Program-made: the position numbers and the translations under genes
Notes under the pieces: model-generated
Told to the model about the DNA's origin: nothing
Databases searched by the model: none
What the model saw: the letters and a program-made list of their open reading frames with translations, nothing else
Origin: a virus
Taxonomy: Duplodnaviria; Caudoviricetes
Virus record (IMG/VR): IMGVR_UViG_3300030098_003463
Span: 1-52,563 of that record
DNA length: 52,563 nucleotides
Reading direction: 5' to 3' (one strand)
Part shown: positions 1 through 52,563 of the stretch, in pieces
How positions within the stretch are numbered: position 1 is the stretch's first letter
Layout: every line of letters begins with the position of its first letter

Positions 1-700
1 TCAGTGTTATTGTGTGCCGTTGATCCGATCAACACAATTGCATCTGACGTGCTGTATGTGTGCGGATCACCACCACCAATCCCTAATCCAACATCTCCAG
101 AGGATTCTGAAAAAGTAAGATTTGCTTCACCATTAAGCGTACCGCTGCCCGTTGCAGTTGCTATGCGATTGTCAGCGTCGTTAGCCAACAATGTTGTGCC
201 ACCGATTGTTAAAGCATCAGTTTCAAGTGTGCCGTCGATGTCTACATCGCCGCTGAAGTCGCCTGTGGCGGCGTCAAGTTCTCCTGAAAGTGTGAGATTA
301 GCAAACCCCGTGGCGTTATTAGAGTCGTCTATCGTGACGCCGCTGTTTTGCGCTGTTTTGCCGCCTGTGCCGTTGTATCGCACAATAGCATTATCAGTGC
401 TACTGGCAGGACCGCTGAAGTCGCCGCTACTAGCTGCCGCAGCCCAACTAATATCTGTGCCGTCAGACGTAAGGACCGTATTAGCCCCACCTTTTGTTAA
501 AACAGCAGTAGCACCACTAGCGTTGCCGTAAAGAATAGAACCACGACTAAGAGCATCTAAAAGGTTAATTTCTGCTGCAGTAGAAGATACGGCAGTAGAC
601 CCCAATGTCAGTTGTCCATCAGGAACAATAAGACCTGCACTGCCATTAAGAATCAAGTCGTCTGCTGAAGTATCCCATGTCATATTTGCAGATGCAGTGT
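1..700. repeat. Imperfect end-overlap with 52095-52563
   Basis: 1-74 is identical to 52095-52168. 441-700 matches 52304-52563 with mostly third-position changes (640-700 identical). The intervening segments differ. Confidence 0.95.
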
Positions 701-2045
701 CACCGTATAGTATTACATCGTGACCTGCATCATTAGCACCCACTGTGACTGTGTTAGTAAACGTCTTAGCTCCAGTAAAAGTTTGAGTACCAGTAAGGTG
801 TGCTGTGTCAGAATCAAGATATGCAGAAGCAATTGCGGTTCCCTGCCATGTCCCTGTTCCTATAGTTCCAACAGTGGTTATAGAAGAACTTCCTGCTATG
901 GGAGAATACAATGAACCCAAAGCTGTTCCATCTAAAGTAATTGCGTCTGCTTCTAATGTTCCATCAATATCTGCATCGCCTGAAATGTCAAGCGTTGCCG
1001 CATCTAATTCGCCTGTTAAAGTAATGTTTCTAAAAGAACCAATGTCTTTACTCGCATCTACTACAACACCTTTGCTAGCCGCTACTGTGCCAGCAGTAAC
1101 ACCGTCTAATACGTTAAGTTCAGCGGCTGTAGCAGTTAAAGCTGTAGACCCTAAAGTTAACGATCCATCTGCTATGGTAACAGTAGAATCAAACTTGGCA
1201 ACACCATCATCAACCCATAAAGCATAATTGCTTCCACCTTCTGTTGGCGCATTTTTTATGTAAAGAGTTGCCGCATTAGTTACGGTTCCCGTTGCTGTAA
1301 TATTAGGTTCTTCAATAGCAACGCTAGCAACCAGAGCAGTAGTTCCAGAAGGAATTGTTTGCGCCCCACCTGCGGCTACATGTAAGGCGTAGGTGTCGTT
1401 GGTTGCAGTATGAGAAGCAGCAGGAGGACTTATTGTAACAAACTTATCATCTGCTCCAGCAGCACCAAAAGCAAAAGTGTCTAATCCAGCATCTGCAACA
1501 AATCCATTTGCAATATTATTTGTTTCTATACGAAAGTCTATATCAGCAGATCCATCGTTAAACACAACTCTACCTGCTCCATCTGCTGGAGTTCCTGCTA
1601 CCATAAACTCAGCAACAGACCCTGCAATTAAAGCTTTGAGTTTTATTTCTGAATCTTCATCTCCATTATCGGTGTCGGTCATAATTACTTCTAATTCACC
1701 GATTGTTGCTACGTTTCCCTCATCGTCATCTGCATTAAATAAAAGCTCTACTCCATCTCCATCAGTTGCAGTTCCAGAAGCAGGGTCAATAGAAAAAACA
1801 GCAGCAGTTCGCACTCCCCCTGCAGCAGCAGATGTATTTTCAAAGGTTTTTAAGCCCGTTATTGTTTGAGCTTGTCCCATAACTACTATACCATCAGAGT
1901 TGGTATAGTCTACGTTGTTTTCATCAATATTATTGCCTTCTACGAAAGTGCGTAGATTGGTTATCCATCCATTAAGAGGTGCGGCAATAATGTCGCCGCC
2001 AGCAACTGGAAGCGTAGATGTTGTTGGAACAGTTACAGTAGCCAT
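1..2045 (-). CDS. Tail fibre protein, N-terminal part (runs off left edge; continues at right end of window)
   Basis: ATG at 2045 (MATVTVPTTSTLPVAGGDIIAAPLNGW...). Gly/Ser/Thr/Ala/Asp-rich fibre repeats. In frame with the MTWDTSADD segment (683) that recurs at 52546. Missed by the ORF track because it has no stop in the window. Confidence 0.85.
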   Translation of the reverse strand, partial: MATVTVPTTSTLPVAGGDIIAAPLNGWITNLRTFVEGNNIDENNVDYTNSDGIVVMGQAQTITGLKTFENTSAAAGGVRTAAVFSIDPASGTATDGDGVELLFNADDDEGNVATIGELEVIMTDTDNGDEDSEIKLKALIAGSVAEFMVAGTPADGAGRVVFNDGSADIDFRIETNNIANGFVADAGLDTFAFGAAGADDKFVTISPPAASHTATNDTYALHVAAGGAQTIPSGTTALVASVAIEEPNITATGTVTNAATLYIKNAPTEGGSNYALWVDDGVAKFDSTVTIADGSLTLGSTALTATAAELNVLDGVTAGTVAASKGVVVDASKDIGSFRNITLTGELDAATLDISGDADIDGTLEADAITLDGTALGSLYSPIAGSSSITTVGTIGTGTWQGTAIASAYLDSDTAHLTGTQTFTGAKTFTNTVTVGANDAGHDVILYGDTASANMTWDTSADDLILNGSAGLIVPDGQLTLGSTAVSSTAAEINLLDALSRGSILYGNASGATAVLTKGGANTVLTSDGTDISWAAAASSGDFSGPASSTDNAIVRYNGTGGKTAQNSGVTIDDSNNATGFANLTLSGELDAATGDFSGDVDIDGTLETDALTIGGTTLLANDADNRIATATGSGTLNGEANLTFSESSGDVGLGIGGGDPHTYSTSDAIVLIGSTAHNNT

Positions 2046-2053
2046 ATGTATCC

Positions 2054-3634
2054 TTATGCTGCCGTGTTAGCGGTTGTATCGTCTACGGTATACCAAATTT
2101 GATAGCCAACCAAGCTTACAGTTGAAGATCCAGTTATTCTAAAACCAGCGGTTAACGCTGTCCTGTTGCATCCCCACATTTTTCTGTCATTGCCTCCACC
2201 GGGATAACGCAATGCAGTGTCGTATTGATGCCCTTCATCGTATTGTAAATCAGTTCCAAGCTCCATTAGTTTTGTTCTTGAACCACGTATGCCTTCATCT
2301 CGTATAAGTTGCAGCGTAATAGACTGCGGTCCATCCCCTACATCTCTATAAAACAAAACTACATTGTGTATAGTTTTTTCTACACCGGGAAATCCTAAAT
2401 CATTAGGGGCAGTTTCTATTTCCCATTGAATAGCAGTGCCGTCATCGTCTGTGCCTGTATTTGATTTGTACATAAAACCACTACTGTGACCACCCAATAG
2501 ATCATATTCTATTCCACTGTCAAAAAAATGACTAATATAATTTATTTTTGTTGTTTCGTGTTTGTCTATAGAAATATCCCCGTTCTCCCAATCCCATGAT
2601 AAAATTAAATCATGCCCTGTAGTATTGCCAGTCGAAGACATTAACACACGAACTTGATGTTCTTTTTCTCTAATAGAAGAAACAGAATACTGAAGACGGT
2701 CCATATTAAACGTATCTTGAAAATCTATGTTTTTAGTAACAATAGAAAATTTTCCATCTGGAGTTACTACATACGCACCTTCTCTGGCAATGCCAAAAAG
2801 AAACTCAGGTCTTGCAACCATAGATGTTTTAGATACTGGATGAAACCCTTTTAAATTTCCTACTTCTTCATCTGGAACATATTCAATAAGCCCAGAATTG
2901 TATACTAATCTGCCGGGGTAAATTCCATCTGCTTTGGCTATCCACAATTTTCCCCAATTATCTATTCCTCCAATTATAGGCGCACTATTTTCTCCACCAA
3001 TTTCATACCGATTATTTGATGGATAACGGGAAATGTCGCCTGTAAAATCTTTTGTGTTTACATCAGACCAAAGGATGCGCGTAAGTTTTTTGTTTGATGA
3101 AATTGTTGGCACCAAAACAACTAAAGCATTGCTATGTTCTACAAGCTGTTCTGCTGCAGTAAACAAAGTTGAGTCTGAAGCAAAAGTAAAAGCCGCAGCG
3201 TTTCCTGTGCCAGTATACTTAAAACAATTGTCTTTCCCGTTAGTGCCAACTATAGTGTCTTGAACAAAATCTAATGTAAAATACTCATTGTCATTTCCTG
3301 TCAAAGAAACGCTGCCTGTTATATCAGATCTAGTAGTTCCATCATCTGTATATATTTTGTCAGGAGTGCAAAACAATCTTTTTGTTCCATGTGTTGCAAA
3401 AGTGTTTTCCGTAAACCCCATTACTGGCTCAGATGATGGAATTATAGTCGTGTTGTATTTTTCGTATCCATTTCTAGACGTAGCTAAGTTCTTTTCTGAA
3501 AAGTTAATATTAGAAACAACAATACAATTTTCTGGAGAAAGCTCTGGATGCGGATAAACCAACCGATCTTTAAGTCCTCGCAATCTATAAATAGGACTTT
3601 TTTCTAAAGAAGTTTTACTAAGAGGTTGAGCCAT
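2054..3634 (-). CDS. Tail hub/nozzle (head-closure, P22 gp10 / T7 gp12-like beta-propeller) protein
   Basis: 526 aa, beta-rich, between adaptor-like gene and tail fibre. 'RILWSD' and C-terminal 'EKTIHNVVLFY' segments are typical of podovirus stabilisation proteins. Confidence 0.65.
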   Translation of the reverse strand: MAQPLSKTSLEKSPIYRLRGLKDRLVYPHPELSPENCIVVSNINFSEKNLATSRNGYEKYNTTIIPSSEPVMGFTENTFATHGTKRLFCTPDKIYTDDGTTRSDITGSVSLTGNDNEYFTLDFVQDTIVGTNGKDNCFKYTGTGNAAAFTFASDSTLFTAAEQLVEHSNALVVLVPTISSNKKLTRILWSDVNTKDFTGDISRYPSNNRYEIGGENSAPIIGGIDNWGKLWIAKADGIYPGRLVYNSGLIEYVPDEEVGNLKGFHPVSKTSMVARPEFLFGIAREGAYVVTPDGKFSIVTKNIDFQDTFNMDRLQYSVSSIREKEHQVRVLMSSTGNTTGHDLILSWDWENGDISIDKHETTKINYISHFFDSGIEYDLLGGHSSGFMYKSNTGTDDDGTAIQWEIETAPNDLGFPGVEKTIHNVVLFYRDVGDGPQSITLQLIRDEGIRGSRTKLMELGTDLQYDEGHQYDTALRYPGGGNDRKMWGCNRTALTAGFRITGSSTVSLVGYQIWYTVDDTTANTAA

Positions 3635-4629
3635 TAAGTATTACTCGCATTAGGAATTTTTTCATGCGTACCGCGAGAAATATATCTGTTAGACACATTT
3701 TTAAATTGCCTTGAGCGCACTCCTTTGTGTTGCTTTCTTCCTAAATACGCTTCTTTTCTTAACAAATATTTTTGTCGCGCTGCTGCAGACGCAGACTCTT
3801 TGCCTTTTCCAGCCAACAAAATTGATTCTGGACCAAGCACTAATAAATCGTGATACTCTTCTGGTATTTCAGGCCAATCATCATCATTAATAAGCGGTGG
3901 TTTTTTAGCTAAACATCTTATAACATACGTCATTGCCGTATCGGGAATGTAATCAAACTCCCACCATTGATAAGAAGGCGACTTGCCATAGTAAGGTGGA
4001 ATTACGGCTAACGTATTGTCAGATACATCTTTAACTGTTACGTATCCAGAGAACTCAGCACTACTAGCATTAGAAAGAACAAGTCTTCGTATGCCTATAC
4101 CATTAGACCCTGCATCAAAACTGTTAGAAGACTCAACTTCAGTTGTTCCATTTATTTCAATTGACTCTCTGGTATCTACGCCAGAAGACATCCCGTTAAC
4201 AATAATATTAAAATTACCACCAGAAACATCAGAGGTGGACGATGAAACTACTGATATTTTTCCCGTTGTCACTGGTTGTTTTTGCACTCCATACTCACCA
4301 AACCAATACGCAGTAAGTGGAGTACCTGACTCTGAAAGGCCAGCGCGATTACGGTCAAATTCGTGTGGTCCCCTTAAAGGAATAGACCTATCGTTTGTGT
4401 CGTCTTCAATATTTAACAATTGAGATACATATATAGGCATTCCATACTTAGAAATACCAGAAACAGTGGTAAGAGTAAACTCTCGCCTTTCTAAATCACT
4501 GTCTCCTTCTGCGAGAATTTCTTTGTATGTAAAATTAATTTCGCGCTTTGCCATCATTTGAAAATCATCGCCATCTTCTTCAGAAGCGATTAAATTCAAA
4601 TGAGTATATAAGTCTTTAAATGTAGGCAT
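3634..4629 (-). CDS. Head-tail adaptor (gatekeeper)-like protein
   Basis: MPTFKDL...INFTYKEI N-terminus and 'DDDWPEIPEEYHDLLV' C-terminal motif are typical of phage adaptor proteins; synteny. Confidence 0.65.
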   Translation of the reverse strand: MPTFKDLYTHLNLIASEEDGDDFQMMAKREINFTYKEILAEGDSDLERREFTLTTVSGISKYGMPIYVSQLLNIEDDTNDRSIPLRGPHEFDRNRAGLSESGTPLTAYWFGEYGVQKQPVTTGKISVVSSSTSDVSGGNFNIIVNGMSSGVDTRESIEINGTTEVESSNSFDAGSNGIGIRRLVLSNASSAEFSGYVTVKDVSDNTLAVIPPYYGKSPSYQWWEFDYIPDTAMTYVIRCLAKKPPLINDDDWPEIPEEYHDLLVLGPESILLAGKGKESASAAARQKYLLRKEAYLGRKQHKGVRSRQFKNVSNRYISRGTHEKIPNASNT

Positions 4630-4636
4630 TCGGCAA

Positions 4637-5488
4637 TTACTTTTTCTTAGATTTAATGCTGCCTTTAGAGTCTTTTGATTCTATTTCTTTAATAGCCTTT
4701 TCTTCTTGCGCTAACATTATTTTTTCTTCAGCTAATTCCGCTTCAGTCATTGGCTCTGGAATATCTGGAGCATCCATATCAATCCAAGCCTTCATTTGCT
4801 CTGGCGTATTGCTTTTTAACATTTCTTGCATAACAGACTGAGCATCTACCATGTTGCCATTGTTGATAGCAACTTTTGATGGATCATTTGAAACTACGCC
4901 TGTTTCATCTAAACGATTCATTAGCTTCCCAAAAAATTGCTCCATAGAACTGAACATTTCAGCTTGTTCCATGTTCTTTTGCCGCTCATACGTTTCTGCA
5001 AGCTTACGCCTTGCTTCTGGACCATTGGTTAATTTTACCCATCCAAGCCTGAAACACCACTCCGTGTAACGTGGAAGTTGAAGCTCCATTGTTTCTTCTA
5101 GCATTTCTGCTTCTTCTTCTTTAATAACCCTGCCATTAGCCATGTCAATAGCAACAGTAGACTCAGCGGTTCCAACAAAGTGCATAATTAATCCATCGTC
5201 TTCAGAAACGCCAACAACATCATCATCTAACAAACGCTCTTCCATTCCTAATATAGCTACTTTAGGATGAGCAACTACAGTAGTTTCCCACTCTTTATGG
5301 GAAGTATCAGACAAGTCTGGAGACTGTGCTTCATATTTACGATAAACTATTTTTGACTTATCTGACTTTGACAAAGGGAGGACAACGCCATCGTCCAAGC
5401 TTGAACGACCAGCGCGAACATCTTCCTCTATTTTTTTGGTCAACGTATTGTCAATGCTAACAATGGGCTTAGATGAGGGACTCAGCAT
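4637..5488 (-). CDS. Hypothetical acidic protein
   Basis: 283-aa ORF with AAGGAG RBS, in the late operon. Confidence 0.7.
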   Translation of the reverse strand: MLSPSSKPIVSIDNTLTKKIEEDVRAGRSSLDDGVVLPLSKSDKSKIVYRKYEAQSPDLSDTSHKEWETTVVAHPKVAILGMEERLLDDDVVGVSEDDGLIMHFVGTAESTVAIDMANGRVIKEEEAEMLEETMELQLPRYTEWCFRLGWVKLTNGPEARRKLAETYERQKNMEQAEMFSSMEQFFGKLMNRLDETGVVSNDPSKVAINNGNMVDAQSVMQEMLKSNTPEQMKAWIDMDAPDIPEPMTEAELAEEKIMLAQEEKAIKEIESKDSKGSIKSKKK

Positions 5489-5499
5489 GATACGCTCCT

Positions 5500-5802
5500 T
5501 TAATTTCCGCTAATGGTTATTTGGCAATCTGCACTGGAAGATGCAATTGCACCTTCTGCTTTGTTGCCCATTCTACATGCTAAACTTAATCCAGAAAAAT
5601 GGAATGATGTTCCTTCTACGCTAACGTCAATTTTGCTTTCCCATACAATAGCCGTTCCATCTTTTACGGTTATTATAGAGTCAGTATCTACATGTCCAGA
5701 CACAGCAGTAACAACGTAAAACCTGTTTTCTTCTGCTGCTTTAGTTGCAGTAGCACCTGAATCTGTACCTGATTTTGTCACGCTCCAAAATGAATCCATC
5801 AT
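5500..5802 (-). CDS. Small beta-rich virion structural protein (putative)
   Basis: 100 aa, GGAG RBS, Ser/Thr/Gly-rich. Confidence 0.55.
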   Translation of the reverse strand: MMDSFWSVTKSGTDSGATATKAAEENRFYVVTAVSGHVDTDSIITVKDGTAIVWESKIDVSVEGTSFHFSGLSLACRMGNKAEGAIASSSADCQITISGN

Positions 5803-5828
5803 AATCTCCGTTAAAATACTGCAATTAT

Positions 5829-5892
5829 AAAAAGAGGTGGACCAATAAGACCCTCAAGGAAAGAGTTAAGCCCAAACTTATCAGCCCACCCC
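5829..5892 (-). terminator. Terminator-like hairpin with large anti-RBS loop
   Basis: 16-bp stem with G-U pairs on the minus strand (5877-5892 / 5834-5849), 27-nt loop, U5 tail. Confidence 0.7.
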
Positions 5893-5896
5893 AACT

Positions 5897-6841
5897 TTAT
5901 GCTGCCACATTAAAATCATCTAAAATACGTTGCATCCGTTTGTGATACGTATGGCCTGATCTAACTTTTTCATGCCCAGATTGAGCTATCTTTTCTCGCT
6001 CTATAGGATTATCCAAATAATATTGGCTCTTGTTAACAAGATCCTCTTTGGTTTCGTATCCTATAAAATGAGTTCCATCTTCAAATCCAAGATCGTCAAT
6101 GCCTTCTACGTTTGTATTAGTAAGAAGACAAGTTCCAGTAGACAAGATTTCAAAAAATCGCATGTTTAAATCATTGCGAATGCTAATATTAAAACCTAAT
6201 CTTCCTCTAATAATTCGCACTGCCATGTCTTCAAAAAAACACTGCCACGCTAACCAAGAATTTGGAAAGTGCTTAAAAGCATAGTCTAACCAATCAATTC
6301 TATTATTAGATTCGTTAGTGCCATCTCCTTCATTAAGAAAACCAACAAACGACAAGTCGTATTGTTTGTCTAAGCCTTTTCCCCAAGTATGATTGTCTTT
6401 GTTTTTGTGCGCCATCATTTCAGAAAGATTAGGATGTGCCATTGGATTGCAAGCTAATGGCAACCAATAAACATTTTTAATCCCATCTTTTTTCATTTTT
6501 ACTACGCCTTCTTTTTGAGCGCAGTAAACTTTATCAAATTGCCGCGCTTTCCACAGCCTGTAATCATACCCCAAATGAGTGTCTATTGCCCAATATGCAG
6601 AAGGACCGGGACATTCCCAAGTTAAATCATCTCTGCCGTCATCTACATAAATATACAACTCTTTTTCAGGAAGCTTACCTTCAGGTCGCCACCTGTCTAC
6701 TTTATTACCCCAATTTAATTGATGTTTGACTGAATTAAAAGCTAAAGTAGCAGTGCCGTTATTGCGAATGTCGCTATTATAAACAAAAGAAATTCTTGAG
6801 TCGCTCACGACAACACCTCTTTTGTTTTTAATGTTCGACAT
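5897..6841 (-). CDS. Glycosyltransferase, GT-B (CgeB/YkvP-like)
   Basis: 'WLPLACNP', 'YDLSFVG', 'LNMRFFEILSTGTCLLT' and 'EREKIAQSGHEKVRSGHTYHKRM' motifs. Confidence 0.85.
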   Translation of the reverse strand: MSNIKNKRGVVVSDSRISFVYNSDIRNNGTATLAFNSVKHQLNWGNKVDRWRPEGKLPEKELYIYVDDGRDDLTWECPGPSAYWAIDTHLGYDYRLWKARQFDKVYCAQKEGVVKMKKDGIKNVYWLPLACNPMAHPNLSEMMAHKNKDNHTWGKGLDKQYDLSFVGFLNEGDGTNESNNRIDWLDYAFKHFPNSWLAWQCFFEDMAVRIIRGRLGFNISIRNDLNMRFFEILSTGTCLLTNTNVEGIDDLGFEDGTHFIGYETKEDLVNKSQYYLDNPIEREKIAQSGHEKVRSGHTYHKRMQRILDDFNVAA

Positions 6842-8082
6842 TTAAGTGCAATGGTTCCGTGTATGTTTTCAATTAATTCTTCTACCCAAAAATCTTGCGA
6901 CTCCAACAAGGCTCTGGCTGAATCTGGCGTATAAGCATGGACATGAGTGTAGTCTATAAGCATTGTAGGCAAATACTCATGGTTTGGCATGGTTAACAAC
7001 AGCGTTCCAGAGGGACGCAATACTCGTTTCCACTCTGTTAGAGCTTTATATGGATCAACTAAATGCTCTAAAAGATGCGGTGCCATTATGTAGTCAATAC
7101 TATTGTTTTGAACAGGCAAATCGGAAGCATCGGCAGTAGTGTTTGGGTCTGCTTCTTCGTATTTGCGTCCTCCAGCCCCCCTCTCGCCAGTTTTAGCGCA
7201 ATCAATACCTATAGCCTCGTACGCACCTCCTTTATGACCACAGCCCAAATTAAGCCCTTTCTTGCCTTCAAGAGACTCAAGATGACTATCTAACCATTCT
7301 TCTTCCTGTAGTCCGCTGTCAATACGCTTAGTGCCAGATCCATAAGGTTGCCATCCCATCTGGAAACACCGATACCATTTTTTAACACCATGCTTGCGTA
7401 TAATGGCATTGTTGGTGGCTTCTTGATGTTGTTTTGAATCCCAATAGTTTTTATGAACTCTTTGTCCTGTTTGTTGTCCTATGTGATGCAAGTAAGCAGA
7501 CCTGTCTGCAATTAAAACAAAACCTTCCTCTTGCATTCTAATGGACGAATCTAAATCATCGCCACCCGGCAACGATTCATCTAAGCCACCAATTTTTTTA
7601 AGCAATTCTGTGCGAACAACCATACAAAAACCAATAAGTAAACTTGTTTCTAATTCAACTGGAAGGTTAATATTAAACAAGTTTTGGTTGCCAGAAACAA
7701 AATTTGAACATGGACCAACTGCTCCTACCTCTGGCCTATTGAAATGACGAATTAATGTGCGCCAAAACTCATTAGACTTTGGTGGAAACACAACGTCATC
7801 ATTCATCATGCAAAAATAAGGCGTGTTGGTTTTGAATAGGCCAATATTAATTGCGCCCATCCACTTCATATTGCTTCCCGGCTGAATAACTTCAATGTTG
7901 TCTACTTCAATAGATTTTACTAAAGAGCAAATATTGTCTTGCGACTCTATGCTTGGATCATTGTTAATGATCATTATGCTAAGTGGGTATTCTGTATTTG
8001 CCACAAGAGAATAAAGACACCATTGCAACTGCTGGTAATTTTGATACGTAGGAATACAGACTGTAAGAAGTGGGCTAGTCAT
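6805..8082 (-). CDS. GT2-family glycosyltransferase fused to a SAM-dependent methyltransferase
   Basis: N-terminal 'VCIPTY..NDDV..GFCMVVR..IGGLDE..DDLD'. C-terminal 'LNLGCG..DASDLP..HLLEHL..EWKRVLRPSG'. Confidence 0.88.
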   Translation of the reverse strand: MTSPLLTVCIPTYQNYQQLQWCLYSLVANTEYPLSIMIINNDPSIESQDNICSLVKSIEVDNIEVIQPGSNMKWMGAINIGLFKTNTPYFCMMNDDVVFPPKSNEFWRTLIRHFNRPEVGAVGPCSNFVSGNQNLFNINLPVELETSLLIGFCMVVRTELLKKIGGLDESLPGGDDLDSSIRMQEEGFVLIADRSAYLHHIGQQTGQRVHKNYWDSKQHQEATNNAIIRKHGVKKWYRCFQMGWQPYGSGTKRIDSGLQEEEWLDSHLESLEGKKGLNLGCGHKGGAYEAIGIDCAKTGERGAGGRKYEEADPNTTADASDLPVQNNSIDYIMAPHLLEHLVDPYKALTEWKRVLRPSGTLLLTMPNHEYLPTMLIDYTHVHAYTPDSARALLESQDFWVEELIENIHGTIALKCRTLKTKEVLS

Positions 8083-8927
8083 GCGATTGCCTCCTTCTTT
8101 AGTCCATTATCTATTAAGTTTTCAAATACGTGAGGATTTAACTCTTTAAATGCCTCGTAGTATTCTTCGCTAATCCAGTCTTCTCCCCATTTTTTGTGGC
8201 GAGTTTTTGTTGAAGTATCAACGTATCGTTGAATGCCATATTGATGGCACTTAGTGCAAAAGAAAAAGTCTTCTCCTGCTCCAGTTGATTCAAACCAAGG
8301 CTGTGGCATTTGGCGAAATACATTCATATCGCACATAAAAACGCCAGTGCCAAATGCTAACGAACCTTCTACGTCAGCATTAGTAATTAGTTTGTCTTTT
8401 GGATAGTCTAAGACAAACTCACTGCTCATCATTGGTTTCCCAGACGTAGAATCTACAGATTCTTTGATCGTCATTATTACAGGATTGTATGGTTCTCTAG
8501 CCGTAAATGCTAATGCCGCTACTACAGGAACTTGGTGTCGCCACAATCTAAGAAACAAGCTGTGATCAAACATCATATCGTCATCCCACATTAAGCAGTA
8601 GTCAGCGTTCCATGCTAATGACGATTCAATAATCATTTCTCTCGCTTTTCCCGGCAACGAACAACGAGTGTAATCTAAAAGTCCAAGCTCTAAAATTCCA
8701 AGATTGTCCAAATCTTCTTTGGTTGGCTCTGCGCCCAACTCTTCTGGACTATCAGGCGACAGCTTGGGCAAATCGTAGGTTAGCATTTGTTCACCTACGG
8801 CATTGTACATAATCGTTCTTTGCCGCAATTCGCCCAAGTAAGTCATAAAGTCCATAAATCGTGCAAAGCAAGCTGTGTCTGGGCCGTTATACCAAGGCAT
8901 ACCTATAACTAGTCTCATTTTATCCAC
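8079..8927 (-). CDS. GT-A fold glycosyltransferase-like protein
   Basis: 'DYCLMWDDDM' DxD motif, 'GTGVFMCD', 'PWF...GEDFFFC'. Confidence 0.75.
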   Translation of the reverse strand: MDKMRLVIGMPWYNGPDTACFARFMDFMTYLGELRQRTIMYNAVGEQMLTYDLPKLSPDSPEELGAEPTKEDLDNLGILELGLLDYTRCSLPGKAREMIIESSLAWNADYCLMWDDDMMFDHSLFLRLWRHQVPVVAALAFTAREPYNPVIMTIKESVDSTSGKPMMSSEFVLDYPKDKLITNADVEGSLAFGTGVFMCDMNVFRQMPQPWFESTGAGEDFFFCTKCHQYGIQRYVDTSTKTRHKKWGEDWISEEYYEAFKELNPHVFENLIDNGLKKEAIA

Positions 8928-9118
8928 CCCATTTTCATTTTAAAAAACTCCCACAGGGTGGCATTCATAGCCATAGTATGCTTGTGTCCAACGTGTTTTT
9001 GTTTCACCTCAGAAGGTGAATCGCTCCAGAACAACGCATTGCACTGGCAACGATACAACCTTCTGGATGAAACAATTGGATCGTGGGGCTTAAACCACGA
9101 TTTAAATTTACTAAACAT
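8915..9118 (-). CDS. Small Cys/His (possible Zn-binding) protein
   Basis: 67 aa, CxC...HxxH, strong AAGGAG RBS. Confidence 0.6.
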   Translation of the reverse strand: MFSKFKSWFKPHDPIVSSRRLYRCQCNALFWSDSPSEVKQKHVGHKHTMAMNATLWEFFKMKMGWIK

Positions 9119-9150
9119 AAAATCTCCTTGAGGGTTTTACTTGGACTTAT

Positions 9151-9621
9151 TTACAGCGCACGTAGAAAAACGTGGTCCGCATAGTTAATGCCACCCAAAG
9201 AGTGCAGGGTAGCAGTAACCGTGTCTAATGCTACAACTGGACCAAGTAGTCCTTGTGTTGCGCCTGTCGAGCCAAGACCCACAGACGCGCCTTGATTGCC
9301 CGGACCCAAAGGATGGCCGGGAATAACCGTTACCGAACCAACGATGCGGTAAATAAGAGCCGATTCATGGTATCCATAAACCTGAACTGCACCTACATCA
9401 TTGTTTGGAATATCTTCATACGACAAACCAATAAAACTGCCTTCGCCATTCAAGCAAGAATTGCTTTCCTGTGCAGCTTCGTTTGATCCAACCGAAGAAG
9501 TGTTCTTGTTGTTGGTCATCAGATACACTGGATAATGCGTAGTGATCGTCTTGCCATCAACATTTGTAATGTTCACCCAGACCTTTTCAGCGTCAGAGCG
9601 ATTAACCTGTTGAATTTGCAT
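9151..9621 (-). CDS. Capsid decoration/cement-like protein
   Basis: Gly-rich, 156 aa, two genes after the MCP; 'G.VQVYG' pattern. Confidence 0.55.
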   Translation of the reverse strand: MQIQQVNRSDAEKVWVNITNVDGKTITTHYPVYLMTNNKNTSSVGSNEAAQESNSCLNGEGSFIGLSYEDIPNNDVGAVQVYGYHESALIYRIVGSVTVIPGHPLGPGNQGASVGLGSTGATQGLLGPVVALDTVTATLHSLGGINYADHVFLRAL

Positions 9622-9633
9622 TTTTAGCCTCTC

Positions 9634-9921
9634 CTAAAATGCTCCAAGGACATGTGCGGTAAAAGTATACGTTCCACTGTCAGCAGTAGTCGATACCCGA
9701 ACACTTCCATTGGTCGAAGTGCCACCAGTTGATGTGTTTAGCACTACCTGTGGAGTAGCCGCATCTTCTGCTGGAGTGGAAATGCTGCAAGAGTATACAT
9801 ACCCTGTCTCTGGAACTAATACGATGTGACTATCGTCCTGTTCTCCCGTAAAAGAACCTGTTAAAACAACGTGTTCGCCTACAGGGGCAATAGTATCAAT
9901 AGTCGTAGTTAGTGCTGCCAT
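9634..9921 (-). CDS. Small Thr/Ser-rich head-associated protein
   Basis: Directly after the MCP, GGAGG RBS. Confidence 0.55.
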   Translation of the reverse strand: MAALTTTIDTIAPVGEHVVLTGSFTGEQDDSHIVLVPETGYVYSCSISTPAEDAATPQVVLNTSTGGTSTNGSVRVSTTADSGTYTFTAHVLGAF

Positions 9922-9937
9922 GACAACCTCCTACCTA

Positions 9938-10933
9938 TTAAGAGATGCCAGCCAAAACACCAAGCTTGCGCCTGTTGTTGACTGCCAAATTGCCCTGAAA
10001 CAATATTTGAGCAACAAGGGCATCTTGGTCGATGGGCTTCTGGAAGCCTTCATCAGTCATAGCAAAATTAGCTTTGCCATGAATGAACATCATAATATGG
10101 GCAGAGTTTAGCATATACATTGTGCCGCTAGTGCAATAGTCATCAAAGACAACTTCTGCACCCTTAAACTTCAATGTATCAATGCCAGCGTCAGCACCAC
10201 CAGAAGGATTCTGTTCGTAACGTACGCGAGGCGAAATCAAGGCTTCCAAAGCTTCATGTACGGTCTGAGTTGTTACAATATAATCAGGCGTAGAAGAAAC
10301 ACCTTCTGAACCCTTAGAACAACTATTGTAAACAGTACGCATATTAGAAACTAAATTAGAAGCAGCAGCCCCCACGCTAGCCACTGAACGATTGCGCCAC
10401 GAAGTGTTTGTAGCAGGATCAATCGAAGCATACGTGGTTGTAGCAGGAGTCTGGTCAACAGCAGCAGTTAAGCCCGTAAGCTGCTTGCTGCCAGAACCAG
10501 TGCCATCGCTAAAAATACCAGTAGCAACGCCATCACCCAAGGAAAGTTCAGCTTGTCGAATCTTTTCTTGCATAATGTCGTTGATCTGAGCCGGACCTTG
10601 GTTTTGACGCAAAGTTAGACCGTCGATGGCAATGCCAACTGCGCCCTGCTTCCACGTATACCATGCCGTAGTCTGCCCAATAGAAGGAGTTATGCTTAGT
10701 GGATCAAGCCCATAATACCACTTAAAAGTGTTATTTTTTCCAGTCATAACTGGAATGCGAATGCGCTCACCACCTTGAAGAACCTTGATACGATTGCCAG
10801 ACTTAAACCAAGATAGCGTCTTAGCCATTTCATAGACGTTATCCTGAATGGCACCAGACGAAAGAATTTCGTCCAACGTCATCGTAAGCAAAGGTCCATA
10901 TGTGCGACTTAGGGTCGATTCTCCCGTAGCCAT
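9938..10933 (-). CDS. Major capsid protein (HK97 fold)
   Basis: 331 aa; 'GGERIRIPV', 'FSDGTG...QLTGL', 'LKFKGAEVVFD', 'GNLAVNNRR'; follows scaffold. Confidence 0.88.
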   Translation of the reverse strand: MATGESTLSRTYGPLLTMTLDEILSSGAIQDNVYEMAKTLSWFKSGNRIKVLQGGERIRIPVMTGKNNTFKWYYGLDPLSITPSIGQTTAWYTWKQGAVGIAIDGLTLRQNQGPAQINDIMQEKIRQAELSLGDGVATGIFSDGTGSGSKQLTGLTAAVDQTPATTTYASIDPATNTSWRNRSVASVGAAASNLVSNMRTVYNSCSKGSEGVSSTPDYIVTTQTVHEALEALISPRVRYEQNPSGGADAGIDTLKFKGAEVVFDDYCTSGTMYMLNSAHIMMFIHGKANFAMTDEGFQKPIDQDALVAQILFQGNLAVNNRRKLGVLAGIS

Positions 10934-10961
10934 AATGGAATTGCTCCCGTTCTATTAATTG

Positions 10962-11864
10962 TTAACTGTTAAAAGTCTTCCAAGACTTAAGGACTGCTTT
11001 CGATACAATATCGCTAAGGTCATCGTCCTCTTGTCGTATAGATGGTTCTTGCGCTGGAGCGTTAGAAGAACGATTGTGAGAACCAGAAGCTCTCGCTACT
11101 CTTTGCGCTCTATTGCCATTGCCACCTTCAGAAAGACCCCTTTCATACTCGCTTTGCATCATTTTATCGTGATTATAAAGGATGTAAAGTTGATTAGGCG
11201 TAATGCCCTCATCTGGCGAACGCATAGATTTAAAAAGGTCACGAACTCCTTCGTATATTTCAGGATTCCAAACAAATTTTTCTCCATCCATACTTCCAAA
11301 GTCCTCTCCCCATTTATCTACGCCTTCCGTAATTGCGCCCATAGTCATTTCCATAGAGCGTTTATTACGTTCTTCAGCATCCAATTCATCTTTAGATACA
11401 AGGCCAAGTTCTTCTACGTATGCGTCAAACATATCACGCTGTTGCTTGGGCATACGTTGCAACATTTGTTGCCGACGAACATCTGCAGGATCTGGCTTTT
11501 CAGGTTCTTTAACCGCATCTTCTAATTTAGCAAGTCGCTGTTCAAGTTCCCTATTTGCATTACCCTGCTGACTTATTGTTCTTTGAAACTGTTTAACCAG
11601 TTCCGCACCACCGGGAAGAGCGTCAGCATTCTTTTCCAGATAGTCCAGCAACTCTTGTCGGCTAGGAGTTTTCTCCGCACCATTAGAATGTTCTGAGGGT
11701 CCGTTGCCGGGATCAGGGTCATTCGATGCGTTACCGTTGCCGGGGGTAGTGCCATTCCCCTTTGCTGCTACTACGGAGTCAATTGCTTCTTTGTTCATGG
11801 CAGACTGAAGCTGCTCAAGCTCATCAAAAGCATTGGACGTATTAGCAGACGCGATTTCAGTCAT
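10962..11864 (-). CDS. Capsid scaffolding protein (putative)
   Basis: Acidic, helical/coiled, immediately upstream of the MCP. Confidence 0.65.
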   Translation of the reverse strand: MTEIASANTSNAFDELEQLQSAMNKEAIDSVVAAKGNGTTPGNGNASNDPDPGNGPSEHSNGAEKTPSRQELLDYLEKNADALPGGAELVKQFQRTISQQGNANRELEQRLAKLEDAVKEPEKPDPADVRRQQMLQRMPKQQRDMFDAYVEELGLVSKDELDAEERNKRSMEMTMGAITEGVDKWGEDFGSMDGEKFVWNPEIYEGVRDLFKSMRSPDEGITPNQLYILYNHDKMMQSEYERGLSEGGNGNRAQRVARASGSHNRSSNAPAQEPSIRQEDDDLSDIVSKAVLKSWKTFNS

Positions 11865-11883
11865 TTCTTGTTCTCCTTGAGGG

Positions 11884-12342
11884 TTACTTTATATTGGGCA
11901 AATCAGACGCACGTTTAACTTCTTCTACAGATTGTCCATCTTTGTTTTCTGTGCTTACTACAAAATTATGTTTGTCTTCTTCTCTTTTTTCTTCTTCTCT
12001 TCTATAGTCGTCTATGCTGCGCCCTGAAAGTTTTTCCACGGGCTTTATATTTTCAGGAGCAGAAGAATCATAATTTCTTGCCCCATGAACTTTGTCGCCA
12101 GCTTCAATAACATTTAAGGCTTTCATTACCTGTTGTTTATGTCTGCGCCCATGAATATCTACGTTTAGAGACTCATCGTAATACGACTCAAAAGGTTGAA
12201 ATCCTTTAATGGCACTGACAGGAAACTGCAAAGATGCAATGCTGCCGCACTGACATTTAATGTTTTGTTTTTTGTCTGCAAATGAAACTACAACTTCAAT
12301 AGTTTTATTGCAGGAATTGCATTTGTAATCATATAGAGGCAT
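11884..12342 (-). CDS. FmdB-like zinc-ribbon protein
   Basis: MPLYDYKCNSC...CQCG motif, common in phage head modules. Confidence 0.8.
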   Translation of the reverse strand: MPLYDYKCNSCNKTIEVVVSFADKKQNIKCQCGSIASLQFPVSAIKGFQPFESYYDESLNVDIHGRRHKQQVMKALNVIEAGDKVHGARNYDSSAPENIKPVEKLSGRSIDDYRREEEKREEDKHNFVVSTENKDGQSVEEVKRASDLPNIK

Positions 12343-12346
12343 TAAT

Positions 12347-12820
12347 TTATCCTATGGGTAAGACTAAGGCACTCATGTCATTGTCAGCAGACTGCTGCAT
12401 AGAAGGACCACCACCAAAACCAGCACGTTCTTCTGCGCGATCACCATTAGGAAGAATGCCAGACTTTTCCATTTTTTGCAAAAGTCGCGGCATTACTTGA
12501 AGTTCTTCCATTGTAAATCCATTTAAAAGATCTGCTGGTATGCCAAAATTCTTTGTAATTTTGCTTTGCGCTGCATCCATAGCTGCTCTTGATTGATCTG
12601 CAGTGTCCATTCCTTGCGGTTTTGGTGTGCCAGCAGGAGCCATTCGTGATGGCGCAGCCATTGGCTTGCGTCTACCAGCAGGAGCTTTAGGCATTGGCCT
12701 CGCAGGTTTAGCTCGTTTAGCAGCAGGAGCCGCAGCAGGTCTTTGTGCAGAACGAGCAGCAGGGGCTGCAGGAGCAGATTGCCCACGTGCAGGTACTTGT
12801 ATCTTACGGCCATATGCCAT
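12347..12820 (-). CDS. Ala/Pro/Arg-rich hypothetical protein
   Basis: 157-aa ORF translationally coupled to the upstream gene. Confidence 0.65.
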   Translation of the reverse strand: MAYGRKIQVPARGQSAPAAPAARSAQRPAAAPAAKRAKPARPMPKAPAGRRKPMAAPSRMAPAGTPKPQGMDTADQSRAAMDAAQSKITKNFGIPADLLNGFTMEELQVMPRLLQKMEKSGILPNGDRAEERAGFGGGPSMQQSADNDMSALVLPIG

Positions 12821-15012
12821 TATTTAGCTCCAACTCGTAAAGGCCCACGATTTAATGGGCGAGTAGTATATGGTAAAACTTCTACGCTAGACCCAACCTG
12901 CAAATAATTAGCAAGGTCTAATAAATCTTTTTCCATAAAACGCACACAACCATGAGAAACAAAACCTTGATTTTTAAAACCAGTGCCAGTTTCTTTTACG
13001 TCTTTAGCGGCATGAGGTCCATGCAAACCATAGCTATCCCAATCAAGCCCCATCCACACAGGTCCATAGCTGCCTTCTATTTTATCGTAAGAAACTTTAT
13101 TTATAATTTCAGAAGTGCCAGTAGGAGTAAAAAACTTTTTTCCATATCGGGTTCCTGTAGTGTCACCTGTTCCTACTGCGTATTCTTTAATTTTCATTCC
13201 TTGCGAGTCAAACAACTTAGCTATGTTTGTGTTTGGATTTATTTGTATTCGATATGGAGGCTCTGGTTCAGTAGATGCTTGTTCTTCAAAAGATTCGGAA
13301 GTTACAACAATTTGTCCTGTTGGCGATTTCCAATCTGCTCCAATTGCTTCTTGTGTTTTTATCACCATATCAGAAGCGACGGGATTATCTTTTACTCTAG
13401 ACGTATCCGTTAATTTGTCTGCTTTTGACTTAAACGGCAACTCTATAGGCTCTGGATTGTCTACTGGTGCTGGAGTTTTAGGATTAGTTAGTTGATCTAT
13501 AATTACTGGATCTTCTACATCAACCTCTAATTGCGGCGTTTCTTCTGTATCTAGATTTTCTGGTGGAGTGCCTTCAAATCTTTCGGATTCTATCTTTACC
13601 TTAGAATCCGCGTTTTCTTTTTCAGTGTCTGGAGTTGCTAGAAGTACATAGGTTTCATTTGTTTTGGGATCTATCCACATGCTTCTACGGCTAGTTCTTC
13701 CTTGTGCTTCTCCAACGACTTTGGCATACTGCGATCTAGCGTTTGACATAGCCTTATCAACGCCAATTTGAAGATCCCTGCTCTTGCCCTTTCCTACATA
13801 CATACCAGAAGGAGGACTATCAACCCAATTTGGCTTTGGCCCAGATGGATCTACCATCTGGGTTTCACCTTCGTAATCTTTTAGGCTTCGTGCTGGAGGA
13901 ACATCTGTCATATCCACTTCTGATGGCAATTCTTCTTTCTCTGGCTTGTATCTCATGTAAGTAGTGCCATCTTTAGGATCGGTCCAATATTCTTGAGCCG
14001 CAAACGACCCATACCCTTCTGCGCGATTCATTGCCATACTTCTAGCGGTGGAACGAAGTAGCCCCGGCTTACTTTTTCCTACACCGGGATCATTGATCCA
14101 TGCTGGTGGAGCATCCTCATCTTCCCCATCAAACATTCCAGCAACGCTTTTTGCTGCTCCTGCCACTGCCCCTCCCACTTTTCCCAAAAAACTTTTGCCC
14201 TTTTTTTCTGGCTTTCCGATAGAAGATGGCCTACGAATTACCTCTGTTTTTGGTGTTGCTTCTTCTTCCATGTCTACCCATTCGCCTCCTTCTCTACGAA
14301 CAGGCGTTTGAGTAAACTTGTAATCTGAAGGCTCTCCTCTTTTACGTCTATATTCAACCTTTACACTTGTAGCAGTGTCTCCTTCTTTATAGGGATCTAT
14401 GACAGGCGGCAAGTCTTCTTCCATTGGAACAACAGGCGACTTGTATCTTGCACTAGCCTTAGTTTCACGCGCTTTGGTTGAAGAAGCACCGCTAGACATT
14501 GTAGGCCGTCTTTTACTTATTACTTGTTGAGTAGCATCATCCGTATCCCGTCTACGGCTTATAACTGGCTCAGTGGTTGTAGGCTGTCTACGGCTTATAA
14601 CTGGCTTAGTAGTTGTAGGTTGGCTACGACTTATAGCTGGCTCAGTGGTTGTAAGTTGTCTACGGATGGAAGATGGCCTACGAAAATCTCTTTGCCCTTT
14701 AACAACAGCAGGTTTTGTTGTTTCTTCTTCTGTTTCTACTGGTTGTTTTACGGGCGGTTCTGGAGTAGAATCCCATTCTGTCCCTTCCCAAGGGTCAACG
14801 TATTTTTCTGGTTCTTTTGGTGCTACCGTGGTTGGAATAACCCGATTTGTTGTAACTCTTCCACCAGACACAATTTTAGCTGAAACCCCACCATCTTTGT
14901 TGCGATCTATAACCCATTCTTCGCCCTCATCAAGTGTTCCTAAGTTTTTTTCTAACCAAGGAAGTAAACCTTGTAGGTCTTCGTCAGACAAAGAATACGA
15001 CTTAAATCTCAT
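12820..15012 (-). CDS. Low-complexity protein with C-terminal L,D-transpeptidase (YkuD-like) domain
   Basis: 'YAVGTG..TPTG..YGPVWMGL..YGLHG..SHGCVRF..VGSSVEV' = YkuD HxxxSHGC catalytic signature. Confidence 0.85.
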   Translation of the reverse strand: MRFKSYSLSDEDLQGLLPWLEKNLGTLDEGEEWVIDRNKDGGVSAKIVSGGRVTTNRVIPTTVAPKEPEKYVDPWEGTEWDSTPEPPVKQPVETEEETTKPAVVKGQRDFRRPSSIRRQLTTTEPAISRSQPTTTKPVISRRQPTTTEPVISRRRDTDDATQQVISKRRPTMSSGASSTKARETKASARYKSPVVPMEEDLPPVIDPYKEGDTATSVKVEYRRKRGEPSDYKFTQTPVRREGGEWVDMEEEATPKTEVIRRPSSIGKPEKKGKSFLGKVGGAVAGAAKSVAGMFDGEDEDAPPAWINDPGVGKSKPGLLRSTARSMAMNRAEGYGSFAAQEYWTDPKDGTTYMRYKPEKEELPSEVDMTDVPPARSLKDYEGETQMVDPSGPKPNWVDSPPSGMYVGKGKSRDLQIGVDKAMSNARSQYAKVVGEAQGRTSRRSMWIDPKTNETYVLLATPDTEKENADSKVKIESERFEGTPPENLDTEETPQLEVDVEDPVIIDQLTNPKTPAPVDNPEPIELPFKSKADKLTDTSRVKDNPVASDMVIKTQEAIGADWKSPTGQIVVTSESFEEQASTEPEPPYRIQINPNTNIAKLFDSQGMKIKEYAVGTGDTTGTRYGKKFFTPTGTSEIINKVSYDKIEGSYGPVWMGLDWDSYGLHGPHAAKDVKETGTGFKNQGFVSHGCVRFMEKDLLDLANYLQVGSSVEVLPYTTRPLNRGPLRVGAK
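14548..14660 (-). repeat. 3x ~36-nt in-frame tandem repeat (TTT[EK]P[AV]ISRxQP)
   Basis: Directly visible in both DNA and protein. Confidence 0.85.
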
Positions 15013-15014
15013 AA

Positions 15015-17096
15015 CTATTGTCCTTCTGCAGTACCTCGCGCTATGGCACTATTAGGCCCAGTGCCGCCTCTGTCCACCCTCATAGCATCACCTTGAATAG
15101 CGGATTCCGTAGGAGGGGAGGATTCGGGTGAAGGGCTTTGTCCTCCACCTCCTGCGGCAAGGGCAGCTAAAGCAGATTGGTTGATGCCACCCCCTTCTGG
15201 ACTAGCACCGGGATCAATAACGTCAGGCGTAACATTAGCAAGAAAAGGCAAAATGCGCTCTGGGTCTTGTATACGGTAGCCCCGTATTAATAAATCTTTA
15301 ACCAGTTCCCCTACGTCAATTCCAACGCCATTATTTGCTTGCATAATTAACTGATTGACAGGACCAGCCGCTAAATTAATTAAATCTAAAAATTGTTTGC
15401 GTTCGACTGCTGTAGCAGTGGCGGCTGAAGAAACATTTATTTCAAATTGATACTCCCCTTGGGCAAGTTCTTCTGTAATGTTAGTAAACTCAGAAGAACG
15501 AGGATCTATTAGAAATAAACGATCTGGCCTAAACTCTGTAGTTAGTTGCCAAAACTTACGAGCTTTTCGCACTTGATAAGCAGCAAACTTTTCTGCTCTT
15601 TCATCTTCTCTAGCGGTGTTACGGCGATCTTGAATATTAGCTTCAGTTGCAGAGTCAGAACGTGGCATAGAAATAGGTTGCGGAGTGCCATTAGCTCTAT
15701 CAAACATTGATTGTACAATCCGTAATATTTCACCCTTTTCAGGTGGAATGTCTCCAAATTGTATTGCTTGAATTGCTCTGCCTTGCGCCTCTACCAACCC
15801 TTCAACTTCAAAAGACTCCATGTCTTCTGCTTCAAGAATAGCATCTATTTCTTCTTCTCTAATGTAGCGAGGATCATACAGAAATAGATTTTTTTGCTTG
15901 CGAATAACAGATAGATAAGAGTCAAGTATTTCATTTACAAGACTTTGCATAGAGTCAGCACCGCCCATAATTAGCGGTCCCTTAGTATGCCAGTCTACAA
16001 CGCCATCTGCTAACGAAAGAATTTCACAAGGAAAATCTTCTAATGAAGACATAGGCCACTCGTCTTCATAGCGCAAAAATTTATTGTGGGTTTTACAAAT
16101 GTCTAACCACAAATTTTGTTTTTGGTTTTGGCCTACAATGTGGCCTTTAGCAAAAATCTCATATCCTTCTACAAGGCCAAAGTCATCAACCTCCATACCA
16201 TCAGGTATTTCGGGCGCATCTTCCATGCGAAAATTTGGCTCTAATCCAGTTGTATCTAAACTGCCTTGATATACAATTTCATCAATGTGCTTTACATAAC
16301 GAAAAGCAATCCACTTGGCGTCACGCAATCCATCAGAAGCCATTGGATCAATGATAATATCTCCAGCTTTCCAATGAACTGCGTAAGGACACTCCCATTT
16401 AATAGTGGTGTTTTTATCTGGAGTGCTTAATTCAAGAAAGTGGCGATGATCTTTGATGTGAGACTCAAGGATAGCTGCTCGTTCTGGAGAAGTATTAGGC
16501 TGTTGCAGAAACCGTGTATGTGCTTCTATGTGAGCAACGTGATTCTGATCTGGCAAAACTGTTGTAATTTCACCAGAAATTAGAAACAACGACTCATCTA
16601 CAGGGTCATCTATAACTCTGCCGGGATTTATAGCAGGGTCTGAGATAACTAAACCTTCTATGTCTGCGATGTAACCTATTTTACTACCACCAAAAGGACA
16701 GACATAAGCATCCAGCAAAGTCTTTTTATCATGCACTAACTGGTCTGTTTCTCTATACCAATAGTCTGAAATTTTAGAAACAATGCGTTCAGAGCCTATA
16801 CCAGCCTTATTAAAAGGATGCGTAGTAAACGTAGGATCGTGAGCAGCTATGTTGGCAATTGATTGGTCTAGATAACCAAAAACAATATTGGCTTTGTTGC
16901 GAACACCGGGGTCAGTGGTGTCTCCCATATTGTATCTGACTTCTTCTTTTTCTCTAGTAGTTGCAGCTTCATTGTTATACTGCGCTACTAAAATTTTAGA
17001 AGGTTCAAACACAGGCCGCCAATATTCTATGGCATGGTCTAGCTTGCGTTTCCACCAGTTTAGCTGACCGCTTTTGTCTTTAGGGTATGTTACCAT
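15015..17096 (-). CDS. Portal protein
   Basis: 693 aa downstream of the terminase; 'SATEANIQ' and 'GEYQFEINV' motifs of P22-like portals. Confidence 0.8.
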   Translation of the reverse strand: MVTYPKDKSGQLNWWKRKLDHAIEYWRPVFEPSKILVAQYNNEAATTREKEEVRYNMGDTTDPGVRNKANIVFGYLDQSIANIAAHDPTFTTHPFNKAGIGSERIVSKISDYWYRETDQLVHDKKTLLDAYVCPFGGSKIGYIADIEGLVISDPAINPGRVIDDPVDESLFLISGEITTVLPDQNHVAHIEAHTRFLQQPNTSPERAAILESHIKDHRHFLELSTPDKNTTIKWECPYAVHWKAGDIIIDPMASDGLRDAKWIAFRYVKHIDEIVYQGSLDTTGLEPNFRMEDAPEIPDGMEVDDFGLVEGYEIFAKGHIVGQNQKQNLWLDICKTHNKFLRYEDEWPMSSLEDFPCEILSLADGVVDWHTKGPLIMGGADSMQSLVNEILDSYLSVIRKQKNLFLYDPRYIREEEIDAILEAEDMESFEVEGLVEAQGRAIQAIQFGDIPPEKGEILRIVQSMFDRANGTPQPISMPRSDSATEANIQDRRNTAREDERAEKFAAYQVRKARKFWQLTTEFRPDRLFLIDPRSSEFTNITEELAQGEYQFEINVSSAATATAVERKQFLDLINLAAGPVNQLIMQANNGVGIDVGELVKDLLIRGYRIQDPERILPFLANVTPDVIDPGASPEGGGINQSALAALAAGGGGQSPSPESSPPTESAIQGDAMRVDRGGTGPNSAIARGTAEGQ

Positions 17097-17362
17097 TTTA
17101 CTTTATTAGCCCAATAAGCAGCAGACATATTGCCTTTAGCAATATTTTTTGCGTGTCTAGCTTTGAAACTTTTGCGTCTAGCTTTTTGTTTTTTAGTAGA
17201 AGGACTACTGCCAGCACCGCTGACCCCTTGCTGCCCAAAGCGTATCAACTTTACTTTGTCACCCTTTTTTGCTAAAACAGCATGAGATTTTTTAGGATGT
17301 TTAGGAGTGCGCTTGGGTTTATTGTATCCCGAAAATGTTATGCCACCCCTTTTAATAGCCAT
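17090..17362 (-). CDS. Small basic conserved phage protein
   Basis: 'GYNKPKRTP.HPKKSHAVLAK...RFGQQG...SFKARH...SAAYWA' is a widespread phage family. Confidence 0.8.
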   Translation of the reverse strand: MAIKRGGITFSGYNKPKRTPKHPKKSHAVLAKKGDKVKLIRFGQQGVSGAGSSPSTKKQKARRKSFKARHAKNIAKGNMSAAYWANKVKW

Positions 17363-17367
17363 TGCTA

Positions 17368-17496
17368 TTAATATCCCATTTTCTTAGCTGATCTCTTAGG
17401 TGCCTTCTTCTTCTTTTTCTTCTTTTTCTTTGCAGCAGCCGCTGCCTTTTTTCCTGCAGCAGTATACGGATACATTTTATTTCCAACGCGAGGCAT
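17368..17496 (-). CDS. Very small Lys-rich protein (42 aa)
   Basis: MPRVGNKMYPYTAAGKKAAAAAKKK..., AGGAG RBS; below the ORF-track cutoff. Confidence 0.7.
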   Translation of the reverse strand: MPRVGNKMYPYTAAGKKAAAAAKKKKKKKKKAPKRSAKKMGY

Positions 17497-17529
17497 AGCC
17501 AAACTCCTATTTATAGGTGGTTAATATAA

Positions 17530-17558
17530 ATTATCTGTAAAACTCCCGGTCATCGCAA
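17530..17558 (-). promoter_or_regulatory. Sigma70-like promoter
   Basis: TTGCGA-17bp-GATAAT upstream of the small basic genes and portal. Confidence 0.45.
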
Positions 17559-17573
17559 CTATTATTTTTCTTG

Positions 17574-19181
17574 TTAGATGTCTACTAATGCCCAATAATC
17601 TTCGTCTGGCGGTAATTCTAACGGTTGATGATTACCAATGATAGGTGCCTCATTAAATACAAGCTTGCCCCTACTACGGCGTTCTGAGCGGTAAATGATC
17701 TCATCAAACGTATAATTTCGTGGAGTCCACTCTTCTCTGGGAGAAGCAGGGACGCTACCCCCTCTGAGTTTTTCTAATGCTAATCCCAACAAAGAAAAAC
17801 AATCTACTTCATCATCATGTTTAAAAGTTGGAAACTTGATAAGCGTTTCTTGTACGTCAGCAACCCAAAAACGATCTTTGGGAAAAAATACCTTTCCTTC
17901 TTGCGCCCTACCCTGTATTGCTCTAGCGCGAACTGTTTTATCTTTTGAGGGAGTAAACTGTTCCCTAAAACAATAAACGCCTCTTTCTTTCATGCGCTGC
18001 GAAAGGAAAGGGCCAATAGAGTTAAGTATCTGGCCTCGCTCTTCGCACCACATAACTGGCTTCCATTTTACCATGAGATCAATACAAGACTCTATCCACT
18101 CGACAGGCTTTGCTCTTTTTTTCCAGACATCGCAAACATAAATATTTTCTTCTGTGTCTACAGCAAATATTATGTGGACCGTAAAGTCTGACCCTTTACG
18201 TTCAGAGGTAGCGTAGTCAGAGCATCCATAAAATCGCAACTCCGAAATGGGCGGCATATCTATTAGTTCATTGCGCCCATACGTATTAAACCAATCTATC
18301 TGAAAGTAATCACCATGATCTACAGTAGGAGACTGTTGATAGAGAGCTTGAAACTCACGATTCTGAAGAACTGATTCTATTTCTTTTAGTGCGGTAGTGT
18401 CATACCAGTCAGGCCAAAGAGCTTCTCCCGGCATACGGCCTAAAGGATCATCCTCTTTTGCAATAGCTGGTAGGTTTAGCGTTTCCCAAGCAGGAATATT
18501 AGGATCGTCTTCAGCTTGTTTTAACAGTCGCCCTGCAAGGTCATCGTCATGCCAGCGAGTCATAATCACAACAATAGACGCATGGGGCATTAAGCGAGTA
18601 AAGGCAGTAGAGCGATACCAGTTCCAAACCCTTTCCCTTTCCGCAAGGCTGTCTGCTTCTTCTCTATTTTTATGTGGATCGTCTATAAGAAGAATTTTAG
18701 CACCACGACCCGTAGTAGCAGTGCCAATACCTACAGCAAAGTATTCGCCCCTATGCCCTTCAATTTTCCATTTATGAGCGGCAGCAGCGTCAGTAGCAAG
18801 TTCTATCTCTGGAAAAATGCGCTTGTATTCTTCAGAGTCTACAATATTACGTACGTCGCGCCCAAAGTCAGAAGAAAGGTCTTGGCCGTAAGAAGCGGTA
18901 ATAATGGGATCGTCTGGGTGTCGCCCCATATACCAAGCAGGAAAACGGCGAGAAGCTAGCTCGCTTTTAGTGTGACGAGGTGGCATCGTAATCATTAACC
19001 TACGGCACTCGCCTCTTTCTACGCGCTCTAAAGCACTTGCAATTAATTCGTGATGAGCAGCTTGCTCAAAGTCAGGAAAAGTAGTTTTAGTAAAAGACAG
19101 AAGTTTGTTGGCGGCTTCGCGTCTTTTAAGAATTAATTGTGCAGCTTTTACCGCATCAAGTTGTTTCTGCGTATTGCTCAA
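17574..19181 (-). CDS. terL: Terminase large subunit
   Basis: 'MPPRHTKS' Walker A-like, 'LLIDDP' Walker B, 'MTRWHDDDLAG', nuclease 'SDFT...HDDEVD'. Confidence 0.95.
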   Translation of the reverse strand: MSNTQKQLDAVKAAQLILKRREAANKLLSFTKTTFPDFEQAAHHELIASALERVERGECRRLMITMPPRHTKSELASRRFPAWYMGRHPDDPIITASYGQDLSSDFGRDVRNIVDSEEYKRIFPEIELATDAAAAHKWKIEGHRGEYFAVGIGTATTGRGAKILLIDDPHKNREEADSLAERERVWNWYRSTAFTRLMPHASIVVIMTRWHDDDLAGRLLKQAEDDPNIPAWETLNLPAIAKEDDPLGRMPGEALWPDWYDTTALKEIESVLQNREFQALYQQSPTVDHGDYFQIDWFNTYGRNELIDMPPISELRFYGCSDYATSERKGSDFTVHIIFAVDTEENIYVCDVWKKRAKPVEWIESCIDLMVKWKPVMWCEERGQILNSIGPFLSQRMKERGVYCFREQFTPSKDKTVRARAIQGRAQEGKVFFPKDRFWVADVQETLIKFPTFKHDDEVDCFSLLGLALEKLRGGSVPASPREEWTPRNYTFDEIIYRSERRSRGKLVFNEAPIIGNHQPLELPPDEDYWALVDI

Positions 19182-19776
19182 TCTCGCCTTCCTGTGTGCC
19201 TATCTCTACACCTTCAGAAACATCAAACTCTGCAGGAACAGCATTTTGCTCTACAATTTTTAACAAAGCTTCTGTAGACATGTCATCCAGCGTTTTCTTT
19301 TCTTCTATTGTCTGATGAATAACCGCAGCTTTAGGAGCGTGTAAACCAAGTATTTTACAACGCTGGTCAATGCACCACTGGATTTTATCCAACCACTTGG
19401 TATCGCCAGCAGGACTAAAAGAATTAGTCTTTGAGGTAAAATTAGTATTGCCTGTGTTCATCTCTGTAGTAGAAGACTTGCCTTGCTGCGAAAGATGATA
19501 GCCTTCCCATGCTACTTTTTCTAAGTGGTCTACTTTCGCTAGCTGCGTAGCCTTGGCAGCATTAAAATCAAACAATGCTTGACTCTGCCACGTTTTTTGT
19601 AACTCTGCCAACGCTTTCTGCACTGTAGTGCGACTTATAGACAATTCTTCAGTCATTTCTTTTTGCGAACGACCTTTTAAATACATATCCGCTAATCGCG
19701 CTGTATCAAACGCTTTTTCTAAATTAGTTCGTTTTCTTTTTGGGTTAGTGCTAACAGGCTTTAGTCTACGAGGCAT
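19156..19776 (-). CDS. Terminase small subunit (putative, N-terminal HTH)
   Basis: HTH 'GRSQKEMTEELSISRTTV' and 'RCKILGLHAP'; overlaps the terL start. Confidence 0.7.
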   Translation of the reverse strand: MPRRLKPVSTNPKRKRTNLEKAFDTARLADMYLKGRSQKEMTEELSISRTTVQKALAELQKTWQSQALFDFNAAKATQLAKVDHLEKVAWEGYHLSQQGKSSTTEMNTGNTNFTSKTNSFSPAGDTKWLDKIQWCIDQRCKILGLHAPKAAVIHQTIEEKKTLDDMSTEALLKIVEQNAVPAEFDVSEGVEIGTQEGEIEQYAETT

Positions 19777-19990
19777 TGTCTATAACTCTTCTTAGGTCAC
19801 TGTAAGGAAAAACGGTTTGACAGGCTTTACAGACATACTCATACGTTTGTAGCTTCCATACGACTTGCGTTTCAGGATGATCGCAATCGTTAGACAAACT
19901 ACGCATAGCCATATGAGCATCAGGCCATTCTAAATAAACCTTACCTGCTGGATAAGATCCGTAAACATATGGAACGTATTTTTCTAACAA
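19766..19990 (-). CDS. Small Zn-finger-like protein
   Basis: CDH...CKAC; start codon uncertain. Confidence 0.45.
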   Translation of the reverse strand: MLEKYVPYVYGSYPAGKVYLEWPDAHMAMRSLSNDCDHPETQVVWKLQTYEYVCKACQTVFPYSDLRRVIDNAS

Positions 19991-19995
19991 AACAT

Positions 19996-20436
19996 TTAGC
20001 GTTGCGCGTATTTGCTTTTAGGCAACAATGTTTTAAGAGCCAACACCATTTCTTGTTGTCGCTCTGGACTAAAAAAAGAATCAGTGTCTTTTAGAAAAGA
20101 ATCAAACACTTCTAAAGCAACGTCAGCGCATGGTTGCATTAACACTATTGGAGTTGATTCTCCAACATACGATCCTAAAAAATTAACATCTACATATTCT
20201 TCTGCTTTCTCTTCGCTGCTTCCATTACATAACGACTTTGTAATTTCTACAAGCTTGCCGTAGTCATAGACAGCTACAGCTTTTGCACCGCACCGTTGCC
20301 CTACCCCTACTAAAGCCGCATCGTACGCTTCTGGCTCCCATACAACAGCTTCCGCATTATAATTGGAAACATAATCTCTTATTTTTTCAACATCGGAAGT
20401 AACAGGCTTTGGTTTAACGTCTTTAACCATTCCCAT
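19996..20436 (-). CDS. Conserved hypothetical phage protein
   Basis: 'YDAALVGV...AVYDY...AEEY..NFLGSYVGESTP' is a common phage family. Confidence 0.75.
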   Translation of the reverse strand: MGMVKDVKPKPVTSDVEKIRDYVSNYNAEAVVWEPEAYDAALVGVGQRCGAKAVAVYDYGKLVEITKSLCNGSSEEKAEEYVDVNFLGSYVGESTPIVLMQPCADVALEVFDSFLKDTDSFFSPERQQEMVLALKTLLPKSKYAQR

Positions 20437-20603
20437 TATTTAGACCTTTTGCGCTTCTTCTTTTTAGCTGTCTTAGCTGATTGTCTAAAAGCCTTGGCTG
20501 TTGGTGCGCCCTTAGTGCCGGGTTTTCTCATTTTTTCTCCTGAACCACCCTTAATCCTTTTACGCTTGGCGTGAATATTTGCATACAGTCCACGTTTAGC
20601 CAT
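20436..20603 (-). CDS. Small basic conserved phage protein (55 aa)
   Basis: MAKRGLYANIHAKRKRIK.GSGEKMRKPG.KGAPT..AF..SAKTAK; GGAGG RBS. Confidence 0.8.
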   Translation of the reverse strand: MAKRGLYANIHAKRKRIKGGSGEKMRKPGTKGAPTAKAFRQSAKTAKKKKRKRSK

Positions 20604-20617
20604 TGCTATTATGCCTC

Positions 20618-20878
20618 CTACAAAATGGTAGCTATAGTAGTGCCGTCTTCCAAAGTTTCGTATAAAACTCCAAATTCCTCGTCCAAATGATCTTTGACTT
20701 TTTGCCCCATCGGAAAAACGTCTTCTGCCTTGCGTGTTGCAACTACTTTAACTTGCGGATGTTCCTGATCTAAAAATTGTGCAATGCGGTTATTGCTTGG
20801 CAAAAAAGATTCGTCATCGCCCTTAAGCTGGCGCATCAGACGTTCGTGGTCGTCTAAATTCTGATTTGGATCGGACAT
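20618..20878 (-). CDS. Hypothetical protein, first gene of late operon
   Basis: 86 aa, AAAGGA RBS. Confidence 0.65.
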   Translation of the reverse strand: MSDPNQNLDDHERLMRQLKGDDESFLPSNNRIAQFLDQEHPQVKVVATRKAEDVFPMGQKVKDHLDEEFGVLYETLEDGTTIATIL

Positions 20879-20923
20879 TGCAATCCTTTCTTAGTAGGTG
20901 TCTGTCTATAGAATATACGTATA

Positions 20924-20939
20924 TGTTCCACGTGAAACA
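20924..20939. promoter_or_regulatory. parS: parS centromere site
   Basis: TGTTCCACGTGAAACA matches the canonical TGTTNCACGTGAAACA; dyad extends to 20921-20942. Confidence 0.85.
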
Positions 20940-21059
20940 TATAATTTTTTTTGTTAGGGGCAATAGTGGGGGAATTATGGTCTACAATGTGTAGGTGTAT
21001 TATATAATTTATTACATCACAGCGGGGGGACGACGATTCCACGGCGGCATAATGCAACG

Positions 21060-21870
21060 CAAGAATCGTCTGTCAAAAATCGGCCCAAAATCACTGTCAG
21101 CAAAGCTGTTTTGGGGTTTTGGGCCGATCAGAGGCTAAACAGTGCGCGTCATAACGTGTGCTGTTCTGTTCAAGATTCTTTGAACACGTCTGATGGATGG
21201 TATCCATTTGATTTGACACCGTAGACAGTAGATTGAACGTCGGACCCTGCTGTCCTACGGCTCTGTGTTTTGGGCCGATTCCAGCCAAGATCGGTCCCGT
21301 AGGCTCTCTGTTGGCTCTCTGTCGTGGCTTGTTGGCTGTCTCCCTGAATACCATTCAGTATGTGTGATAGATGGTATCTATGGCCTTGAGGATTGATCTG
21401 AGGTCGATGGATACCATCCATTACGCCTATATGTGCCAAATGGTATTTGGAGACTTGAGGTTTGGTCTTAGGGAATAACCTCTGGTTATTAACGCGCACA
21501 AAGCAGAGCTTCATGTGTGTGGTTGTCGATTGTCGATGATTCTGGCAGTGCAAAATTTGCAGCATTTTTTCCTATGGAAAGATTGGCCTAACGTATACGC
21601 AACAACGTCGCGCTCGCGTAGGATGCACTTTTTGCAGGTCGATTTCGGTGATTTGTGGTGTTTTGCTGCAAAATTTGCACTTTTGGGGTGGCCTTGCGCG
21701 GAAGCAAAGCTTCTTATGCGCGTAATCGTAGGCCTGTGGGACGCACGTGGCTCTTTGAGCCTATTCGCGCGTTGGAGCTTTGGCTAATGCGTAGGCGCGA
21801 AACATATAGTCCGTATGCGTCGTTGGGCTAAAAATTCGGCCAAAAAATATTGTGCATTATGCGAGCGGGG
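21060..21870. repeat. Repeat-rich intergenic region at the strand switch (putative terminus/packaging/control region)
   Basis: TTTTGGGCCGAT x3, a 15-bp inverted repeat (21193/21407), TGCAAAATTTGCA x2. Confidence 0.55.
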
Positions 21871-21883
21871 ATTTTTGGAGATC

Positions 21884-22525
21884 GGGGTTGGCACGGCGAT
21901 TGCAACGGTAAAAACTGGCGGCGATCCAGCCCATCGGGTCGTTGTCATCCTCCCATAGCGAGGTGCAGGGTTGTGCATAGGCATCACGATTCGGGGCCGA
22001 CAGAGCCTCCATCGTGGAAAGCTTGCCCAATCCCAAGACATAGCCAGCCGAGCCGAAGCTAAAGACTTCAGAGCAGCCGCTCGTATGAAGCAAAGCTGGC
22101 GGGTCATCCAAGGGAATACATGATTGGATGACTGTGAATAGGACAGGCCACAGTAGGTCGAAGCAGTGACGATTGTGACCAAGGCACACCACCCCGTAGC
22201 AGTTCATTTAGACTGCCGTGATCGGTGGAGCAACAGACTCCAGTAGTTAGGATGAGGTAAACGCCATTTAGGATTTCTTGGTTAACAGTCACGAAAGCCC
22301 TGCTGTCCAAAAGTTCAACGGGCCTGACCCCTATCAAATATGCCCATAGCCGAGCGGATAACCGCTTGACAGCGCGATCAATCAAGCGTTATAACGCGCA
22401 ATTGATCAAGAGGCTGTGACAGTCCAATAGTGGCTGTCGGGTAAACCATCACCGATCTGTTAAAGCCTTGCAATTTACCATTAAGCAGATCACCTTTCAT
22501 ACACAGTGACTCATTAGAAGTCACG
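21884..22525 (+). ncRNA. Candidate large structured ncRNA (~640 nt)
   Basis: More than 12 nested/local helices, several needing G-U pairs on the + strand; no credible ORF. Confidence 0.7.
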
Positions 22526-22545
22526 CCACACCAAAGGAGCCTATC

Positions 22546-23166
22546 ATGGCTAAGTTCAGCGTTCCTCAGATCAACATCAATCGCTCTGTTGCCCCTAACA
22601 AAAGCATAAAGGGCAAAGTCAACCCGAACAACCCCATGACCAAGGGGCAGGCTCGCCTGCTCTACTTCGCGGTCAAAGAACTGACAGGAGCGCGATTGGA
22701 TCTGTTCAGCGTCAACACTCCTGCTCTGGTCCACAGCGACATCACTGAGTTGTGCGGTATCCTCAACAAAGACAGCGGCGCGACTCAGGACGAACAGCAA
22801 CTCGCCATCGAGATCTTAGTGTCGGATCTGAGGGTGCCAGTCTTAGAATCGACGCCGCGCCCTGTATCCTCTGCTGGCCGCGCCGCCGCCGCTAAAGCCG
22901 CAAGCACGGCGGCACCAGAGGCAGGTAAGGTCGGCATCGGCACAGCGACAGAGAAAACAGAGCCGAAACAGCGAAAGAAGATGACGCCAGCCGAATCACT
23001 GGCTAAAGCTCGCGCCGCTAAGAAAGCCAAAGCTGATGCGGCTAAGGCGGCTCCAGTGGCTCCTGTGGCTCCTGAGACTTCTCCTGCGCCGTCTGAAAAG
23101 ACTGCGGATGAGAAGCTGGAACTGCTGGTCAGTGGCCTGTCGGCTCTGATCAAGGCAGTGGCGTAG
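22546..23166 (+). CDS. Basic early protein with Ala/Lys/Pro-rich (histone-like) C-terminal half
   Basis: 206 aa, AAGGAG RBS; lies between the large RNA and the hammerhead. Confidence 0.8.
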   Translation: MAKFSVPQININRSVAPNKSIKGKVNPNNPMTKGQARLLYFAVKELTGARLDLFSVNTPALVHSDITELCGILNKDSGATQDEQQLAIEILVSDLRVPVLESTPRPVSSAGRAAAAKAASTAAPEAGKVGIGTATEKTEPKQRKKMTPAESLAKARAAKKAKADAAKAAPVAPVAPETSPAPSEKTADEKLELLVSGLSALIKAVA

Positions 23167-23175
23167 CACCAGTAC

Positions 23176-23212
23176 CTACCGTGTATGGTCTTATCAAGAC
23201 TATACATGGTAG
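23176..23212 (+). other. 17-bp RNA hairpin immediately 5' of the ribozyme
   Basis: CTACCGTGTATGGTCTT-atc-AAGACTATACATGGTAG with G-U pairs; no U-tract. Confidence 0.8.
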
Positions 23213-23267
23213 GGGGGTCGGGCAGATCAGCACTGTCCCTGACGAAGACCATATGGTCGAAACTCCC
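23213..23267 (+). ncRNA. Type III hammerhead ribozyme
   Basis: GUC site 23217-19; stem I GGGCAG/CUGUCC; core CUGACGA(A) 23239-46; stem II GACC-auau-GGUC; GAAA 23259-62; stem III GGGGGU/ACUCCC. Confidence 0.88.
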
Positions 23268-23273
23268 GTCAGC

Positions 23274-23410
23274 TTGCTCCATAACCATGCCGTATAGACC
23301 ACCAAATCTATTCTTGGGGAGCAATGAATACACCACTGGTTCAGCAGTCTGACAGAGTCCCTTAAGGGATCTACGGTTCTTGTCCCATCAGACTGCTTGA
23401 CCAGTATTCA
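23274..23410 (+). ncRNA. Structured RNA element downstream of the hammerhead
   Basis: TTGCTCC/GGAGCAA; ACTGGTTCAGCAGTCTGA/TCAGACTGCTTGACCAGT; inner TCCCTTAAGGGA. Confidence 0.6.
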
Positions 23411-23432
23411 CACCACAGAAGAGGTATCCTCT

Positions 23433-23621
23433 ATGTACTACGCAATGGTAGTGCGAATTAATGCCGCTTACAGAGGGCAGGTGTGGGTTTATGTAGACTT
23501 ACACACCCACCGAATCGCCTTACCCTATGTCTTTAAGACACGGGATAAGGCAGTTGACACAATGGGATCGCCTGTTGTGTCATATGACCCCGACAATTAC
23601 TCTCACAAACTATCTCAATAG
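23433..23621 (+). CDS. Hypothetical early protein
   Basis: ATG after GAGG RBS. Confidence 0.5.
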   Translation: MYYAMVVRINAAYRGQVWVYVDLHTHRIALPYVFKTRDKAVDTMGSPVVSYDPDNYSHKLSQ

Positions 23622-23636
23622 GAGGAAAGTGAAAAC

Positions 23637-23792
23637 ATGATACCAACAGATCCCAACTTTTGGGACTGTGAATGTGACTGCGATTACATTCATCCCAAGA
23701 GCGAGGATAGCTGTCCAAGGTGCGACAGTTATCGGGAAGAAATGCCCGATAGCAGAATCAGTGAACTCAAAGAACACAAACTCATTCAATAG
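23637..23792 (+). CDS. Small Cys-rich (Zn-binding) protein, 51 aa
   Basis: MIPTDPNFWDCECDCDYIHPKSEDSCPRC..., AGGAGG RBS; not in the ORF track. Confidence 0.7.
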   Translation: MIPTDPNFWDCECDCDYIHPKSEDSCPRCDSYREEMPDSRISELKEHKLIQ

Positions 23793-23803
23793 GAGACATA
23801 ACC

Positions 23804-24004
23804 ATGCCAAAACTCAGCCACAGCCAACAGATAGCAATGGCCGTCATCATCGGCCAATCCAGTACCTCTAACGCCAAGGCAATCGCCAAAGAGGTAATAG
23901 AGGAAGCAGAGATTGCAGAAAAGCACAGCTTGAACACAGGATGTGAAACTCGCCCAGTCAGAATGATACAGAAAGCTGACGGCACAGTCTCTTTCACATT
24001 CTAA
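23804..24004 (+). CDS. Hypothetical early protein
   Basis: AGGAG RBS, operonic. Confidence 0.65.
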   Translation: MPKLSHSQQIAMAVIIGQSSTSNAKAIAKEVIEEAEIAEKHSLNTGCETRPVRMIQKADGTVSFTF

Positions 24005-24186
24005 TGCAACCCTATATCAGAGGAAAAGTAAGTTCTGGTAAAAGAAGCATGTTGGCTTACAAAAAGTCAGACAGAAAATGGTTCGGAAGCCGTTTCAAAT
24101 TGCGGCCAGACAGATACAAAAACAAAAGGAGTCACAACACCACAGAAGAGTGGATACCCCGACAGCAAAACCTCTCAATCACTTAG
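24004..24186 (+). CDS. Small basic hypothetical protein
   Basis: TAATG coupling with the upstream gene. Confidence 0.55.
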   Translation: MQPYIRGKVSSGKRSMLAYKKSDRKWFGSRFKLRPDRYKNKRSHNTTEEWIPRQQNLSIT

Positions 24187-24198
24187 AAAGGACAAATT

Positions 24199-24405
24199 AT
24201 GTTTAAATCTTTGTTTCAGATAGATCTAGTACAGACTGCCGTCAGAGACAGCAAGGGACGGTTTACGGGTGAGTATAAGATGGACTTTGTTTTCTTGTTA
24301 ACAAGAAACTGGAACATCGCTCCTAACAACAGAGGATTGTTCAAAGCACAGCTTGTCTTGTGTCCTCTGATATTGTGGTTAACTTATTATCTCGCAGGAG
24401 GTTAG
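24199..24405 (+). CDS. Small protein with RDSKGRF motif and C-terminal hydrophobic segment
   Basis: AAAGGA RBS. Confidence 0.6.
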   Translation: MFKSLFQIDLVQTAVRDSKGRFTGEYKMDFVFLLTRNWNIAPNNRGLFKAQLVLCPLILWLTYYLAGG

Positions 24406-24408
24406 ACT

Positions 24409-24720
24409 ATGGGAAACTTAGTGCATCTCGCAGAGAAACTCTCCAAGCCGCAGATCAAATCGAAAGCAGTAATAAAAAAGAAAGAGGTAAAGCCAGTGCC
24501 AAGAAAAAATTTAGTTGCGTCTAAGCCTGCATCAAACGACAGGCCTGCCACCAAAAAGCAAAGAGGTTGGATTTATTATAACCTCAAACTCAGCACCTAT
24601 AAAGTGTCTATTAGCAGGGCAGACATGTCGGTGTTGATAGAGAGAAGTCAACGAAGCAACAGTGAGAAAGCCAAAGTCAAACACAGACTGCTCCAGATGG
24701 GAGCAAAGGAGACAACATGA
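24409..24720 (+). CDS. Basic hypothetical protein (PAT.KQ motif)
   Basis: GGAGG RBS. Confidence 0.7.
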   Translation: MGNLVHLAEKLSKPQIKSKAVIKKKEVKPVPRKNLVASKPASNDRPATKKQRGWIYYNLKLSTYKVSISRADMSVLIERSQRSNSEKAKVKHRLLQMGAKETT

Positions 24721-24932
24721 AGATTACGATTATCTTAGACGAAGATGATCTTCGCATTGCACGAAGTATCATATCCAATCAAACACACTTTGTCCTCAAC
24801 TCAGAGTGCCTTGAGGACGCAGTGATAACAGGAGTGTTCAAACAAATCTACGTTAACACCAACGTCTGGGACGCCGTGGAAAAACTTAACAGAAGGGAAG
24901 GATTCGATGCCAAAACAGAGCAACACAACTAA
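24717..24932 (+). CDS. Hypothetical protein
   Basis: AAGGAG RBS, ATGA overlap. Confidence 0.6.
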   Translation: MKITIILDEDDLRIARSIISNQTHFVLNSECLEDAVITGVFKQIYVNTNVWDAVEKLNRREGFDAKTEQHN

Positions 24933-25620
24933 GATCTGGCAAAAAGGCACAATCATGGCAACGCTGACGGGATTGATTCGCCCGTCAGCAAACAAAAAAA
25001 CAGGTCCGATGTTGCAGATAGCAACACTGGACACAAGGGACTCACCCACTCAGATCATAAAGAAGAAGCTCGATAGCAGTGTCTGTGGTGACTGCGCTCT
25101 TAAACGGACTGTCTGCTACGTCAATCCAATAAGCTTAAATGGTGTATGGAAATCAGCAGTTAACCAAGTAGTATCCAAATTGCCAGAAAAGCTTGGTGCT
25201 GTAAGGTTCGGCACGTATGGCAACCCAAGCAAACTGCCGCTTGCACTAATAAAAACAATAGCAAGCAAGGCAACATCATGGACAGGATATTGTCACGATT
25301 GGGAAACTGTCTCACCACAGTATGCCAAGTATTTTATGGCATCCATAGATGATCTCTCAGCTAAAAAGAAAGGAAGGTCAGCTATAGAAGACAAAGCTGT
25401 AGCAAATAAATTAGGCTACAGAACCTACAGAACCATCAGGTCAGTCAAAGAATTATTGCCTGACGAGATTCATTGCCCCCACGAAGAGAAAGGAGTGAAG
25501 TGCATAGACTGTAAGCTGTGCAGTGGGAACAATAGTAAGGCCAAGAACATTGCCATCACAATAGGTGGCCCATCAAACAAACAAGTTCATTACCACACCC
25601 ATTCAAAGGAGAACGGTTAA
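24907..25620 (+). CDS. Cys-rich putative Fe-S/metal-binding phage protein (Gp88-like)
   Basis: 'N.KTGPM.Q', 'SVCGDC...CYV', 'VRFGTYGNP', 'CP...CIDCKLC'. Confidence 0.6.
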   Translation: MPKQSNTTKIWQKGTIMATLTGLIRPSANKKTGPMLQIATLDTRDSPTQIIKKKLDSSVCGDCALKRTVCYVNPISLNGVWKSAVNQVVSKLPEKLGAVRFGTYGNPSKLPLALIKTIASKATSWTGYCHDWETVSPQYAKYFMASIDDLSAKKKGRSAIEDKAVANKLGYRTYRTIRSVKELLPDEIHCPHEEKGVKCIDCKLCSGNNSKAKNIAITIGGPSNKQVHYHTHSKENG

Positions 25621-26160
25621 ATGGCATACTTTGAGACAGCAATTCAAATAGATACTGAAGTGGATGTAGCCTTAGAAATATCAGTAATTGATAGCTATAC
25701 AGGGTCAACGCTTGACTGTGATGTTGATGGCGTAGGCCCAGACATAGAAGTATCCATCGACACCTCTGATCTGCGTGACGAGATCAAAGAAGAATTTAGA
25801 GAGACACTCAGAGAGGAGCTTGTGTTAGAAATCAAGGAGGAGATAATCGAATCTATAGCACATGATAGTAACCCCTTCGCTAAGTTGGCGGCATTCGTCA
25901 GCCTCATTGATAGTCCTCATAAGCGAAACGTAGATTCTCGCATCGACAACGCAACATTATCATTTGGCAAAACACAGGAGAAACAAACAAACATAGAAAT
26001 AGAGCAGTTGAAAGAACACATCAAGAAACTGGAGAAGAAAGGAGAAGAGAAAGAAGACGAGGAATTTGGAGAAATGTCGTTAGGCGAAAAAAAGATGACT
26101 GTTAGTTTACTCCCACCGCAACCCGCATTCCCTAACAAACCTAACACGGAGGAGAAGTAA
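25621..26160 (+). CDS. Acidic coiled-coil hypothetical protein
   Basis: AAGGAG RBS. Confidence 0.7.
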   Translation: MAYFETAIQIDTEVDVALEISVIDSYTGSTLDCDVDGVGPDIEVSIDTSDLRDEIKEEFRETLREELVLEIKEEIIESIAHDSNPFAKLAAFVSLIDSPHKRNVDSRIDNATLSFGKTQEKQTNIEIEQLKEHIKKLEKKGEEKEDEEFGEMSLGEKKMTVSLLPPQPAFPNKPNTEEK

Positions 26161-26161
26161 C

Positions 26162-27253
26162 ATGCGTAAAGGACTTGATGGAAGTCGTGGACCCGTAGTT
26201 GCATTAGCTGAGAAACTGGAGCAACAACGCAACAATATTGCAGACTACCGAGGCAACACCAAAGGTATGTCTGCTGTAGTAAACTACTCAGAAGATGGCA
26301 TCGACGGGATCGCACTGGCACTGGAAAACATCGGTGCCTTTCCCACCAACAAAATATGTGACTCGCAAATTGCTGCGCGTCTTAAGATTCCAAAGCTCTA
26401 TTGGGATCGTTGCCGTGACAACTCGCCAGAGTTGCTGACCACAAACGTCAACCACTGGCTACGCAACGAGCCAGAGGACAGATTGGTTCGCACCTTGTCT
26501 GGAACAGGCCGAGCCTTCCTGTCTAACCGCTATCGTAGCTTAGACAACTACGACTTAGCAGAAGCTGTGTTGCCGCCCATGATCGAAGCAGGATGCGAAG
26601 TCAAGTCTTGTGAGATCACGGATAGCCGCATGTATATCAAGGCTATTACCTATGAACGCCAAGCTGAGATCAAAGAAGGAGATACAGTAGCCGCAGGCAT
26701 CATGGTCAGCAACTCAGAGGTAGGACAAGGTGCTTTGTTTGCAGGAGCCTTCACAGAGCGTCTGATCTGCACTAACGGCATGGTCCACAATGATTGGGGC
26801 CAACGCAAGTATCATGTCGGTGCCAAGCAGACCTCTGGCAACACGGACCTCAACAGTGCTTGGGAGTTGTTCAGCGACAACACCAAAAGCCTGTCAGACC
26901 GTGCTTTCTGGGCGCAAGTATCTGATACGGTGCGTGGTGTGCTATCACAGGACGGCTTTGATCGCATCGTTGAGGACATGAGAGGTGCCGCAGGCGAATC
27001 TATCGACAGTGATCCTATCAAAGTTGTCGAGCGAACGCAGAAAAAGTATAAGCTTAACGACACAGAGAAAGGAGGTATACTACAGCACCTGTTACAAGGT
27101 GGAGAGATGTCGAAGTGGGGTCTGGCAAATGCTGTTACTCGCACAGCAGAAGACGCCAGTGAGTATGACCGCGCTACTGAGATGGAAGCTCTGGGCTGGA
27201 ACATCGTTAAGATGCCAGAACGCGAGTGGTCTTCTCTTATCGCCAAATCGTAA
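26162..27253 (+). CDS. DUF932-like phage protein
   Basis: 'RAFLSNRYR.LDN', 'SNSEVG.G', 'RLICTNGM', 'WGLANAVT..A'. Confidence 0.8.
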   Translation: MRKGLDGSRGPVVALAEKLEQQRNNIADYRGNTKGMSAVVNYSEDGIDGIALALENIGAFPTNKICDSQIAARLKIPKLYWDRCRDNSPELLTTNVNHWLRNEPEDRLVRTLSGTGRAFLSNRYRSLDNYDLAEAVLPPMIEAGCEVKSCEITDSRMYIKAITYERQAEIKEGDTVAAGIMVSNSEVGQGALFAGAFTERLICTNGMVHNDWGQRKYHVGAKQTSGNTDLNSAWELFSDNTKSLSDRAFWAQVSDTVRGVLSQDGFDRIVEDMRGAAGESIDSDPIKVVERTQKKYKLNDTEKGGILQHLLQGGEMSKWGLANAVTRTAEDASEYDRATEMEALGWNIVKMPEREWSSLIAKS

Positions 27254-27260
27254 TCACCAT

Positions 27261-27296
27261 AGAGGGGCAGGGTCGAGTGGCTCTGCCCCTCTTTAT
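27261..27296 (+). terminator. Intrinsic terminator-like hairpin
   Basis: AGAGGGGCAGGGTC-gagt-GGCTCTGCCCCTCT followed by TTA. Confidence 0.7.
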
Positions 27297-27310
27297 TATA
27301 GGAGATATCT

Positions 27311-27562
27311 ATGGCACAAACACCTGAAGATTTACTGGACAAATTCATAGAAGCTACAGCACAGGCACTCATCATTCATTGCCAAGAACAAGGTTGTAGC
27401 CTTGAGCTTGGCATAAAAGATTGGCAGGATGAGATGCCAGAGATACAAGAAAAGTTAACGGAAAGAGTATTAGACCAAGCTAAGTTTTTTATAGACTGCT
27501 ATCTACTTGACTTTCAAAGTAGATTCTCGCATCGACTATGGAGCAAACGCGATGACCATTAA
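27311..27562 (+). CDS. Hypothetical protein
   Basis: AGGAGA RBS. Confidence 0.7.
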   Translation: MAQTPEDLLDKFIEATAQALIIHCQEQGCSLELGIKDWQDEMPEIQEKLTERVLDQAKFFIDCYLLDFQSRFSHRLWSKRDDH

Positions 27563-27905
27563 TGCAAATCAAAAGTTGTTTAGCCTTACTCAACTCTTAC
27601 ACACAATGAAACAAGACGATCCAGAGCAAGCAAGATACAGAAAGGACACACTAATAGAAGGACTTAAGAAAAGAAAAAGGACCGCTGTTAAAATTGCTAC
27701 GGCAATTCACGGTGCTACTACTGCACACCATCTAATGGAAGAAGGCAAAGACGATCCAAGTCTCAGCGAATTACATGCAGTTCAAGAAGGTATCAATCGG
27801 TCTTCTCAACTGTATCACACCTTCGAAAAGGTATGGAGAAACTATTGTGCAAAGTATTGGTCAGAGCAAATCTATGACAAAGATTATCTTTATGATTACT
27901 GTTAA
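27552..27905 (+). CDS. Hypothetical protein
   Basis: ATG at 27552 after GGAG. Confidence 0.6.
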   Translation: MTINANQKLFSLTQLLHTMKQDDPEQARYRKDTLIEGLKKRKRTAVKIATAIHGATTAHHLMEEGKDDPSLSELHAVQEGINRSSQLYHTFEKVWRNYCAKYWSEQIYDKDYLYDYC

Positions 27906-28504
27906 TGCTTGACCACTTTCATTTCAATGTAACCCCAATCGAAAGGCACCTGAAAAGACTGAGGTTTAATCTCCATTTCAGTGACCACCGAACAGAATTG
28001 ATTGACAGCATCCTGTAAATCGTAAGGGACTGTGTGTCGTGTAACTTCTGGCTCTGGCAATACTGGAAGATTCTGCCCCACAATTTCATTACGCATAGAG
28101 CGTAAGTATCCAGCAGACCACTCTTCCTCTTCTGCTTTGTCCAGTAAGTGGTCCCTGTCTGCCGTGTTCTCCATGCCAGCAACTTCAAGGTGATGGGTCC
28201 ACGACAGATCACGGCGTTCCACAGCAGGAAAAACAGACGCTACCCATGCACAGTTTCTAAGGGTAGTGTCTGATTTTCCTGTAAGAAAAACTGCTTGTGA
28301 GTAAGTATCTGGAAACTTGTTTTCGCCATACAAAATCCAATCTCCAATCCAAAAATTAATATGTTTATGTATGGCTTGAAGAACAACGCCAGCTTTAAAC
28401 CACTCTTCCCATGACGTATCTTCAGGAATCAAGTAGTGACTCTCCACAAAACTACCAGACAGACCAGACACTTTGCTTAAAGTGTCGCCAGACTCACTCA
28501 TCAC
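27902..28504 (-). CDS. LmbU-like helical DNA-binding protein
   Basis: 'WEEW..G...FWIGDWILYG...YSQA...LSWTHH.EVA' pattern. Confidence 0.7.
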   Translation of the reverse strand: MMSESGDTLSKVSGLSGSFVESHYLIPEDTSWEEWFKAGVVLQAIHKHINFWIGDWILYGENKFPDTYSQAVFLTGKSDTTLRNCAWVASVFPAVERRDLSWTHHLEVAGMENTADRDHLLDKAEEEEWSAGYLRSMRNEIVGQNLPVLPEPEVTRHTVPYDLQDAVNQFCSVVTEMEIKPQSFQVPFDWGYIEMKVVKH

Positions 28505-28727
28505 ATCTCCTTTGACTTTGAAAACTCAACAAATCATTAGGCTTACAATCTAAAGCAACGCAAATTTTACCCAAAGTTTTAGCACTAATGTTTCGTTGGC
28601 GACTATTCCATATATCATTAACTAAGTTTTTGTCAGTGCCGCTTATCTCAGCAAGTTTTTTTTGAGAGCAAACGCCACGTGAACGTGCAGTATTTTTTAC
28701 GTTCCAGCAAAGTAGTAAATTGTTCAT
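28494..28727 (-). CDS. Cro/CI-type HTH regulator
   Basis: 'SQKKLAEISG...TLGKICVALDCKPNDLL'. Confidence 0.85.
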   Translation of the reverse strand: MNNLLLCWNVKNTARSRGVCSQKKLAEISGTDKNLVNDIWNSRQRNISAKTLGKICVALDCKPNDLLSFQSQRRCDE

Positions 28728-28796
28728 CTATTAAATATATCCATATAAATGTGGATCGTCAACGATGCCGTGAGATGCTTGTATTTATAATTCTTG

Positions 28797-28826
28797 TTGA
28801 CAAGAATCCACATTGGAGCATATATT
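28797..28826 (+). promoter_or_regulatory. Sigma70 promoter overlapping dyad (operator-like) sequences
   Basis: TTGACA-18bp-TATATT; TTCTTGTTGACAAGAA dyad over the -35; divergent from the HTH gene. Confidence 0.65.
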
Positions 28827-28992
28827 GTGGGCGATAAAAATAGTATCTGGTGGATTTTGTTGGGAGCTATTATTTATACGTTAGCTCTTTTATTTTTTAC
28901 TTAACCTATGCTCTTGGAGAAAGCATAGAAGCAGCACATCGTAGCGGCAATAATGCCGTCCAATATTAATTGCAATTGAAAGGAAACTAATC

Positions 28993-29658
28993 ATGGTAGG
29001 TGTACCCCTTCCCAAAGGCGACTTCGTTCCTCATCCTGCTGGTCAGCATGAAGGAACCATCTTTGAAGTAGAGGTTCGTCTTAATGAGGCAACTCAGTAT
29101 GGTCCAAAGAATCGGGTCATACTGAAAATTGAATCCGATACTAAAATGAAAGATGACAACGGCAATCCCATCTTAGATGATGATGGTTTTGAACGTGGAT
29201 TTGTCATTTGGGATTGGTTAACTGTTGCTCGTAAGCAAGGGTCGCGGTTTAGAGATCGCCGCGAAGCAGTGCTTGGCCGACCACTGAGTGAGGCAGAAAC
29301 ACGTGCCGATGAAATGGACCCCAACGAAGAGTTTGGGGGAAAGAAAATAGCTTATGTTGTCAAACATGCTCCCGGCAAAGAAGCTGGTCAAGTGTATGCT
29401 AACATACAAGCTATGTGGCTGGCTGGTGGAGCGGCTGAATATGATGAAGAAGCTCCAGCATCTGATGCCGTTACAAAGCGTATCAAGAAGCTTGAGTCTG
29501 CTTTAGACTTGAACACTGAAGAAGTTAGTGGTGTTCGTCAAAAATATTTGAAGACCGAATCTTTGGATAGCATATCTGGCAAGTTAGCCAGTAACTATAT
29601 CAAAGAATTAGAGAAGCAAATTCCCGTAGAAGACGAGGATGATGGTCTTCCTTTTTAA
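28993..29658 (+). CDS. Single-stranded DNA-binding protein-like
   Basis: 'P.G.H.G.I..VE' OB-fold-like start and acidic tail 'EDEDDGLPF'. Confidence 0.6.
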   Translation: MVGVPLPKGDFVPHPAGQHEGTIFEVEVRLNEATQYGPKNRVILKIESDTKMKDDNGNPILDDDGFERGFVIWDWLTVARKQGSRFRDRREAVLGRPLSEAETRADEMDPNEEFGGKKIAYVVKHAPGKEAGQVYANIQAMWLAGGAAEYDEEAPASDAVTKRIKKLESALDLNTEEVSGVRQKYLKTESLDSISGKLASNYIKELEKQIPVEDEDDGLPF

Positions 29659-29691
29659 TAACCCATAAAAGTTCTATAAAATTTTTACCCC

Positions 29692-29730
29692 ACAGGGAGC
29701 AAGGCAATTCGGTCTTGCTCCCTGTTTTTA
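29692..29730 (+). terminator. Intrinsic terminator
   Basis: ACAGGGAGCAAGGC/GTCTTGCTCCCTGT followed by T-tract. Confidence 0.8.
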
Positions 29731-29754
29731 ACCCAACCATAGGAGACTTGCCAA

Positions 29755-30573
29755 ATGGCAAAGCAACCTGAAGGTGTAAGCAAGAGCGACATGTTTTACG
29801 TAGACAACCCCGATATGATTCAAATTGTAGAGGGGTTCAATCACCGCGAAGACTTTTCAGACTTAAACAATCTGGTGGAGTCTATTATCCAGCGTGGCAT
29901 AGATACGCCACTACATGTCCGTAGGAACCGTGGCAACAAAGAACAGCCGTTTGCACTGGTAGCAGGAGAACGTAGGCTTAGAGCGGCTAAGATGGCCCAT
30001 GAAAATGGTGCTGGTCATATCCGCATTCCCGTCATCGTCAAGCAAGTAGATGACAAGCAAGCGTTTGAGGATAGCGTAGTAGAGAATATCGAACGCAAAA
30101 ACCTGAACCATGTCGAAGAGTCTAATGCTGTAGTTCGCATGGGACAGTTTGGATACAGCGTCAAAGAAATTGCCAACAAGTTCAGTCGCTCTGATCAGTG
30201 GGTAAGAGAGCGTCAAGTATTAGCAGAGGCGCACAGCGAAGTAAAGAAAGCTGTGATCAAGCGCAAGATTCCTACCGATGTAGCAGTAGGATTGGTCAAA
30301 GCCACAGACCTACCAAAGCAAGTAGGTGAGCTAAAAAAGATCCTTGTAAAAACTCAGGGATCAAAGAAAAATACTCGCAAAGCAGCAGCAACAATTATAG
30401 GAAAGAAGGTGCGTCCTGCAATAAAAGATTTAGAAAAAGTTAGGACAGCAGTGACTACTGCAGAGGGAATGGACGAAGCAAACCGAGAAATATTCTTAGC
30501 TGTATTAGAGTATACTTTAGGAGAGTTACCTGAAGAAGACCTTGGTCATTTCATTGATGTCCTCTGTGAGTAA
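29755..30573 (+). CDS. ParB/Spo0J-family protein
   Basis: 'LVESIIQRGI.TPL.V', 'LVAGERRLRA', 'ENIERKNL', then an HTH. Confidence 0.88.
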   Translation: MAKQPEGVSKSDMFYVDNPDMIQIVEGFNHREDFSDLNNLVESIIQRGIDTPLHVRRNRGNKEQPFALVAGERRLRAAKMAHENGAGHIRIPVIVKQVDDKQAFEDSVVENIERKNLNHVEESNAVVRMGQFGYSVKEIANKFSRSDQWVRERQVLAEAHSEVKKAVIKRKIPTDVAVGLVKATDLPKQVGELKKILVKTQGSKKNTRKAAATIIGKKVRPAIKDLEKVRTAVTTAEGMDEANREIFLAVLEYTLGELPEEDLGHFIDVLCE

Positions 30574-30580
30574 GTAGACT

Positions 30581-30625
30581 AAATCAATGTGGTGGGTGCC
30601 TTGATTTTACCCACCACATTGATTT
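30581..30625. terminator. Perfect 17-bp inverted repeat
   Basis: AAATCAATGTGGTGGGT / ACCCACCACATTGATTT. Confidence 0.7.
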
Positions 30626-30657
30626 CTAACTTAATTAATAACAAGGAGTTGCAATGA

Positions 30658-30990
30658 ATGAAGGTTTCTTTTAAACCCACACCTCAAGCACCAAGAAAGC
30701 CAATATTACAATACGATTGGGGCGACAATCCTGTTTGGCATATAGACATACCAAGTCATTCTAATCCAAGTTTTTTTTGGACCGTTACTTACTCTAAAAA
30801 CGGAATGTTTACTTGCAATTGTCCTGCACACAAAACAAAAAATAATTGCAAGCATATAAACCAAGTTATGATTAAATTAGGAGAAGAGTTTTTGTCTTTG
30901 TGCCTTACTAAAGACAATCAGTTGCCCTTGCTTTTGCTCAAAGAAATTTTTGCAAAAGCATTCGACAAGCATATATACTTCGATAGTTAG
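30658..30990 (+). CDS. SWIM zinc-finger protein
   Basis: 'FTCNCPAH...CKHI'. Confidence 0.75.
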   Translation: MKVSFKPTPQAPRKPILQYDWGDNPVWHIDIPSHSNPSFFWTVTYSKNGMFTCNCPAHKTKNNCKHINQVMIKLGEEFLSLCLTKDNQLPLLLLKEIFAKAFDKHIYFDS

Positions 30991-31000
30991 GAATTGCCTT

Positions 31001-31258
31001 ATGAATGAGAACAATTTAATTAGCGACAAAGGAGAATTGCTTTGTAGTATACTTCCAAACCTTAACAAAGCCGATGCGTTTATATGCTTTGGGGTTACAT
31101 TCAATGAAACTGGCAATGACGAATTAGCCGTTGCAAGTTTTGGAGATCAAGAGGGTATCGTAGCTGCTATAGCCTACCTGTTAGCAGACACTACTTACAA
31201 CGACCTGTTGCCTGTTATACTTGAAACGATAGTTCGTATCAACTCAGAAAGTAGTTGA
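31001..31258 (+). CDS. Hypothetical protein
   Basis: ATG at 31001 after AGGA. Confidence 0.55.
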   Translation: MNENNLISDKGELLCSILPNLNKADAFICFGVTFNETGNDELAVASFGDQEGIVAAIAYLLADTTYNDLLPVILETIVRINSESS

Positions 31259-31283
31259 CAAAATATGTAGATATATGTATATT
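31255..31283 (+). promoter_or_regulatory. Strong sigma70 promoter
   Basis: TTGACA-17bp-TATATT. Confidence 0.8.
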
Positions 31284-31289
31284 TGTAGA

Positions 31290-31810
31290 CAGACTTGAAT
31301 GATGAAGGCATTCATTGTAATTTCTTTGCTGCCTCCTTTACCTCCCCCAAGGCGGATTGGTGGACACCACACTGTCGCGGTTGTGGTAATAACTACAGCA
31401 AAGACAAACCAGTAAGCGTGTTGCCTTCATCAACATGCTTGCTGGTTTTTTTGTTTACCTTGTGTGTTTTCGTAAGTCTCGACAGGGGAGTGGAGCTTAC
31501 GGAATTTAATGGGGAGATACCACACAAGGAGGTGAGTAGGAAGTAGCGAGATGGATAGCAAGTGTGCAGGGATACACTCTGCCGTCTGGGGATGTTTATC
31601 TTGCCGTGACCTTCCTACTCACCGCTTTTACTTGGGTCTGCGAAGCAGATCCAAGATATATACTTGCTTCGCAAGACAAGGGAAAAGGATAGGAAATAGA
31701 ATGCAGTCTTTAAAGCTTTACATACATAGGCGTAATCAGTACAGCCTGTACAGAATGCTTAAGCCTGTATATTGTCATCTCCCTACGGGAGATGCGCGTA
31801 CGCGCGTTAT
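31290..31810 (+). ncRNA. Candidate structured ncRNA/leader (with internal terminator at 31408-31452)
   Basis: Contiguous hairpins, G-U pairs, a UUCG loop, complementary loops; starts just after the promoter. Confidence 0.6.
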
Positions 31811-31828
31811 ATAGGAGTCCTCTTAGTA

Positions 31829-32179
31829 ATGAAAATTCCTGCCAGAGAAGTATCTGCGCCATTGCCAGCACCACGCTGGAAAATGGAAGAGCTTGAAGCA
31901 GAGAAGCTTGTTGCCAAGCTTGTTGACAAAGTAGATTTGTCATACCCAAGAGCAGTCAAAGACAAGTCGATTAATTTACAGACTGCTCTTGCCATTGGTG
32001 TTGTTAAGGCCATGTTGAAGATGGCAGAAAAGGAGGGGTTATCACTTAAACAAGTAGAAAGTCTTGACTTGATGCAGTTAATGTTAGACCTCATATCCGC
32101 AGACAGAGACATTAACAAAGGAGAAATTTTAGACAAATACTTACAGCACAACTCAATTTATTTACCACCTAATCAGTAG
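31829..32179 (+). CDS. Hypothetical protein
   Basis: ATG at 31829 after AGGAG. Confidence 0.6.
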   Translation: MKIPAREVSAPLPAPRWKMEELEAEKLVAKLVDKVDLSYPRAVKDKSINLQTALAIGVVKAMLKMAEKEGLSLKQVESLDLMQLMLDLISADRDINKGEILDKYLQHNSIYLPPNQ

Positions 32180-32189
32180 GAAGAAGCGT

Positions 32190-32972
32190 ATGCCACTGAC
32201 CAAAGAAGAAGAAGCTTTGAGTGCAGAATATTTTAAGGATGCAGCAGAGCTATTAGAAAAAACGTATCGCCGTTTTTATTCTGGTAAAAGAGAAACTTTA
32301 TTTGCAGAGGATCTGGATGTGTTGTGGAACAACGTCCAGCCTATGAATGGATACGAGTTTTTGTTGTCTTGCAAAAAGCATATTAGCGACTTTACTGGCG
32401 ATGACCGCAATGCTGGCGATTGGTTTCCTACGCCAGCTAACCTAAAGAAACATGCTGTGTCGGTTGAAGCAGAGCGCGTTGCTGAACATCAAAGGATGAG
32501 AGCAGAAGAAGCAGAAGCAAGAGGGCAAAAGGTTTCTCTTGGCAAAAACTTTACCACAGTTGCAATTGAAGACCCATACTTACAGGCTATGATGGGCAAA
32601 AAATTTGTTGAATGTTTGAGCGGAGACTCAGCACGTTGTCAGTTTTGTTATGACTCAGGGTATGTAAGGTTCTACTACTACCCTGAGAAAAAAACACACA
32701 TTTTTTTAGGAAAGGAGTGGTTAGATTTATGGGATAGAAACAAAAAACAAGCAGAAGAGTTTCGTATGGCATTAGCAATCTGCGATGAATGCGAAGCCGC
32801 AAAGGACGTTCTTTACAAAGAGAACGAAAAGGAAGAAAGGTTTAGGTTGCCTATGCTTTTTCACATTAGAAAGCTGGTAGCTCGTAGAAAAAATAAGCAC
32901 AAAGAAATATTACGCCGCAAAGATCTTGCGGCAGGAGATCGAACTCAATTGATTGGAGCAAGTTATGACTAA
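32190..32972 (+). CDS. Helicase loader/inhibitor-like replication protein with Zn-finger
   Basis: 'CKKHI...WFPTPANLKK' (G39P/lambda-P-like pattern), CxxC.xG and CxxC. Confidence 0.5.
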   Translation: MPLTKEEEALSAEYFKDAAELLEKTYRRFYSGKRETLFAEDLDVLWNNVQPMNGYEFLLSCKKHISDFTGDDRNAGDWFPTPANLKKHAVSVEAERVAEHQRMRAEEAEARGQKVSLGKNFTTVAIEDPYLQAMMGKKFVECLSGDSARCQFCYDSGYVRFYYYPEKKTHIFLGKEWLDLWDRNKKQAEEFRMALAICDECEAAKDVLYKENEKEERFRLPMLFHIRKLVARRKNKHKEILRRKDLAAGDRTQLIGASYD

Positions 32973-33873
32973 GCAAATAGCAATGGGAAAATTGCCACAT
33001 GACGTAGAGATATTTGAAGTTACTCCGACTGTAGCAAAAGAGTATTTGGACGGCACGTTTGACAGAAATCGTCCAATTGTAGAAAATGCAGTTGCTCACT
33101 ATACAGAACAAATGAGGCAAGGAAACTTTTTAGTTGCAACTCCTTTGATAGTAGCGATAGTAGAAACAACTAATCGCTGTGTGTTAGTAGATGGACAACA
33201 CAGATTGTCTGCAGTTATTCGTTGGAAAAACAAACTAACTTTTACTCTTCTTACATACTATCTAAAGGACGAAGATCAGTTGGCTGATCTATATGCTTGC
33301 ATAGACGTAGGTAGGAGTAGAAATCTTACTGACAATGTAAGAGCGCAAGGCTTTGAGCAAGAGTCTGGTTTAAGCAAAGTTGAGGCTACTCGTTTCGTTT
33401 CTTCTATTTTGTGGGCAGAAAGAAAAGACACTGCCTTTATGCACAAAACATCAATGGCTGGTAGCTATGCAGATCAAATCGAGAATGCCCGTGGTTGGCT
33501 AACCGAAGGCACTGAGTATTTTAGATGTGCAAGAGAAGCTACGGGATTGATGAAAAAATTAGGCCGCAGAAAACCTATAGTTGCTTGTGGTTTAATTACG
33601 TTTAGAGGACAACCCAATAGAGCTACTCAGTTTTGGCGTGGTGTATTTTCTATGGACAACATTGCAGCTAATGATCCAAGAGGTAAATTGCACCACAAGA
33701 TTATTGAAACATCACAAGACAGAACAGCACATGGCAGTGTCGGCGCAGTTTTATTAGCCAGAATTATATGCACGTGCTGGAATGCTTACATCACTAATCG
33801 CCAGTTGACCGTAATTAAACCTATCAAAAGACTTGCATTTCAACGCTGTAATTGGAGAGAGGAAATAAAATGA
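32965..33873 (+). CDS. ParB/Srx-fold (DGQHR) protein
   Basis: 'VTP..AKEYL...NRPI...LVDGQHRLSAVI...IDVGRSR'. Confidence 0.75.
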   Translation: MTKQIAMGKLPHDVEIFEVTPTVAKEYLDGTFDRNRPIVENAVAHYTEQMRQGNFLVATPLIVAIVETTNRCVLVDGQHRLSAVIRWKNKLTFTLLTYYLKDEDQLADLYACIDVGRSRNLTDNVRAQGFEQESGLSKVEATRFVSSILWAERKDTAFMHKTSMAGSYADQIENARGWLTEGTEYFRCAREATGLMKKLGRRKPIVACGLITFRGQPNRATQFWRGVFSMDNIAANDPRGKLHHKIIETSQDRTAHGSVGAVLLARIICTCWNAYITNRQLTVIKPIKRLAFQRCNWREEIK

Positions 33874-34454
33874 ATACATCAGATCATTCACAAAAAGATT
33901 GGGCAGCAAATATGTTTTGGGAAAATGAAACTCGTATTAGGAAAGAAGAGTTTGACTACCCAGATCACATTGACTTAGATGTCTTAGAAGCTTTAGCAGA
34001 AACAAGAGATATCATAGCAAAGCCTATGTATTTTACTTACCTGACTAAAGGCCCACTAAGGTCGCTGCGCCACCCGATGGGCGATGCTGTTGACCCACAT
34101 TCAAATAGTCACGCTGGCTTTTCTTTACACAAATGGGGTATAGACCACAGCAGGAGCAAAGAAGAAAATGCGATTATTGAAAACACGTTCTCAAAAGCCA
34201 AAGCTTTTGATTGGGATTGCAATTCTAATAGCGATGATGAGTTGTTTGAAGTTTATCTTTTGCTTGCTCAGAAAACAAGATGGACAGGAATCGGAGTCTA
34301 TCCGTTTTGGAACAACAAAGGGTTTCACACCGATATGAGAGATGTTGACCACCCATCTTTTAACGCACATTGGTTTAGAATGAAGGATGGTAGCTATCAC
34401 CGCCTTACTTGGCCTAACTGGAAGAGAGAAATCATTGGGTACTCTAGCCGCTGA
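33870..34454 (+). CDS. Peptidase M15-like (possible endolysin)
   Basis: 'SLH', 'AFD', 'TGIGVYP', 'GFHTDMR' Zn-ligand pattern. Confidence 0.6.
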   Translation: MNTSDHSQKDWAANMFWENETRIRKEEFDYPDHIDLDVLEALAETRDIIAKPMYFTYLTKGPLRSLRHPMGDAVDPHSNSHAGFSLHKWGIDHSRSKEENAIIENTFSKAKAFDWDCNSNSDDELFEVYLLLAQKTRWTGIGVYPFWNNKGFHTDMRDVDHPSFNAHWFRMKDGSYHRLTWPNWKREIIGYSSR

Positions 34455-34911
34455 AACTCCGAAAGGACAAGCTTATATTCAAAAAGAAAAGCTTTTAGCT
34501 GACTTTATTGCTAGTAAATTCAACGCTACGGCAATAGAACTTGGTAGCAATAACGCATATGTAGATAGATTGTTTTATCGAAACGGCAAATTAGTTTCTA
34601 TAGCAGAAATTAAAAACCGTGAGTTGTCTATTGAAAAACTGTATAAATATAATTCGTATCTTATTTCACATGACAAAATAAAACATGGCGCAAAAATTTC
34701 TGAGCTATTAAAAGTGCCTTATTTTATTTTTGTGCATCTGATAAGATCTGGTAAAATTGTTTATTTTCAAATTACAAATGAAGAGGGGTTAGAAATATCT
34801 GACTACACTATTAGGCAAACAGAAACAAAAGCAGACTGCAATGGAAGTCTTGCATTCAGATACAATGCTTTTTTAAGTTTAGATCAAATGACTGTGATAG
34901 ATGCTTTATGA
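34387..34911 (+). CDS. PD-(D/E)XK nuclease-like protein
   Basis: 'VDRLF...IAEIKNR'; start uncertain. Confidence 0.6.
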   Translation: MVAITALLGLTGREKSLGTLAAETPKGQAYIQKEKLLADFIASKFNATAIELGSNNAYVDRLFYRNGKLVSIAEIKNRELSIEKLYKYNSYLISHDKIKHGAKISELLKVPYFIFVHLIRSGKIVYFQITNEEGLEISDYTIRQTETKADCNGSLAFRYNAFLSLDQMTVIDAL

Positions 34912-35450
34912 CAATAAAAGGGCGTTGGACTGAAAAAGATTTAAAGAAACTAAAAAAGAAACAGTCTAAAGCCCTGCGTAAAAACTCTCGCACAAGACGT
35001 AAAATATCTACTGAAACAGGAAACGCTATAGTGCCTAATGCTATGGGCGTTTTTGCTGGAAGACGTAAAGACATACAAGACAGTAGGACTGACAAGCGTC
35101 ATCCAGATGGTTTATATTTGCGATCTCGTTGGGAAGCAAACTACGCACGATACCTAATGTGGCTTGAGTCAAGGGGAGAAATACAACGGTGGGAATACGA
35201 GCCTGATACTTTTTGGTTTGAAAAAATTAAAAGAGGGGTTCGTTCATACCTGCCAGATTTTAAAATATGGAAAACCGCAGACTCCGAGCCTTATTACGTA
35301 GAGGTAAAAGGTAACATGGACAGCAAGTCAGCCACAAAACTTAAAAGGATGGCTAAGTACTACCCTGACGTTTCTTTAGAGTTATGTGATGCTCATGTTT
35401 ATAACACCATTAGAACAAACTTTAAAAAAATAATTCCTAATTGGGAATGA
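34908..35450 (+). CDS. PD-(D/E)XK endonuclease (DUF1064/TnsA-N-like)
   Basis: 'RSRWEANYA...WEYEP...YLPDF...VEVKG'. Confidence 0.8.
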   Translation: MTIKGRWTEKDLKKLKKKQSKALRKNSRTRRKISTETGNAIVPNAMGVFAGRRKDIQDSRTDKRHPDGLYLRSRWEANYARYLMWLESRGEIQRWEYEPDTFWFEKIKRGVRSYLPDFKIWKTADSEPYYVEVKGNMDSKSATKLKRMAKYYPDVSLELCDAHVYNTIRTNFKKIIPNWE

Positions 35451-36157
35451 TAAAAACAATACCTGCCATAATTTTATTTTTGCTTTATAGCAATGCAAAA
35501 GCTGACAGTGGCATTGCTATGTCTTATCGTTCTATTCCTGCTTACATTACCGAAAACAATGACATAAGCTACAGAACTATTGAAACTGCTATGTTTACTT
35601 GGTATATGGATGACACGTTTAGAGGAAGAGACAAACCCAAAAGCAAACCCATTAAATGGTTAGGTTGGCTTGACACGCGCAGGGGTGCGGGATACACCGT
35701 GGCGTTAAATTTTTTGTGGGGAAATTTAGATAGGACGTTAAACGTCTACGCCGCAGATCTTTTGATTGGCAAAAGGTTTTTTGTATTGCCGCACCTCTGC
35801 CATATTTACTGGAAAATTGGCCCATCTTTACTGAGCGAAAACTGGTATACTAAATCAAGGTCTGTGTATAGATTGGTTTCATCTAAAGAAAATGTATTGT
35901 TTGGCATGGTAGCTAACATAGGATTACAGCTACAAATATTCAAAGGCATTAAAGTTTTTACAGAAGCTGAATTTAGAAACTATGGACCTCTTACTAGTTA
36001 TAGATCAGCCAACAAAATAAATCTTGTTAACAAGATACCGTTTACTGAACGAGAAATTTCAGATCATTACAATGAATATGACCGTCACCAAGGAGTAACT
36101 GCTGCCAAAAAATTAATGCGCGAAAGTTTAAGGTTTGGTATTAGGTTTACTTTTTAG
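35447..36157 (+). CDS. Outer-membrane beta-barrel protein (putative)
   Basis: Signal peptide (..SNAKA), amphipathic strands, C-terminal 'RFGIRFTF' beta-signal. Confidence 0.65.
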   Translation: MIKTIPAIILFLLYSNAKADSGIAMSYRSIPAYITENNDISYRTIETAMFTWYMDDTFRGRDKPKSKPIKWLGWLDTRRGAGYTVALNFLWGNLDRTLNVYAADLLIGKRFFVLPHLCHIYWKIGPSLLSENWYTKSRSVYRLVSSKENVLFGMVANIGLQLQIFKGIKVFTEAEFRNYGPLTSYRSANKINLVNKIPFTEREISDHYNEYDRHQGVTAAKKLMRESLRFGIRFTF

Positions 36158-39100
36158 AAAAAATCTTCATCCTGCATGTCTTCAATTGCTTCTTCCAAAC
36201 CCATTAACTTTGCTTTGTCAATAAGTCTTTGTTTCATAGCACGTGCTACATCTCTGCGTTTAAACCTTTCTGCTCTGACTACTGCATCAACGTCTACGCT
36301 TCTGAAGTTAAGACCTAAAACTTCTCGCAACGCCTGCTCACTAAATTTACCCTCAGTAGCTCTTTCCCCTAACCTTGCCGCTTTGCCCACAGAAGGTAGC
36401 AAGGTTTTAATAGCATGATATGTTTTCTCGTTAAATGGCAGTTCTAATTCTTCGCCAAAGAATCTGCCTACTGCTGCTTGGTCTTCATAGTCTTGAATGT
36501 TAGAATCCAGAAAATAACTGTACCCTTCATCAGGATAAATTTCTGCCCATATTTTAAGAAACGGAGTCATAGATGACACCATGTCTTTCATGTTGAGCCT
36601 GTTTAAATCTCCATAGGGTAAGTCTGGTGCAAAGTAAACTGGCATACCTTCAGCGTTTAACGGCATCTCTCCAGAGGTAAAAGGCATTCTAATAGCGTTG
36701 ATGTCTTGAAAGTAGTCTGGCGTAGGTATGTTTTCAAAGTCAGCCGACATTGCTTCAATATTATTTTGCAACTTTGGCAACATAGAATACCGTTCAGGGT
36801 GTTGTGCAATTGCTTGGAACTGAAGTGGAATGTTTTTTCGCATCCAAGTATAGAAAGGTATAATTGTTTTTAAATGGTCACGTTCAAAAGGTGTGAGTTC
36901 TCCGTAATCAAATAGGTATCGTTTTACAGATTCAGCAGCTTCATCTGCCGTCATGCCTCGTCCTATTTTCTTTTTATTCAGCAGACCGTTTCCTTTGATT
37001 TGTCCTTGGTCTGTAGTCAGCATTGTAATAAAATGAGCAAGGCGAGAATTGTTTTCCATTTGCTGGCCGTAGTTTCTATTAGCGCGAGTAAACATGTTAT
37101 CGCCAAGTAACTTGTAAGCCTTGCTAAAGAAACTATCTTTTTCAGAAGTCGCTGTGCCAAGAATAGCCTGTGCCGTACTTAAGGTTTCAGGTTCTGTTTC
37201 TACGCCACGCCCAAGGATGTTTTGAAAAAGATAATTTGTTTCTTCATCTGGAGTGAGTCCTACTGTACCACCGTTTGAAAAATCATAAACAGTATCCATC
37301 ATATCTTTAATGTAATCATACGTTCCCTGCATAGCCCTGCCAGTATTCTTGTCTGTAGCACCTTCTAATAAGTATTGTTCAAAACCTCTTGCAAACTTTT
37401 CCTCCCCGTCTACTGTCCAAACAAACCTTTCCATTAATTGTGTGGTCATCTCATCTATGTCTACGTCAGCATTAGGTGCAAGTCGTGCTGACTCCATAGC
37501 ATAATCCATCATTTCTGTGCGAACTTTTTTGTATTGATCTTCGCCAAGCAGCCAACGATGAATTATATCTTGATCGCCTTGATCTAACATCGTGCGTCTA
37601 ATTATATGAGCTAGTTCATGTATGTAAGTCGTAGGGTCAGCAGCTTCTGTAACCAATATGTCTGCTCTGCCATCATCTAAGAAACGTATAGCACCATGCA
37701 ACCCCCCTTCGCCATGTTGTTCCATAAATTTTGGAGTGTCTAAATTCCACGTGCCTACATTTTCTATAGATTTAACTTGGTTTGGATTGTATGCTATTCC
37801 AACCTGATGAAATAGATTTTCCGTGCTATCTGGTTGACCTGTAATCCCACCAGCATGTGAGAGTCCATCATATCCAATTTCTTTTAGGGCTTCAGCTATA
37901 ACTACGTCATGTATTTCTGGGAGATTAACATTTGCTGCACTTAAGTCTTTAGGTATAAAGGTTCCATAACCTAATTCTTGTAAAGCAGTGTTAAGTCTTC
38001 GTTCTGTTATGAAATCTGTTGCACCTAGTTCATGGCCGTTAAAAAGATCTACCTCATAACCTGCTTCCTCAATCCAAGCTGTCATGCCACCTATTACTTC
38101 ATCTCTAGTTCTGCCTAATCCTAAAAAAGAAACTTTTGAATAAGGCACTGTACCGAACAGAGCGGCTGTTCCGTTTTCAAATACTTCGTCTTCATAATCG
38201 GCTCTCGTAACTGGAGTGCCTTTTACTGCGGTAGCATAAGACTCGTTGTCAGTAATTAAGTCAAGGGCTTTTGCTTCCGAGTCAATCTCATAATCATAAT
38301 TTCTTATCCATTGCTTATAGTACTGATCTATTTCACGATTAAATTCGCTGTAGTAATGTTCATACAATTCTTTTTCTGTCGCAGCATCACCAAGCTGCTT
38401 AAAGGCATCCCTTGTGTATGCTGCTGCTAGTATATGTGATGAAGTATTTATTATATCAGTAGCTTCTTTTTCTGCCGCTTCTTTTGATGCAGTTGATTTC
38501 CATGCCCACATAGGGCTTTCAGGATCAGCAATTAATGTTTCGCCAAGACGCAAGTCTCTCCATCTTTTCCCATTGCCTGTTACCATGCTTACGACATAAG
38601 GGTTTTGGGCAAACCAATGAAAACCTAGTACTTCAGCCGACTCACTACTTGGAAGATAATCTGGTATGTCTTTTTCCCATCTAGTAACATACCTATCTAA
38701 TGCAACAATTTCCCTAAGTTTAGGATCGTCTGGTGGCTTAACGGCTAAATATTCTTCCCCTCCCATTTTAACATTTTCATCACCATACCTTTTACGACTA
38801 CGTGGCGTTTTACGTACTTCTAAGTCAACAAAAGCAAGATTTTTTCCTTGCAACCTGCCTTGTGTTTTGTATTCGTCTAAGTGGGCACCACTTAGCCGTG
38901 GTGGTGTTATGGGCGTAGTCATTCGTTGTGGCTGACCAAGCTCAAATCGCTCTCTTAAGTAAAGGTCGTATGATACACTAGTAGACTCATCAAGACCTTC
39001 TCTTAAACTTTCAATTTTATTTTTAGCTATTTCTATTTGCTCTTCTGTTGGCCCTACAGGTTTCCAAGGCGTACCTTGCATACCGCCTTCTGGTATTAGA

Positions 39101-42003
39101 TTGCCGTGACCAAATAGTCGCAGTTCTTCGTGTAGTTCCGGCAAGCTATCTATAAAGTAGTCCAGACCATGACCGCCAACCGCTAAAGATGTTCCACTTG
39201 TTTTTTGCTGTGACAGATAGGCTGCATTATATTGACGACCAGCACCCATATATCCTTCTGTTATTTGCGTTCCTCGTTCTGGATCATATGGAAGGTAATC
39301 CATAGTCATGTAATGACCTACGCCCATGAACGTGCTGTCGTTTATAGTGGTATCTATTTCGCCTGACTTTCTTATATCGCCTGTTGGTGTGCCATGAAAA
39401 AAAACTGGTGCTATATTACTGTCGCCAACTTTTTCTTTGAAATACGAATTATTTACAGCTTTTTGGAAGTTTGGATTAGTATAGTCAATAGCGTCTATGC
39501 CGGGAATCTTTGTTTGATATAAAAAATTAGAGCCTGAAGCTGGCAAACCAGCAGTAGGTACAGTATAAGCTTTAATTTCTCTTATGCGGTTTTCATACCA
39601 TTCTTCAGGGGTCTTCCAATTCCTCCACGCCCATGCTCTGGCAATAACATCATAAGCTTCTGCTGTTTTTTGTGCTTGATCTGCCGTGTAATCTGCTCCT
39701 GCATATTCTGCTGCATCGAATAAAGCTTCAGCAACATTTGCAATACGTGCGTTTCTATCTCCCCAATCTGACAACCCTTCAGATATTTCAGTAGTTGAAG
39801 GCTTACCTTCGCGCAATTGAAGATTTGTCATTAGCTCTTCGCCAATGCCAAGATCAGATTCATTATAAATCAACCCTGCTTGTGTTACGCCTCTTTCATC
39901 AGCCATCTTTTTTACTTCTGCGCCTGTAACCTTAGTTCCATCTGGCAAGTCAAATATGTAATTTTCTGTTGACCTGCGTCCACCTAATATTCTTTCTATT
40001 TTAGAGCGCACAGCCCTACTACCAATGTTTTTAGTATCACCAACCTGCAGCAGCATTGCTTCCGCATAACGCTTTGGATTGCTAACGCCTGCCAAATAAT
40101 TATTGAAGATATTAGAGTAAAGGTTCCGCATATGATAGCCGGGGCTAAGAAGTGCATACGACTTCCACAAGCCTTGCACTTGTCTGAACGTATCTAATAT
40201 TACGTTTGTGCCTTCACTGCCTTGTATTATTTTGGTCATGTCATCCATCTGTTCTTTCATAGCAGATGGAATGGCGTAATAAATGTTTTCTTCACCTGTA
40301 GTTTGTTTGGTTTGCTTGCGTACAGAAAGGGCGGGTGCTTTCCAAACGTCCATGCCGTTTTCTTTAAGCATTTGATGCGTTGGGTCACGCAAGTTTTCTG
40401 CTACAGATTGATCAATTGGCACCGCTATGCGAGTATCAGATATAATTGCGTCATAAAACTTTTGGGTATTAACTTTTTTTATAGACTCCATACCGCGCCT
40501 TGTTGCCATAAGAGCTACATTTGTTTCCGTAGGCACAAGGTCTTGAATGCGAGATTCTAACGTAGGATACTTTTTTGCATAAGATGCTTTTAATATGCCG
40601 TTTTCGGTTATTGTTGCAATGCCGTCTTGAGTTGCTTTCTCATACATAGCACTGCCAGCATCTTTGCCAAAACGAACTTTAAACATGTTTTCTACTATTG
40701 CACGAGACAGTTCAGTTACTGGTTCAAGACCAGCAGAATAATTGGCTCTGAACTGCGCCTTGTCTAACAATCCTACAGTTTCTTCTTCTTCAAATATTTT
40801 ATTAAACATGTCTTTCCACTCTTCCACCCCCTTGCTTATTACTTGCTTGGTAGCATCGTCTACCTTAAGCTGGTTAATCAACCCCTCTACTACTTTTGGT
40901 TGATCAAGATAAGCTCCCACAAGACGCAACTCTCCTTCGTTCATATCTGCAGCAATCTTAAGTATGTTTTCTCGCAAGGCTACTGTTTGCAACGACACAG
41001 CAGAATCTTTGCGTATTTGCTGCGCCATAAAATCAACAGTTCCGCTTTTAACATCTTCAGCAGTAACCAGTCTTGTGCCTTGATCTCCACCTAATCTATT
41101 TATTGTATCTGCAATTTCCTCTGCTTGATAACCTTCTTTTAAACCCTTTAACAAAGAATTAGGCATAAAGAGTCTGCGGTATTGTTGTCCAGCTTTTGAG
41201 TTAGTAATTAAATCACTGGCTCTACGCGCACCAGTAACAGCACCAGCAGCCTCATCTAGTTTTCCAATGCCTACTGCTACTTTGCCAAATCCAAAACCAA
41301 ACCAAGTTGTAGGGTCAAGAACTACATCAGCCACAAACCCTGCCGCAGCAATTGCGTATGGATTTGTGTCCTCCATCGTGAGCGCAGTCTCTCCCCGTTT
41401 GCCAGAAAAAATATCTGCAAATGTTGTACGCCTTGCACCCTCTTGGTCTATACCTATTGCGTTTATAAATTCTTCTCCTGCTTGTTCTAACGCCGCAATA
41501 GGACTACCTGTCAACAAATACTCTTCTAAACCACCAGCTACGGAATAATTAAACATTGAAAGAAAATCAGACACAGGCTCTATAACATCATCAAACCCAA
41601 TAGAATCATTTTGTTCAGCTACTTCATCAAGGTATTCATCATATAGCCCTGCTTGCTTAAACAACTCTACGTTTCTCTGAACTTCTGTTATAGCTCCCAA
41701 TTCAGCAGTGTCTTGTCGAGCCATTCGCGGTTTTGTTTGGAACTCAGACTCTGGCATTACGCGAGATGGTACTCTTGGTTCAGCTTGACCAAACGCTAAT
41801 TCTGATTCTTCCTCTTGATCTAACGGCTCTATTGCTTTACGAGACATAAAAGTTTCAACTATGTCATCATATGGCATTACAATACTTTCTTCATAGGCCG
41901 TGTCAAAAACATCAGAAAAAAAACTAGTTTGTTCAGGCTCATCAAAAAATGATTTGCTGCTTACACCTAAAGCTTCATCAAAAGTTTCAGAAAAAATATT
42001 CAT
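36154..42003 (-). CDS. Giant ejection/polyvalent protein (ART-like, zincin-like and LPD38-like segments)
   Basis: 'FHGT..G.GHYMT' and 'GYDG..YNPNQVKS.ENVGTW'; 'HELAH..EEKFARGFE.YL.EG'; 'FDYGELTPFER...PFYTW'. Confidence 0.75.
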   Translation of the reverse strand: MNIFSETFDEALGVSSKSFFDEPEQTSFFSDVFDTAYEESIVMPYDDIVETFMSRKAIEPLDQEEESELAFGQAEPRVPSRVMPESEFQTKPRMARQDTAELGAITEVQRNVELFKQAGLYDEYLDEVAEQNDSIGFDDVIEPVSDFLSMFNYSVAGGLEEYLLTGSPIAALEQAGEEFINAIGIDQEGARRTTFADIFSGKRGETALTMEDTNPYAIAAAGFVADVVLDPTTWFGFGFGKVAVGIGKLDEAAGAVTGARRASDLITNSKAGQQYRRLFMPNSLLKGLKEGYQAEEIADTINRLGGDQGTRLVTAEDVKSGTVDFMAQQIRKDSAVSLQTVALRENILKIAADMNEGELRLVGAYLDQPKVVEGLINQLKVDDATKQVISKGVEEWKDMFNKIFEEEETVGLLDKAQFRANYSAGLEPVTELSRAIVENMFKVRFGKDAGSAMYEKATQDGIATITENGILKASYAKKYPTLESRIQDLVPTETNVALMATRRGMESIKKVNTQKFYDAIISDTRIAVPIDQSVAENLRDPTHQMLKENGMDVWKAPALSVRKQTKQTTGEENIYYAIPSAMKEQMDDMTKIIQGSEGTNVILDTFRQVQGLWKSYALLSPGYHMRNLYSNIFNNYLAGVSNPKRYAEAMLLQVGDTKNIGSRAVRSKIERILGGRRSTENYIFDLPDGTKVTGAEVKKMADERGVTQAGLIYNESDLGIGEELMTNLQLREGKPSTTEISEGLSDWGDRNARIANVAEALFDAAEYAGADYTADQAQKTAEAYDVIARAWAWRNWKTPEEWYENRIREIKAYTVPTAGLPASGSNFLYQTKIPGIDAIDYTNPNFQKAVNNSYFKEKVGDSNIAPVFFHGTPTGDIRKSGEIDTTINDSTFMGVGHYMTMDYLPYDPERGTQITEGYMGAGRQYNAAYLSQQKTSGTSLAVGGHGLDYFIDSLPELHEELRLFGHGNLIPEGGMQGTPWKPVGPTEEQIEIAKNKIESLREGLDESTSVSYDLYLRERFELGQPQRMTTPITPPRLSGAHLDEYKTQGRLQGKNLAFVDLEVRKTPRSRKRYGDENVKMGGEEYLAVKPPDDPKLREIVALDRYVTRWEKDIPDYLPSSESAEVLGFHWFAQNPYVVSMVTGNGKRWRDLRLGETLIADPESPMWAWKSTASKEAAEKEATDIINTSSHILAAAYTRDAFKQLGDAATEKELYEHYYSEFNREIDQYYKQWIRNYDYEIDSEAKALDLITDNESYATAVKGTPVTRADYEDEVFENGTAALFGTVPYSKVSFLGLGRTRDEVIGGMTAWIEEAGYEVDLFNGHELGATDFITERRLNTALQELGYGTFIPKDLSAANVNLPEIHDVVIAEALKEIGYDGLSHAGGITGQPDSTENLFHQVGIAYNPNQVKSIENVGTWNLDTPKFMEQHGEGGLHGAIRFLDDGRADILVTEAADPTTYIHELAHIIRRTMLDQGDQDIIHRWLLGEDQYKKVRTEMMDYAMESARLAPNADVDIDEMTTQLMERFVWTVDGEEKFARGFEQYLLEGATDKNTGRAMQGTYDYIKDMMDTVYDFSNGGTVGLTPDEETNYLFQNILGRGVETEPETLSTAQAILGTATSEKDSFFSKAYKLLGDNMFTRANRNYGQQMENNSRLAHFITMLTTDQGQIKGNGLLNKKKIGRGMTADEAAESVKRYLFDYGELTPFERDHLKTIIPFYTWMRKNIPLQFQAIAQHPERYSMLPKLQNNIEAMSADFENIPTPDYFQDINAIRMPFTSGEMPLNAEGMPVYFAPDLPYGDLNRLNMKDMVSSMTPFLKIWAEIYPDEGYSYFLDSNIQDYEDQAAVGRFFGEELELPFNEKTYHAIKTLLPSVGKAARLGERATEGKFSEQALREVLGLNFRSVDVDAVVRAERFKRRDVARAMKQRLIDKAKLMGLEEAIEDMQDEDFF

Positions 42004-42005
42004 TA

Positions 42006-44078
42006 TTAATCCCCAAAGGTTTGCACTGTAACGGGATTACCTGTGCCTACGCCATAACTGCGATATCTTGGATCAGGAGGAACTGAAGCAACAGCCTCGC
42101 CAACTAAACCTACACCTCTTCTTAAATAATCTGGTATATTTCTTACAAATTCTTGTATTCCTGCCTTACGCATCTGGGCTTTTTGAGATAACGTAAGCCT
42201 ACTCCAATCTCCATCTGCTGCTTCAGGAAATTGTTCAATTATTTCTTGAGCTTCTTTAGTAATTGGTCCAGAAACATTAGCTGTTACTTCTTCTTCTTGC
42301 GGTGCTTGTGGACTTGAAGCTGAAACTTCATCGGCGTCTATTAAAACAGGCACACTAGTGCTACCCATAAATTCATTTATTAGTCTTGAGTGTATTCTTT
42401 GTGTAGCACCAACAGGAACTTGTCCTATACGCTCTCTTCTTTCTAAGTCTATTCTTGCCGCTTCTATTAATTCAATTTCATTTTGTGGGCCTCCCGGCAA
42501 AGGAGTCCCATTAGCATCAGTGCCACCAGCAGCATTTATTATTTTATTCTTGCCATATTCAAACACCCTATCTTCTATTGCCGTTTTTTGATCCCACCAC
42601 GCAGGAAACCCTTGATGTATTTGAGTAAGAGTCTCACTGTCAAGAGCATCGCTTACCATCGTGTCTAAGCCAATGTCCTGTCCAACTGACTCAAAAAGTT
42701 GTATGGCTTTTGTTTTTTCTTCTAATGTTAACGCCTTGTCTGTTTGAATTGATTCTAATGCTACTTGTGGTGAAGATCCAAGGTTTACTTGTTGCAATGC
42801 CCCGATTGCTACTACATCAGATACGGTTAGATCGCCAATTAATCTATTATTGTACTGTCTTCTTTTAGCTATGTGTGGAAACGCAGCGTTTGCTTGTCTT
42901 ATTGCTTCTCTTCTAATAGAAGGATTTAAAGCAGTTACTGCGTCTTGTCTTTGTGTAGCCGTTGATTGCTGTTGCGTTTGTGAGTCGTTAATTACATTTG
43001 CCAGCGGATTTCTGTTTAGTCGCGCTTCTTGCGAAATAACTTTATTCTGGTCGTTTGCAATTTGTCTTGACAACTTTTCTACAGTCTCAGAGTATAAGGC
43101 TGCATCCCTTTCCATAATAGTCATACTTCGATCCATAAGTTGGCGCATTAAAATTGCTTTTTCTTGACCAGCATTATAGCCTTTGTTTACTAACTCATAA
43201 GCATGTTGTATTTGTGTTTGGTTTACTGCTTTAGAAGCAAGTTCTGCCCCACCTTTACGAGTTATCCCTAGCTCTGCTGTTGCTTGGGCCGAATCAATTA
43301 GGTCTAATAGAAGCGTCTTATCTTCTGCGCCATACTTATTGGCAAACTGTCGAGCTTTACGAAACCCACCCTGTTGGTTCATCATCTCTTGCACTACAAC
43401 TAATCTTTGTTCTGCATTAACTTGATCAACGTAATCTGGGTTGCCACCTAATTGTTGTTGAGCATTAGCATAACCTTCATATCCTATACCTGTGTAAACA
43501 CCGCTATAATTTACCAGCATAGCTTGCAAGGTAGGGTCTTGAGTATCTCTTTTGATTACCTCTGGTATTGTTCCTTGAAGCTTTTTTTGTTCAGCATTTA
43601 GTAAGTTAAGCTGATTTGTTAAATCTCCTTTTTGTTTTGGGGTTAAATATTGTGAGTTTACTTGTAAGTACGAAGACACTTCATTTTGTTTTTCAGTAAG
43701 AGCTAAAAGTTGAGTATTTAAAGTGTTTAAAGTAACATCTTCAACTATCTGTGATTGGCCTCTTTTTCCTTGGCCTGTTAGGTATTGAGTTTGAGTTTGG
43801 GTAATTAGGTTGTCAACATCTTGACCAAATTTATCTATCTCTGTTACTGTATAAACTGGATCTACATTGCCAACTTGAAGACCAGTGGCACCTCGTTCAC
43901 GTGGACCACTTGCTGCAGCATAAGCACTTCTAGCAATACTACCTTCTGCTTGCACTTGTTGACTTAAACGCAATTTACGTTCGTTTTCATACTGAGTAGA
44001 TAAGTCTTGCAGACCTTGTGTTAGTCCTGTGCTAAATCCAGAAGATATGCTACGGCCAAGTTTAGAAAAAATACTCAT
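42006..44078 (-). CDS. Internal virion/ejection protein (putative)
   Basis: Gln-rich helical, 690 aa, in the ejection-gene block. Confidence 0.6.
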   Translation of the reverse strand: MSIFSKLGRSISSGFSTGLTQGLQDLSTQYENERKLRLSQQVQAEGSIARSAYAAASGPRERGATGLQVGNVDPVYTVTEIDKFGQDVDNLITQTQTQYLTGQGKRGQSQIVEDVTLNTLNTQLLALTEKQNEVSSYLQVNSQYLTPKQKGDLTNQLNLLNAEQKKLQGTIPEVIKRDTQDPTLQAMLVNYSGVYTGIGYEGYANAQQQLGGNPDYVDQVNAEQRLVVVQEMMNQQGGFRKARQFANKYGAEDKTLLLDLIDSAQATAELGITRKGGAELASKAVNQTQIQHAYELVNKGYNAGQEKAILMRQLMDRSMTIMERDAALYSETVEKLSRQIANDQNKVISQEARLNRNPLANVINDSQTQQQSTATQRQDAVTALNPSIRREAIRQANAAFPHIAKRRQYNNRLIGDLTVSDVVAIGALQQVNLGSSPQVALESIQTDKALTLEEKTKAIQLFESVGQDIGLDTMVSDALDSETLTQIHQGFPAWWDQKTAIEDRVFEYGKNKIINAAGGTDANGTPLPGGPQNEIELIEAARIDLERRERIGQVPVGATQRIHSRLINEFMGSTSVPVLIDADEVSASSPQAPQEEEVTANVSGPITKEAQEIIEQFPEAADGDWSRLTLSQKAQMRKAGIQEFVRNIPDYLRRGVGLVGEAVASVPPDPRYRSYGVGTGNPVTVQTFGD

Positions 44079-44100
44079 TAGATTATCCTTGTTTGTTTTT

Positions 44101-45099
44101 TTAACCTTCTGAATTTACACGTTCAGATAATTCTTCCATGTTTGTATCTACGTAATGCGACCTTTTAAATGTTCCCGATTCAAAGTCTTGATCAAAATAT
44201 AATACACCTTCGTCATCTACAATCATAGAATCTGGAAAATATTCATTTGTTAAGTCTAGTGCTATCATATCGTCTACTGAAAAATCTAACATCAAACCCA
44301 CTGCTAGTCGATCTAATCGACTTTTGTTTTTATCGTTTAGTTCTTCATAGGGCTTGCTTATAAGTGTGTTAAAATGGTCTAATTCATTCCAACGCCCTAA
44401 AGCATAAATTTCTTCAGCTTGTTGATCTAAACTTGAAAATTCTGGACTTAAAATTCCTTGTTGATAATCCTCGTCATATTCTGCAAAGTTTGTCATTAAT
44501 TCTTGAACAGCTTTACCAGCACCTGATGATTCTCCACTTGGAACATCCGTTGCTTCTATCAACGGTTCTGTAGGAATCATTCTTCTTCCTGTTCTTTGTA
44601 TAAATTCATCAAGAGGTTCTTTGTAAACGCCAAGTGTATCAGTGGCTTTAGCCCCTGCTGCATACCATATAGCCGCGCCTTGTTCAAAATTAAAATATAG
44701 ACCGGGAGCAGATCCTAAGTTTAATGGATCTCCATCTTTGTCTACTGGATTAGGAGGGTAGAAATTAAGCCCATACTGTCTTGGAACCGTTATTCCTTTG
44801 CTTTTCCATTGATCGGCTCTATCTCCACTAAAAAACTCCCATGTTTTGTAGGCAGCAACTGCAGTGCCAACAGCAACTGCAACTGGTCCAACATAAGGAG
44901 CTATCTTTGTTCCAAGGGCCGAAAGAGTTTCATTGCCTTCTAAAACATTTTGCACATAACTTTTGTTGTCATCCCACTGATACATTGAGTCTACGCCAAA
45001 CAGTTTTCCTTTCCATTCTAAATCTGGAATGTCACCCGGCAATGGTATCTCATCCAATGGTATCTCATCCGTTACGTCGCTAAAAAAAAAAATCCCCAA
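44101..45099 (-). CDS. Protein with TM-like segment; probable +1-frame extension of the upstream ORF
   Basis: TTG start without RBS just before a T11 run; overlaps the upstream stop. Confidence 0.6.
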   Translation of the reverse strand: MGIFFFSDVTDEIPLDEIPLPGDIPDLEWKGKLFGVDSMYQWDDNKSYVQNVLEGNETLSALGTKIAPYVGPVAVAVGTAVAAYKTWEFFSGDRADQWKSKGITVPRQYGLNFYPPNPVDKDGDPLNLGSAPGLYFNFEQGAAIWYAAGAKATDTLGVYKEPLDEFIQRTGRRMIPTEPLIEATDVPSGESSGAGKAVQELMTNFAEYDEDYQQGILSPEFSSLDQQAEEIYALGRWNELDHFNTLISKPYEELNDKNKSRLDRLAVGLMLDFSVDDMIALDLTNEYFPDSMIVDDEGVLYFDQDFESGTFKRSHYVDTNMEELSERVNSEG

Positions 45100-48000
45100 A
45101 TTCTTCTTTTATTTTGCTTTCTATTGACTTGCCAATATCATCGCCAAATGTTTTAACTAACCAACTAGTGCCAAAACCTGTTATACTTTCTAATAACCCC
45201 GGTTGATTTTCAAACAATTGACCCTGACCACCGGGCAAACCTGTTGCACCATTCAACAAAGCCATGTGTGCAGAAAGATTTTTTATTGCATTTTCATCGT
45301 CCCAATCAAAGTCTTCCATCAACAACTCCCAAGTTTCATCTCTTTTTTGTTCTTCTTTGTTAAAAGCTGTCATTTTAGCTTTAATCATTTCAAATTCTTG
45401 TTGAGACAAATCGTTTTCTATTGCCATTGCGTTTAGCTGTTCTTCAAAGATAGCTGCGTCTTGCCTCAATGCTTGCAAAACCCTCTCTTCTTCTAAACCA
45501 AATTCGCTGGCCCATTGTGCAGCAGCATCATCTAGTGATTTGCCTCGCAATGCAATCTCTTGTTCAACTTGATATTTTAAAATAGCAAATTCATCTTCTC
45601 TTAAACCAAACTCTTGGGCAGCTTGTTGTGTAGAAAAAGCCCATTCTGTCTCCCAACGATCATTAAGCGTTTCAAATTCTTGCAAGGACAAATCCATTTG
45701 CTCTGAAAACTTGAACATATCATTTGCTCTATCCAAGTTTTGTTGTTCTATTTGTATGGCAAGTTGTTCTCGCCTAAATGCCATTTCTTCTTCAGTGGCT
45801 TCTCTACCAGCTTCTATTTCTACCCCTCGCAGTCGTAGATTCTCCCAACTAATAGCATTTTCATTGTCCATTTGCTCAATATTTGCTTTTAACCTTGCTT
45901 CTTGATCTGCTATATCAGCGTTTGTTCTAGCAATGAGAGCTTCAGTTTCACGCAAGTTAAGGTCGTTTGCTGCAGCCCATTCTTTTGTGGCTTGGTTAAA
46001 TGAAAGAGTAAATTGTTCCGTAGAAGCAGCGAGGCGATCTGCTTCTATGTTTAAACCTCTCTCTCTTAGCTCTATTTCTTGGGCTGCATTAGATGCCGCA
46101 AGAGTAGGAATAACTTCTCCGCTAGCATCAATGTAATAACCTAACCTATCTGCCAGTGCCATTTGTTGTTCAAACGCTTGCGCTGCTTGAACATTATCCA
46201 TTGAAGTCTTTTCAAGAGCCAAACGCTCTTCGCTGAGATTCATTTCACGATTCATTCTTTGAATTTCAGCAGCCGACATATCTTCTCTTATAACTAAACC
46301 ACGTTCTTCTAATGCCAGTCTTTTTTCGTCAGACAATTTACTATATTCAAGTTCTAATTCGTCTTGAGTAATACGAGCATTAGCAACTAGTTCTGCCGTT
46401 GCTAACTCTCTGTCTCTTTGATCAAGACCCCGTTCTGCTAGCAACTTGTCAGAATAATATCTTTTTTCTTCTAAACTATATTGTTGATTAAATTGAATTT
46501 CTTCAAAAGCTAATTGTTGAGTAGCAAGATCTAAGCGTCCTACTTCAACCATTTCATCTAAAAGAAGCTTACGCTCTTCAAGACTAATTCTTTCGCCTTC
46601 TTGTTCTAATCTTGCAAAACCTAATGTTGACTCATAATCAAGACGCGCTGTTTCTAATTCGCGTTGAAGCTCTAACTGTTGTTCTCGCAAAAACGCTTCT
46701 TGTTCTAATTCTTCTCGTCTAAAAGCAAATTCTTCGTCTGTTTCATCTGCTCTTTGCTCAAGCTCACTTCTTCTTAGCTCAAATTCTTCATCGCTCTGGG
46801 CTAGCCGCTGCGCCATTTCATCGCGTCGTATAGAAAACTCTTCTGCTGACTCATCTGCTCTTTGCGCTAATTCTGCTTCTACTAAGTCAATTCTTCTGCT
46901 TTCAAGATTTAACGACCTACCTTGTTGATCAACACGACTTCTTTCTATGTCTAATCCAACATTTCGCAACTCAATATCATTTGATGCTATAAATTGTTCT
47001 AAGTCTAATCGTCTAGTTTCTAAAGCTATGCGACTATTTATTTCACCTTCTTGTAATTGTAACTCTAAGTCTGCGCGTCTATCAGCGTTTTTTGCCAAAT
47101 AGTTGCTAACAGAAACTTGTTCTATCTCAGCAGCGGCAAGATCCCTGCGAACAGCTAATTCGCCTTCGCCTAACAATGTGTCAAGGGCAAGTCGCCTTTC
47201 GTCTACGCCTATACCTGCGCGGCCCATAATTTCATCTAATGCTACACGGCGTTCATTAAGATCTAATCCACCTAATCCTAATGCTTCTTCTAAGTTAAAT
47301 CTTTTGGCTTCAAGATTTAATTGCTTAACGCCAAGTAATTCATTTAAAGCTTGGGCTTTTTCTTGTATTGTTAGTTCTCTGTCAGAAATTTTTGCTTCTA
47401 AATCAAGGCGTTTCTTGTCAAGTTCAATGCGCGATAAAACCTCACGCATAGCCAATGTTTCTTCGCCATCTAGATTTCCAACAAGTTCAGCTTCTCGCAA
47501 TCTTTCGTCAGCTTTAGTTCGATAGTCTTCTAAGTCTAAAGACCTTGCCTCTAAGCCAAGTCGCCCTTCTGCTACATCAGCAGCGCGAGTCCCTAAACGA
47601 ATTTCTTCAAGAGAAACAACAAAATTTAACAACTGCTGCGTAGTGTCAATACGAACTCTTTGTTCGTCTATAGCTTCTTCTGCACGACTGCGTTTAATGT
47701 TTTCAAACAATTGCAAAGTTTCACGCAACTCAGCGCGATACTGTTGTCCTACGTCAAGCTCTGCTTGTATTAATTCATTAGCACGTGCAGTTTCTATTTC
47801 TTCTGCTTGACGAATAGTAACACCAGACGCAGTTATTCCTCCACCTTCAAGCAAACCTAATCGCCCTAATCGCTCTAAGGCATCATCGTATTTATTGTTA
47901 ATGAGCGTAGTAGTTTTTTCAAGAATTTCTTGTTCGTCAATGGCAATACTATTAATAATATTTTCCATTGAAATTTCTATTCCAGCTTCTGCTTCTCGAC

Positions 48001-49357
48001 CAAAAGTTAAATCTGCATCAGTATCTTCAAAAACTCTAGTAGATTGTGCTAAAGATTGAGATAAAATGTCATCTATGTAAGTGTCAATAATATTTGAAGC
48101 AGACTCTATGCTAAGAATGTCATTGAGGTCTGCTCCATAATCTTCAAAAACACCAACTATAGTACCTCTAACATCGTCTACTTGAGAAACATCAGAAAAA
48201 TCTACATCTTCTATTAACCGTAAAATTTCGTTTACGGCATTGTCCATATCTTCTACAGCATCGTTTGCAGGAATTACTTCATTTCCAGCAACGTCTACTA
48301 CGGTGTTTTGGTCTACTACTGGTTCTTCTGCTACTACTGGCTCTTCTGTAACTACAGGTTCTTCTGGCACTGCTGTCTCTTCTGGCACCACTGCTTCTGA
48401 AACATCTGGCTCTGGCTCTGGTTCTGGTTCTGGTTCTTCAACTGGATCTGGCCTTTGCGCTTCTGCTTCTTCATCTAATTCACGTTGCGCTCTACCAACC
48501 AAAAAAGACGCCAAGTCAGCAGCATTTGCCCTAGCATCTTCTATACTTGCCCCAGACTGCAATAAAATATCTGCAGCCCTTCCAGTTATATCTTGTCCTT
48601 CAGAAACAGCAGCTTTAACATTTTTATAATTGTTTTTGACTAAATCCCCTGCAACAGATAGGTAATTCCATGTGTAATCAGTCGGCGCAGACACTTCAGC
48701 ATCATCATCATCTGCGCTATCGCCACCGCTTTCTGCAGGTAAATCTACCTGTCGCTGCGCTTCAAAATAAGCATCAGAACTAAGGTAATTACTAACTAAT
48801 CTTCCTAATTCTGGATCTTCAGAAAAAAGACTATCTACGTTAATGTCCCTTCTATTAGGGTCTTCTTCAAGCAAGGCTACTATTTCATTGTATCTATTTT
48901 GACGAAGTGCTTCTGCTTCGCTAGGATCAGACTCTACCCCTTCTTCAAAATCTTCTTCAAAATCTTCTTCTACTATTTCACCATCTTCTACTACTGCTAC
49001 TTCATCCTCAAAATCATCTGCAACTACGTCTTCTGTAACATTTATTTCTTCTTCTTCTTCTTCTTCTATATCATTAAAAGTATCTGCCGTTGTAGTGCTA
49101 GAAGCTACAGCACCGGGAACAGCATCTTCAAAAGCTTGATCTTCAGGAGAAATAAAAGGCTTTGGAACATAAGCTCTTTCTATTATACCCTCTTTGTCAT
49201 ATAAATCTGATAGCCCTGCGCGACTATATAAAATTTCTAACTCTTGCCAATCACTTGAAATAGCATCTGGGCTAGTTCCTTTTTTAAGTTTTTCTTCTAT
49301 TTCACGCTTTTTCTTTCCTGCGCGATTACGCGGAACTGAACTTGTTGCCATTGTCAT
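45080..49357 (-). CDS. Very acidic long coiled-coil internal virion/ejection protein
   Basis: 1425 aa, E/D-rich N-terminus, heptad-like repeats, EP repeats. Confidence 0.7.
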   Translation of the reverse strand: MTMATSSVPRNRAGKKKREIEEKLKKGTSPDAISSDWQELEILYSRAGLSDLYDKEGIIERAYVPKPFISPEDQAFEDAVPGAVASSTTTADTFNDIEEEEEEEINVTEDVVADDFEDEVAVVEDGEIVEEDFEEDFEEGVESDPSEAEALRQNRYNEIVALLEEDPNRRDINVDSLFSEDPELGRLVSNYLSSDAYFEAQRQVDLPAESGGDSADDDDAEVSAPTDYTWNYLSVAGDLVKNNYKNVKAAVSEGQDITGRAADILLQSGASIEDARANAADLASFLVGRAQRELDEEAEAQRPDPVEEPEPEPEPEPDVSEAVVPEETAVPEEPVVTEEPVVAEEPVVDQNTVVDVAGNEVIPANDAVEDMDNAVNEILRLIEDVDFSDVSQVDDVRGTIVGVFEDYGADLNDILSIESASNIIDTYIDDILSQSLAQSTRVFEDTDADLTFGREAEAGIEISMENIINSIAIDEQEILEKTTTLINNKYDDALERLGRLGLLEGGGITASGVTIRQAEEIETARANELIQAELDVGQQYRAELRETLQLFENIKRSRAEEAIDEQRVRIDTTQQLLNFVVSLEEIRLGTRAADVAEGRLGLEARSLDLEDYRTKADERLREAELVGNLDGEETLAMREVLSRIELDKKRLDLEAKISDRELTIQEKAQALNELLGVKQLNLEAKRFNLEEALGLGGLDLNERRVALDEIMGRAGIGVDERRLALDTLLGEGELAVRRDLAAAEIEQVSVSNYLAKNADRRADLELQLQEGEINSRIALETRRLDLEQFIASNDIELRNVGLDIERSRVDQQGRSLNLESRRIDLVEAELAQRADESAEEFSIRRDEMAQRLAQSDEEFELRRSELEQRADETDEEFAFRREELEQEAFLREQQLELQRELETARLDYESTLGFARLEQEGERISLEERKLLLDEMVEVGRLDLATQQLAFEEIQFNQQYSLEEKRYYSDKLLAERGLDQRDRELATAELVANARITQDELELEYSKLSDEKRLALEERGLVIREDMSAAEIQRMNREMNLSEERLALEKTSMDNVQAAQAFEQQMALADRLGYYIDASGEVIPTLAASNAAQEIELRERGLNIEADRLAASTEQFTLSFNQATKEWAAANDLNLRETEALIARTNADIADQEARLKANIEQMDNENAISWENLRLRGVEIEAGREATEEEMAFRREQLAIQIEQQNLDRANDMFKFSEQMDLSLQEFETLNDRWETEWAFSTQQAAQEFGLREDEFAILKYQVEQEIALRGKSLDDAAAQWASEFGLEEERVLQALRQDAAIFEEQLNAMAIENDLSQQEFEMIKAKMTAFNKEEQKRDETWELLMEDFDWDDENAIKNLSAHMALLNGATGLPGGQGQLFENQPGLLESITGFGTSWLVKTFGDDIGKSIESKIKEEFGDFFF

Positions 49358-49381
49358 AGTATTAATGCCTGTTGTTAATTG

Positions 49382-49795
49382 TTACTCTTCGTCAGAAATT
49401 GAATCGCCTAAAAGCAGTCTCATTCGTCCGTACACTAAAGTATTCCATTGCTCTGAAACACAAGATAAAATTAGAGCTTTCTTTTTTTCTCCAATTTTTA
49501 CTGTATTATATGAATCCCCTTCTTCTGTTCTTATTTGTTCTGCTAATGAAAACTTTAACCACTTATCTTCTTCTGTTGTTTCTTCTGTATCCTTGCTGGT
49601 AGTTAAAGAAAACAACACTGCATGTCCTGCAGTTAAATCTACTGTATCAACTAGCTCTTCTTCCGTAAGTTTTTTTGGGTCTTTAGCTTCGTCAATTATT
49701 TTTTGAATATTTGGCTTATGAACTTTAGTGACTATAACTTCCCCATTAAAGTTCAATAATTTTTTGTTAAAATCTACTAAAATTGCTTCACCCAT
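49382..49795 (-). CDS. Hypothetical protein
   Basis: ACCCTCAAGGAG RBS. Confidence 0.7.
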   Translation of the reverse strand: MGEAILVDFNKKLLNFNGEVIVTKVHKPNIQKIIDEAKDPKKLTEEELVDTVDLTAGHAVLFSLTTSKDTEETTEEDKWLKFSLAEQIRTEEGDSYNTVKIGEKKKALILSCVSEQWNTLVYGRMRLLLGDSISDEE

Positions 49796-49825
49796 AATGC
49801 TTCTCCTTGAGGGTTTTAAGTTAAA

Positions 49826-50059
49826 TCATGCTACATTTTTTTGAAAAAACTGTTTTACCATGTTTATAACTGTAGTCAATCCTGCCACTACGTACGGTAT
49901 AACGTCAGGAGTTTGTAAAGACTCAGGCATATACCCAAGGTTGCTAAGTATAGAATAAGCACAAGCACCCACTCCACCCACTGCTGCGCCTTTTGCAGTC
50001 TTTGCAGTCTCTTTTGCACCAAATCCAACTTGGATGTTTTTTTTGATTTTGCCAATCAT
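49826..50059 (-). CDS. Small membrane protein (holin candidate)
   Basis: Two hydrophobic segments, GAGGA RBS. Confidence 0.5.
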   Translation of the reverse strand: MIGKIKKNIQVGFGAKETAKTAKGAAVGGVGACAYSILSNLGYMPESLQTPDVIPYVVAGLTTVINMVKQFFQKNVA

Positions 50060-50073
50060 TTTATCCTCGTATC

Positions 50074-50475
50074 TTAATCGTTCTCGTTAAGAGGCAATTT
50101 GTCTAATGGTCGCTCAATCCGCAAGCTTGGCAATTGAGCATTGGGCAACTTCATTAATGTGCCACCCGTAATTTTTTTATTACCATTGTCATCGACTTCT
50201 AAGTCGTAAAGATAAAATGTTGTTGACAACAAACCTAAATTAGTGATACGAGCAGGTCTTCGTGTGCCGTTGGTTTGCAACCAAACAACATCTGACTCAT
50301 CATAGTCTGTGCCTATCGACAACGCTAAACCAGCAATTAAATTTTGAATACTTTCTTTTAAAAACAACAATGCAAAACCAATAATTGCTAACCATGCATA
50401 CTCATTAAGCAGTGTTGTTAGGCCACTTTCTGCTCCAAACTGCCGTAACGCTTGCTCTGCCACTTGCTCGTTCAT
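50074..50475 (-). CDS. Membrane protein with MscS-like TM + beta domain
   Basis: 'LFLKESIQNLIAGL...D.V...ARI..LGL.ST.F...PN' pattern. Confidence 0.55.
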   Translation of the reverse strand: MNEQVAEQALRQFGAESGLTTLLNEYAWLAIIGFALLFLKESIQNLIAGLALSIGTDYDESDVVWLQTNGTRRPARITNLGLLSTTFYLYDLEVDDNGNKKITGGTLMKLPNAQLPSLRIERPLDKLPLNEND

Positions 50476-50482
50476 GTTTTAT

Positions 50483-50893
50483 CTAACGCAATGGACGCAT
50501 AGCAAACGCTATTATGCCACCAATTATTACTTGCATTACGCCTATCGTAGCCTCATGCTGAAATACAGGCTCCCACTTGCCCCATCCTCCAGCGACTTCC
50601 ATTACTTGATAAAAAATAATGAGGATAGTAGCTGCTGTACTAGCATAAGCAGCACTTGATTTTTCCTGAGACTTAGCATGTTCTTTCTTGGTAAGTGTAA
50701 CAACTTCCGCATGAGCTTTTTTTGCTTCAGCTTTTGCTGATCGAACTTCTTTGCTACGCGCACGTGCTACGCTATCAGAGGCAGTTTGCATTCGTTTTGC
50801 TTGGTCAAGCTCCTTCCAAAGTTGTGTGTAGTACATACGCAACTCTGAAAAACTACCCACAGTTTTAGGATCACGTGGTGGTTTGCCCAACAT
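50483..50893 (-). CDS. Coiled-coil plus two-TM protein (holin candidate)
   Basis: C-terminal hydrophobic helices. Confidence 0.5.
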   Translation of the reverse strand: MLGKPPRDPKTVGSFSELRMYYTQLWKELDQAKRMQTASDSVARARSKEVRSAKAEAKKAHAEVVTLTKKEHAKSQEKSSAAYASTAATILIIFYQVMEVAGGWGKWEPVFQHEATIGVMQVIIGGIIAFAMRPLR

Positions 50894-50896
50894 TTG

Positions 50897-52563
50897 CTAT
50901 CTCACTAAATACAAATCAACGCTTTCGCTGATTTGCTTCATTTTAATCCATGTTGGTCGCACTGGTTCATTAGCTTTAATTTGCACTTGTCCCAATAATC
51001 CAATCAGATTCCACTCTGTACGTTCTTCGCGTGGCGTGTATGTGCGCGATGCATCGTAATCTGGATTTAATTTGCGGACGCTTTGTTTTGAACTCGTCGC
51101 ACCCGTTGGCGGTGTCCACGAAGCGTCTTTGGCAAGCTCGTCGCGCTCGTAGCATGAGCCAGCTTCAACTTTAATATCGTTGATCTGTTTGTCTTCTGGG
51201 ACATCATCTCCATCGACATAACGCACTTCATCCCACTCCCACACTGTAACGTCTTCTCGCAGATACACGCCATAATCATTGGTCAAATATTTGTCGGTCC
51301 AATGATTCCACGCTGTATTGCCAATCACTGCGCTGTTTTTGTTTTCAGATTTTGGCCTGACTACGCCAACAATATTATCAGTGCTATCGGACGATGCGTT
51401 GTAAGCACGTACTTTTTCACCATCCATAACTACCGAAATGCCAATTTCTAACGCTGTTCCATCTGTTGATTCAAAAAACTCCTGATAGTCAGCACCAGAG
51501 CCTGAAAAAGAACCATCTGCGTACGCATTTCCATCCCCACGAAAAGCAAACTCAGTGTCTCCAAATCCAGACCCAGAATACATTTTAAAAAAATTATATG
51601 CAGAGTTAGCAGACCTTGAAGCATTAAGTCTAAAAACAGTGTCACCCTGAGTAGAACTTGTGTTAAAAAAATCAAAACTGCTACCTGCTGAACTATCAGT
51701 AAGCTCAAGTCGCTTGCTCGGGCTTGTTGTGCCAATGCCAACATTACCAGAACTTGACACTAAAAATACATTAGCGTTTGCGCCTATATCTATCGGCCTG
51801 TATTCAGTGCCTGTGTGGAGAGCATTAATCTGACCGTTGTTATTCGTGTTGTCATAGCTAAGTACAATGCCTTTTTGACCACTTGCAGGATTGCCATTTA
51901 CGGTTACGTGATTGCTGTTGGTGTCCGTAAAGTCCACACGATCAGCAGTTACCAACAGATCATCTTCAACCTCAATACCCATATCGCCCGTGGCGTGGTT
52001 GTAATAGATTCGGGATTGATAGCTTGTATCAGCAGAGTCTGAAAACGTAATCTGATTGACAGAGCCGCCACTGCTTGCTGATGCTAATGCGAGTTCAGTG
52101 TTATTGTGTGCCGTTGATCCGATCAACACAATTGCATCTGACGTGCTGTATGTGTGCGGATCACCACCGCCAATCCCTAAGCCAACATCACTTGAGTTTT
52201 CTGAATAAACAAGATTGGCTGATCCGTTAATTGTATCTGAATCGGTAAATGTAGCAATGCGCGTAGATGCGCCGTTTGTAGCATCTATACCGCTAGATGG
52301 AGTAGCCCAGCTAATATCTGTACCGTCAGATGTAAGGACCGTATTAGCCCCACCTTTTGTTAAAATGGCTGTAGCACCACTAGCGTTTCCATAAAGAATA
52401 GAACCACGACTAAGAGCATCTAAAAGGTTTATTTCTGATGCAGTAGAAGATACGGCAGTAGACCCTAATGTTAGTTGTCCATCAGGAACAATAAGACCTG
52501 CGCTGCCATTAAGAATCAAGTCGTCTGCTGAAGTATCCCATGTCATATTTGCAGATGCAGTGT
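50897..52563 (-). CDS. Tail fibre protein, C-terminal part with intramolecular chaperone/autocleavage domain (peptidase G2-like)
   Basis: 'GNVGIGTTSP' fibre motif and 'GADYQEFFES...REERTEWNLIGLLGQV'; open to the right edge. Confidence 0.85.
   Translation of the reverse strand, partial: TASANMTWDTSADDLILNGSAGLIVPDGQLTLGSTAVSSTASEINLLDALSRGSILYGNASGATAILTKGGANTVLTSDGTDISWATPSSGIDATNGASTRIATFTDSDTINGSANLVYSENSSDVGLGIGGGDPHTYSTSDAIVLIGSTAHNNTELALASASSGGSVNQITFSDSADTSYQSRIYYNHATGDMGIEVEDDLLVTADRVDFTDTNSNHVTVNGNPASGQKGIVLSYDNTNNNGQINALHTGTEYRPIDIGANANVFLVSSSGNVGIGTTSPSKRLELTDSSAGSSFDFFNTSSTQGDTVFRLNASRSANSAYNFFKMYSGSGFGDTEFAFRGDGNAYADGSFSGSGADYQEFFESTDGTALEIGISVVMDGEKVRAYNASSDSTDNIVGVVRPKSENKNSAVIGNTAWNHWTDKYLTNDYGVYLREDVTVWEWDEVRYVDGDDVPEDKQINDIKVEAGSCYERDELAKDASWTPPTGATSSKQSVRKLNPDYDASRTYTPREERTEWNLIGLLGQVQIKANEPVRPTWIKMKQISESVDLYLVR

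Follow-up and report, generated by a model that had tools for sequence, protein, structure and literature searches.

The window, by which we mean the whole stretch of DNA analysed here, is one complete IMG/VR virus record, linear, 52,563 bp long, with an estimated completeness of 99% and a G+C content of 41.6%. Neither tRNA genes nor Rfam families at gathering score were found across the whole window. Its late genes lie on the minus strand, and among them are those encoding a pre-neck-appendage-like protein (50897-52546), the terminase large subunit (17574-19181), the major head protein (9938-10933) and, by a weak match, an SU10-type adaptor (3634-4629). A scaffold-like ORF of 300 aa (10962-11864, minus) is located directly before the major head gene, and an ORF of 137 aa is found on the same strand at 49382-49795. 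In the head-module region, a 730-aa protein (12820-15012, minus) has a YkuD L,D-transpeptidase domain at its C-terminus (E 7.5e-14), which is unusual in a virion-module gene. With regard to the record ends, the ORFs at 1-2045 and 50897-52563 (minus) run off both of them and would be out of frame if the record were circularised, with 4 bases between the two frames; taking into account that they are not joinable in frame, the window ends are probably not a simple circular permutation point. No prophage relatives of the window were found among genome contigs, and a blastn search of positions 5400-6400 against named phage records gave no match.

Between the head genes and the adaptor lies a glycosyltransferase cassette made up of four overlapping minus-strand ORFs (5897-9118). 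It starts with p67 (8915-9118), which is followed by p282 (8079-8927), by a protein combining a GT2 glycosyltransferase and a methyltransferase (6805-8082; family matches Glycos_transf_2 and Methyltransf_11) and by a last glycosyltransferase (GT, 5897-6841; family match Glyco_trans_1_2). The consecutive overlaps are of 13, 4 and 37 nt, and the order of the cassette genes is the same in relatives. Since the ORFs overlap, translation of the cassette is probably coupled from the ribosome-binding site (RBS) of p67. After the cassette come a hairpin and, directly downstream of it, p100 (5500-5802, minus), a conserved gene of 100 aa whose GGAG is located at 5809-5806.

The hairpin (5834-5892, minus) thus lies between the last GT gene and p100, and its stem begins 4 nt past the GT stop codon. 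On the minus-strand RNA, positions 5892-5877 pair with 5849-5834 in an outer stem of 16 bp, several of them G.U, which encloses a loop of 27 nt (5876-5850); the original prediction of a 16-bp hairpin with a 27-nt loop on the transcript strand of its targets (5892-5834) therefore holds. Its MFE is -28.8 kcal/mol, with a z of -2.4, a stability matched by 3 of 200 shuffles. The 3' side of the loop is formed by the anti-RBS segment UUUCCUUGAGGGU (5850-5862, minus), part of which is placed by RNAfold in a weak inner helix of 6 bp, with UCCUU remaining apical. The stem is followed by the U-run UUUUUAU (5827-5833, minus), which in the window resembles that of an intrinsic terminator.

The sequence to which this segment is complementary, ACCCTCAAGGAGA, occurs exactly at 9123-9135, 11872-11884 and 49802-49814, always on the minus strand, the full shared string being the 14-mer AACCCTCAAGGAGA (3 copies, minus strand, starts 9123, 11872 and 49802). 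Each copy ends 5-8 nt upstream of the ATG of an ORF (8915-9118, 10962-11864 and 49382-49795, respectively). Thus, the motif AACCCUCAAGGAGA constitutes, as had been claimed, the RBS of three minus-strand genes, namely p67 (9123-9136), which is the best partner of the loop, the scaffold-like ORF 10962-11864 (11872-11885) and ORF 49382-49795 (49802-49815). The sole further match with at most 2 mismatches is ACCCTCAAGGAAA, at 5850-5862 on the plus strand, and so the single copy in opposite orientation does lie inside the hairpin loop. The four matches at this threshold compare with 0.81 expected, and four were reached in only 1 of 100 shuffles, which separates the motif from chance frequency. Pairing of UUUCCUUGAGGGU in the loop with ACCCUCAAGGAGA in the RBS comprises 12 Watson-Crick pairs and 1 G.U; the total of 13 pairs given originally is right, and its division into 11 Watson-Crick and 2 further pairs has to be corrected. 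As for the names given to the target genes, 'scaffold' is backed by the position before the major head gene and not by any family match, and no support was obtained for describing the gene at 49382-49795 as 'post-lysis', its neighbouring genes being devoid of family matches.

Relatives were gathered from three scans, using the major head protein and GT in viral contigs and GT in metagenome contigs (80 of 101 relatives were kept in this last scan), and the sequence 3' of the GT stop codon was read in every locus covering it. A long hairpin was found at the same place in 16 distinct sequences (GT identity 65-100%). Distinct relatives at a GT identity of at most 62% lack the hairpin, and in them the stop codon runs into the next gene or into unrelated sequence. 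A single branch of the GT tree (support 94/91) separates the hairpin-bearing rows from the rest, which indicates that the hairpin arose or was lost once. In all 16 relatives the stem measures 16-19 bp and sits tightly between two ORFs, the distance from the GT stop codon to the stem being 3-6 nt (16/16); from the end of the stem to the next GGAG there are 6-11 nt in the other 15 relatives (GGAA in L042 and L041) and 24 nt in the window. Loop and interior span 27-35 nt and are structured. CUUGAGGG is present at the 3' side of the loop in all 16, and TTGAGGG (UUGAGGG in the RNA) is the only invariant 7-base block among all 16 hairpins.

The stems of the two main groups of relatives share almost no sequence, yet both fold. 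Pairs were counted separately for each group, given that in a joint MAFFT alignment of the 16 the group stems are 2 columns out of register, and L037, L042 and L041, also out of register, were left out of these counts. Pairing in the outer stem of the 7 group-1 sequences amounts to 98.2%; two of its pairs have changed on both sides, and exchanges between G.U and G-C are numerous. The 6 sequences of group 2 form three stacked helices in which pairing is complete (100%) and 5 pairs differ on both sides, a result reached by 0 of 500 shuffles; the inner helix of this group has 7 covarying bp and includes part of the anti-RBS. Considering its conserved place and the fact that rebuilt stems stay paired, the hairpin is, on this comparative evidence, a selected RNA structure.

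Other peculiarities of these loci can be mentioned. The 5' strand of the lower stem in group 2 (L019, L021, L022, L023, L040 and L057; 10931-11010 in L023) reads GGAGGGUGAUC, which we take to be nearly complementary to the 16S 3' tail over the full Shine-Dalgarno length; GAUCCCUCC closes this strand, with a symmetric UGAU/UGAU internal loop in between. Some members of group 2 contain a tiny ORF within the hairpin (ATG...TGA in L023, L040 and L022); a coding role was discarded, as L019 and L057 have no ATG and in L021 the ORF is in another frame. In a distant clade whose head protein is 67% identical (L009, positions 10290-11995, equal to L010, L012 and L013), the cassette is replaced by other genes; this set, flanked by the homologues of p95 and p100, contains another glycosyltransferase-like ORF and has an ordinary short-looped terminator after its first gene, with neither the RBS motif nor the hairpin.

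The strand on which the element operates was also considered. In all 16 hairpins the coding strand gives a more stable fold than its reverse complement, with a mean difference of 10.2 kcal/mol and with 1-9 G.U pairs per hairpin, which fits an RNA element and not a DNA cruciform. The duplexes between loop and RBS behave in the same manner: their interior non-Watson-Crick positions are nearly all G.U on the coding strand, no A.C mismatches were found inside them, and a single transversion mismatch is present, at the p283 site of L057. When G.U is allowed, Watson-Crick runs lengthen by a mean of 3.0 nt, as against 0.5 nt when A.C is allowed; of 27 site/genome pairs, which are not phylogenetically independent, 20 have a longer run under the G.U rule, 2 an equal one and 5 a shorter one.

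The RBSs complementary to the loop form a recognisable class, of the CCUCAAGGAG type preceded by a C-run (that is, C-run + UCAAGGAG), which is used by several genes in hairpin-bearing genomes. The RBS of p67 carries the motif in every hairpin genome covering the region (10 analysed, plus L022), and that of the scaffold-like gene does so in 8 of 8 covered genomes, although in degenerate form in L023, L035 and L021. At p283, the gene two ORFs downstream, the motif is present in group 2, L037, L042 and L041 and absent in group 1. The third gene of the window, ORF 49382-49795, was comparable in one relative, G001, which keeps the 14-mer while both flanks have diverged; in G004 (94% complete), no exact match to the motif pattern was found at the scaffold or third site. 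The class is absent from the eight hairpin-less genomes examined (L043, L028, L029, L044, L049, L055, L053 and L009), although in 7 of them the cassette is complete and at its usual place. It has to be noted that, the hairpin clade being single in origin, this co-occurrence of hairpin and motif counts as one evolutionary event. An extended Shine-Dalgarno role for ACCCUC was rejected on the general form of the 16S 3' tail, with which pairing would need AGA-like bases 5' of AAGGAG; those found there are not of this kind.

The original prediction expected loop and RBSs to change together in related phages, and compensatory covariation was indeed found. Within each own genome, the contiguous complement between loop and RBS is of 11-17 nt for p67 (10/10), 9-15 nt for the scaffold-like gene (8/8) and 13-15 nt for p283 in the 8 of 14 in which the motif is present, whereas eight control RBSs reach 4-10 nt. 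C-run length in the RBS and G-run length in the loop match, being 3/3 in group 1, 4/4 in L021 and 5/5-6 in L019, L022, L023 and L040. The duplex with p67 is extended differently in different genomes, through GGAGUAA/UUAUUCC in L016, GGAGAGUGA/UCACUUUCC in L035, GAGGCCGA/UCGGCUUC in L023 and GGAGCAA/UUGCUCC in L037. In a per-position table of 8 genomes (the duplexes of L036 and L034 being taken instead from the run comparison), position +5 is A-U, U-A or C-G and is paired in 8/8, position +6 shows three pair types and is paired in 7/8, and position +2 is G-C or A-U, so that loop and RBS have undergone double changes at +2, +5 and +6. These positions belong to the spacer and not to the Shine-Dalgarno core; their partners in the hairpin are apical-loop bases that are not needed for the hairpin itself.

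Cognate and non-cognate combinations were compared by a permutation test that is blind to the tree, the p67 set consisting of the 10 genomes having both the hairpin and the p67 RBS. For p67, the run is 13.65 nt in cognate and 10.76 nt in non-cognate pairs, and the dG -27.2 and -21.7 kcal/mol, values reached in both cases by 0 of 20000 permutations. For the scaffold-like gene, the run is 11.12 vs 10.25 nt (p 0.023) and the dG -21.9 vs -19.9 kcal/mol (p 0.013); for p283, 9.93 vs 9.11 nt (p 0.001) and -20.0 vs -18.2 kcal/mol (p 0.0003). Independent drift from a complementary ancestor predicts equal values for cognate and non-cognate pairs; the cognate excess, in statistics that are tree-blind, therefore points to the co-evolution of loop and RBS. 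The signal is strongest for p67, the leader of the glycosyltransferase cassette, and is modest for the scaffold-like gene. Some observations do not follow this trend. In 2 of the 10 genomes (L036 and L034), the p67 duplex is of only 11 bp and ends at a G.A mismatch, and for the p67 RBS of L036 two foreign loops, those of the window and L035, are better partners (13.5 and 14.5) than its own (11); in L023, the complement at the scaffold site is only 9 nt. Moreover, a whole-genome scan of duplex energies with the 27-nt loop did not single out the three RBSs, site 49802 being first on the minus strand, 9123 lower, among unrelated sites, and 11872 outside the top 25, because long imperfect duplexes elsewhere score alike.

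With the anatomy, conservation, RNA-strand specificity and loop/RBS co-evolution of the hairpin established here, we propose, with a probability of roughly 0.6, that it acts as an antisense riboregulator of translation in its own operon, either in cis or as a stable fragment. Such a reading, already put forward in the original prediction, is supported by the covariation of loop and RBSs and above all by that involving the cassette leader. The hairpin would be a structured element on the late minus-strand transcript, presenting in the 3' half of its loop an antisense to a special class of RBSs. Its main partner would be the RBS of p67, the entry point of the four overlapping ORFs of the cassette that the hairpin itself closes, with weaker partners at the scaffold-like gene and, according to lineage, at p283 or ORF 49382-49795. 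A pairing of 11-17 bp would cover the Shine-Dalgarno sequence and most of the spacer, blocking the binding of the 30S subunit, and the translation of the cassette and the other targets would be lowered relative to that of the neighbouring structural genes on the same transcript. Given that p67 heads four overlapping ORFs, covering its RBS would throttle the whole cassette. In the cis route, one mRNA would fold back on itself over ~3.2 kb; in the trans route, a nuclease-resistant 3' fragment ending at the hairpin would accumulate. The inner helix that holds part of the anti-RBS would have to open before pairing. The pairing of loop and RBS in infected cells, its repressive effect, its route and the existence of a small RNA are what we infer.

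The same covariation would be expected if the pairing were real and its effect positive or structural, for instance if it protected the RBS regions from an endonuclease, brought the stop codon close to the first RBS or acted as a sponge for an RNA-binding repressor able to recognise the RBS motif. The short distance between stop codon and stem, which obliges terminating ribosomes to open the base of the hairpin in all 16 relatives, could be accommodated here as well. However, pairing across a Shine-Dalgarno sequence is repressive in characterised cases, RNAIII being an example, and family searches of the window genes revealed no candidate for an RNA-binding repressor. A role of this kind is thus considered rather improbable.

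A related proposal, which takes up the distance between stop codon and stem in another way, sees in the hairpin a closed-loop feedback device, gated by translation, that would serve one operon segment. As the stem starts 3-6 nt past the last stop codon of the cassette, ribosomes finishing this gene must melt its base. The melted stem would free the anti-RBS loop, which would then pair in cis with the p67 RBS 3.2 kb upstream, so that production from the last gene would close the entry site on that mRNA copy. If true, this would set a per-mRNA limit on the rounds of translation of catalytic genes placed in a highly expressed structural operon. The proposal is speculative, and we regard it as doubtful.

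It is also unlikely that the hairpin serves mainly as an mRNA-end element, setting the cassette apart from the structural genes downstream of it as a leaky intrinsic terminator, a 3' stabiliser or a processing site of the RNase III type, and that its complementarity to the RBSs has no regulatory meaning. Such an element would agree with a long stem tightly inserted between two ORFs, a few nucleotides past one stop codon and, except for the 24 nt of the window, close to the next GGAG, as well as with the U-run that follows the stem in the window and L016. In these two sequences, the succession of G+C-rich stem and U-tract expected from a terminator is observed (16 bp and then UUUUUAU in the window). 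Nevertheless, the U-tract is absent in group 2, in which the stem is followed by ACTATT, TATACT, AACAAT or TTAAAAAC, and the loop (27 nt in the window, with a longer, structured interior in relatives) is unlike the short one (about 3-8 nt) of a simple terminator; a consensus terminator scan with loops of 3-8 nt reported an inner fragment only and not the full hairpin. Thus, the 'terminator' label of the original prediction applies at most to the window's near relatives and not to the wider clade. An mRNA-end element would furthermore leave unexplained the invariant UUGAGGG in the loop, the co-variation of the loop with a site 3.2 kb away and the confinement of the RBS class to hairpin-bearing genomes. 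A function in ending or processing the mRNA is compatible with the antisense riboregulator, with which it may coexist as a second function.

Finally, it is very unlikely that the element works at the DNA level, as an inverted repeat bounding the cassette (recombination or mobile ends) or as an orientation-independent site for a DNA-binding protein, its copies staying alike by means of the one protein that reads them or of gene conversion: the best-matching pair (9123 and 5850) does flank the cassette in inverted orientation, and sites of one protein would change together too, but the cassette-bearing relatives without hairpin (7/7) keep the cassette in place, so that the repeat does not mark a mobile unit, the other copies (scaffold-like gene, p283 and 49802) are not at cassette borders, each sense copy overlaps the Shine-Dalgarno sequence at a fixed distance from the ATG, nearly every difference between copies is compatible with G.U on the coding strand instead of being symmetric, and the G.U-rich hairpin forms only as coding-strand RNA. 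A mobile cassette with terminal inverted repeats was rejected on the first of these grounds, and the orientation-independent DNA site, raised from the outset as a possible objection, does not explain a strand-specific structure rich in G.U.

Several known regulatory RNAs can be compared with the proposed riboregulator. c4, in the immI operon of P1/P7, and the CI RNA of satellite phage P4 belong to the immunity regions of temperate elements, where an antirepressor or lysogeny genes are under control, are located upstream of their targets and are excised by RNase P. They are structured RNAs from the same operon and strand as those targets, pair through a loop with sites overlapping an RBS and thereby control coupled downstream genes, and from one related phage to another the differences in the regulator are matched by those in the targets. 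The hairpin is likewise encoded in the operon of its targets and on the same strand, its loop is complementary to RBS-overlapping targets of the same transcript, and matched changes between related phages were found in it (double changes; 0/20000 permutations). Unlike c4 and CI, it lies among head, glycosyltransferase and adaptor genes of a late structural operon and not in an immunity region, and it occupies the 3' end of the cassette it would control, with targets both upstream and downstream. An Rfam search by E-value of positions 5700-6000 retrieved only MIR2670 (E 6.1), that is, no homology in sequence or structure to c4/CI. Regulation of Ant expression by the C4 antisense RNA is described in a passage of PMC8201110, which cites Citron and Schuster 1990.

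A second comparison is offered by small RNAs derived from the 3' end of a long operon mRNA, such as SdhX, from the sdh-suc operon (in the corresponding passage of PMC6393394). As far as that passage goes, the likeness resides in a regulator coming from the 3' end of a polycistronic mRNA, with a stable hairpin at its end and acting on the RBS regions of other cistrons. However, the seed of those RNAs is single-stranded and upstream of a short-looped terminator, whereas that of the hairpin is enclosed in a loop that is large and structured; those RNAs require Hfq or ProQ; and the U-tail of the hairpin is not conserved, the element being located between two ORFs and not at the end of an operon. 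The hairpin therefore lacks the single-stranded seed upstream of a short terminator and the conserved U-tail of a 3'UTR-derived small RNA of the Hfq type.

In RNAIII of Staphylococcus aureus, the terminator hairpin's own loop takes part in regulation. According to a section of PMC2837412, hairpin loops of its 3' domain carry pyrimidine-rich anti-Shine-Dalgarno sequences and arrest the translation of several mRNAs; on that account, both RNAs have in common a hairpin loop presenting an anti-Shine-Dalgarno sequence. In contrast, RNAIII is a separate regulatory RNA of a host, with short C-rich loops and loop-loop contacts, and the phage duplex is longer (11-17 bp), specific to an extended RBS motif and encoded within the target operon. 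A parallel from phage T7 is the long-range pairing, inside one polycistronic mRNA, of an RBS with a hairpin region 3' of it. There, as Saito and Richardson are said to have described in 1981, the 3' end of the gene 1.1/1.2 mRNA folds back onto an RBS unless RNase III cuts it. The T7 pairing differs in being a by-product relieved by processing, and we know of no multi-target motif or cross-phage covariation in T7. Thus, the hairpin is not a member of the c4/CI, RNAIII or 3'-end small-RNA families, because it has no Rfam match, does not belong to an immunity region, carries its seed in a large loop and has a U-tail that is not conserved. A keyword search of full texts, non-exhaustive and without supplements, gave no such hairpin in a phage late operon.

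Phage late operons place proteins needed in hundreds of copies beside enzymes needed in few on one transcript, and the ratios among their products are mostly attributed to RBS strength and coupling. If the proposed riboregulator is real, it would represent a dedicated RNA device in a structural operon, reading a private RBS 'address' (C-run + UCAAGGAG) common to chosen genes and co-evolved with the hairpin across a clade of uncultured phages. The same-operon antisense control of P1/P7/P4 immunity would then extend to the dosage of virion genes. A natural, orthogonal and tunable riboregulator/RBS pair would also become available, with variants that evolution has already explored (3, 4 or 5 G:C, along with differing extensions).

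The window contains other repeated strings. Six 14-mers are present in at least 3 copies: AACCCTCAAGGAGA, three of the (GAA)n type and two from one palindrome. A (GAA)n run is found at 49046-49061, inside a 1425-aa ORF (45080-49357). The perfect palindrome TCTTGTTAACAAGA, the only other non-simple 14-mer with three copies in the window, occurs at 6028-6041, 24293-24306 and 36022-36035, two of these extending to the 16-mer ATCTTGTTAACAAGAT, and it may be a protein-binding site. The copy at 6028 is inside the GT gene, where it encodes DLVNK, and it is kept there only in the window, L016 and L018, for which reason its role as a conserved operator or as the promoter of a separate small RNA was rejected. 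Promoter-like sites in the window are no commoner than in shuffles; one of them, at 6008-6036 (minus; TTAACA, a 17 nt spacer and GATAAT, 10/12 matches), overlaps this palindrome ~115 nt upstream of the hairpin and, if active, would give a short transcript ending at the hairpin.

Follow-up and report, generated by a model that had tools for sequence, protein, structure and literature searches.

A conserved structured RNA in front of the rightward operon of a marine phage

The genes of the marine phage analysed here, an IMG/VR virus record of 52,563 bases (completeness estimate 99%) that is referred to in full as the window, run away from each other on either side of a long interval, and the question is what that interval encodes. 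Leftward genes, comprising small ORFs, the small and large terminase and the capsid, lie to the left of 20,880, and rightward genes, comprising small ORFs, two ParB-like genes, a DUF932-like gene and a Holliday-junction resolvase, run from the ATG at 22546 to about 36,157, leaving 20,880-22,545 as the phage's one divergent control region. The operon from 22546 is the only rightward operon of the genome. The right-hand third of the control region, 21884-22525, had been put forward in a preliminary description as a non-coding plus-strand sequence with structure at the level of RNA, and this reading was borne out by covariation, G-U bias and stop codons in all frames, as set out below. The nearest isolates infect very different bacteria and are 36-48% identical in the large terminase and 25-33% identical in the capsid; cyanophages are among the nearest large-terminase relatives. 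A blastn search of the region against the phage collection gave zero matches.

Homologues and the covarying fold

Searching with the small terminase gave 15 loci. In a blastn comparison of 20400-22600 with loci L002-L017, the RNA region was complete in L002/L004 (one contig), L007 and L009 and partial in L006. A metagenome scan with a conserved block added five loci, two of them new lineages (L023 and L025); L022 and L024 were treated as duplicates because their profile scores equal those of L002 and L007, and L021 is nearly identical to L009. Six sequences were aligned, namely the window, L002, L007, L009, L025 and L023 (cut at its 5' end), with duplicates and the partial loci L005 and L006 omitted; L005 and L006 served only in comparing the 5' part and the region upstream. 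Three RNA-pattern scans of viral contigs returned the same three to four contigs only and a profile of gp1, the first gene of the operon, the same three, while one pattern run against genome contigs gave no match.

More distant relatives share the arrangement. L016 (2948-4428) and L017 (3476-4979) have the same layout, with a gene-poor gap of about 1.5 kb between the terminase genes (small terminase 44-46% identical) and a distant gp1 homologue at the head of the same operon (35% identity over 68 aa, E 2e-8, in L017). No RNA similarity was detectable in the gaps of these two loci, an nhmmer profile of the RNA gave no match in L010-L017, and the equivalent gap of L016 folded with z = -2.17. The upstream regions of four distant lineages were almost devoid of alignable DNA, with short matches only. 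The RNA family has so far been seen in one small marine-phage cluster.

RNAalifold, applied to the six homologues over 21915-22545, gave 163 pairs in 27 helices. Standard pairs were found in 95.5% of cells, compared with 31-43% after sliding the 3' partners by 1-3 columns, and 37 of the 163 pairs had changed on both sides, compared with 16.8±2.8 in column shuffles (0/500 reached 37) and 2-7 in the slid controls; with four sequences alone, 32/163 pairs were already changed on both sides. A copy in the X9/X10 contigs is about 95% identical to the window and differs from it by 30 substitutions and one 23-nt deletion. The substitutions were placed by eye onto the predicted helices: 12 make up six compensatory pairs (table 1), eight retain pairing via G-U or regain Watson-Crick pairing (21945, 21989, 22017, 22053, 22100, 22154, 22323 and 22419), eight are unpaired in loops or joints and two are mismatches (22396 and 22482). 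The deletion takes out exactly one hairpin, 22227-22249. Among the relatives, too, entire hairpins are present or absent (blocks of 47, 22, 34, 70 and 23 nt), and such gain and loss is variation typical of RNA, not protein. The fold is real and has been kept by selection. It consists of nine helical domains. A multi-way junction with an invariant core lies at its centre and a pseudoknot at its 3' end, and modular hairpins are gained or lost from relative to relative (table 1); 21915-22545 very probably forms a conserved structured RNA of the plus strand.

The strand follows from the imbalance of one-sided changes. Across the plus-strand structure 100 cells are G-U and nine are A-C, in line with the G-U compatibility on that strand that had been pointed out earlier, and the one-sided changes of the X9/X10 variant favour the plus strand by eight to two.

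Two outcomes had been named beforehand as speaking against an RNA, namely a folding energy no better than that of shuffled sequence and a conserved coding signature. Folded at full length, 21884-22525 (+) reached -222.7 kcal/mol, far below its shuffles (z = -7.55, 20 dinucleotide shuffles); the minus strand of this interval gave z = -3.02, and for 21915-22545 z was -4.78 (20 shuffles each). When the whole record was scanned in 200-nt windows, which sever long-range helices (700 windows, base-composition regression), plus-strand windows starting at 21901-22351 scored from +0.33 to -2.47. As the local windows are not stability outliers, the case rests on covariation, and thermodynamics alone is not decisive. 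Other stable 200-nt windows were 23101-23300 (+; z -3.1), just 3' of gp1, and 23401-23600 (both strands; z about -3.0), among small ORFs.

A coding signature was looked for and not found. No open frame is conserved: all six sequences have four or more stops in every one of their six frames, and the length of 27 of the 31 indel blocks is not divisible by three. Minus-strand ORFs at 21784-22182, 21857-22207 and 22104-22385 (93-132 aa) gave fragmentary BLASTP matches among homologues; their length and frame are not kept (116 aa compared with 80, 89, 69/114 and 42 in homologues), unlike those of the true small genes at 19766-19990 and 20618-20878. ORFs of the RNA region matched no Pfam or PHROG family.

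Table 1. Features of the control region and the rightward operon (positions in the window).
Feature	Position	Strand	Basis
24-bp palindrome TATATGTTCCAC/GTGAAACATATA, candidate operator	20920-20943		kept in 6/6 aligned relatives covering it
Sigma-70-like promoter, rightward, TCTACA-16-TATAAT	20981-21008	+	consensus scan; region conserved in alignment
Sigma-70-like promoter, leftward, TTGACA-16-CATTAT	21076-21049	-	consensus scan; region conserved in alignment
Upstream conserved stretch, weaker signs of RNA structure	21490-21885	+	covariation
Three palindromes TGCA-N5-TGCA, candidate enhancer/operator sites	21549-61, 21624-36, 21667-79		7/7 aligned sequences
Sigma-54-type -24/-12 element TGGCACG-N4-TTGCA, TGGCACGGCGATTGCA	21889-21904	+	pattern match, conservation
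Core structured RNA, entire 5' leader of rightward operon	21915-22545	+	RNAalifold, X9/X10 variant, no conserved frame
P1, 5'-terminal G-U-rich hairpin	21916-21947	+	MFE; both-sided change in 4/8 pairs; 21945 U>C turns G-U into G-C
Small hairpin	about 21949-66	+	predicted fold
P3, long irregular hairpin domain	21968-22034	+	25 pairs, 9 both-sided; compensatory 21972/22029, 21975/22026, 21995/22007
P4, three-way junction domain	22043-22100	+	helices 7-10; compensatory 22056/22068, 22057/22067
P5 hairpin with conserved 12-nt loop GGGAAnACAUGA	22103-22132	+	alignment, MFE; compensatory 22110/22125
P6, central multi-branched domain	22142-22328	+	four nested covarying helices round invariant 44-nt core 22185-22228; optional hairpins added or lost whole in homologues (indels of 47, 22, 70, 23 nt)
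P7, three adjacent hairpins of 3' domain	22351-22438	+	helices 21-26; middle hairpin absent from L025
H-type pseudoknot, 22440-45/22474-79 crossing 22454-61/22484-91	22440-22491	+	covariation
Expression platform (candidate), hairpin 22506-24 within SD helix	22493-22539	+	alignment, MFE
gp1, first gene of rightward operon, 206 aa	22546-23166	+	homologue search
Two ParB-like genes	29755-30573, 32953-33873	+	ORF scan

Nine sets of helices had been read by eye in the preliminary description, and eight are kept in homologues. The G-U-rich stem 21916-27/21936-47 is P1, with the double changes given in table 1; GCCAGC 22043/GCTGGC 22095 reappears as predicted helix 7, and GTCATCCAA 22103/TTGGATGAC 22124 carries the compensatory pair of P5 in X9/X10. 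Both-sided changes were found in 2, 6, 4 and 2 pairs of the four nested helices of 22138-22334 and in four pairs of GATCTG 22454/CAGATC 22486, and GTGACT 22506/AGTCAC 22519 is replaced by GGTCC/GGACC and GGTGCT/AGCACC in homologues (read by eye). AGCGG/CCGCT at 22353 is kept with zero double changes; GATCAAT 22376/ATTGATC 22401, the hairpin of which is absent from L025, is invariant and therefore uninformative for covariation. The remaining set, GGGGTTGGCA 21884/TGCCCAATCCC 22024, is not conserved and was rejected, because 22024-22034 pairs with 21968-21977 instead (compensatory 21972/22029 and 21975/22026). The proposed extent of about 640 nt holds from 21915 onward; 21884-21914 fits a promoter-like element better than an RNA helix, and at the other end structure continues to 22546.

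At the 3' end of the RNA, the pseudoknot comprises 12 pairs, of which 95.4% of cells are paired, with three both-sided changes (0-1 in slid controls). An optional closing helix of P7, 22341-45/22439-43, competes with the pseudoknot helix; as 22440-22443 is claimed by two supported pairings, either one is wrong or both alternate, and the 3' topology given here is provisional. Further on, an anti-SD sequence, CCUUU (22493-97), pairs with AAAGG (22533-37) of the Shine-Dalgarno (SD) sequence AAAGGAG. All 25 cells of this SD helix in five sequences are Watson-Crick, and in L009 it reads CUCCU/AGGAG, with both strands changed; the helix is only 5 bp long and spans a large internal loop, and its covariation comes from one lineage in a shifted register. 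No terminator-like site was found on the plus strand in 21915-22545 or before the gp1 ATG. A long-range helix predicted with four sequences, GATTGCAA 21898/TTGCAATT 22469, was rejected because L002, L023, L025 and the X9/X10 variant carry changes in it that are not compensated.

The RNA stands directly before the gp1 start, on the sense strand, in the window, L002, L007, L009, L025 and L023, and the conserved structure extends right up to the SD of gp1. Since structure reaches the start codon, the RNA forms part of an mRNA as its leader and need not be a gene in its own right. For gp1 itself 36 homologues were collected, all at least 61% identical, a number which shows that there are further copies beyond those aligned here; the protein matched no Pfam or PHROG family, its AlphaFold2 model was unusable (mean pLDDT 49.3) and the ESM Atlas held no usable match.

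Start of the transcript and the control region

The sigma-54-type element carries GG at -24 and, at the set distance from it, TGC at -12, and the transcript is predicted to start near 21915, about 12 nt past the element, where P1 begins. The pattern TGGCACG-N4-TTGCW has one match in the window and none in 100 shuffles. The element is invariant save for its spacer in every covering homologue (6/6), and a single match each was found in the complete 55.6-kb G001, in G002 and in G003, always in the homologous place. A second exact match to TGGCAC-N5-TTGCW, at 44854-44869 (-) inside ORF 44101-45099, is probably due to chance, as G001 has no second exact match.

Three of the six TGCA-N5-TGCA palindromes of the window (1.88±1.40 expected in the whole window) lie upstream of the element at a distance of 224-342 bp. 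The Salmonella sigma-54 promoters listed in PMC3844500 have the same form, GG at -24 and TGC at -12, and sigma-54 enhancers are there placed usually about 70-150 bp upstream, with other arrangements noted. No activator gene of the phage's own (PF00158) was found in the phage. To our knowledge, the hosts of cyanophages are without sigma-54. Judged from sequence, the balance tips slightly towards a working promoter.

Weaker signs of structure continue upstream. In 21490-21885, 93 pairs were predicted, 92.2% paired (29-49% when slid), of which 18 had changed on both sides compared with 11.3±2.1 in shuffles (1/500 shuffles); the predicted helices shift with the alignment used. Owing to this plus-strand covariation in the 400 nt upstream, the transcript may begin further up and exceed 640 nt, and the rightward sigma-70-like site could be an alternative start, with a predicted leader of about 1.5 kb. 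A helix of the promoter-like element with 21811-21830 was also considered and rejected (82.5% paired, with one double change; shuffles gave 79.2% and sliding by 3 gave 62-64%); its register varies with the alignment.

The left part of the control region holds further candidate signals. The palindrome at 20920-20943 is a candidate operator of the control region, and the two sigma-70-like sites may be face-to-face promoters of the phage switch. The top outlier of the 200-nt scan, 21001-21200 (+; -3.7), is not within the RNA; it holds an invariant 10-bp hairpin, ACGACGATTC ... GAATCGTCTGT, which overlaps the leftward TTGACA-16-CATTAT and lies just past the rightward TATAAT-like site. TTTTGGGCCGAT is present three times, at 21079 (inverted), 21117 and 21268. 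Small dyads with a GGT (or ACC) centre were seen at 21193-21207, 21367-21381, 21407-21421 and 21438-21452. Their arms vary among copies and relatives yet remain complementary (CCAAAT/ATTTGG and CTGAAT/ATTCAG); they resemble hairpins more than protein sites and would hint at a transcript start far upstream on the plus strand.

Comparison with known RNAs

At gathering scores, Rfam 15 gave no match in the whole window. With E up to 10, 21300-22800 gave chance-level matches only, to mir-1179 (19.1 bits, cut-off 80) and, on the minus strand, P37 (16.1 bits, cut-off 50); five homologous loci gave two sub-threshold matches, both outside the RNA. In view of the zero Rfam matches, the models' own test excludes GOLLD, ROOL, OLE, HEARO, tmRNA, RNase P and introns, which agrees with the absence of tmRNA, RNase P and intron hallmarks remarked on earlier. 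No tRNA or tmRNA gene was found by ARAGORN in the whole 52.6-kb record. In L007 a hammerhead type III match was seen at 2266-2323 (-), inside the gp1 homologue downstream (23.9 bits, cut-off 48.5, E 0.58); it is probably due to chance.

GOLLD and ROOL often neighbour tRNA genes, and OLE and HEARO (IscB omega) RNAs are found with OLE-associated and IscB-like genes, respectively. To GOLLD and ROOL the phage RNA is similar in its several hundred nucleotides and many junctions, in being phage-borne, in its conserved core with variable peripheral hairpins and in having no known protein partner; it differs in giving no covariance-model match at E up to 10, in having no neighbouring tRNA genes, in being an mRNA leader that ends at an SD and in its occurrence in one small marine-phage cluster. 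OLE and HEARO are similar in their large size and complex fold, but no Rfam match to them was found, and the adjacent ORFs that were scanned included neither an OLE-associated nor an IscB-like gene. In the lambda N leader and the T4 gene 32 pseudoknot, a structured 5' leader controls translation of the first phage gene. Like these, the phage RNA leads an early gene, has a pseudoknot a short distance 5' of the SD and contains an SD with a predicted pairing partner, but it is several times larger, has a multi-way-junction core and is without sequence or model similarity to them.

GOLLD and ROOL are described in PMC12286853 as phage-linked RNAs that form homo-oligomers. A candidate self-complementary loop of the phage RNA, UUGCAA (22469-74), is not conserved, being UUGGAA in L002/L023 and CUGUAA in the X9/X10 variant. 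Sigma-54-dependent promoters that drive non-coding RNAs are described for glmY, glmZ and the rsr-Y RNA operon of Salmonella (PMC3844500); the points of likeness are TGGCACG-N4-TTGCA, suitably spaced from the nucleotide at which structure begins, and the palindromes upstream, whereas here the genome is that of a phage without its own activator gene, the palindromes are 224-342 bp off and the start is a predicted one. Candidate csRNAs were reported from the same collection, IMG/VR, by Fremin, Bhatt and Kyrpides (2023; PMC10690425), likewise on the strength of covariation in intergenic regions of phages. Going by the reported candidate size of 29-151 nt, the whole RNA cannot be among them, although single hairpins could be. 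No published description of the RNA was found in the literature; fragments could sit in the supplementary tables of PMC10690425. It is likely that a new RNA family is at hand.

Function of the leader

The first reading is that of a cis-acting leader, because the fold runs without a break into the SD of gp1 in every relative, has a pseudoknot and the SD helix at its 3' end and is followed by no terminator before the ATG. We give this main role a probability of about 0.5. The RNA would act in cis as the complete 5' leader of the early (rightward) operon, its transcription starting near 21915 from the sigma-54-type promoter served by the three upstream palindromes; expression of the early genes would thereby be linked to an enhancer-binding protein of the host. 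The last helix would in one conformation pair 22493-97 with the SD (22533-37). Whether this SD helix forms would be decided by the large fold upstream, to which a factor of the phage or the host may be bound (gp1 is a candidate, as a guess), and the helix would gate translation of gp1 and thereby the expression or stability of the early transcript.

A trans-acting ornate RNA would account about equally well for the size of the fold and its invariant junctions. Such a stable RNA, of the GOLLD/ROOL kind, would be a 5' piece of the early transcript, cut out or left stable, and would serve as a scaffold, an oligomeric RNA particle or a decoy for a host factor or defence, with the SD pairing incidental. 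The size of the phage RNA, its many junctions and the invariance of the loops and joining strands that separate covarying stems are typical of tertiary-structure RNAs and not of expression platforms; optional hairpins come and go round a fixed core; the RNA takes up about 1.2% of the phage genome; and a 600-nt fold far exceeds any known sensor of a single SD, which favours a trans-acting or architectural role. The phage link of GOLLD and ROOL (PMC12286853) points the same way. Against this, no terminator or recognisable processing site lies between the RNA and gp1, structure is conserved up to the SD, no tRNA genes are nearby and the self-association loop UUGCAA is altered in L002/L023 and the X9/X10 variant, so that we hold the trans-acting role to be the less probable of the two, and rather unlikely. 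Less likely again is a bolder version, in which the gene-free stretch right of the divergent promoters, about 21015-22545 (some 1.5 kb), would form a single giant structured RNA whose best-conserved core is 21915-22545. This would be a new class of ornate phage RNA, an RNA machine, regulator or particle setting the early/late or carrier-state decision instead of a protein repressor.

An RNA-based switch of the early operon, as in phage-plasmids or satellites, would act by causing or preventing premature termination, either through a processed piece of the leader that pairs with that leader or through a leader that modifies RNA polymerase. P4 CI RNA, P1 c4 RNA and HK022 put are examples. The position of the RNA, as the leader of the only rightward operon at a single divergent control region, would suit such a switch, and no integrase or repressor-like protein was recognised among the scanned ORFs; together with the two ParB-like genes this may indicate a plasmid-like carrier state. 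The known examples are, however, 70-180 nt long compared with 630 here, no internal terminators were found on the plus strand in 21915-22545 and no conspicuous repeated, complementary segments were seen in the leader, and we regard a switch of this kind as quite improbable.

The dyads might instead act in DNA, as part of a replication origin, packaging site or enhancer region, with a transcript devoid of function. The control region does adjoin the terminase genes and is rich in repeats and palindromes upstream; protein-binding dyads, however, would conserve sequence, whereas here pairing and not sequence is preserved over 27 helices, some about 180 nt apart, and one-sided changes are mostly plus-strand G-U (100 compared with 9, and 8 compared with 2 in the variant), which makes a DNA-level element very improbable. 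Protein coding on either strand, for which the minus-strand ORFs with their fragmentary BLASTP matches would speak, can practically be set aside in view of the varying ORF lengths and frames, the stops in every frame, the frame-breaking indel blocks and the lack of Pfam or PHROG matches.

We know of only a handful of bacterial or phage RNAs of more than 500 nt with complex conserved folds, all of them structurally surprising and most functionally unexplained. The reach of the present RNA is limited for now to one small phage cluster. It combines unusually clean covariation from few sequences with a defined place, as leader of the sole rightward operon, and with its candidate expression platform it offers a tractable case in which the role of a very large RNA fold before a gene can be studied. 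If the sigma-54 promoter is true, the phage would begin its early programme in an unusual manner.

What the first reader, a model, noticed from the sequence alone, without database searches (positions are those of the whole stretch)
23213..23267. Type III hammerhead ribozyme in a phage early operon
All core nucleotides are present (CUGAnGA, GAAA, GUC), with three intact stems and one extra A before stem II. Predicted cleavage is after C23219, 53 nt past the ORF stop. The 5' product would end just after a 17-bp hairpin and the 3' product would start with 5'-OH. Inference: protein-independent processing of early mRNA, analogous to RNase III sites in T7.
Basis: partly seen in the sequence, partly recalled or inferred. 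Interest (0 to 1): 0.75.

Follow-up and report, generated by a model that had tools for sequence, protein, structure and literature searches.

The report
Phage type III hammerhead ribozyme
A small self-cutting RNA of the hammerhead kind sits between two genes of a marine phage and probably cuts the phage's long messenger RNA into separate pieces, a role already proposed for such ribozymes in other phages.

Summary
Window 23213-23267 (+) carries a complete type III hammerhead: the UC cleavage dinucleotide, CUGACGA, GAAA, three stems of 6/4/6 bp, and one extra A after A9. My descriptor found exactly this one site in the window and none in 1000 shuffles. Rfam's Hammerhead_3 matches it full length, but only at 23.6 bits against a cut-off of 48.5, and only when a 71-nt stretch is searched. 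All 10 related phage contigs that cover the spot keep the element. The core is invariant, and every stem change preserves pairing. Two relatives also carry Rfam-grade type II hammerheads nearby. Unrelated viral contigs hold well-formed type III hammerheads with the same extra nucleotide. A model built from eight of them scores the window site at 43.3 bits, against 10.6 for the next best hit. Best reading: co-transcriptional self-cleavage after C23219. This would leave gene 22546-23166 ending in a 17-bp hairpin and start the downstream RNA with a 5'-OH. Cleavage itself is untested. Hammerheads between phage genes are in print (PMC3088659), so this is a new member of a known kind. A conserved sequence complementary to the core (23267-23272) is specific to this family.

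The parts
22546..23166 (+). Upstream ORF (206 aa), first gene of the rightward gene block. It matches no PHROG or Pfam family, and its stop is TAG at 23164-23166.
   Evidence: 36 homologous protein clusters
23176..23212 (+). 17-bp hairpin with a 3-nt loop (23193-23195) that abuts the hammerhead. It would be the 3'-terminal structure of the 5' cleavage product.
   Evidence: Relatives show one two-sided compensatory change (U-A to C-G) and several U-A to U.G changes, which fit an RNA helix on the + strand.
23213..23219 (+). Stem III strand (23213-23218, ending in U16.1) and C17 (23219). The predicted cleavage is between 23219 and 23220.
23220..23238 (+). Stem I hairpin: 6 bp (23220-23225 with 23233-23238) and a 7-nt loop 1 (23226-23232).
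   Evidence: pairs change G-C to A-U, G-C to G.U, G.U to A-U and G.U to G-C among 9 distinct variants, and none is broken.
23239..23245 (+). Core C3-A9 (CUGACGA), invariant in all 9 distinct variants.
23246..23246 (+). Extra nucleotide between A9 and G10.1. It is A in 3 variants and U in 6.
   Evidence: The same insertion occurs in unrelated viral-contig hammerheads.
23247..23258 (+). Stem II hairpin: 4 bp beginning with G10.1-C11.1, and a 4-nt loop 2 (23251-23254).
   Evidence: A-U changes to G-C (both sides) and C-G to U.G, and none is broken.
23259..23267 (+). Core G12 A13 A14, then A15.1 and the other strand of stem III (23262-23267).
   Evidence: stem III is invariant apart from one G-C to G.U change
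23267..23272 (+). Conserved 'anti-core' CGUCAG, perfectly complementary to C3-G8 (23239-23244). It can form a helix that competes with the active fold.
   Evidence: HH fold -20.6, alternative fold -18.5 kcal/mol. It is present in 9 of 9 family variants, including one with a 3-nt insertion before it, and in 0 of 22 other phage hammerheads.
23274..23323 (+). Predicted structured stretch that contains a small hairpin (23294-23311). The arms of that hairpin differ between the window and L001, yet pair in both.
23336..23404 (+). Long hairpin module flanked by CACCAC-type repeats. It is one of a variable set of such modules found between the hammerhead and the next gene in relatives.
   Evidence: no Rfam family
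23433..23621 (+). Next ORF (62 aa from ATG 23433), with GAGG 8 nt upstream. It would be the first cistron of the 3' cleavage product.
   Evidence: conserved in L001 and L005

Best explanation
Window 23213-23267 (+) encodes an active type III hammerhead ribozyme of a subclass that carries one extra nucleotide after A9.

Proposed mechanism. The rightward operon is transcribed through the stop codon of gene 22546-23166 and the 17-bp hairpin. The ribozyme is complete once position 23267 has been made. It then folds, helped by a loop 1-loop 2 contact, and cleaves itself between C23219 and G23220.

The 5' product is the mRNA of the 206-aa gene. It ends in the hairpin plus seven nucleotides and a 2',3'-cyclic phosphate. 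The 3' product starts with a 5'-OH at stem I and carries the downstream genes.

After cleavage the short stem III falls apart. The conserved CGUCAG (23267-23272) then pairs with the core, which locks the 3' product into two hairpins and prevents re-ligation. The net effect is to uncouple the stability and translation of the first gene from those of the rest of the operon, without any protein.

What is shown: the motif, its conservation, the pairing-preserving changes, and the class-wide layout. What is inferred: cleavage itself, the end chemistry (established hammerhead chemistry), refolding after cleavage, and the effect on RNA stability.
For: (1) The core is complete and there are three stems. 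The site is the only descriptor hit in the window, against 0 in 1000 shuffles.

(2) RF00008 aligns over its full length, 1-54 of 54, at 23.6 bits when 71 nt are searched.

(3) All 10 related contigs that extend past the homologous gene keep the element. The 5 contigs that lack it are cut off before it. Among 9 distinct variants, 135 of 135 pair cells are standard pairs. Two pairs changed on both sides and four on one side. The UC cleavage dinucleotide, CUGACGA and GAAAC never vary, while both loops and the extra nucleotide do.

(4) G.U to A-U and G.U to G-C changes fit an RNA on the + strand.

(5) Loop 1 is a heptaloop with C at position 6 in 9 of 9 variants. Its first base and the last base of loop 2 are U/A in 4 variants and A/U in 5, never mixed. 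PMC2632901 (abstract and passages read) describes a heptaloop of form U-N-Y-N whose 5' U pairs with the 3' A of loop 2 in natural hammerheads.

(6) Relatives L008 and L009 carry type II hammerheads above Rfam's cut-off (48.8 and 50 bits; cut-off 37) on the same strand. In L009 the hit starts at the end of a listed + strand ORF.

(7) A pattern scan of viral contigs returned 90 stretches. In the 89 newly fetched loci my descriptor made 30 well-formed type III hammerhead calls, against about 1 expected by my own rough estimate (not computed in any call). These include 7 unrelated groups with the same extra nucleotide.

(8) A covariance model built from 8 of those sequences, none from this family, scores the window site at 43.3 bits (E 3.8e-9). 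The next best hit scores 10.6 bits. The 10 relatives score 48-61.6 bits.

(9) Of 22 other phage type III hammerheads, 9 have a perfect hairpin of at least 6 bp ending within 3 nt upstream (control 396 of 4400). In 15 of 22, an SD-like motif, a start codon and an ORF of at least 40 codons begin within 45 nt downstream (control 320 of 6600).

(10) No + strand terminator-like site lies in 21800-24200.
Against: The Rfam score is less than half the gathering cut-off, and standard scans miss the site.

Stem III, the one helix that separates the hammerhead fold from a plain two-hairpin fold, shows no two-sided covariation in the family.

The minimum-energy fold of the whole intergenic region uses the competing CUGACG/CGUCAG helix instead of stem III. 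That helix is conserved in all variants, so N7=C and part of the core could be conserved for that reason.

The family is shallow: 9 variants with 86% mean column identity. The loop 1/loop 2 swap could therefore be a single event or a recombination.

One variant (L004 = L016) has an extra C between stem I and C3. Insertions at that place impaired cleavage under standard conditions in PMC3088659.

The model is not fully independent. Its sequences were fetched with a pattern derived from this site and filtered by a descriptor that demands pairing.

In the window the next start codon lies 213 nt after the cut, not within about 45 nt as in most other phage examples.

No cleavage or RNA-end data exist.
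Confidence: 0.75

Rival explanations
1. The hammerhead is active, but its main job is something other than separating two mRNAs. One option is that it defines the 5' end of the structured non-coding modules that follow it (23274-23404 in the window, with one to three such modules in relatives). Another is that it acts as a timed or regulated switch, in which the conserved anti-core competes with the active fold so that only part of the transcripts are cut.
For: Variable structured modules lie between the ribozyme and the next ORF in most relatives. The window's whole intergenic region folds far better than shuffles (z -5.7). The anti-core is conserved in 9 of 9 variants and absent from 22 of 22 other phage hammerheads. 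The two folds are nearly isoenergetic.
Against: In L013 the ORF follows the ribozyme directly, with no module, so the modules are dispensable. No known RNA family matches them. No ligand- or protein-binding element is evident.
Confidence: 0.15
2. The element is a non-catalytic structured RNA: two hairpins plus the CUGACG/CGUCAG helix. It would serve, for example, as a nuclease site, a protein-binding site or a stabiliser, and its likeness to a hammerhead would be coincidence.
For: The MFE of the full region prefers this fold. Covariation supports only the two hairpins that both folds share. The Rfam score is below the cut-off.
Against: This fold leaves the invariant GAAAC and the UC cleavage dinucleotide with its G-run unpaired and unexplained. 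The full hammerhead descriptor had 0 chance hits in 1000 shuffles. The loop 1/loop 2 pattern fits the hammerhead tertiary contact. The same architecture recurs in unrelated phages without the anti-core. Relatives use bona fide hammerheads nearby.
Confidence: 0.06
3. The element is a decaying relic of a hammerhead that no longer cleaves at a useful rate, because of the extra A, the G.U pair in stem III and the non-canonical A/U loop contact.
For: The window copy scores lowest of the family against the phage model (43.3 bits against 48-61.6) and low against Rfam.
Against: The core is intact in every variant, and all stem changes keep pairing. The intergenic stretch is more conserved than the flanking coding sequence between the window and L001. 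The extra nucleotide is shared by several unrelated, well-formed phage hammerheads.
Confidence: 0.04

Closest known systems
Hammerhead ribozyme, type III (Rfam RF00008, clan CL00010)
   Same: Same core nucleotides, the same three-way junction open at stem III, a GUC cleavage triplet, G10.1-C11.1, and a heptaloop on stem I. The alignment to the model is full length.
   Different: There is one extra nucleotide between A9 and G10.1. The score of 23.6 bits is below the 48.5-bit cut-off. The element is encoded in a DNA phage operon, not in a viroid, satellite or plant repeat.
Hammerheads that flank genes in prophages and phages, including HHphage of haloviruses HF1/HF2 (Perreault et al. 2011, PMC3088659; passages and section 8 read)
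   Same: Intergenic position, the same orientation as the flanking genes, and a location in an early-type polycistronic unit. That paper proposes processing of long phage transcripts into operon- or gene-length mRNAs. It also reports insertions next to C3, as seen here in L004/L016.
   Different: That paper's emphasis is on type II forms and pseudoknot contacts. The passages I read mention neither the insertion after A9, nor the abutting upstream hairpin, nor an anti-core. I could not see its supplementary figures and datasets, which may list such variants.
CChMVd (+) hammerhead with an extra nucleotide in the catalytic core (De la Pena & Flores 2001, J Biol Chem)
   Same: A natural, functional type III hammerhead with one extra core nucleotide. 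CChMVd loop 1 is also a heptaloop (PMC2632901).
   Different: It is a viroid ribozyme working in rolling-circle replication. I saw only the title of the 2001 paper, in reference lists, and the paper is not held. That its extra A lies between A9 and G10.1 is my recollection, not a result.
RNase III processing sites of phage T7 early mRNA
   Same: The outcome is the same: a polycistronic early transcript cut between genes, leaving a 3' hairpin on the upstream piece (established knowledge, recalled).
   Different: Cutting there is done by a host protein on a double-stranded site and leaves 5'-phosphate and 3'-OH ends. Here the RNA cuts itself and would leave 5'-OH and 2',3'-cyclic phosphate ends.

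Membership tests
Hammerhead ribozyme | Conserved core: C3 U4 G5 A6 N7 G8 A9, G12 A13 A14, A15.1-U16.1, and H17 not G | tested here: met
   All are present at 23239-23245, 23259-23262 and 23218-23219, and invariant in 9 of 9 variants. There is one inserted nucleotide (23246) between A9 and G10.1.
Hammerhead ribozyme | Stems I and II are real helices, supported by covariation, with G10.1-C11.1 closing stem II | tested here: met
   100% of cells are paired. There are two-sided changes at one pair of stem I and one pair of stem II, and one-sided G.U changes at three more. When the 3' partners are slid by 1-3 columns as a control, only 33-59% of cells pair.
Hammerhead ribozyme | Stem III closes the three-way junction | tested here: inconclusive
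   Stem III has 5-6 bp in every variant but is invariant apart from one G-C to G.U change. A competing conserved helix exists. Stem III does covary among the unrelated phage examples, but those were selected for pairing.
Hammerhead ribozyme, type III | Stems I and II are capped by loops, and the strand ends lie in stem III | tested here: met
Rfam RF00008 Hammerhead_3 | Score at or above the curated gathering cut-off (48.5 bits) | tested here: not met
   23.6 bits on a 71-nt search, and no match in wider searches.
Hammerhead ribozyme | Loop 1-loop 2 tertiary contact needed for activity at low Mg2+ (5' base of loop 1 with 3' base of loop 2, and a pyrimidine near the 3' side of loop 1; PMC2632901) | tested here: inconclusive
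   Position 6 of loop 1 is C in 9 of 9 variants. The loop 1 first base / loop 2 last base are U/A in 4 variants and A/U in 5, never mismatched. The window itself has the swapped A/U form, whose geometry is untested, and the swap may be a single event.
Phage type III hammerheads with an extra nucleotide after A9 (a set defined here) | Match to a covariance model built from 8 unrelated viral-contig examples | tested here: met
   43.3 bits, E 3.8e-9, positions 1-53 of 53 with no indel, and the next hit at 10.6 bits. Caveat: the examples were fetched with a pattern taken from this site.
Hammerhead ribozyme | Site-specific self-cleavage 3' of position 17, giving 2',3'-cyclic phosphate and 5'-OH ends | not testable with these tools
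   No RNA run was listed. A bench assay is needed.

The most novel reading that the evidence does not exclude
This phage family has added a conserved 'anti-core' (CGUCAG, 23267-23272) directly behind its hammerhead. The ribozyme would then have only a short co-transcriptional window in which to cut. Afterwards, or instead, the RNA refolds into a stable two-hairpin 5' end that cannot re-ligate. More broadly, the layout 'stable hairpin, then type III hammerhead, then ribosome-binding site' would be a widespread natural phage cassette for insulating cistrons, and the form with an extra nucleotide after A9 would be a distinct, under-annotated subclass that Rfam thresholds miss.
Probability: 0.3. 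Interest if true: 0.55.

Novelty: new member of a known kind. Interest (0 to 1): 0.35.

Why it matters
Hammerheads between phage genes have been known since 2011, but reviews still call their biological role an open question (PMC6155905, PMC6765202). This site adds a clean, conserved example whose layout makes the mRNA-processing idea directly testable: a protective hairpin upstream, the cut site, and a conserved anti-core downstream. It also shows that standard Rfam thresholds miss a recurrent phage subclass that carries an extra core nucleotide, so phage annotations probably under-count these ribozymes.

Tried and rejected
- RNA-seq evidence for the cut: no RNA holder was listed by the look-up of sequencing runs.
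- Annotated phage records: no match for 22500-24000 at 'distant' sensitivity.
- Prokaryote genome contigs: no relative of the upstream protein, so there is no prophage or host context.
- tRNA association: no tRNA in the window.
- Other hammerhead types in the window: none at Rfam gathering score, and no RF02276 match at E<=10.
- Intrinsic terminator or sigma-70 promoter near the site: none on the + strand. The 17-bp hairpin is followed by a run of G, not U.
- Known RNA family for the downstream modules: none.
- First descriptor script: it had a loop-length bug and missed even the true site. It was fixed.
- Alignment A4 of all 22 other phage hammerheads mixed forms with and without the insertion, and A5 misaligned L071. 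I therefore built the model from 8 of the 22, dropping the 13 without the insertion and L071.
- Literature: a phrase search for the A9/G10.1 insertion found nothing relevant, and the 2001 JBC paper is not held.
- Reverse-strand reading: rejected, because the G.U pairs in stem I, stem III and the upstream hairpin would become C-A mismatches.

Full report
**What is in the sequence.** The window is a 52,563-base IMG/VR virus record estimated 99% complete. On the + strand, positions 23213-23267 hold every element of a type III hammerhead, as read:
- a stem III strand at 23213-23218 ending in U16.1
- C17 at 23219
- a stem I hairpin at 23220-23238 (6 bp, 7-nt loop)
- the core CUGACGA at 23239-23245
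- one extra A at 23246
- a stem II hairpin at 23247-23258 (4 bp beginning G-C, 4-nt loop)
- GAAA at 23259-23262
- the second stem III strand up to 23267

The upstream ORF 22546-23166 stops 53 nt before C23219. A 17-bp hairpin at 23176-23212 abuts the motif.

**Is it more than chance?** Rfam gave mixed results. There was no match at gathering score on the window. No hammerhead appeared at E<=10 on 301 nt or through the genome search with RF00008. When only 71 nt were searched, so that the speed filters relaxed, RF00008 aligned over all 54 model positions at 23.6 bits (E 0.0016). That is well under the 48.5-bit cut-off, and the extra A was treated as an insertion.

A descriptor of my own required the core, 0-1 inserted nt, G10.1-C11.1 and stems of at least 4/3/4 bp. 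It found this one site on both strands of the window and none in 1000 dinucleotide shuffles (the first version was faulty). For 23213-23272 the hammerhead fold is the minimum-energy fold, at -20.6 kcal/mol. For the 55-nt motif alone the energy z-score is only -1.2.

**Relatives.** The 206-aa upstream protein has no PHROG or Pfam family but has 36 homologous clusters at 61-100% identity. Searches of viral and metagenome contigs with the protein, or with its alignment, gave 15 distinct related contigs. None was found in prokaryote genomes or in annotated phage records.

Ten contigs extend beyond the gene, and all ten carry the motif at the same place. The other five end before it. With the window this makes 9 distinct sequences (L004 = L016 and L008 = L012 in this stretch).

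Across those 9 sequences:
- The UC cleavage dinucleotide, CUGACGA and GAAAC never change.
- Both loops and the extra nucleotide (A in 3, U in 6) do change.
- All 135 pair cells remain standard pairs.
- Stem I shows G-C to A-U at pair 1.1-2.1, G-C to G.U, and G.U to A-U or G-C.
- Stem II shows A-U to G-C and C-G to U.G.
- Stem III is invariant apart from one G-C to G.U change.
- Between the window and L001 the intergenic stretch is better conserved than the flanking coding sequence.

The G.U pairs place the RNA on the + strand.

**Hammerhead-specific support beyond the hairpins.** Loop 1 is a heptaloop with C at position 6 in all 9 variants. Its first base and the last base of loop 2 are U/A in four variants and A/U in five, never mixed. 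Dufour et al. (PMC2632901; abstract and passages read) describe exactly such a contact in natural hammerheads. In their account, a heptaloop of form U-N-Y-N has its 5' U pairing with the 3' A of loop 2, and 17 of 27 natural hammerheads fit the loop 1 motif. Four family variants fit this literally. The window has the swapped form.

The four combinations of upstream-hairpin type and loop-pair state all occur. The swap therefore either happened more than once or moved by recombination, and I treat it as suggestive only.

**This phage group uses hammerheads.** Rfam at gathering score found type II hammerheads in two relatives: L009 1302-1365 (50 bits) and L008 1596-1659 (48.8 bits), against a cut-off of 37. 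Both lie on the same strand, 600-800 nt downstream of the type III element. In L009 the hit starts at the end of a listed + strand ORF (1100-1303). The window has none.

**The architecture recurs in unrelated phages.** A pattern that fixed only four bases at the cleavage site, the core, G10.1 and CGAAAC, with the window's spacing, returned 90 stretches of viral contigs. In the 89 newly fetched loci my descriptor called 30 well-formed type III hammerheads. Random pattern matches should yield about one, by my own rough estimate, which I did not compute in any call. The calls include seven sequence groups, unrelated to this family, that carry the same single extra nucleotide after A9 (mostly U).

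I built a covariance model from eight of these. I dropped the 13 examples without the insertion, and L071, which MAFFT misaligned. The model scored the window site at 43.3 bits (E 3.8e-9, positions 1-53 of 53, no indel), against 10.6 bits for the next hit. It scored the ten relatives at 48-61.6 bits.

This test is only partly independent. The eight sequences were fetched with a pattern taken from the site and filtered for pairing, so the strong covariation is by construction. What is independent is that this exact layout exists as a proper hammerhead in several unrelated phages.

**How it most likely works.** Among the 22 other phage type III hammerheads:
- 9 have a perfect hairpin of at least 6 bp ending within 3 nt of the ribozyme's 5' edge. 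The control at random positions in the same loci was 396 of 4400.
- 15 have an SD-like motif, a start codon and an ORF of at least 40 codons beginning within 45 nt downstream. The control was 320 of 6600.

The window shows the first feature in strong form, with its 17-bp hairpin. That hairpin covaries in relatives: one U-A to C-G change and several U-A to U.G changes. Relative L013 shows the second feature directly. No terminator-like site lies on the + strand nearby.

I therefore read the element as a self-cleaving boundary between cistrons. The upstream mRNA would end in a protective hairpin with a cyclic phosphate. The downstream RNA would begin with a 5'-OH. These end chemistries are established hammerhead chemistry; their effect on stability here is inference.

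Perreault et al. (PMC3088659; passages and section 8 read) proposed the same role for hammerheads flanking prophage genes. They also reported that the mapped 5' end of an early halovirus transcript lies within three nucleotides of a hammerhead cleavage site. Weinberg et al. (PMC6765202; passages read) and de la Pena et al. (PMC6155905; passages read) still describe the role of these ribozymes as unsettled.

**A family-specific twist.** Directly after stem III lies CGUCAG (23267-23272), the exact complement of C3-G8. Four observations bear on it:
- It is present in all 9 variants, although the sequence just downstream diverges.
- It survives a 3-nt insertion in L005.
- It is absent from all 22 other phage hammerheads.
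- The alternative helix is nearly as stable as the active fold (-18.5 against -20.6 kcal/mol), and the MFE of the whole intergenic region chooses it.

Because it is transcribed last, the simplest reading is that the ribozyme cuts first and the 3' product then refolds, which blocks re-ligation. A regulatory competition is also possible. This same feature is the main argument for the non-catalytic rival, which I rate low. That rival leaves the invariant GAAAC and the UC cleavage dinucleotide unexplained.

**Points against, stated plainly.**
- The Rfam score is sub-threshold.
- Stem III shows no two-sided covariation within the family.
- The alignment is shallow.
- One variant (L004 = L016, from two different records) has an extra C between stem I and C3. 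Insertions at that position impaired cleavage under standard conditions in PMC3088659.
- In the window, 213 nt of structured RNA separate the cut from the next start codon.
- No experimental or transcriptome evidence could be obtained.
- 'Early' rests only on gene content: small ORFs, ParB-like, PDDEXK and DUF1064 proteins on the + strand, transcribed divergently from the terminase-bearing arm.

**Verdict.** This is a new member of a known kind: phage-encoded hammerheads between genes. It belongs to an extra-nucleotide subclass that standard thresholds miss, and it carries a conserved anti-core that deserves a bench test. The supplementary figures and datasets of PMC3088659, which I could not see, may already list hammerheads of this subclass.

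Noticed in passing
L009 1302-1365 (+) and L008 1596-1659 (+): Type II hammerheads above Rfam's cut-off (50 and 48.8 bits; cut-off 37) in two relatives of this phage. They lie a few hundred nt downstream of the type III element on the same strand. The window has no counterpart.
   Followed up: partly
window 23336-23404 (flanking repeats at about 23331-23336 and 23409-23418); L001 3790-3975; L004 2880-3010; L008 850-1100 (two copies); L007 and L010 (a different, longer module): Between the hammerhead and the next ORF, relatives carry zero to three long-stem structured modules of about 70-170 nt. The modules are bounded by CACCAC-type direct repeats and differ in number and type between close relatives, as inserted elements would. 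No Rfam family matches them.
   Followed up: partly
L024, L041, L042, L052, L059, L071, L076, L108 and duplicates (coordinates): Seven unrelated groups of viral-contig type III hammerheads share one extra nucleotide after A9, a 4-bp stem II and a 4-nt loop ending in A. In the 8 of them aligned, loop 1 begins with U. They look like a recurrent subclass.
   Followed up: partly
22 phage type III hammerheads in loci L022-L108: A stable hairpin ends within 3 nt upstream in 9 of 22 (control 9%). An SD-like motif, a start codon and an ORF of at least 40 codons lie within 45 nt downstream in 15 of 22 (control 4.8%). This is a hairpin-ribozyme-RBS cassette. Some of the 22 are related to each other.
   Followed up: partly
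L004 about 2840 and L016 about 2194: Two contigs from different records share an extra C between stem I and C3 of the hammerhead. That position matches the 2a/2b insertions reported for saltern and halovirus hammerheads in PMC3088659.
   Followed up: no
L108 5883-5934 and 6207-6258 (+): Two near-identical type III hammerheads lie 324 nt apart on one viral contig, bracketing a short stretch with a 69-codon ORF. Their stem I sequences differ by compensatory changes.
   Followed up: no
window 22546-23166 (+): The 206-aa protein upstream of the ribozyme has a strongly conserved N-terminal half and a variable C-terminal half rich in Ala, Lys and Pro. It has no Pfam or PHROG family. The 36 homologous clusters come almost all from metagenomes.
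   Followed up: partly
window 23294-23311 (+) against L001 about 3745-3762: A small hairpin whose two arms differ between the window and L001 but pair in both (5 and 6 bp). It sits inside a larger predicted stem at 23274-23323.
   Followed up: no
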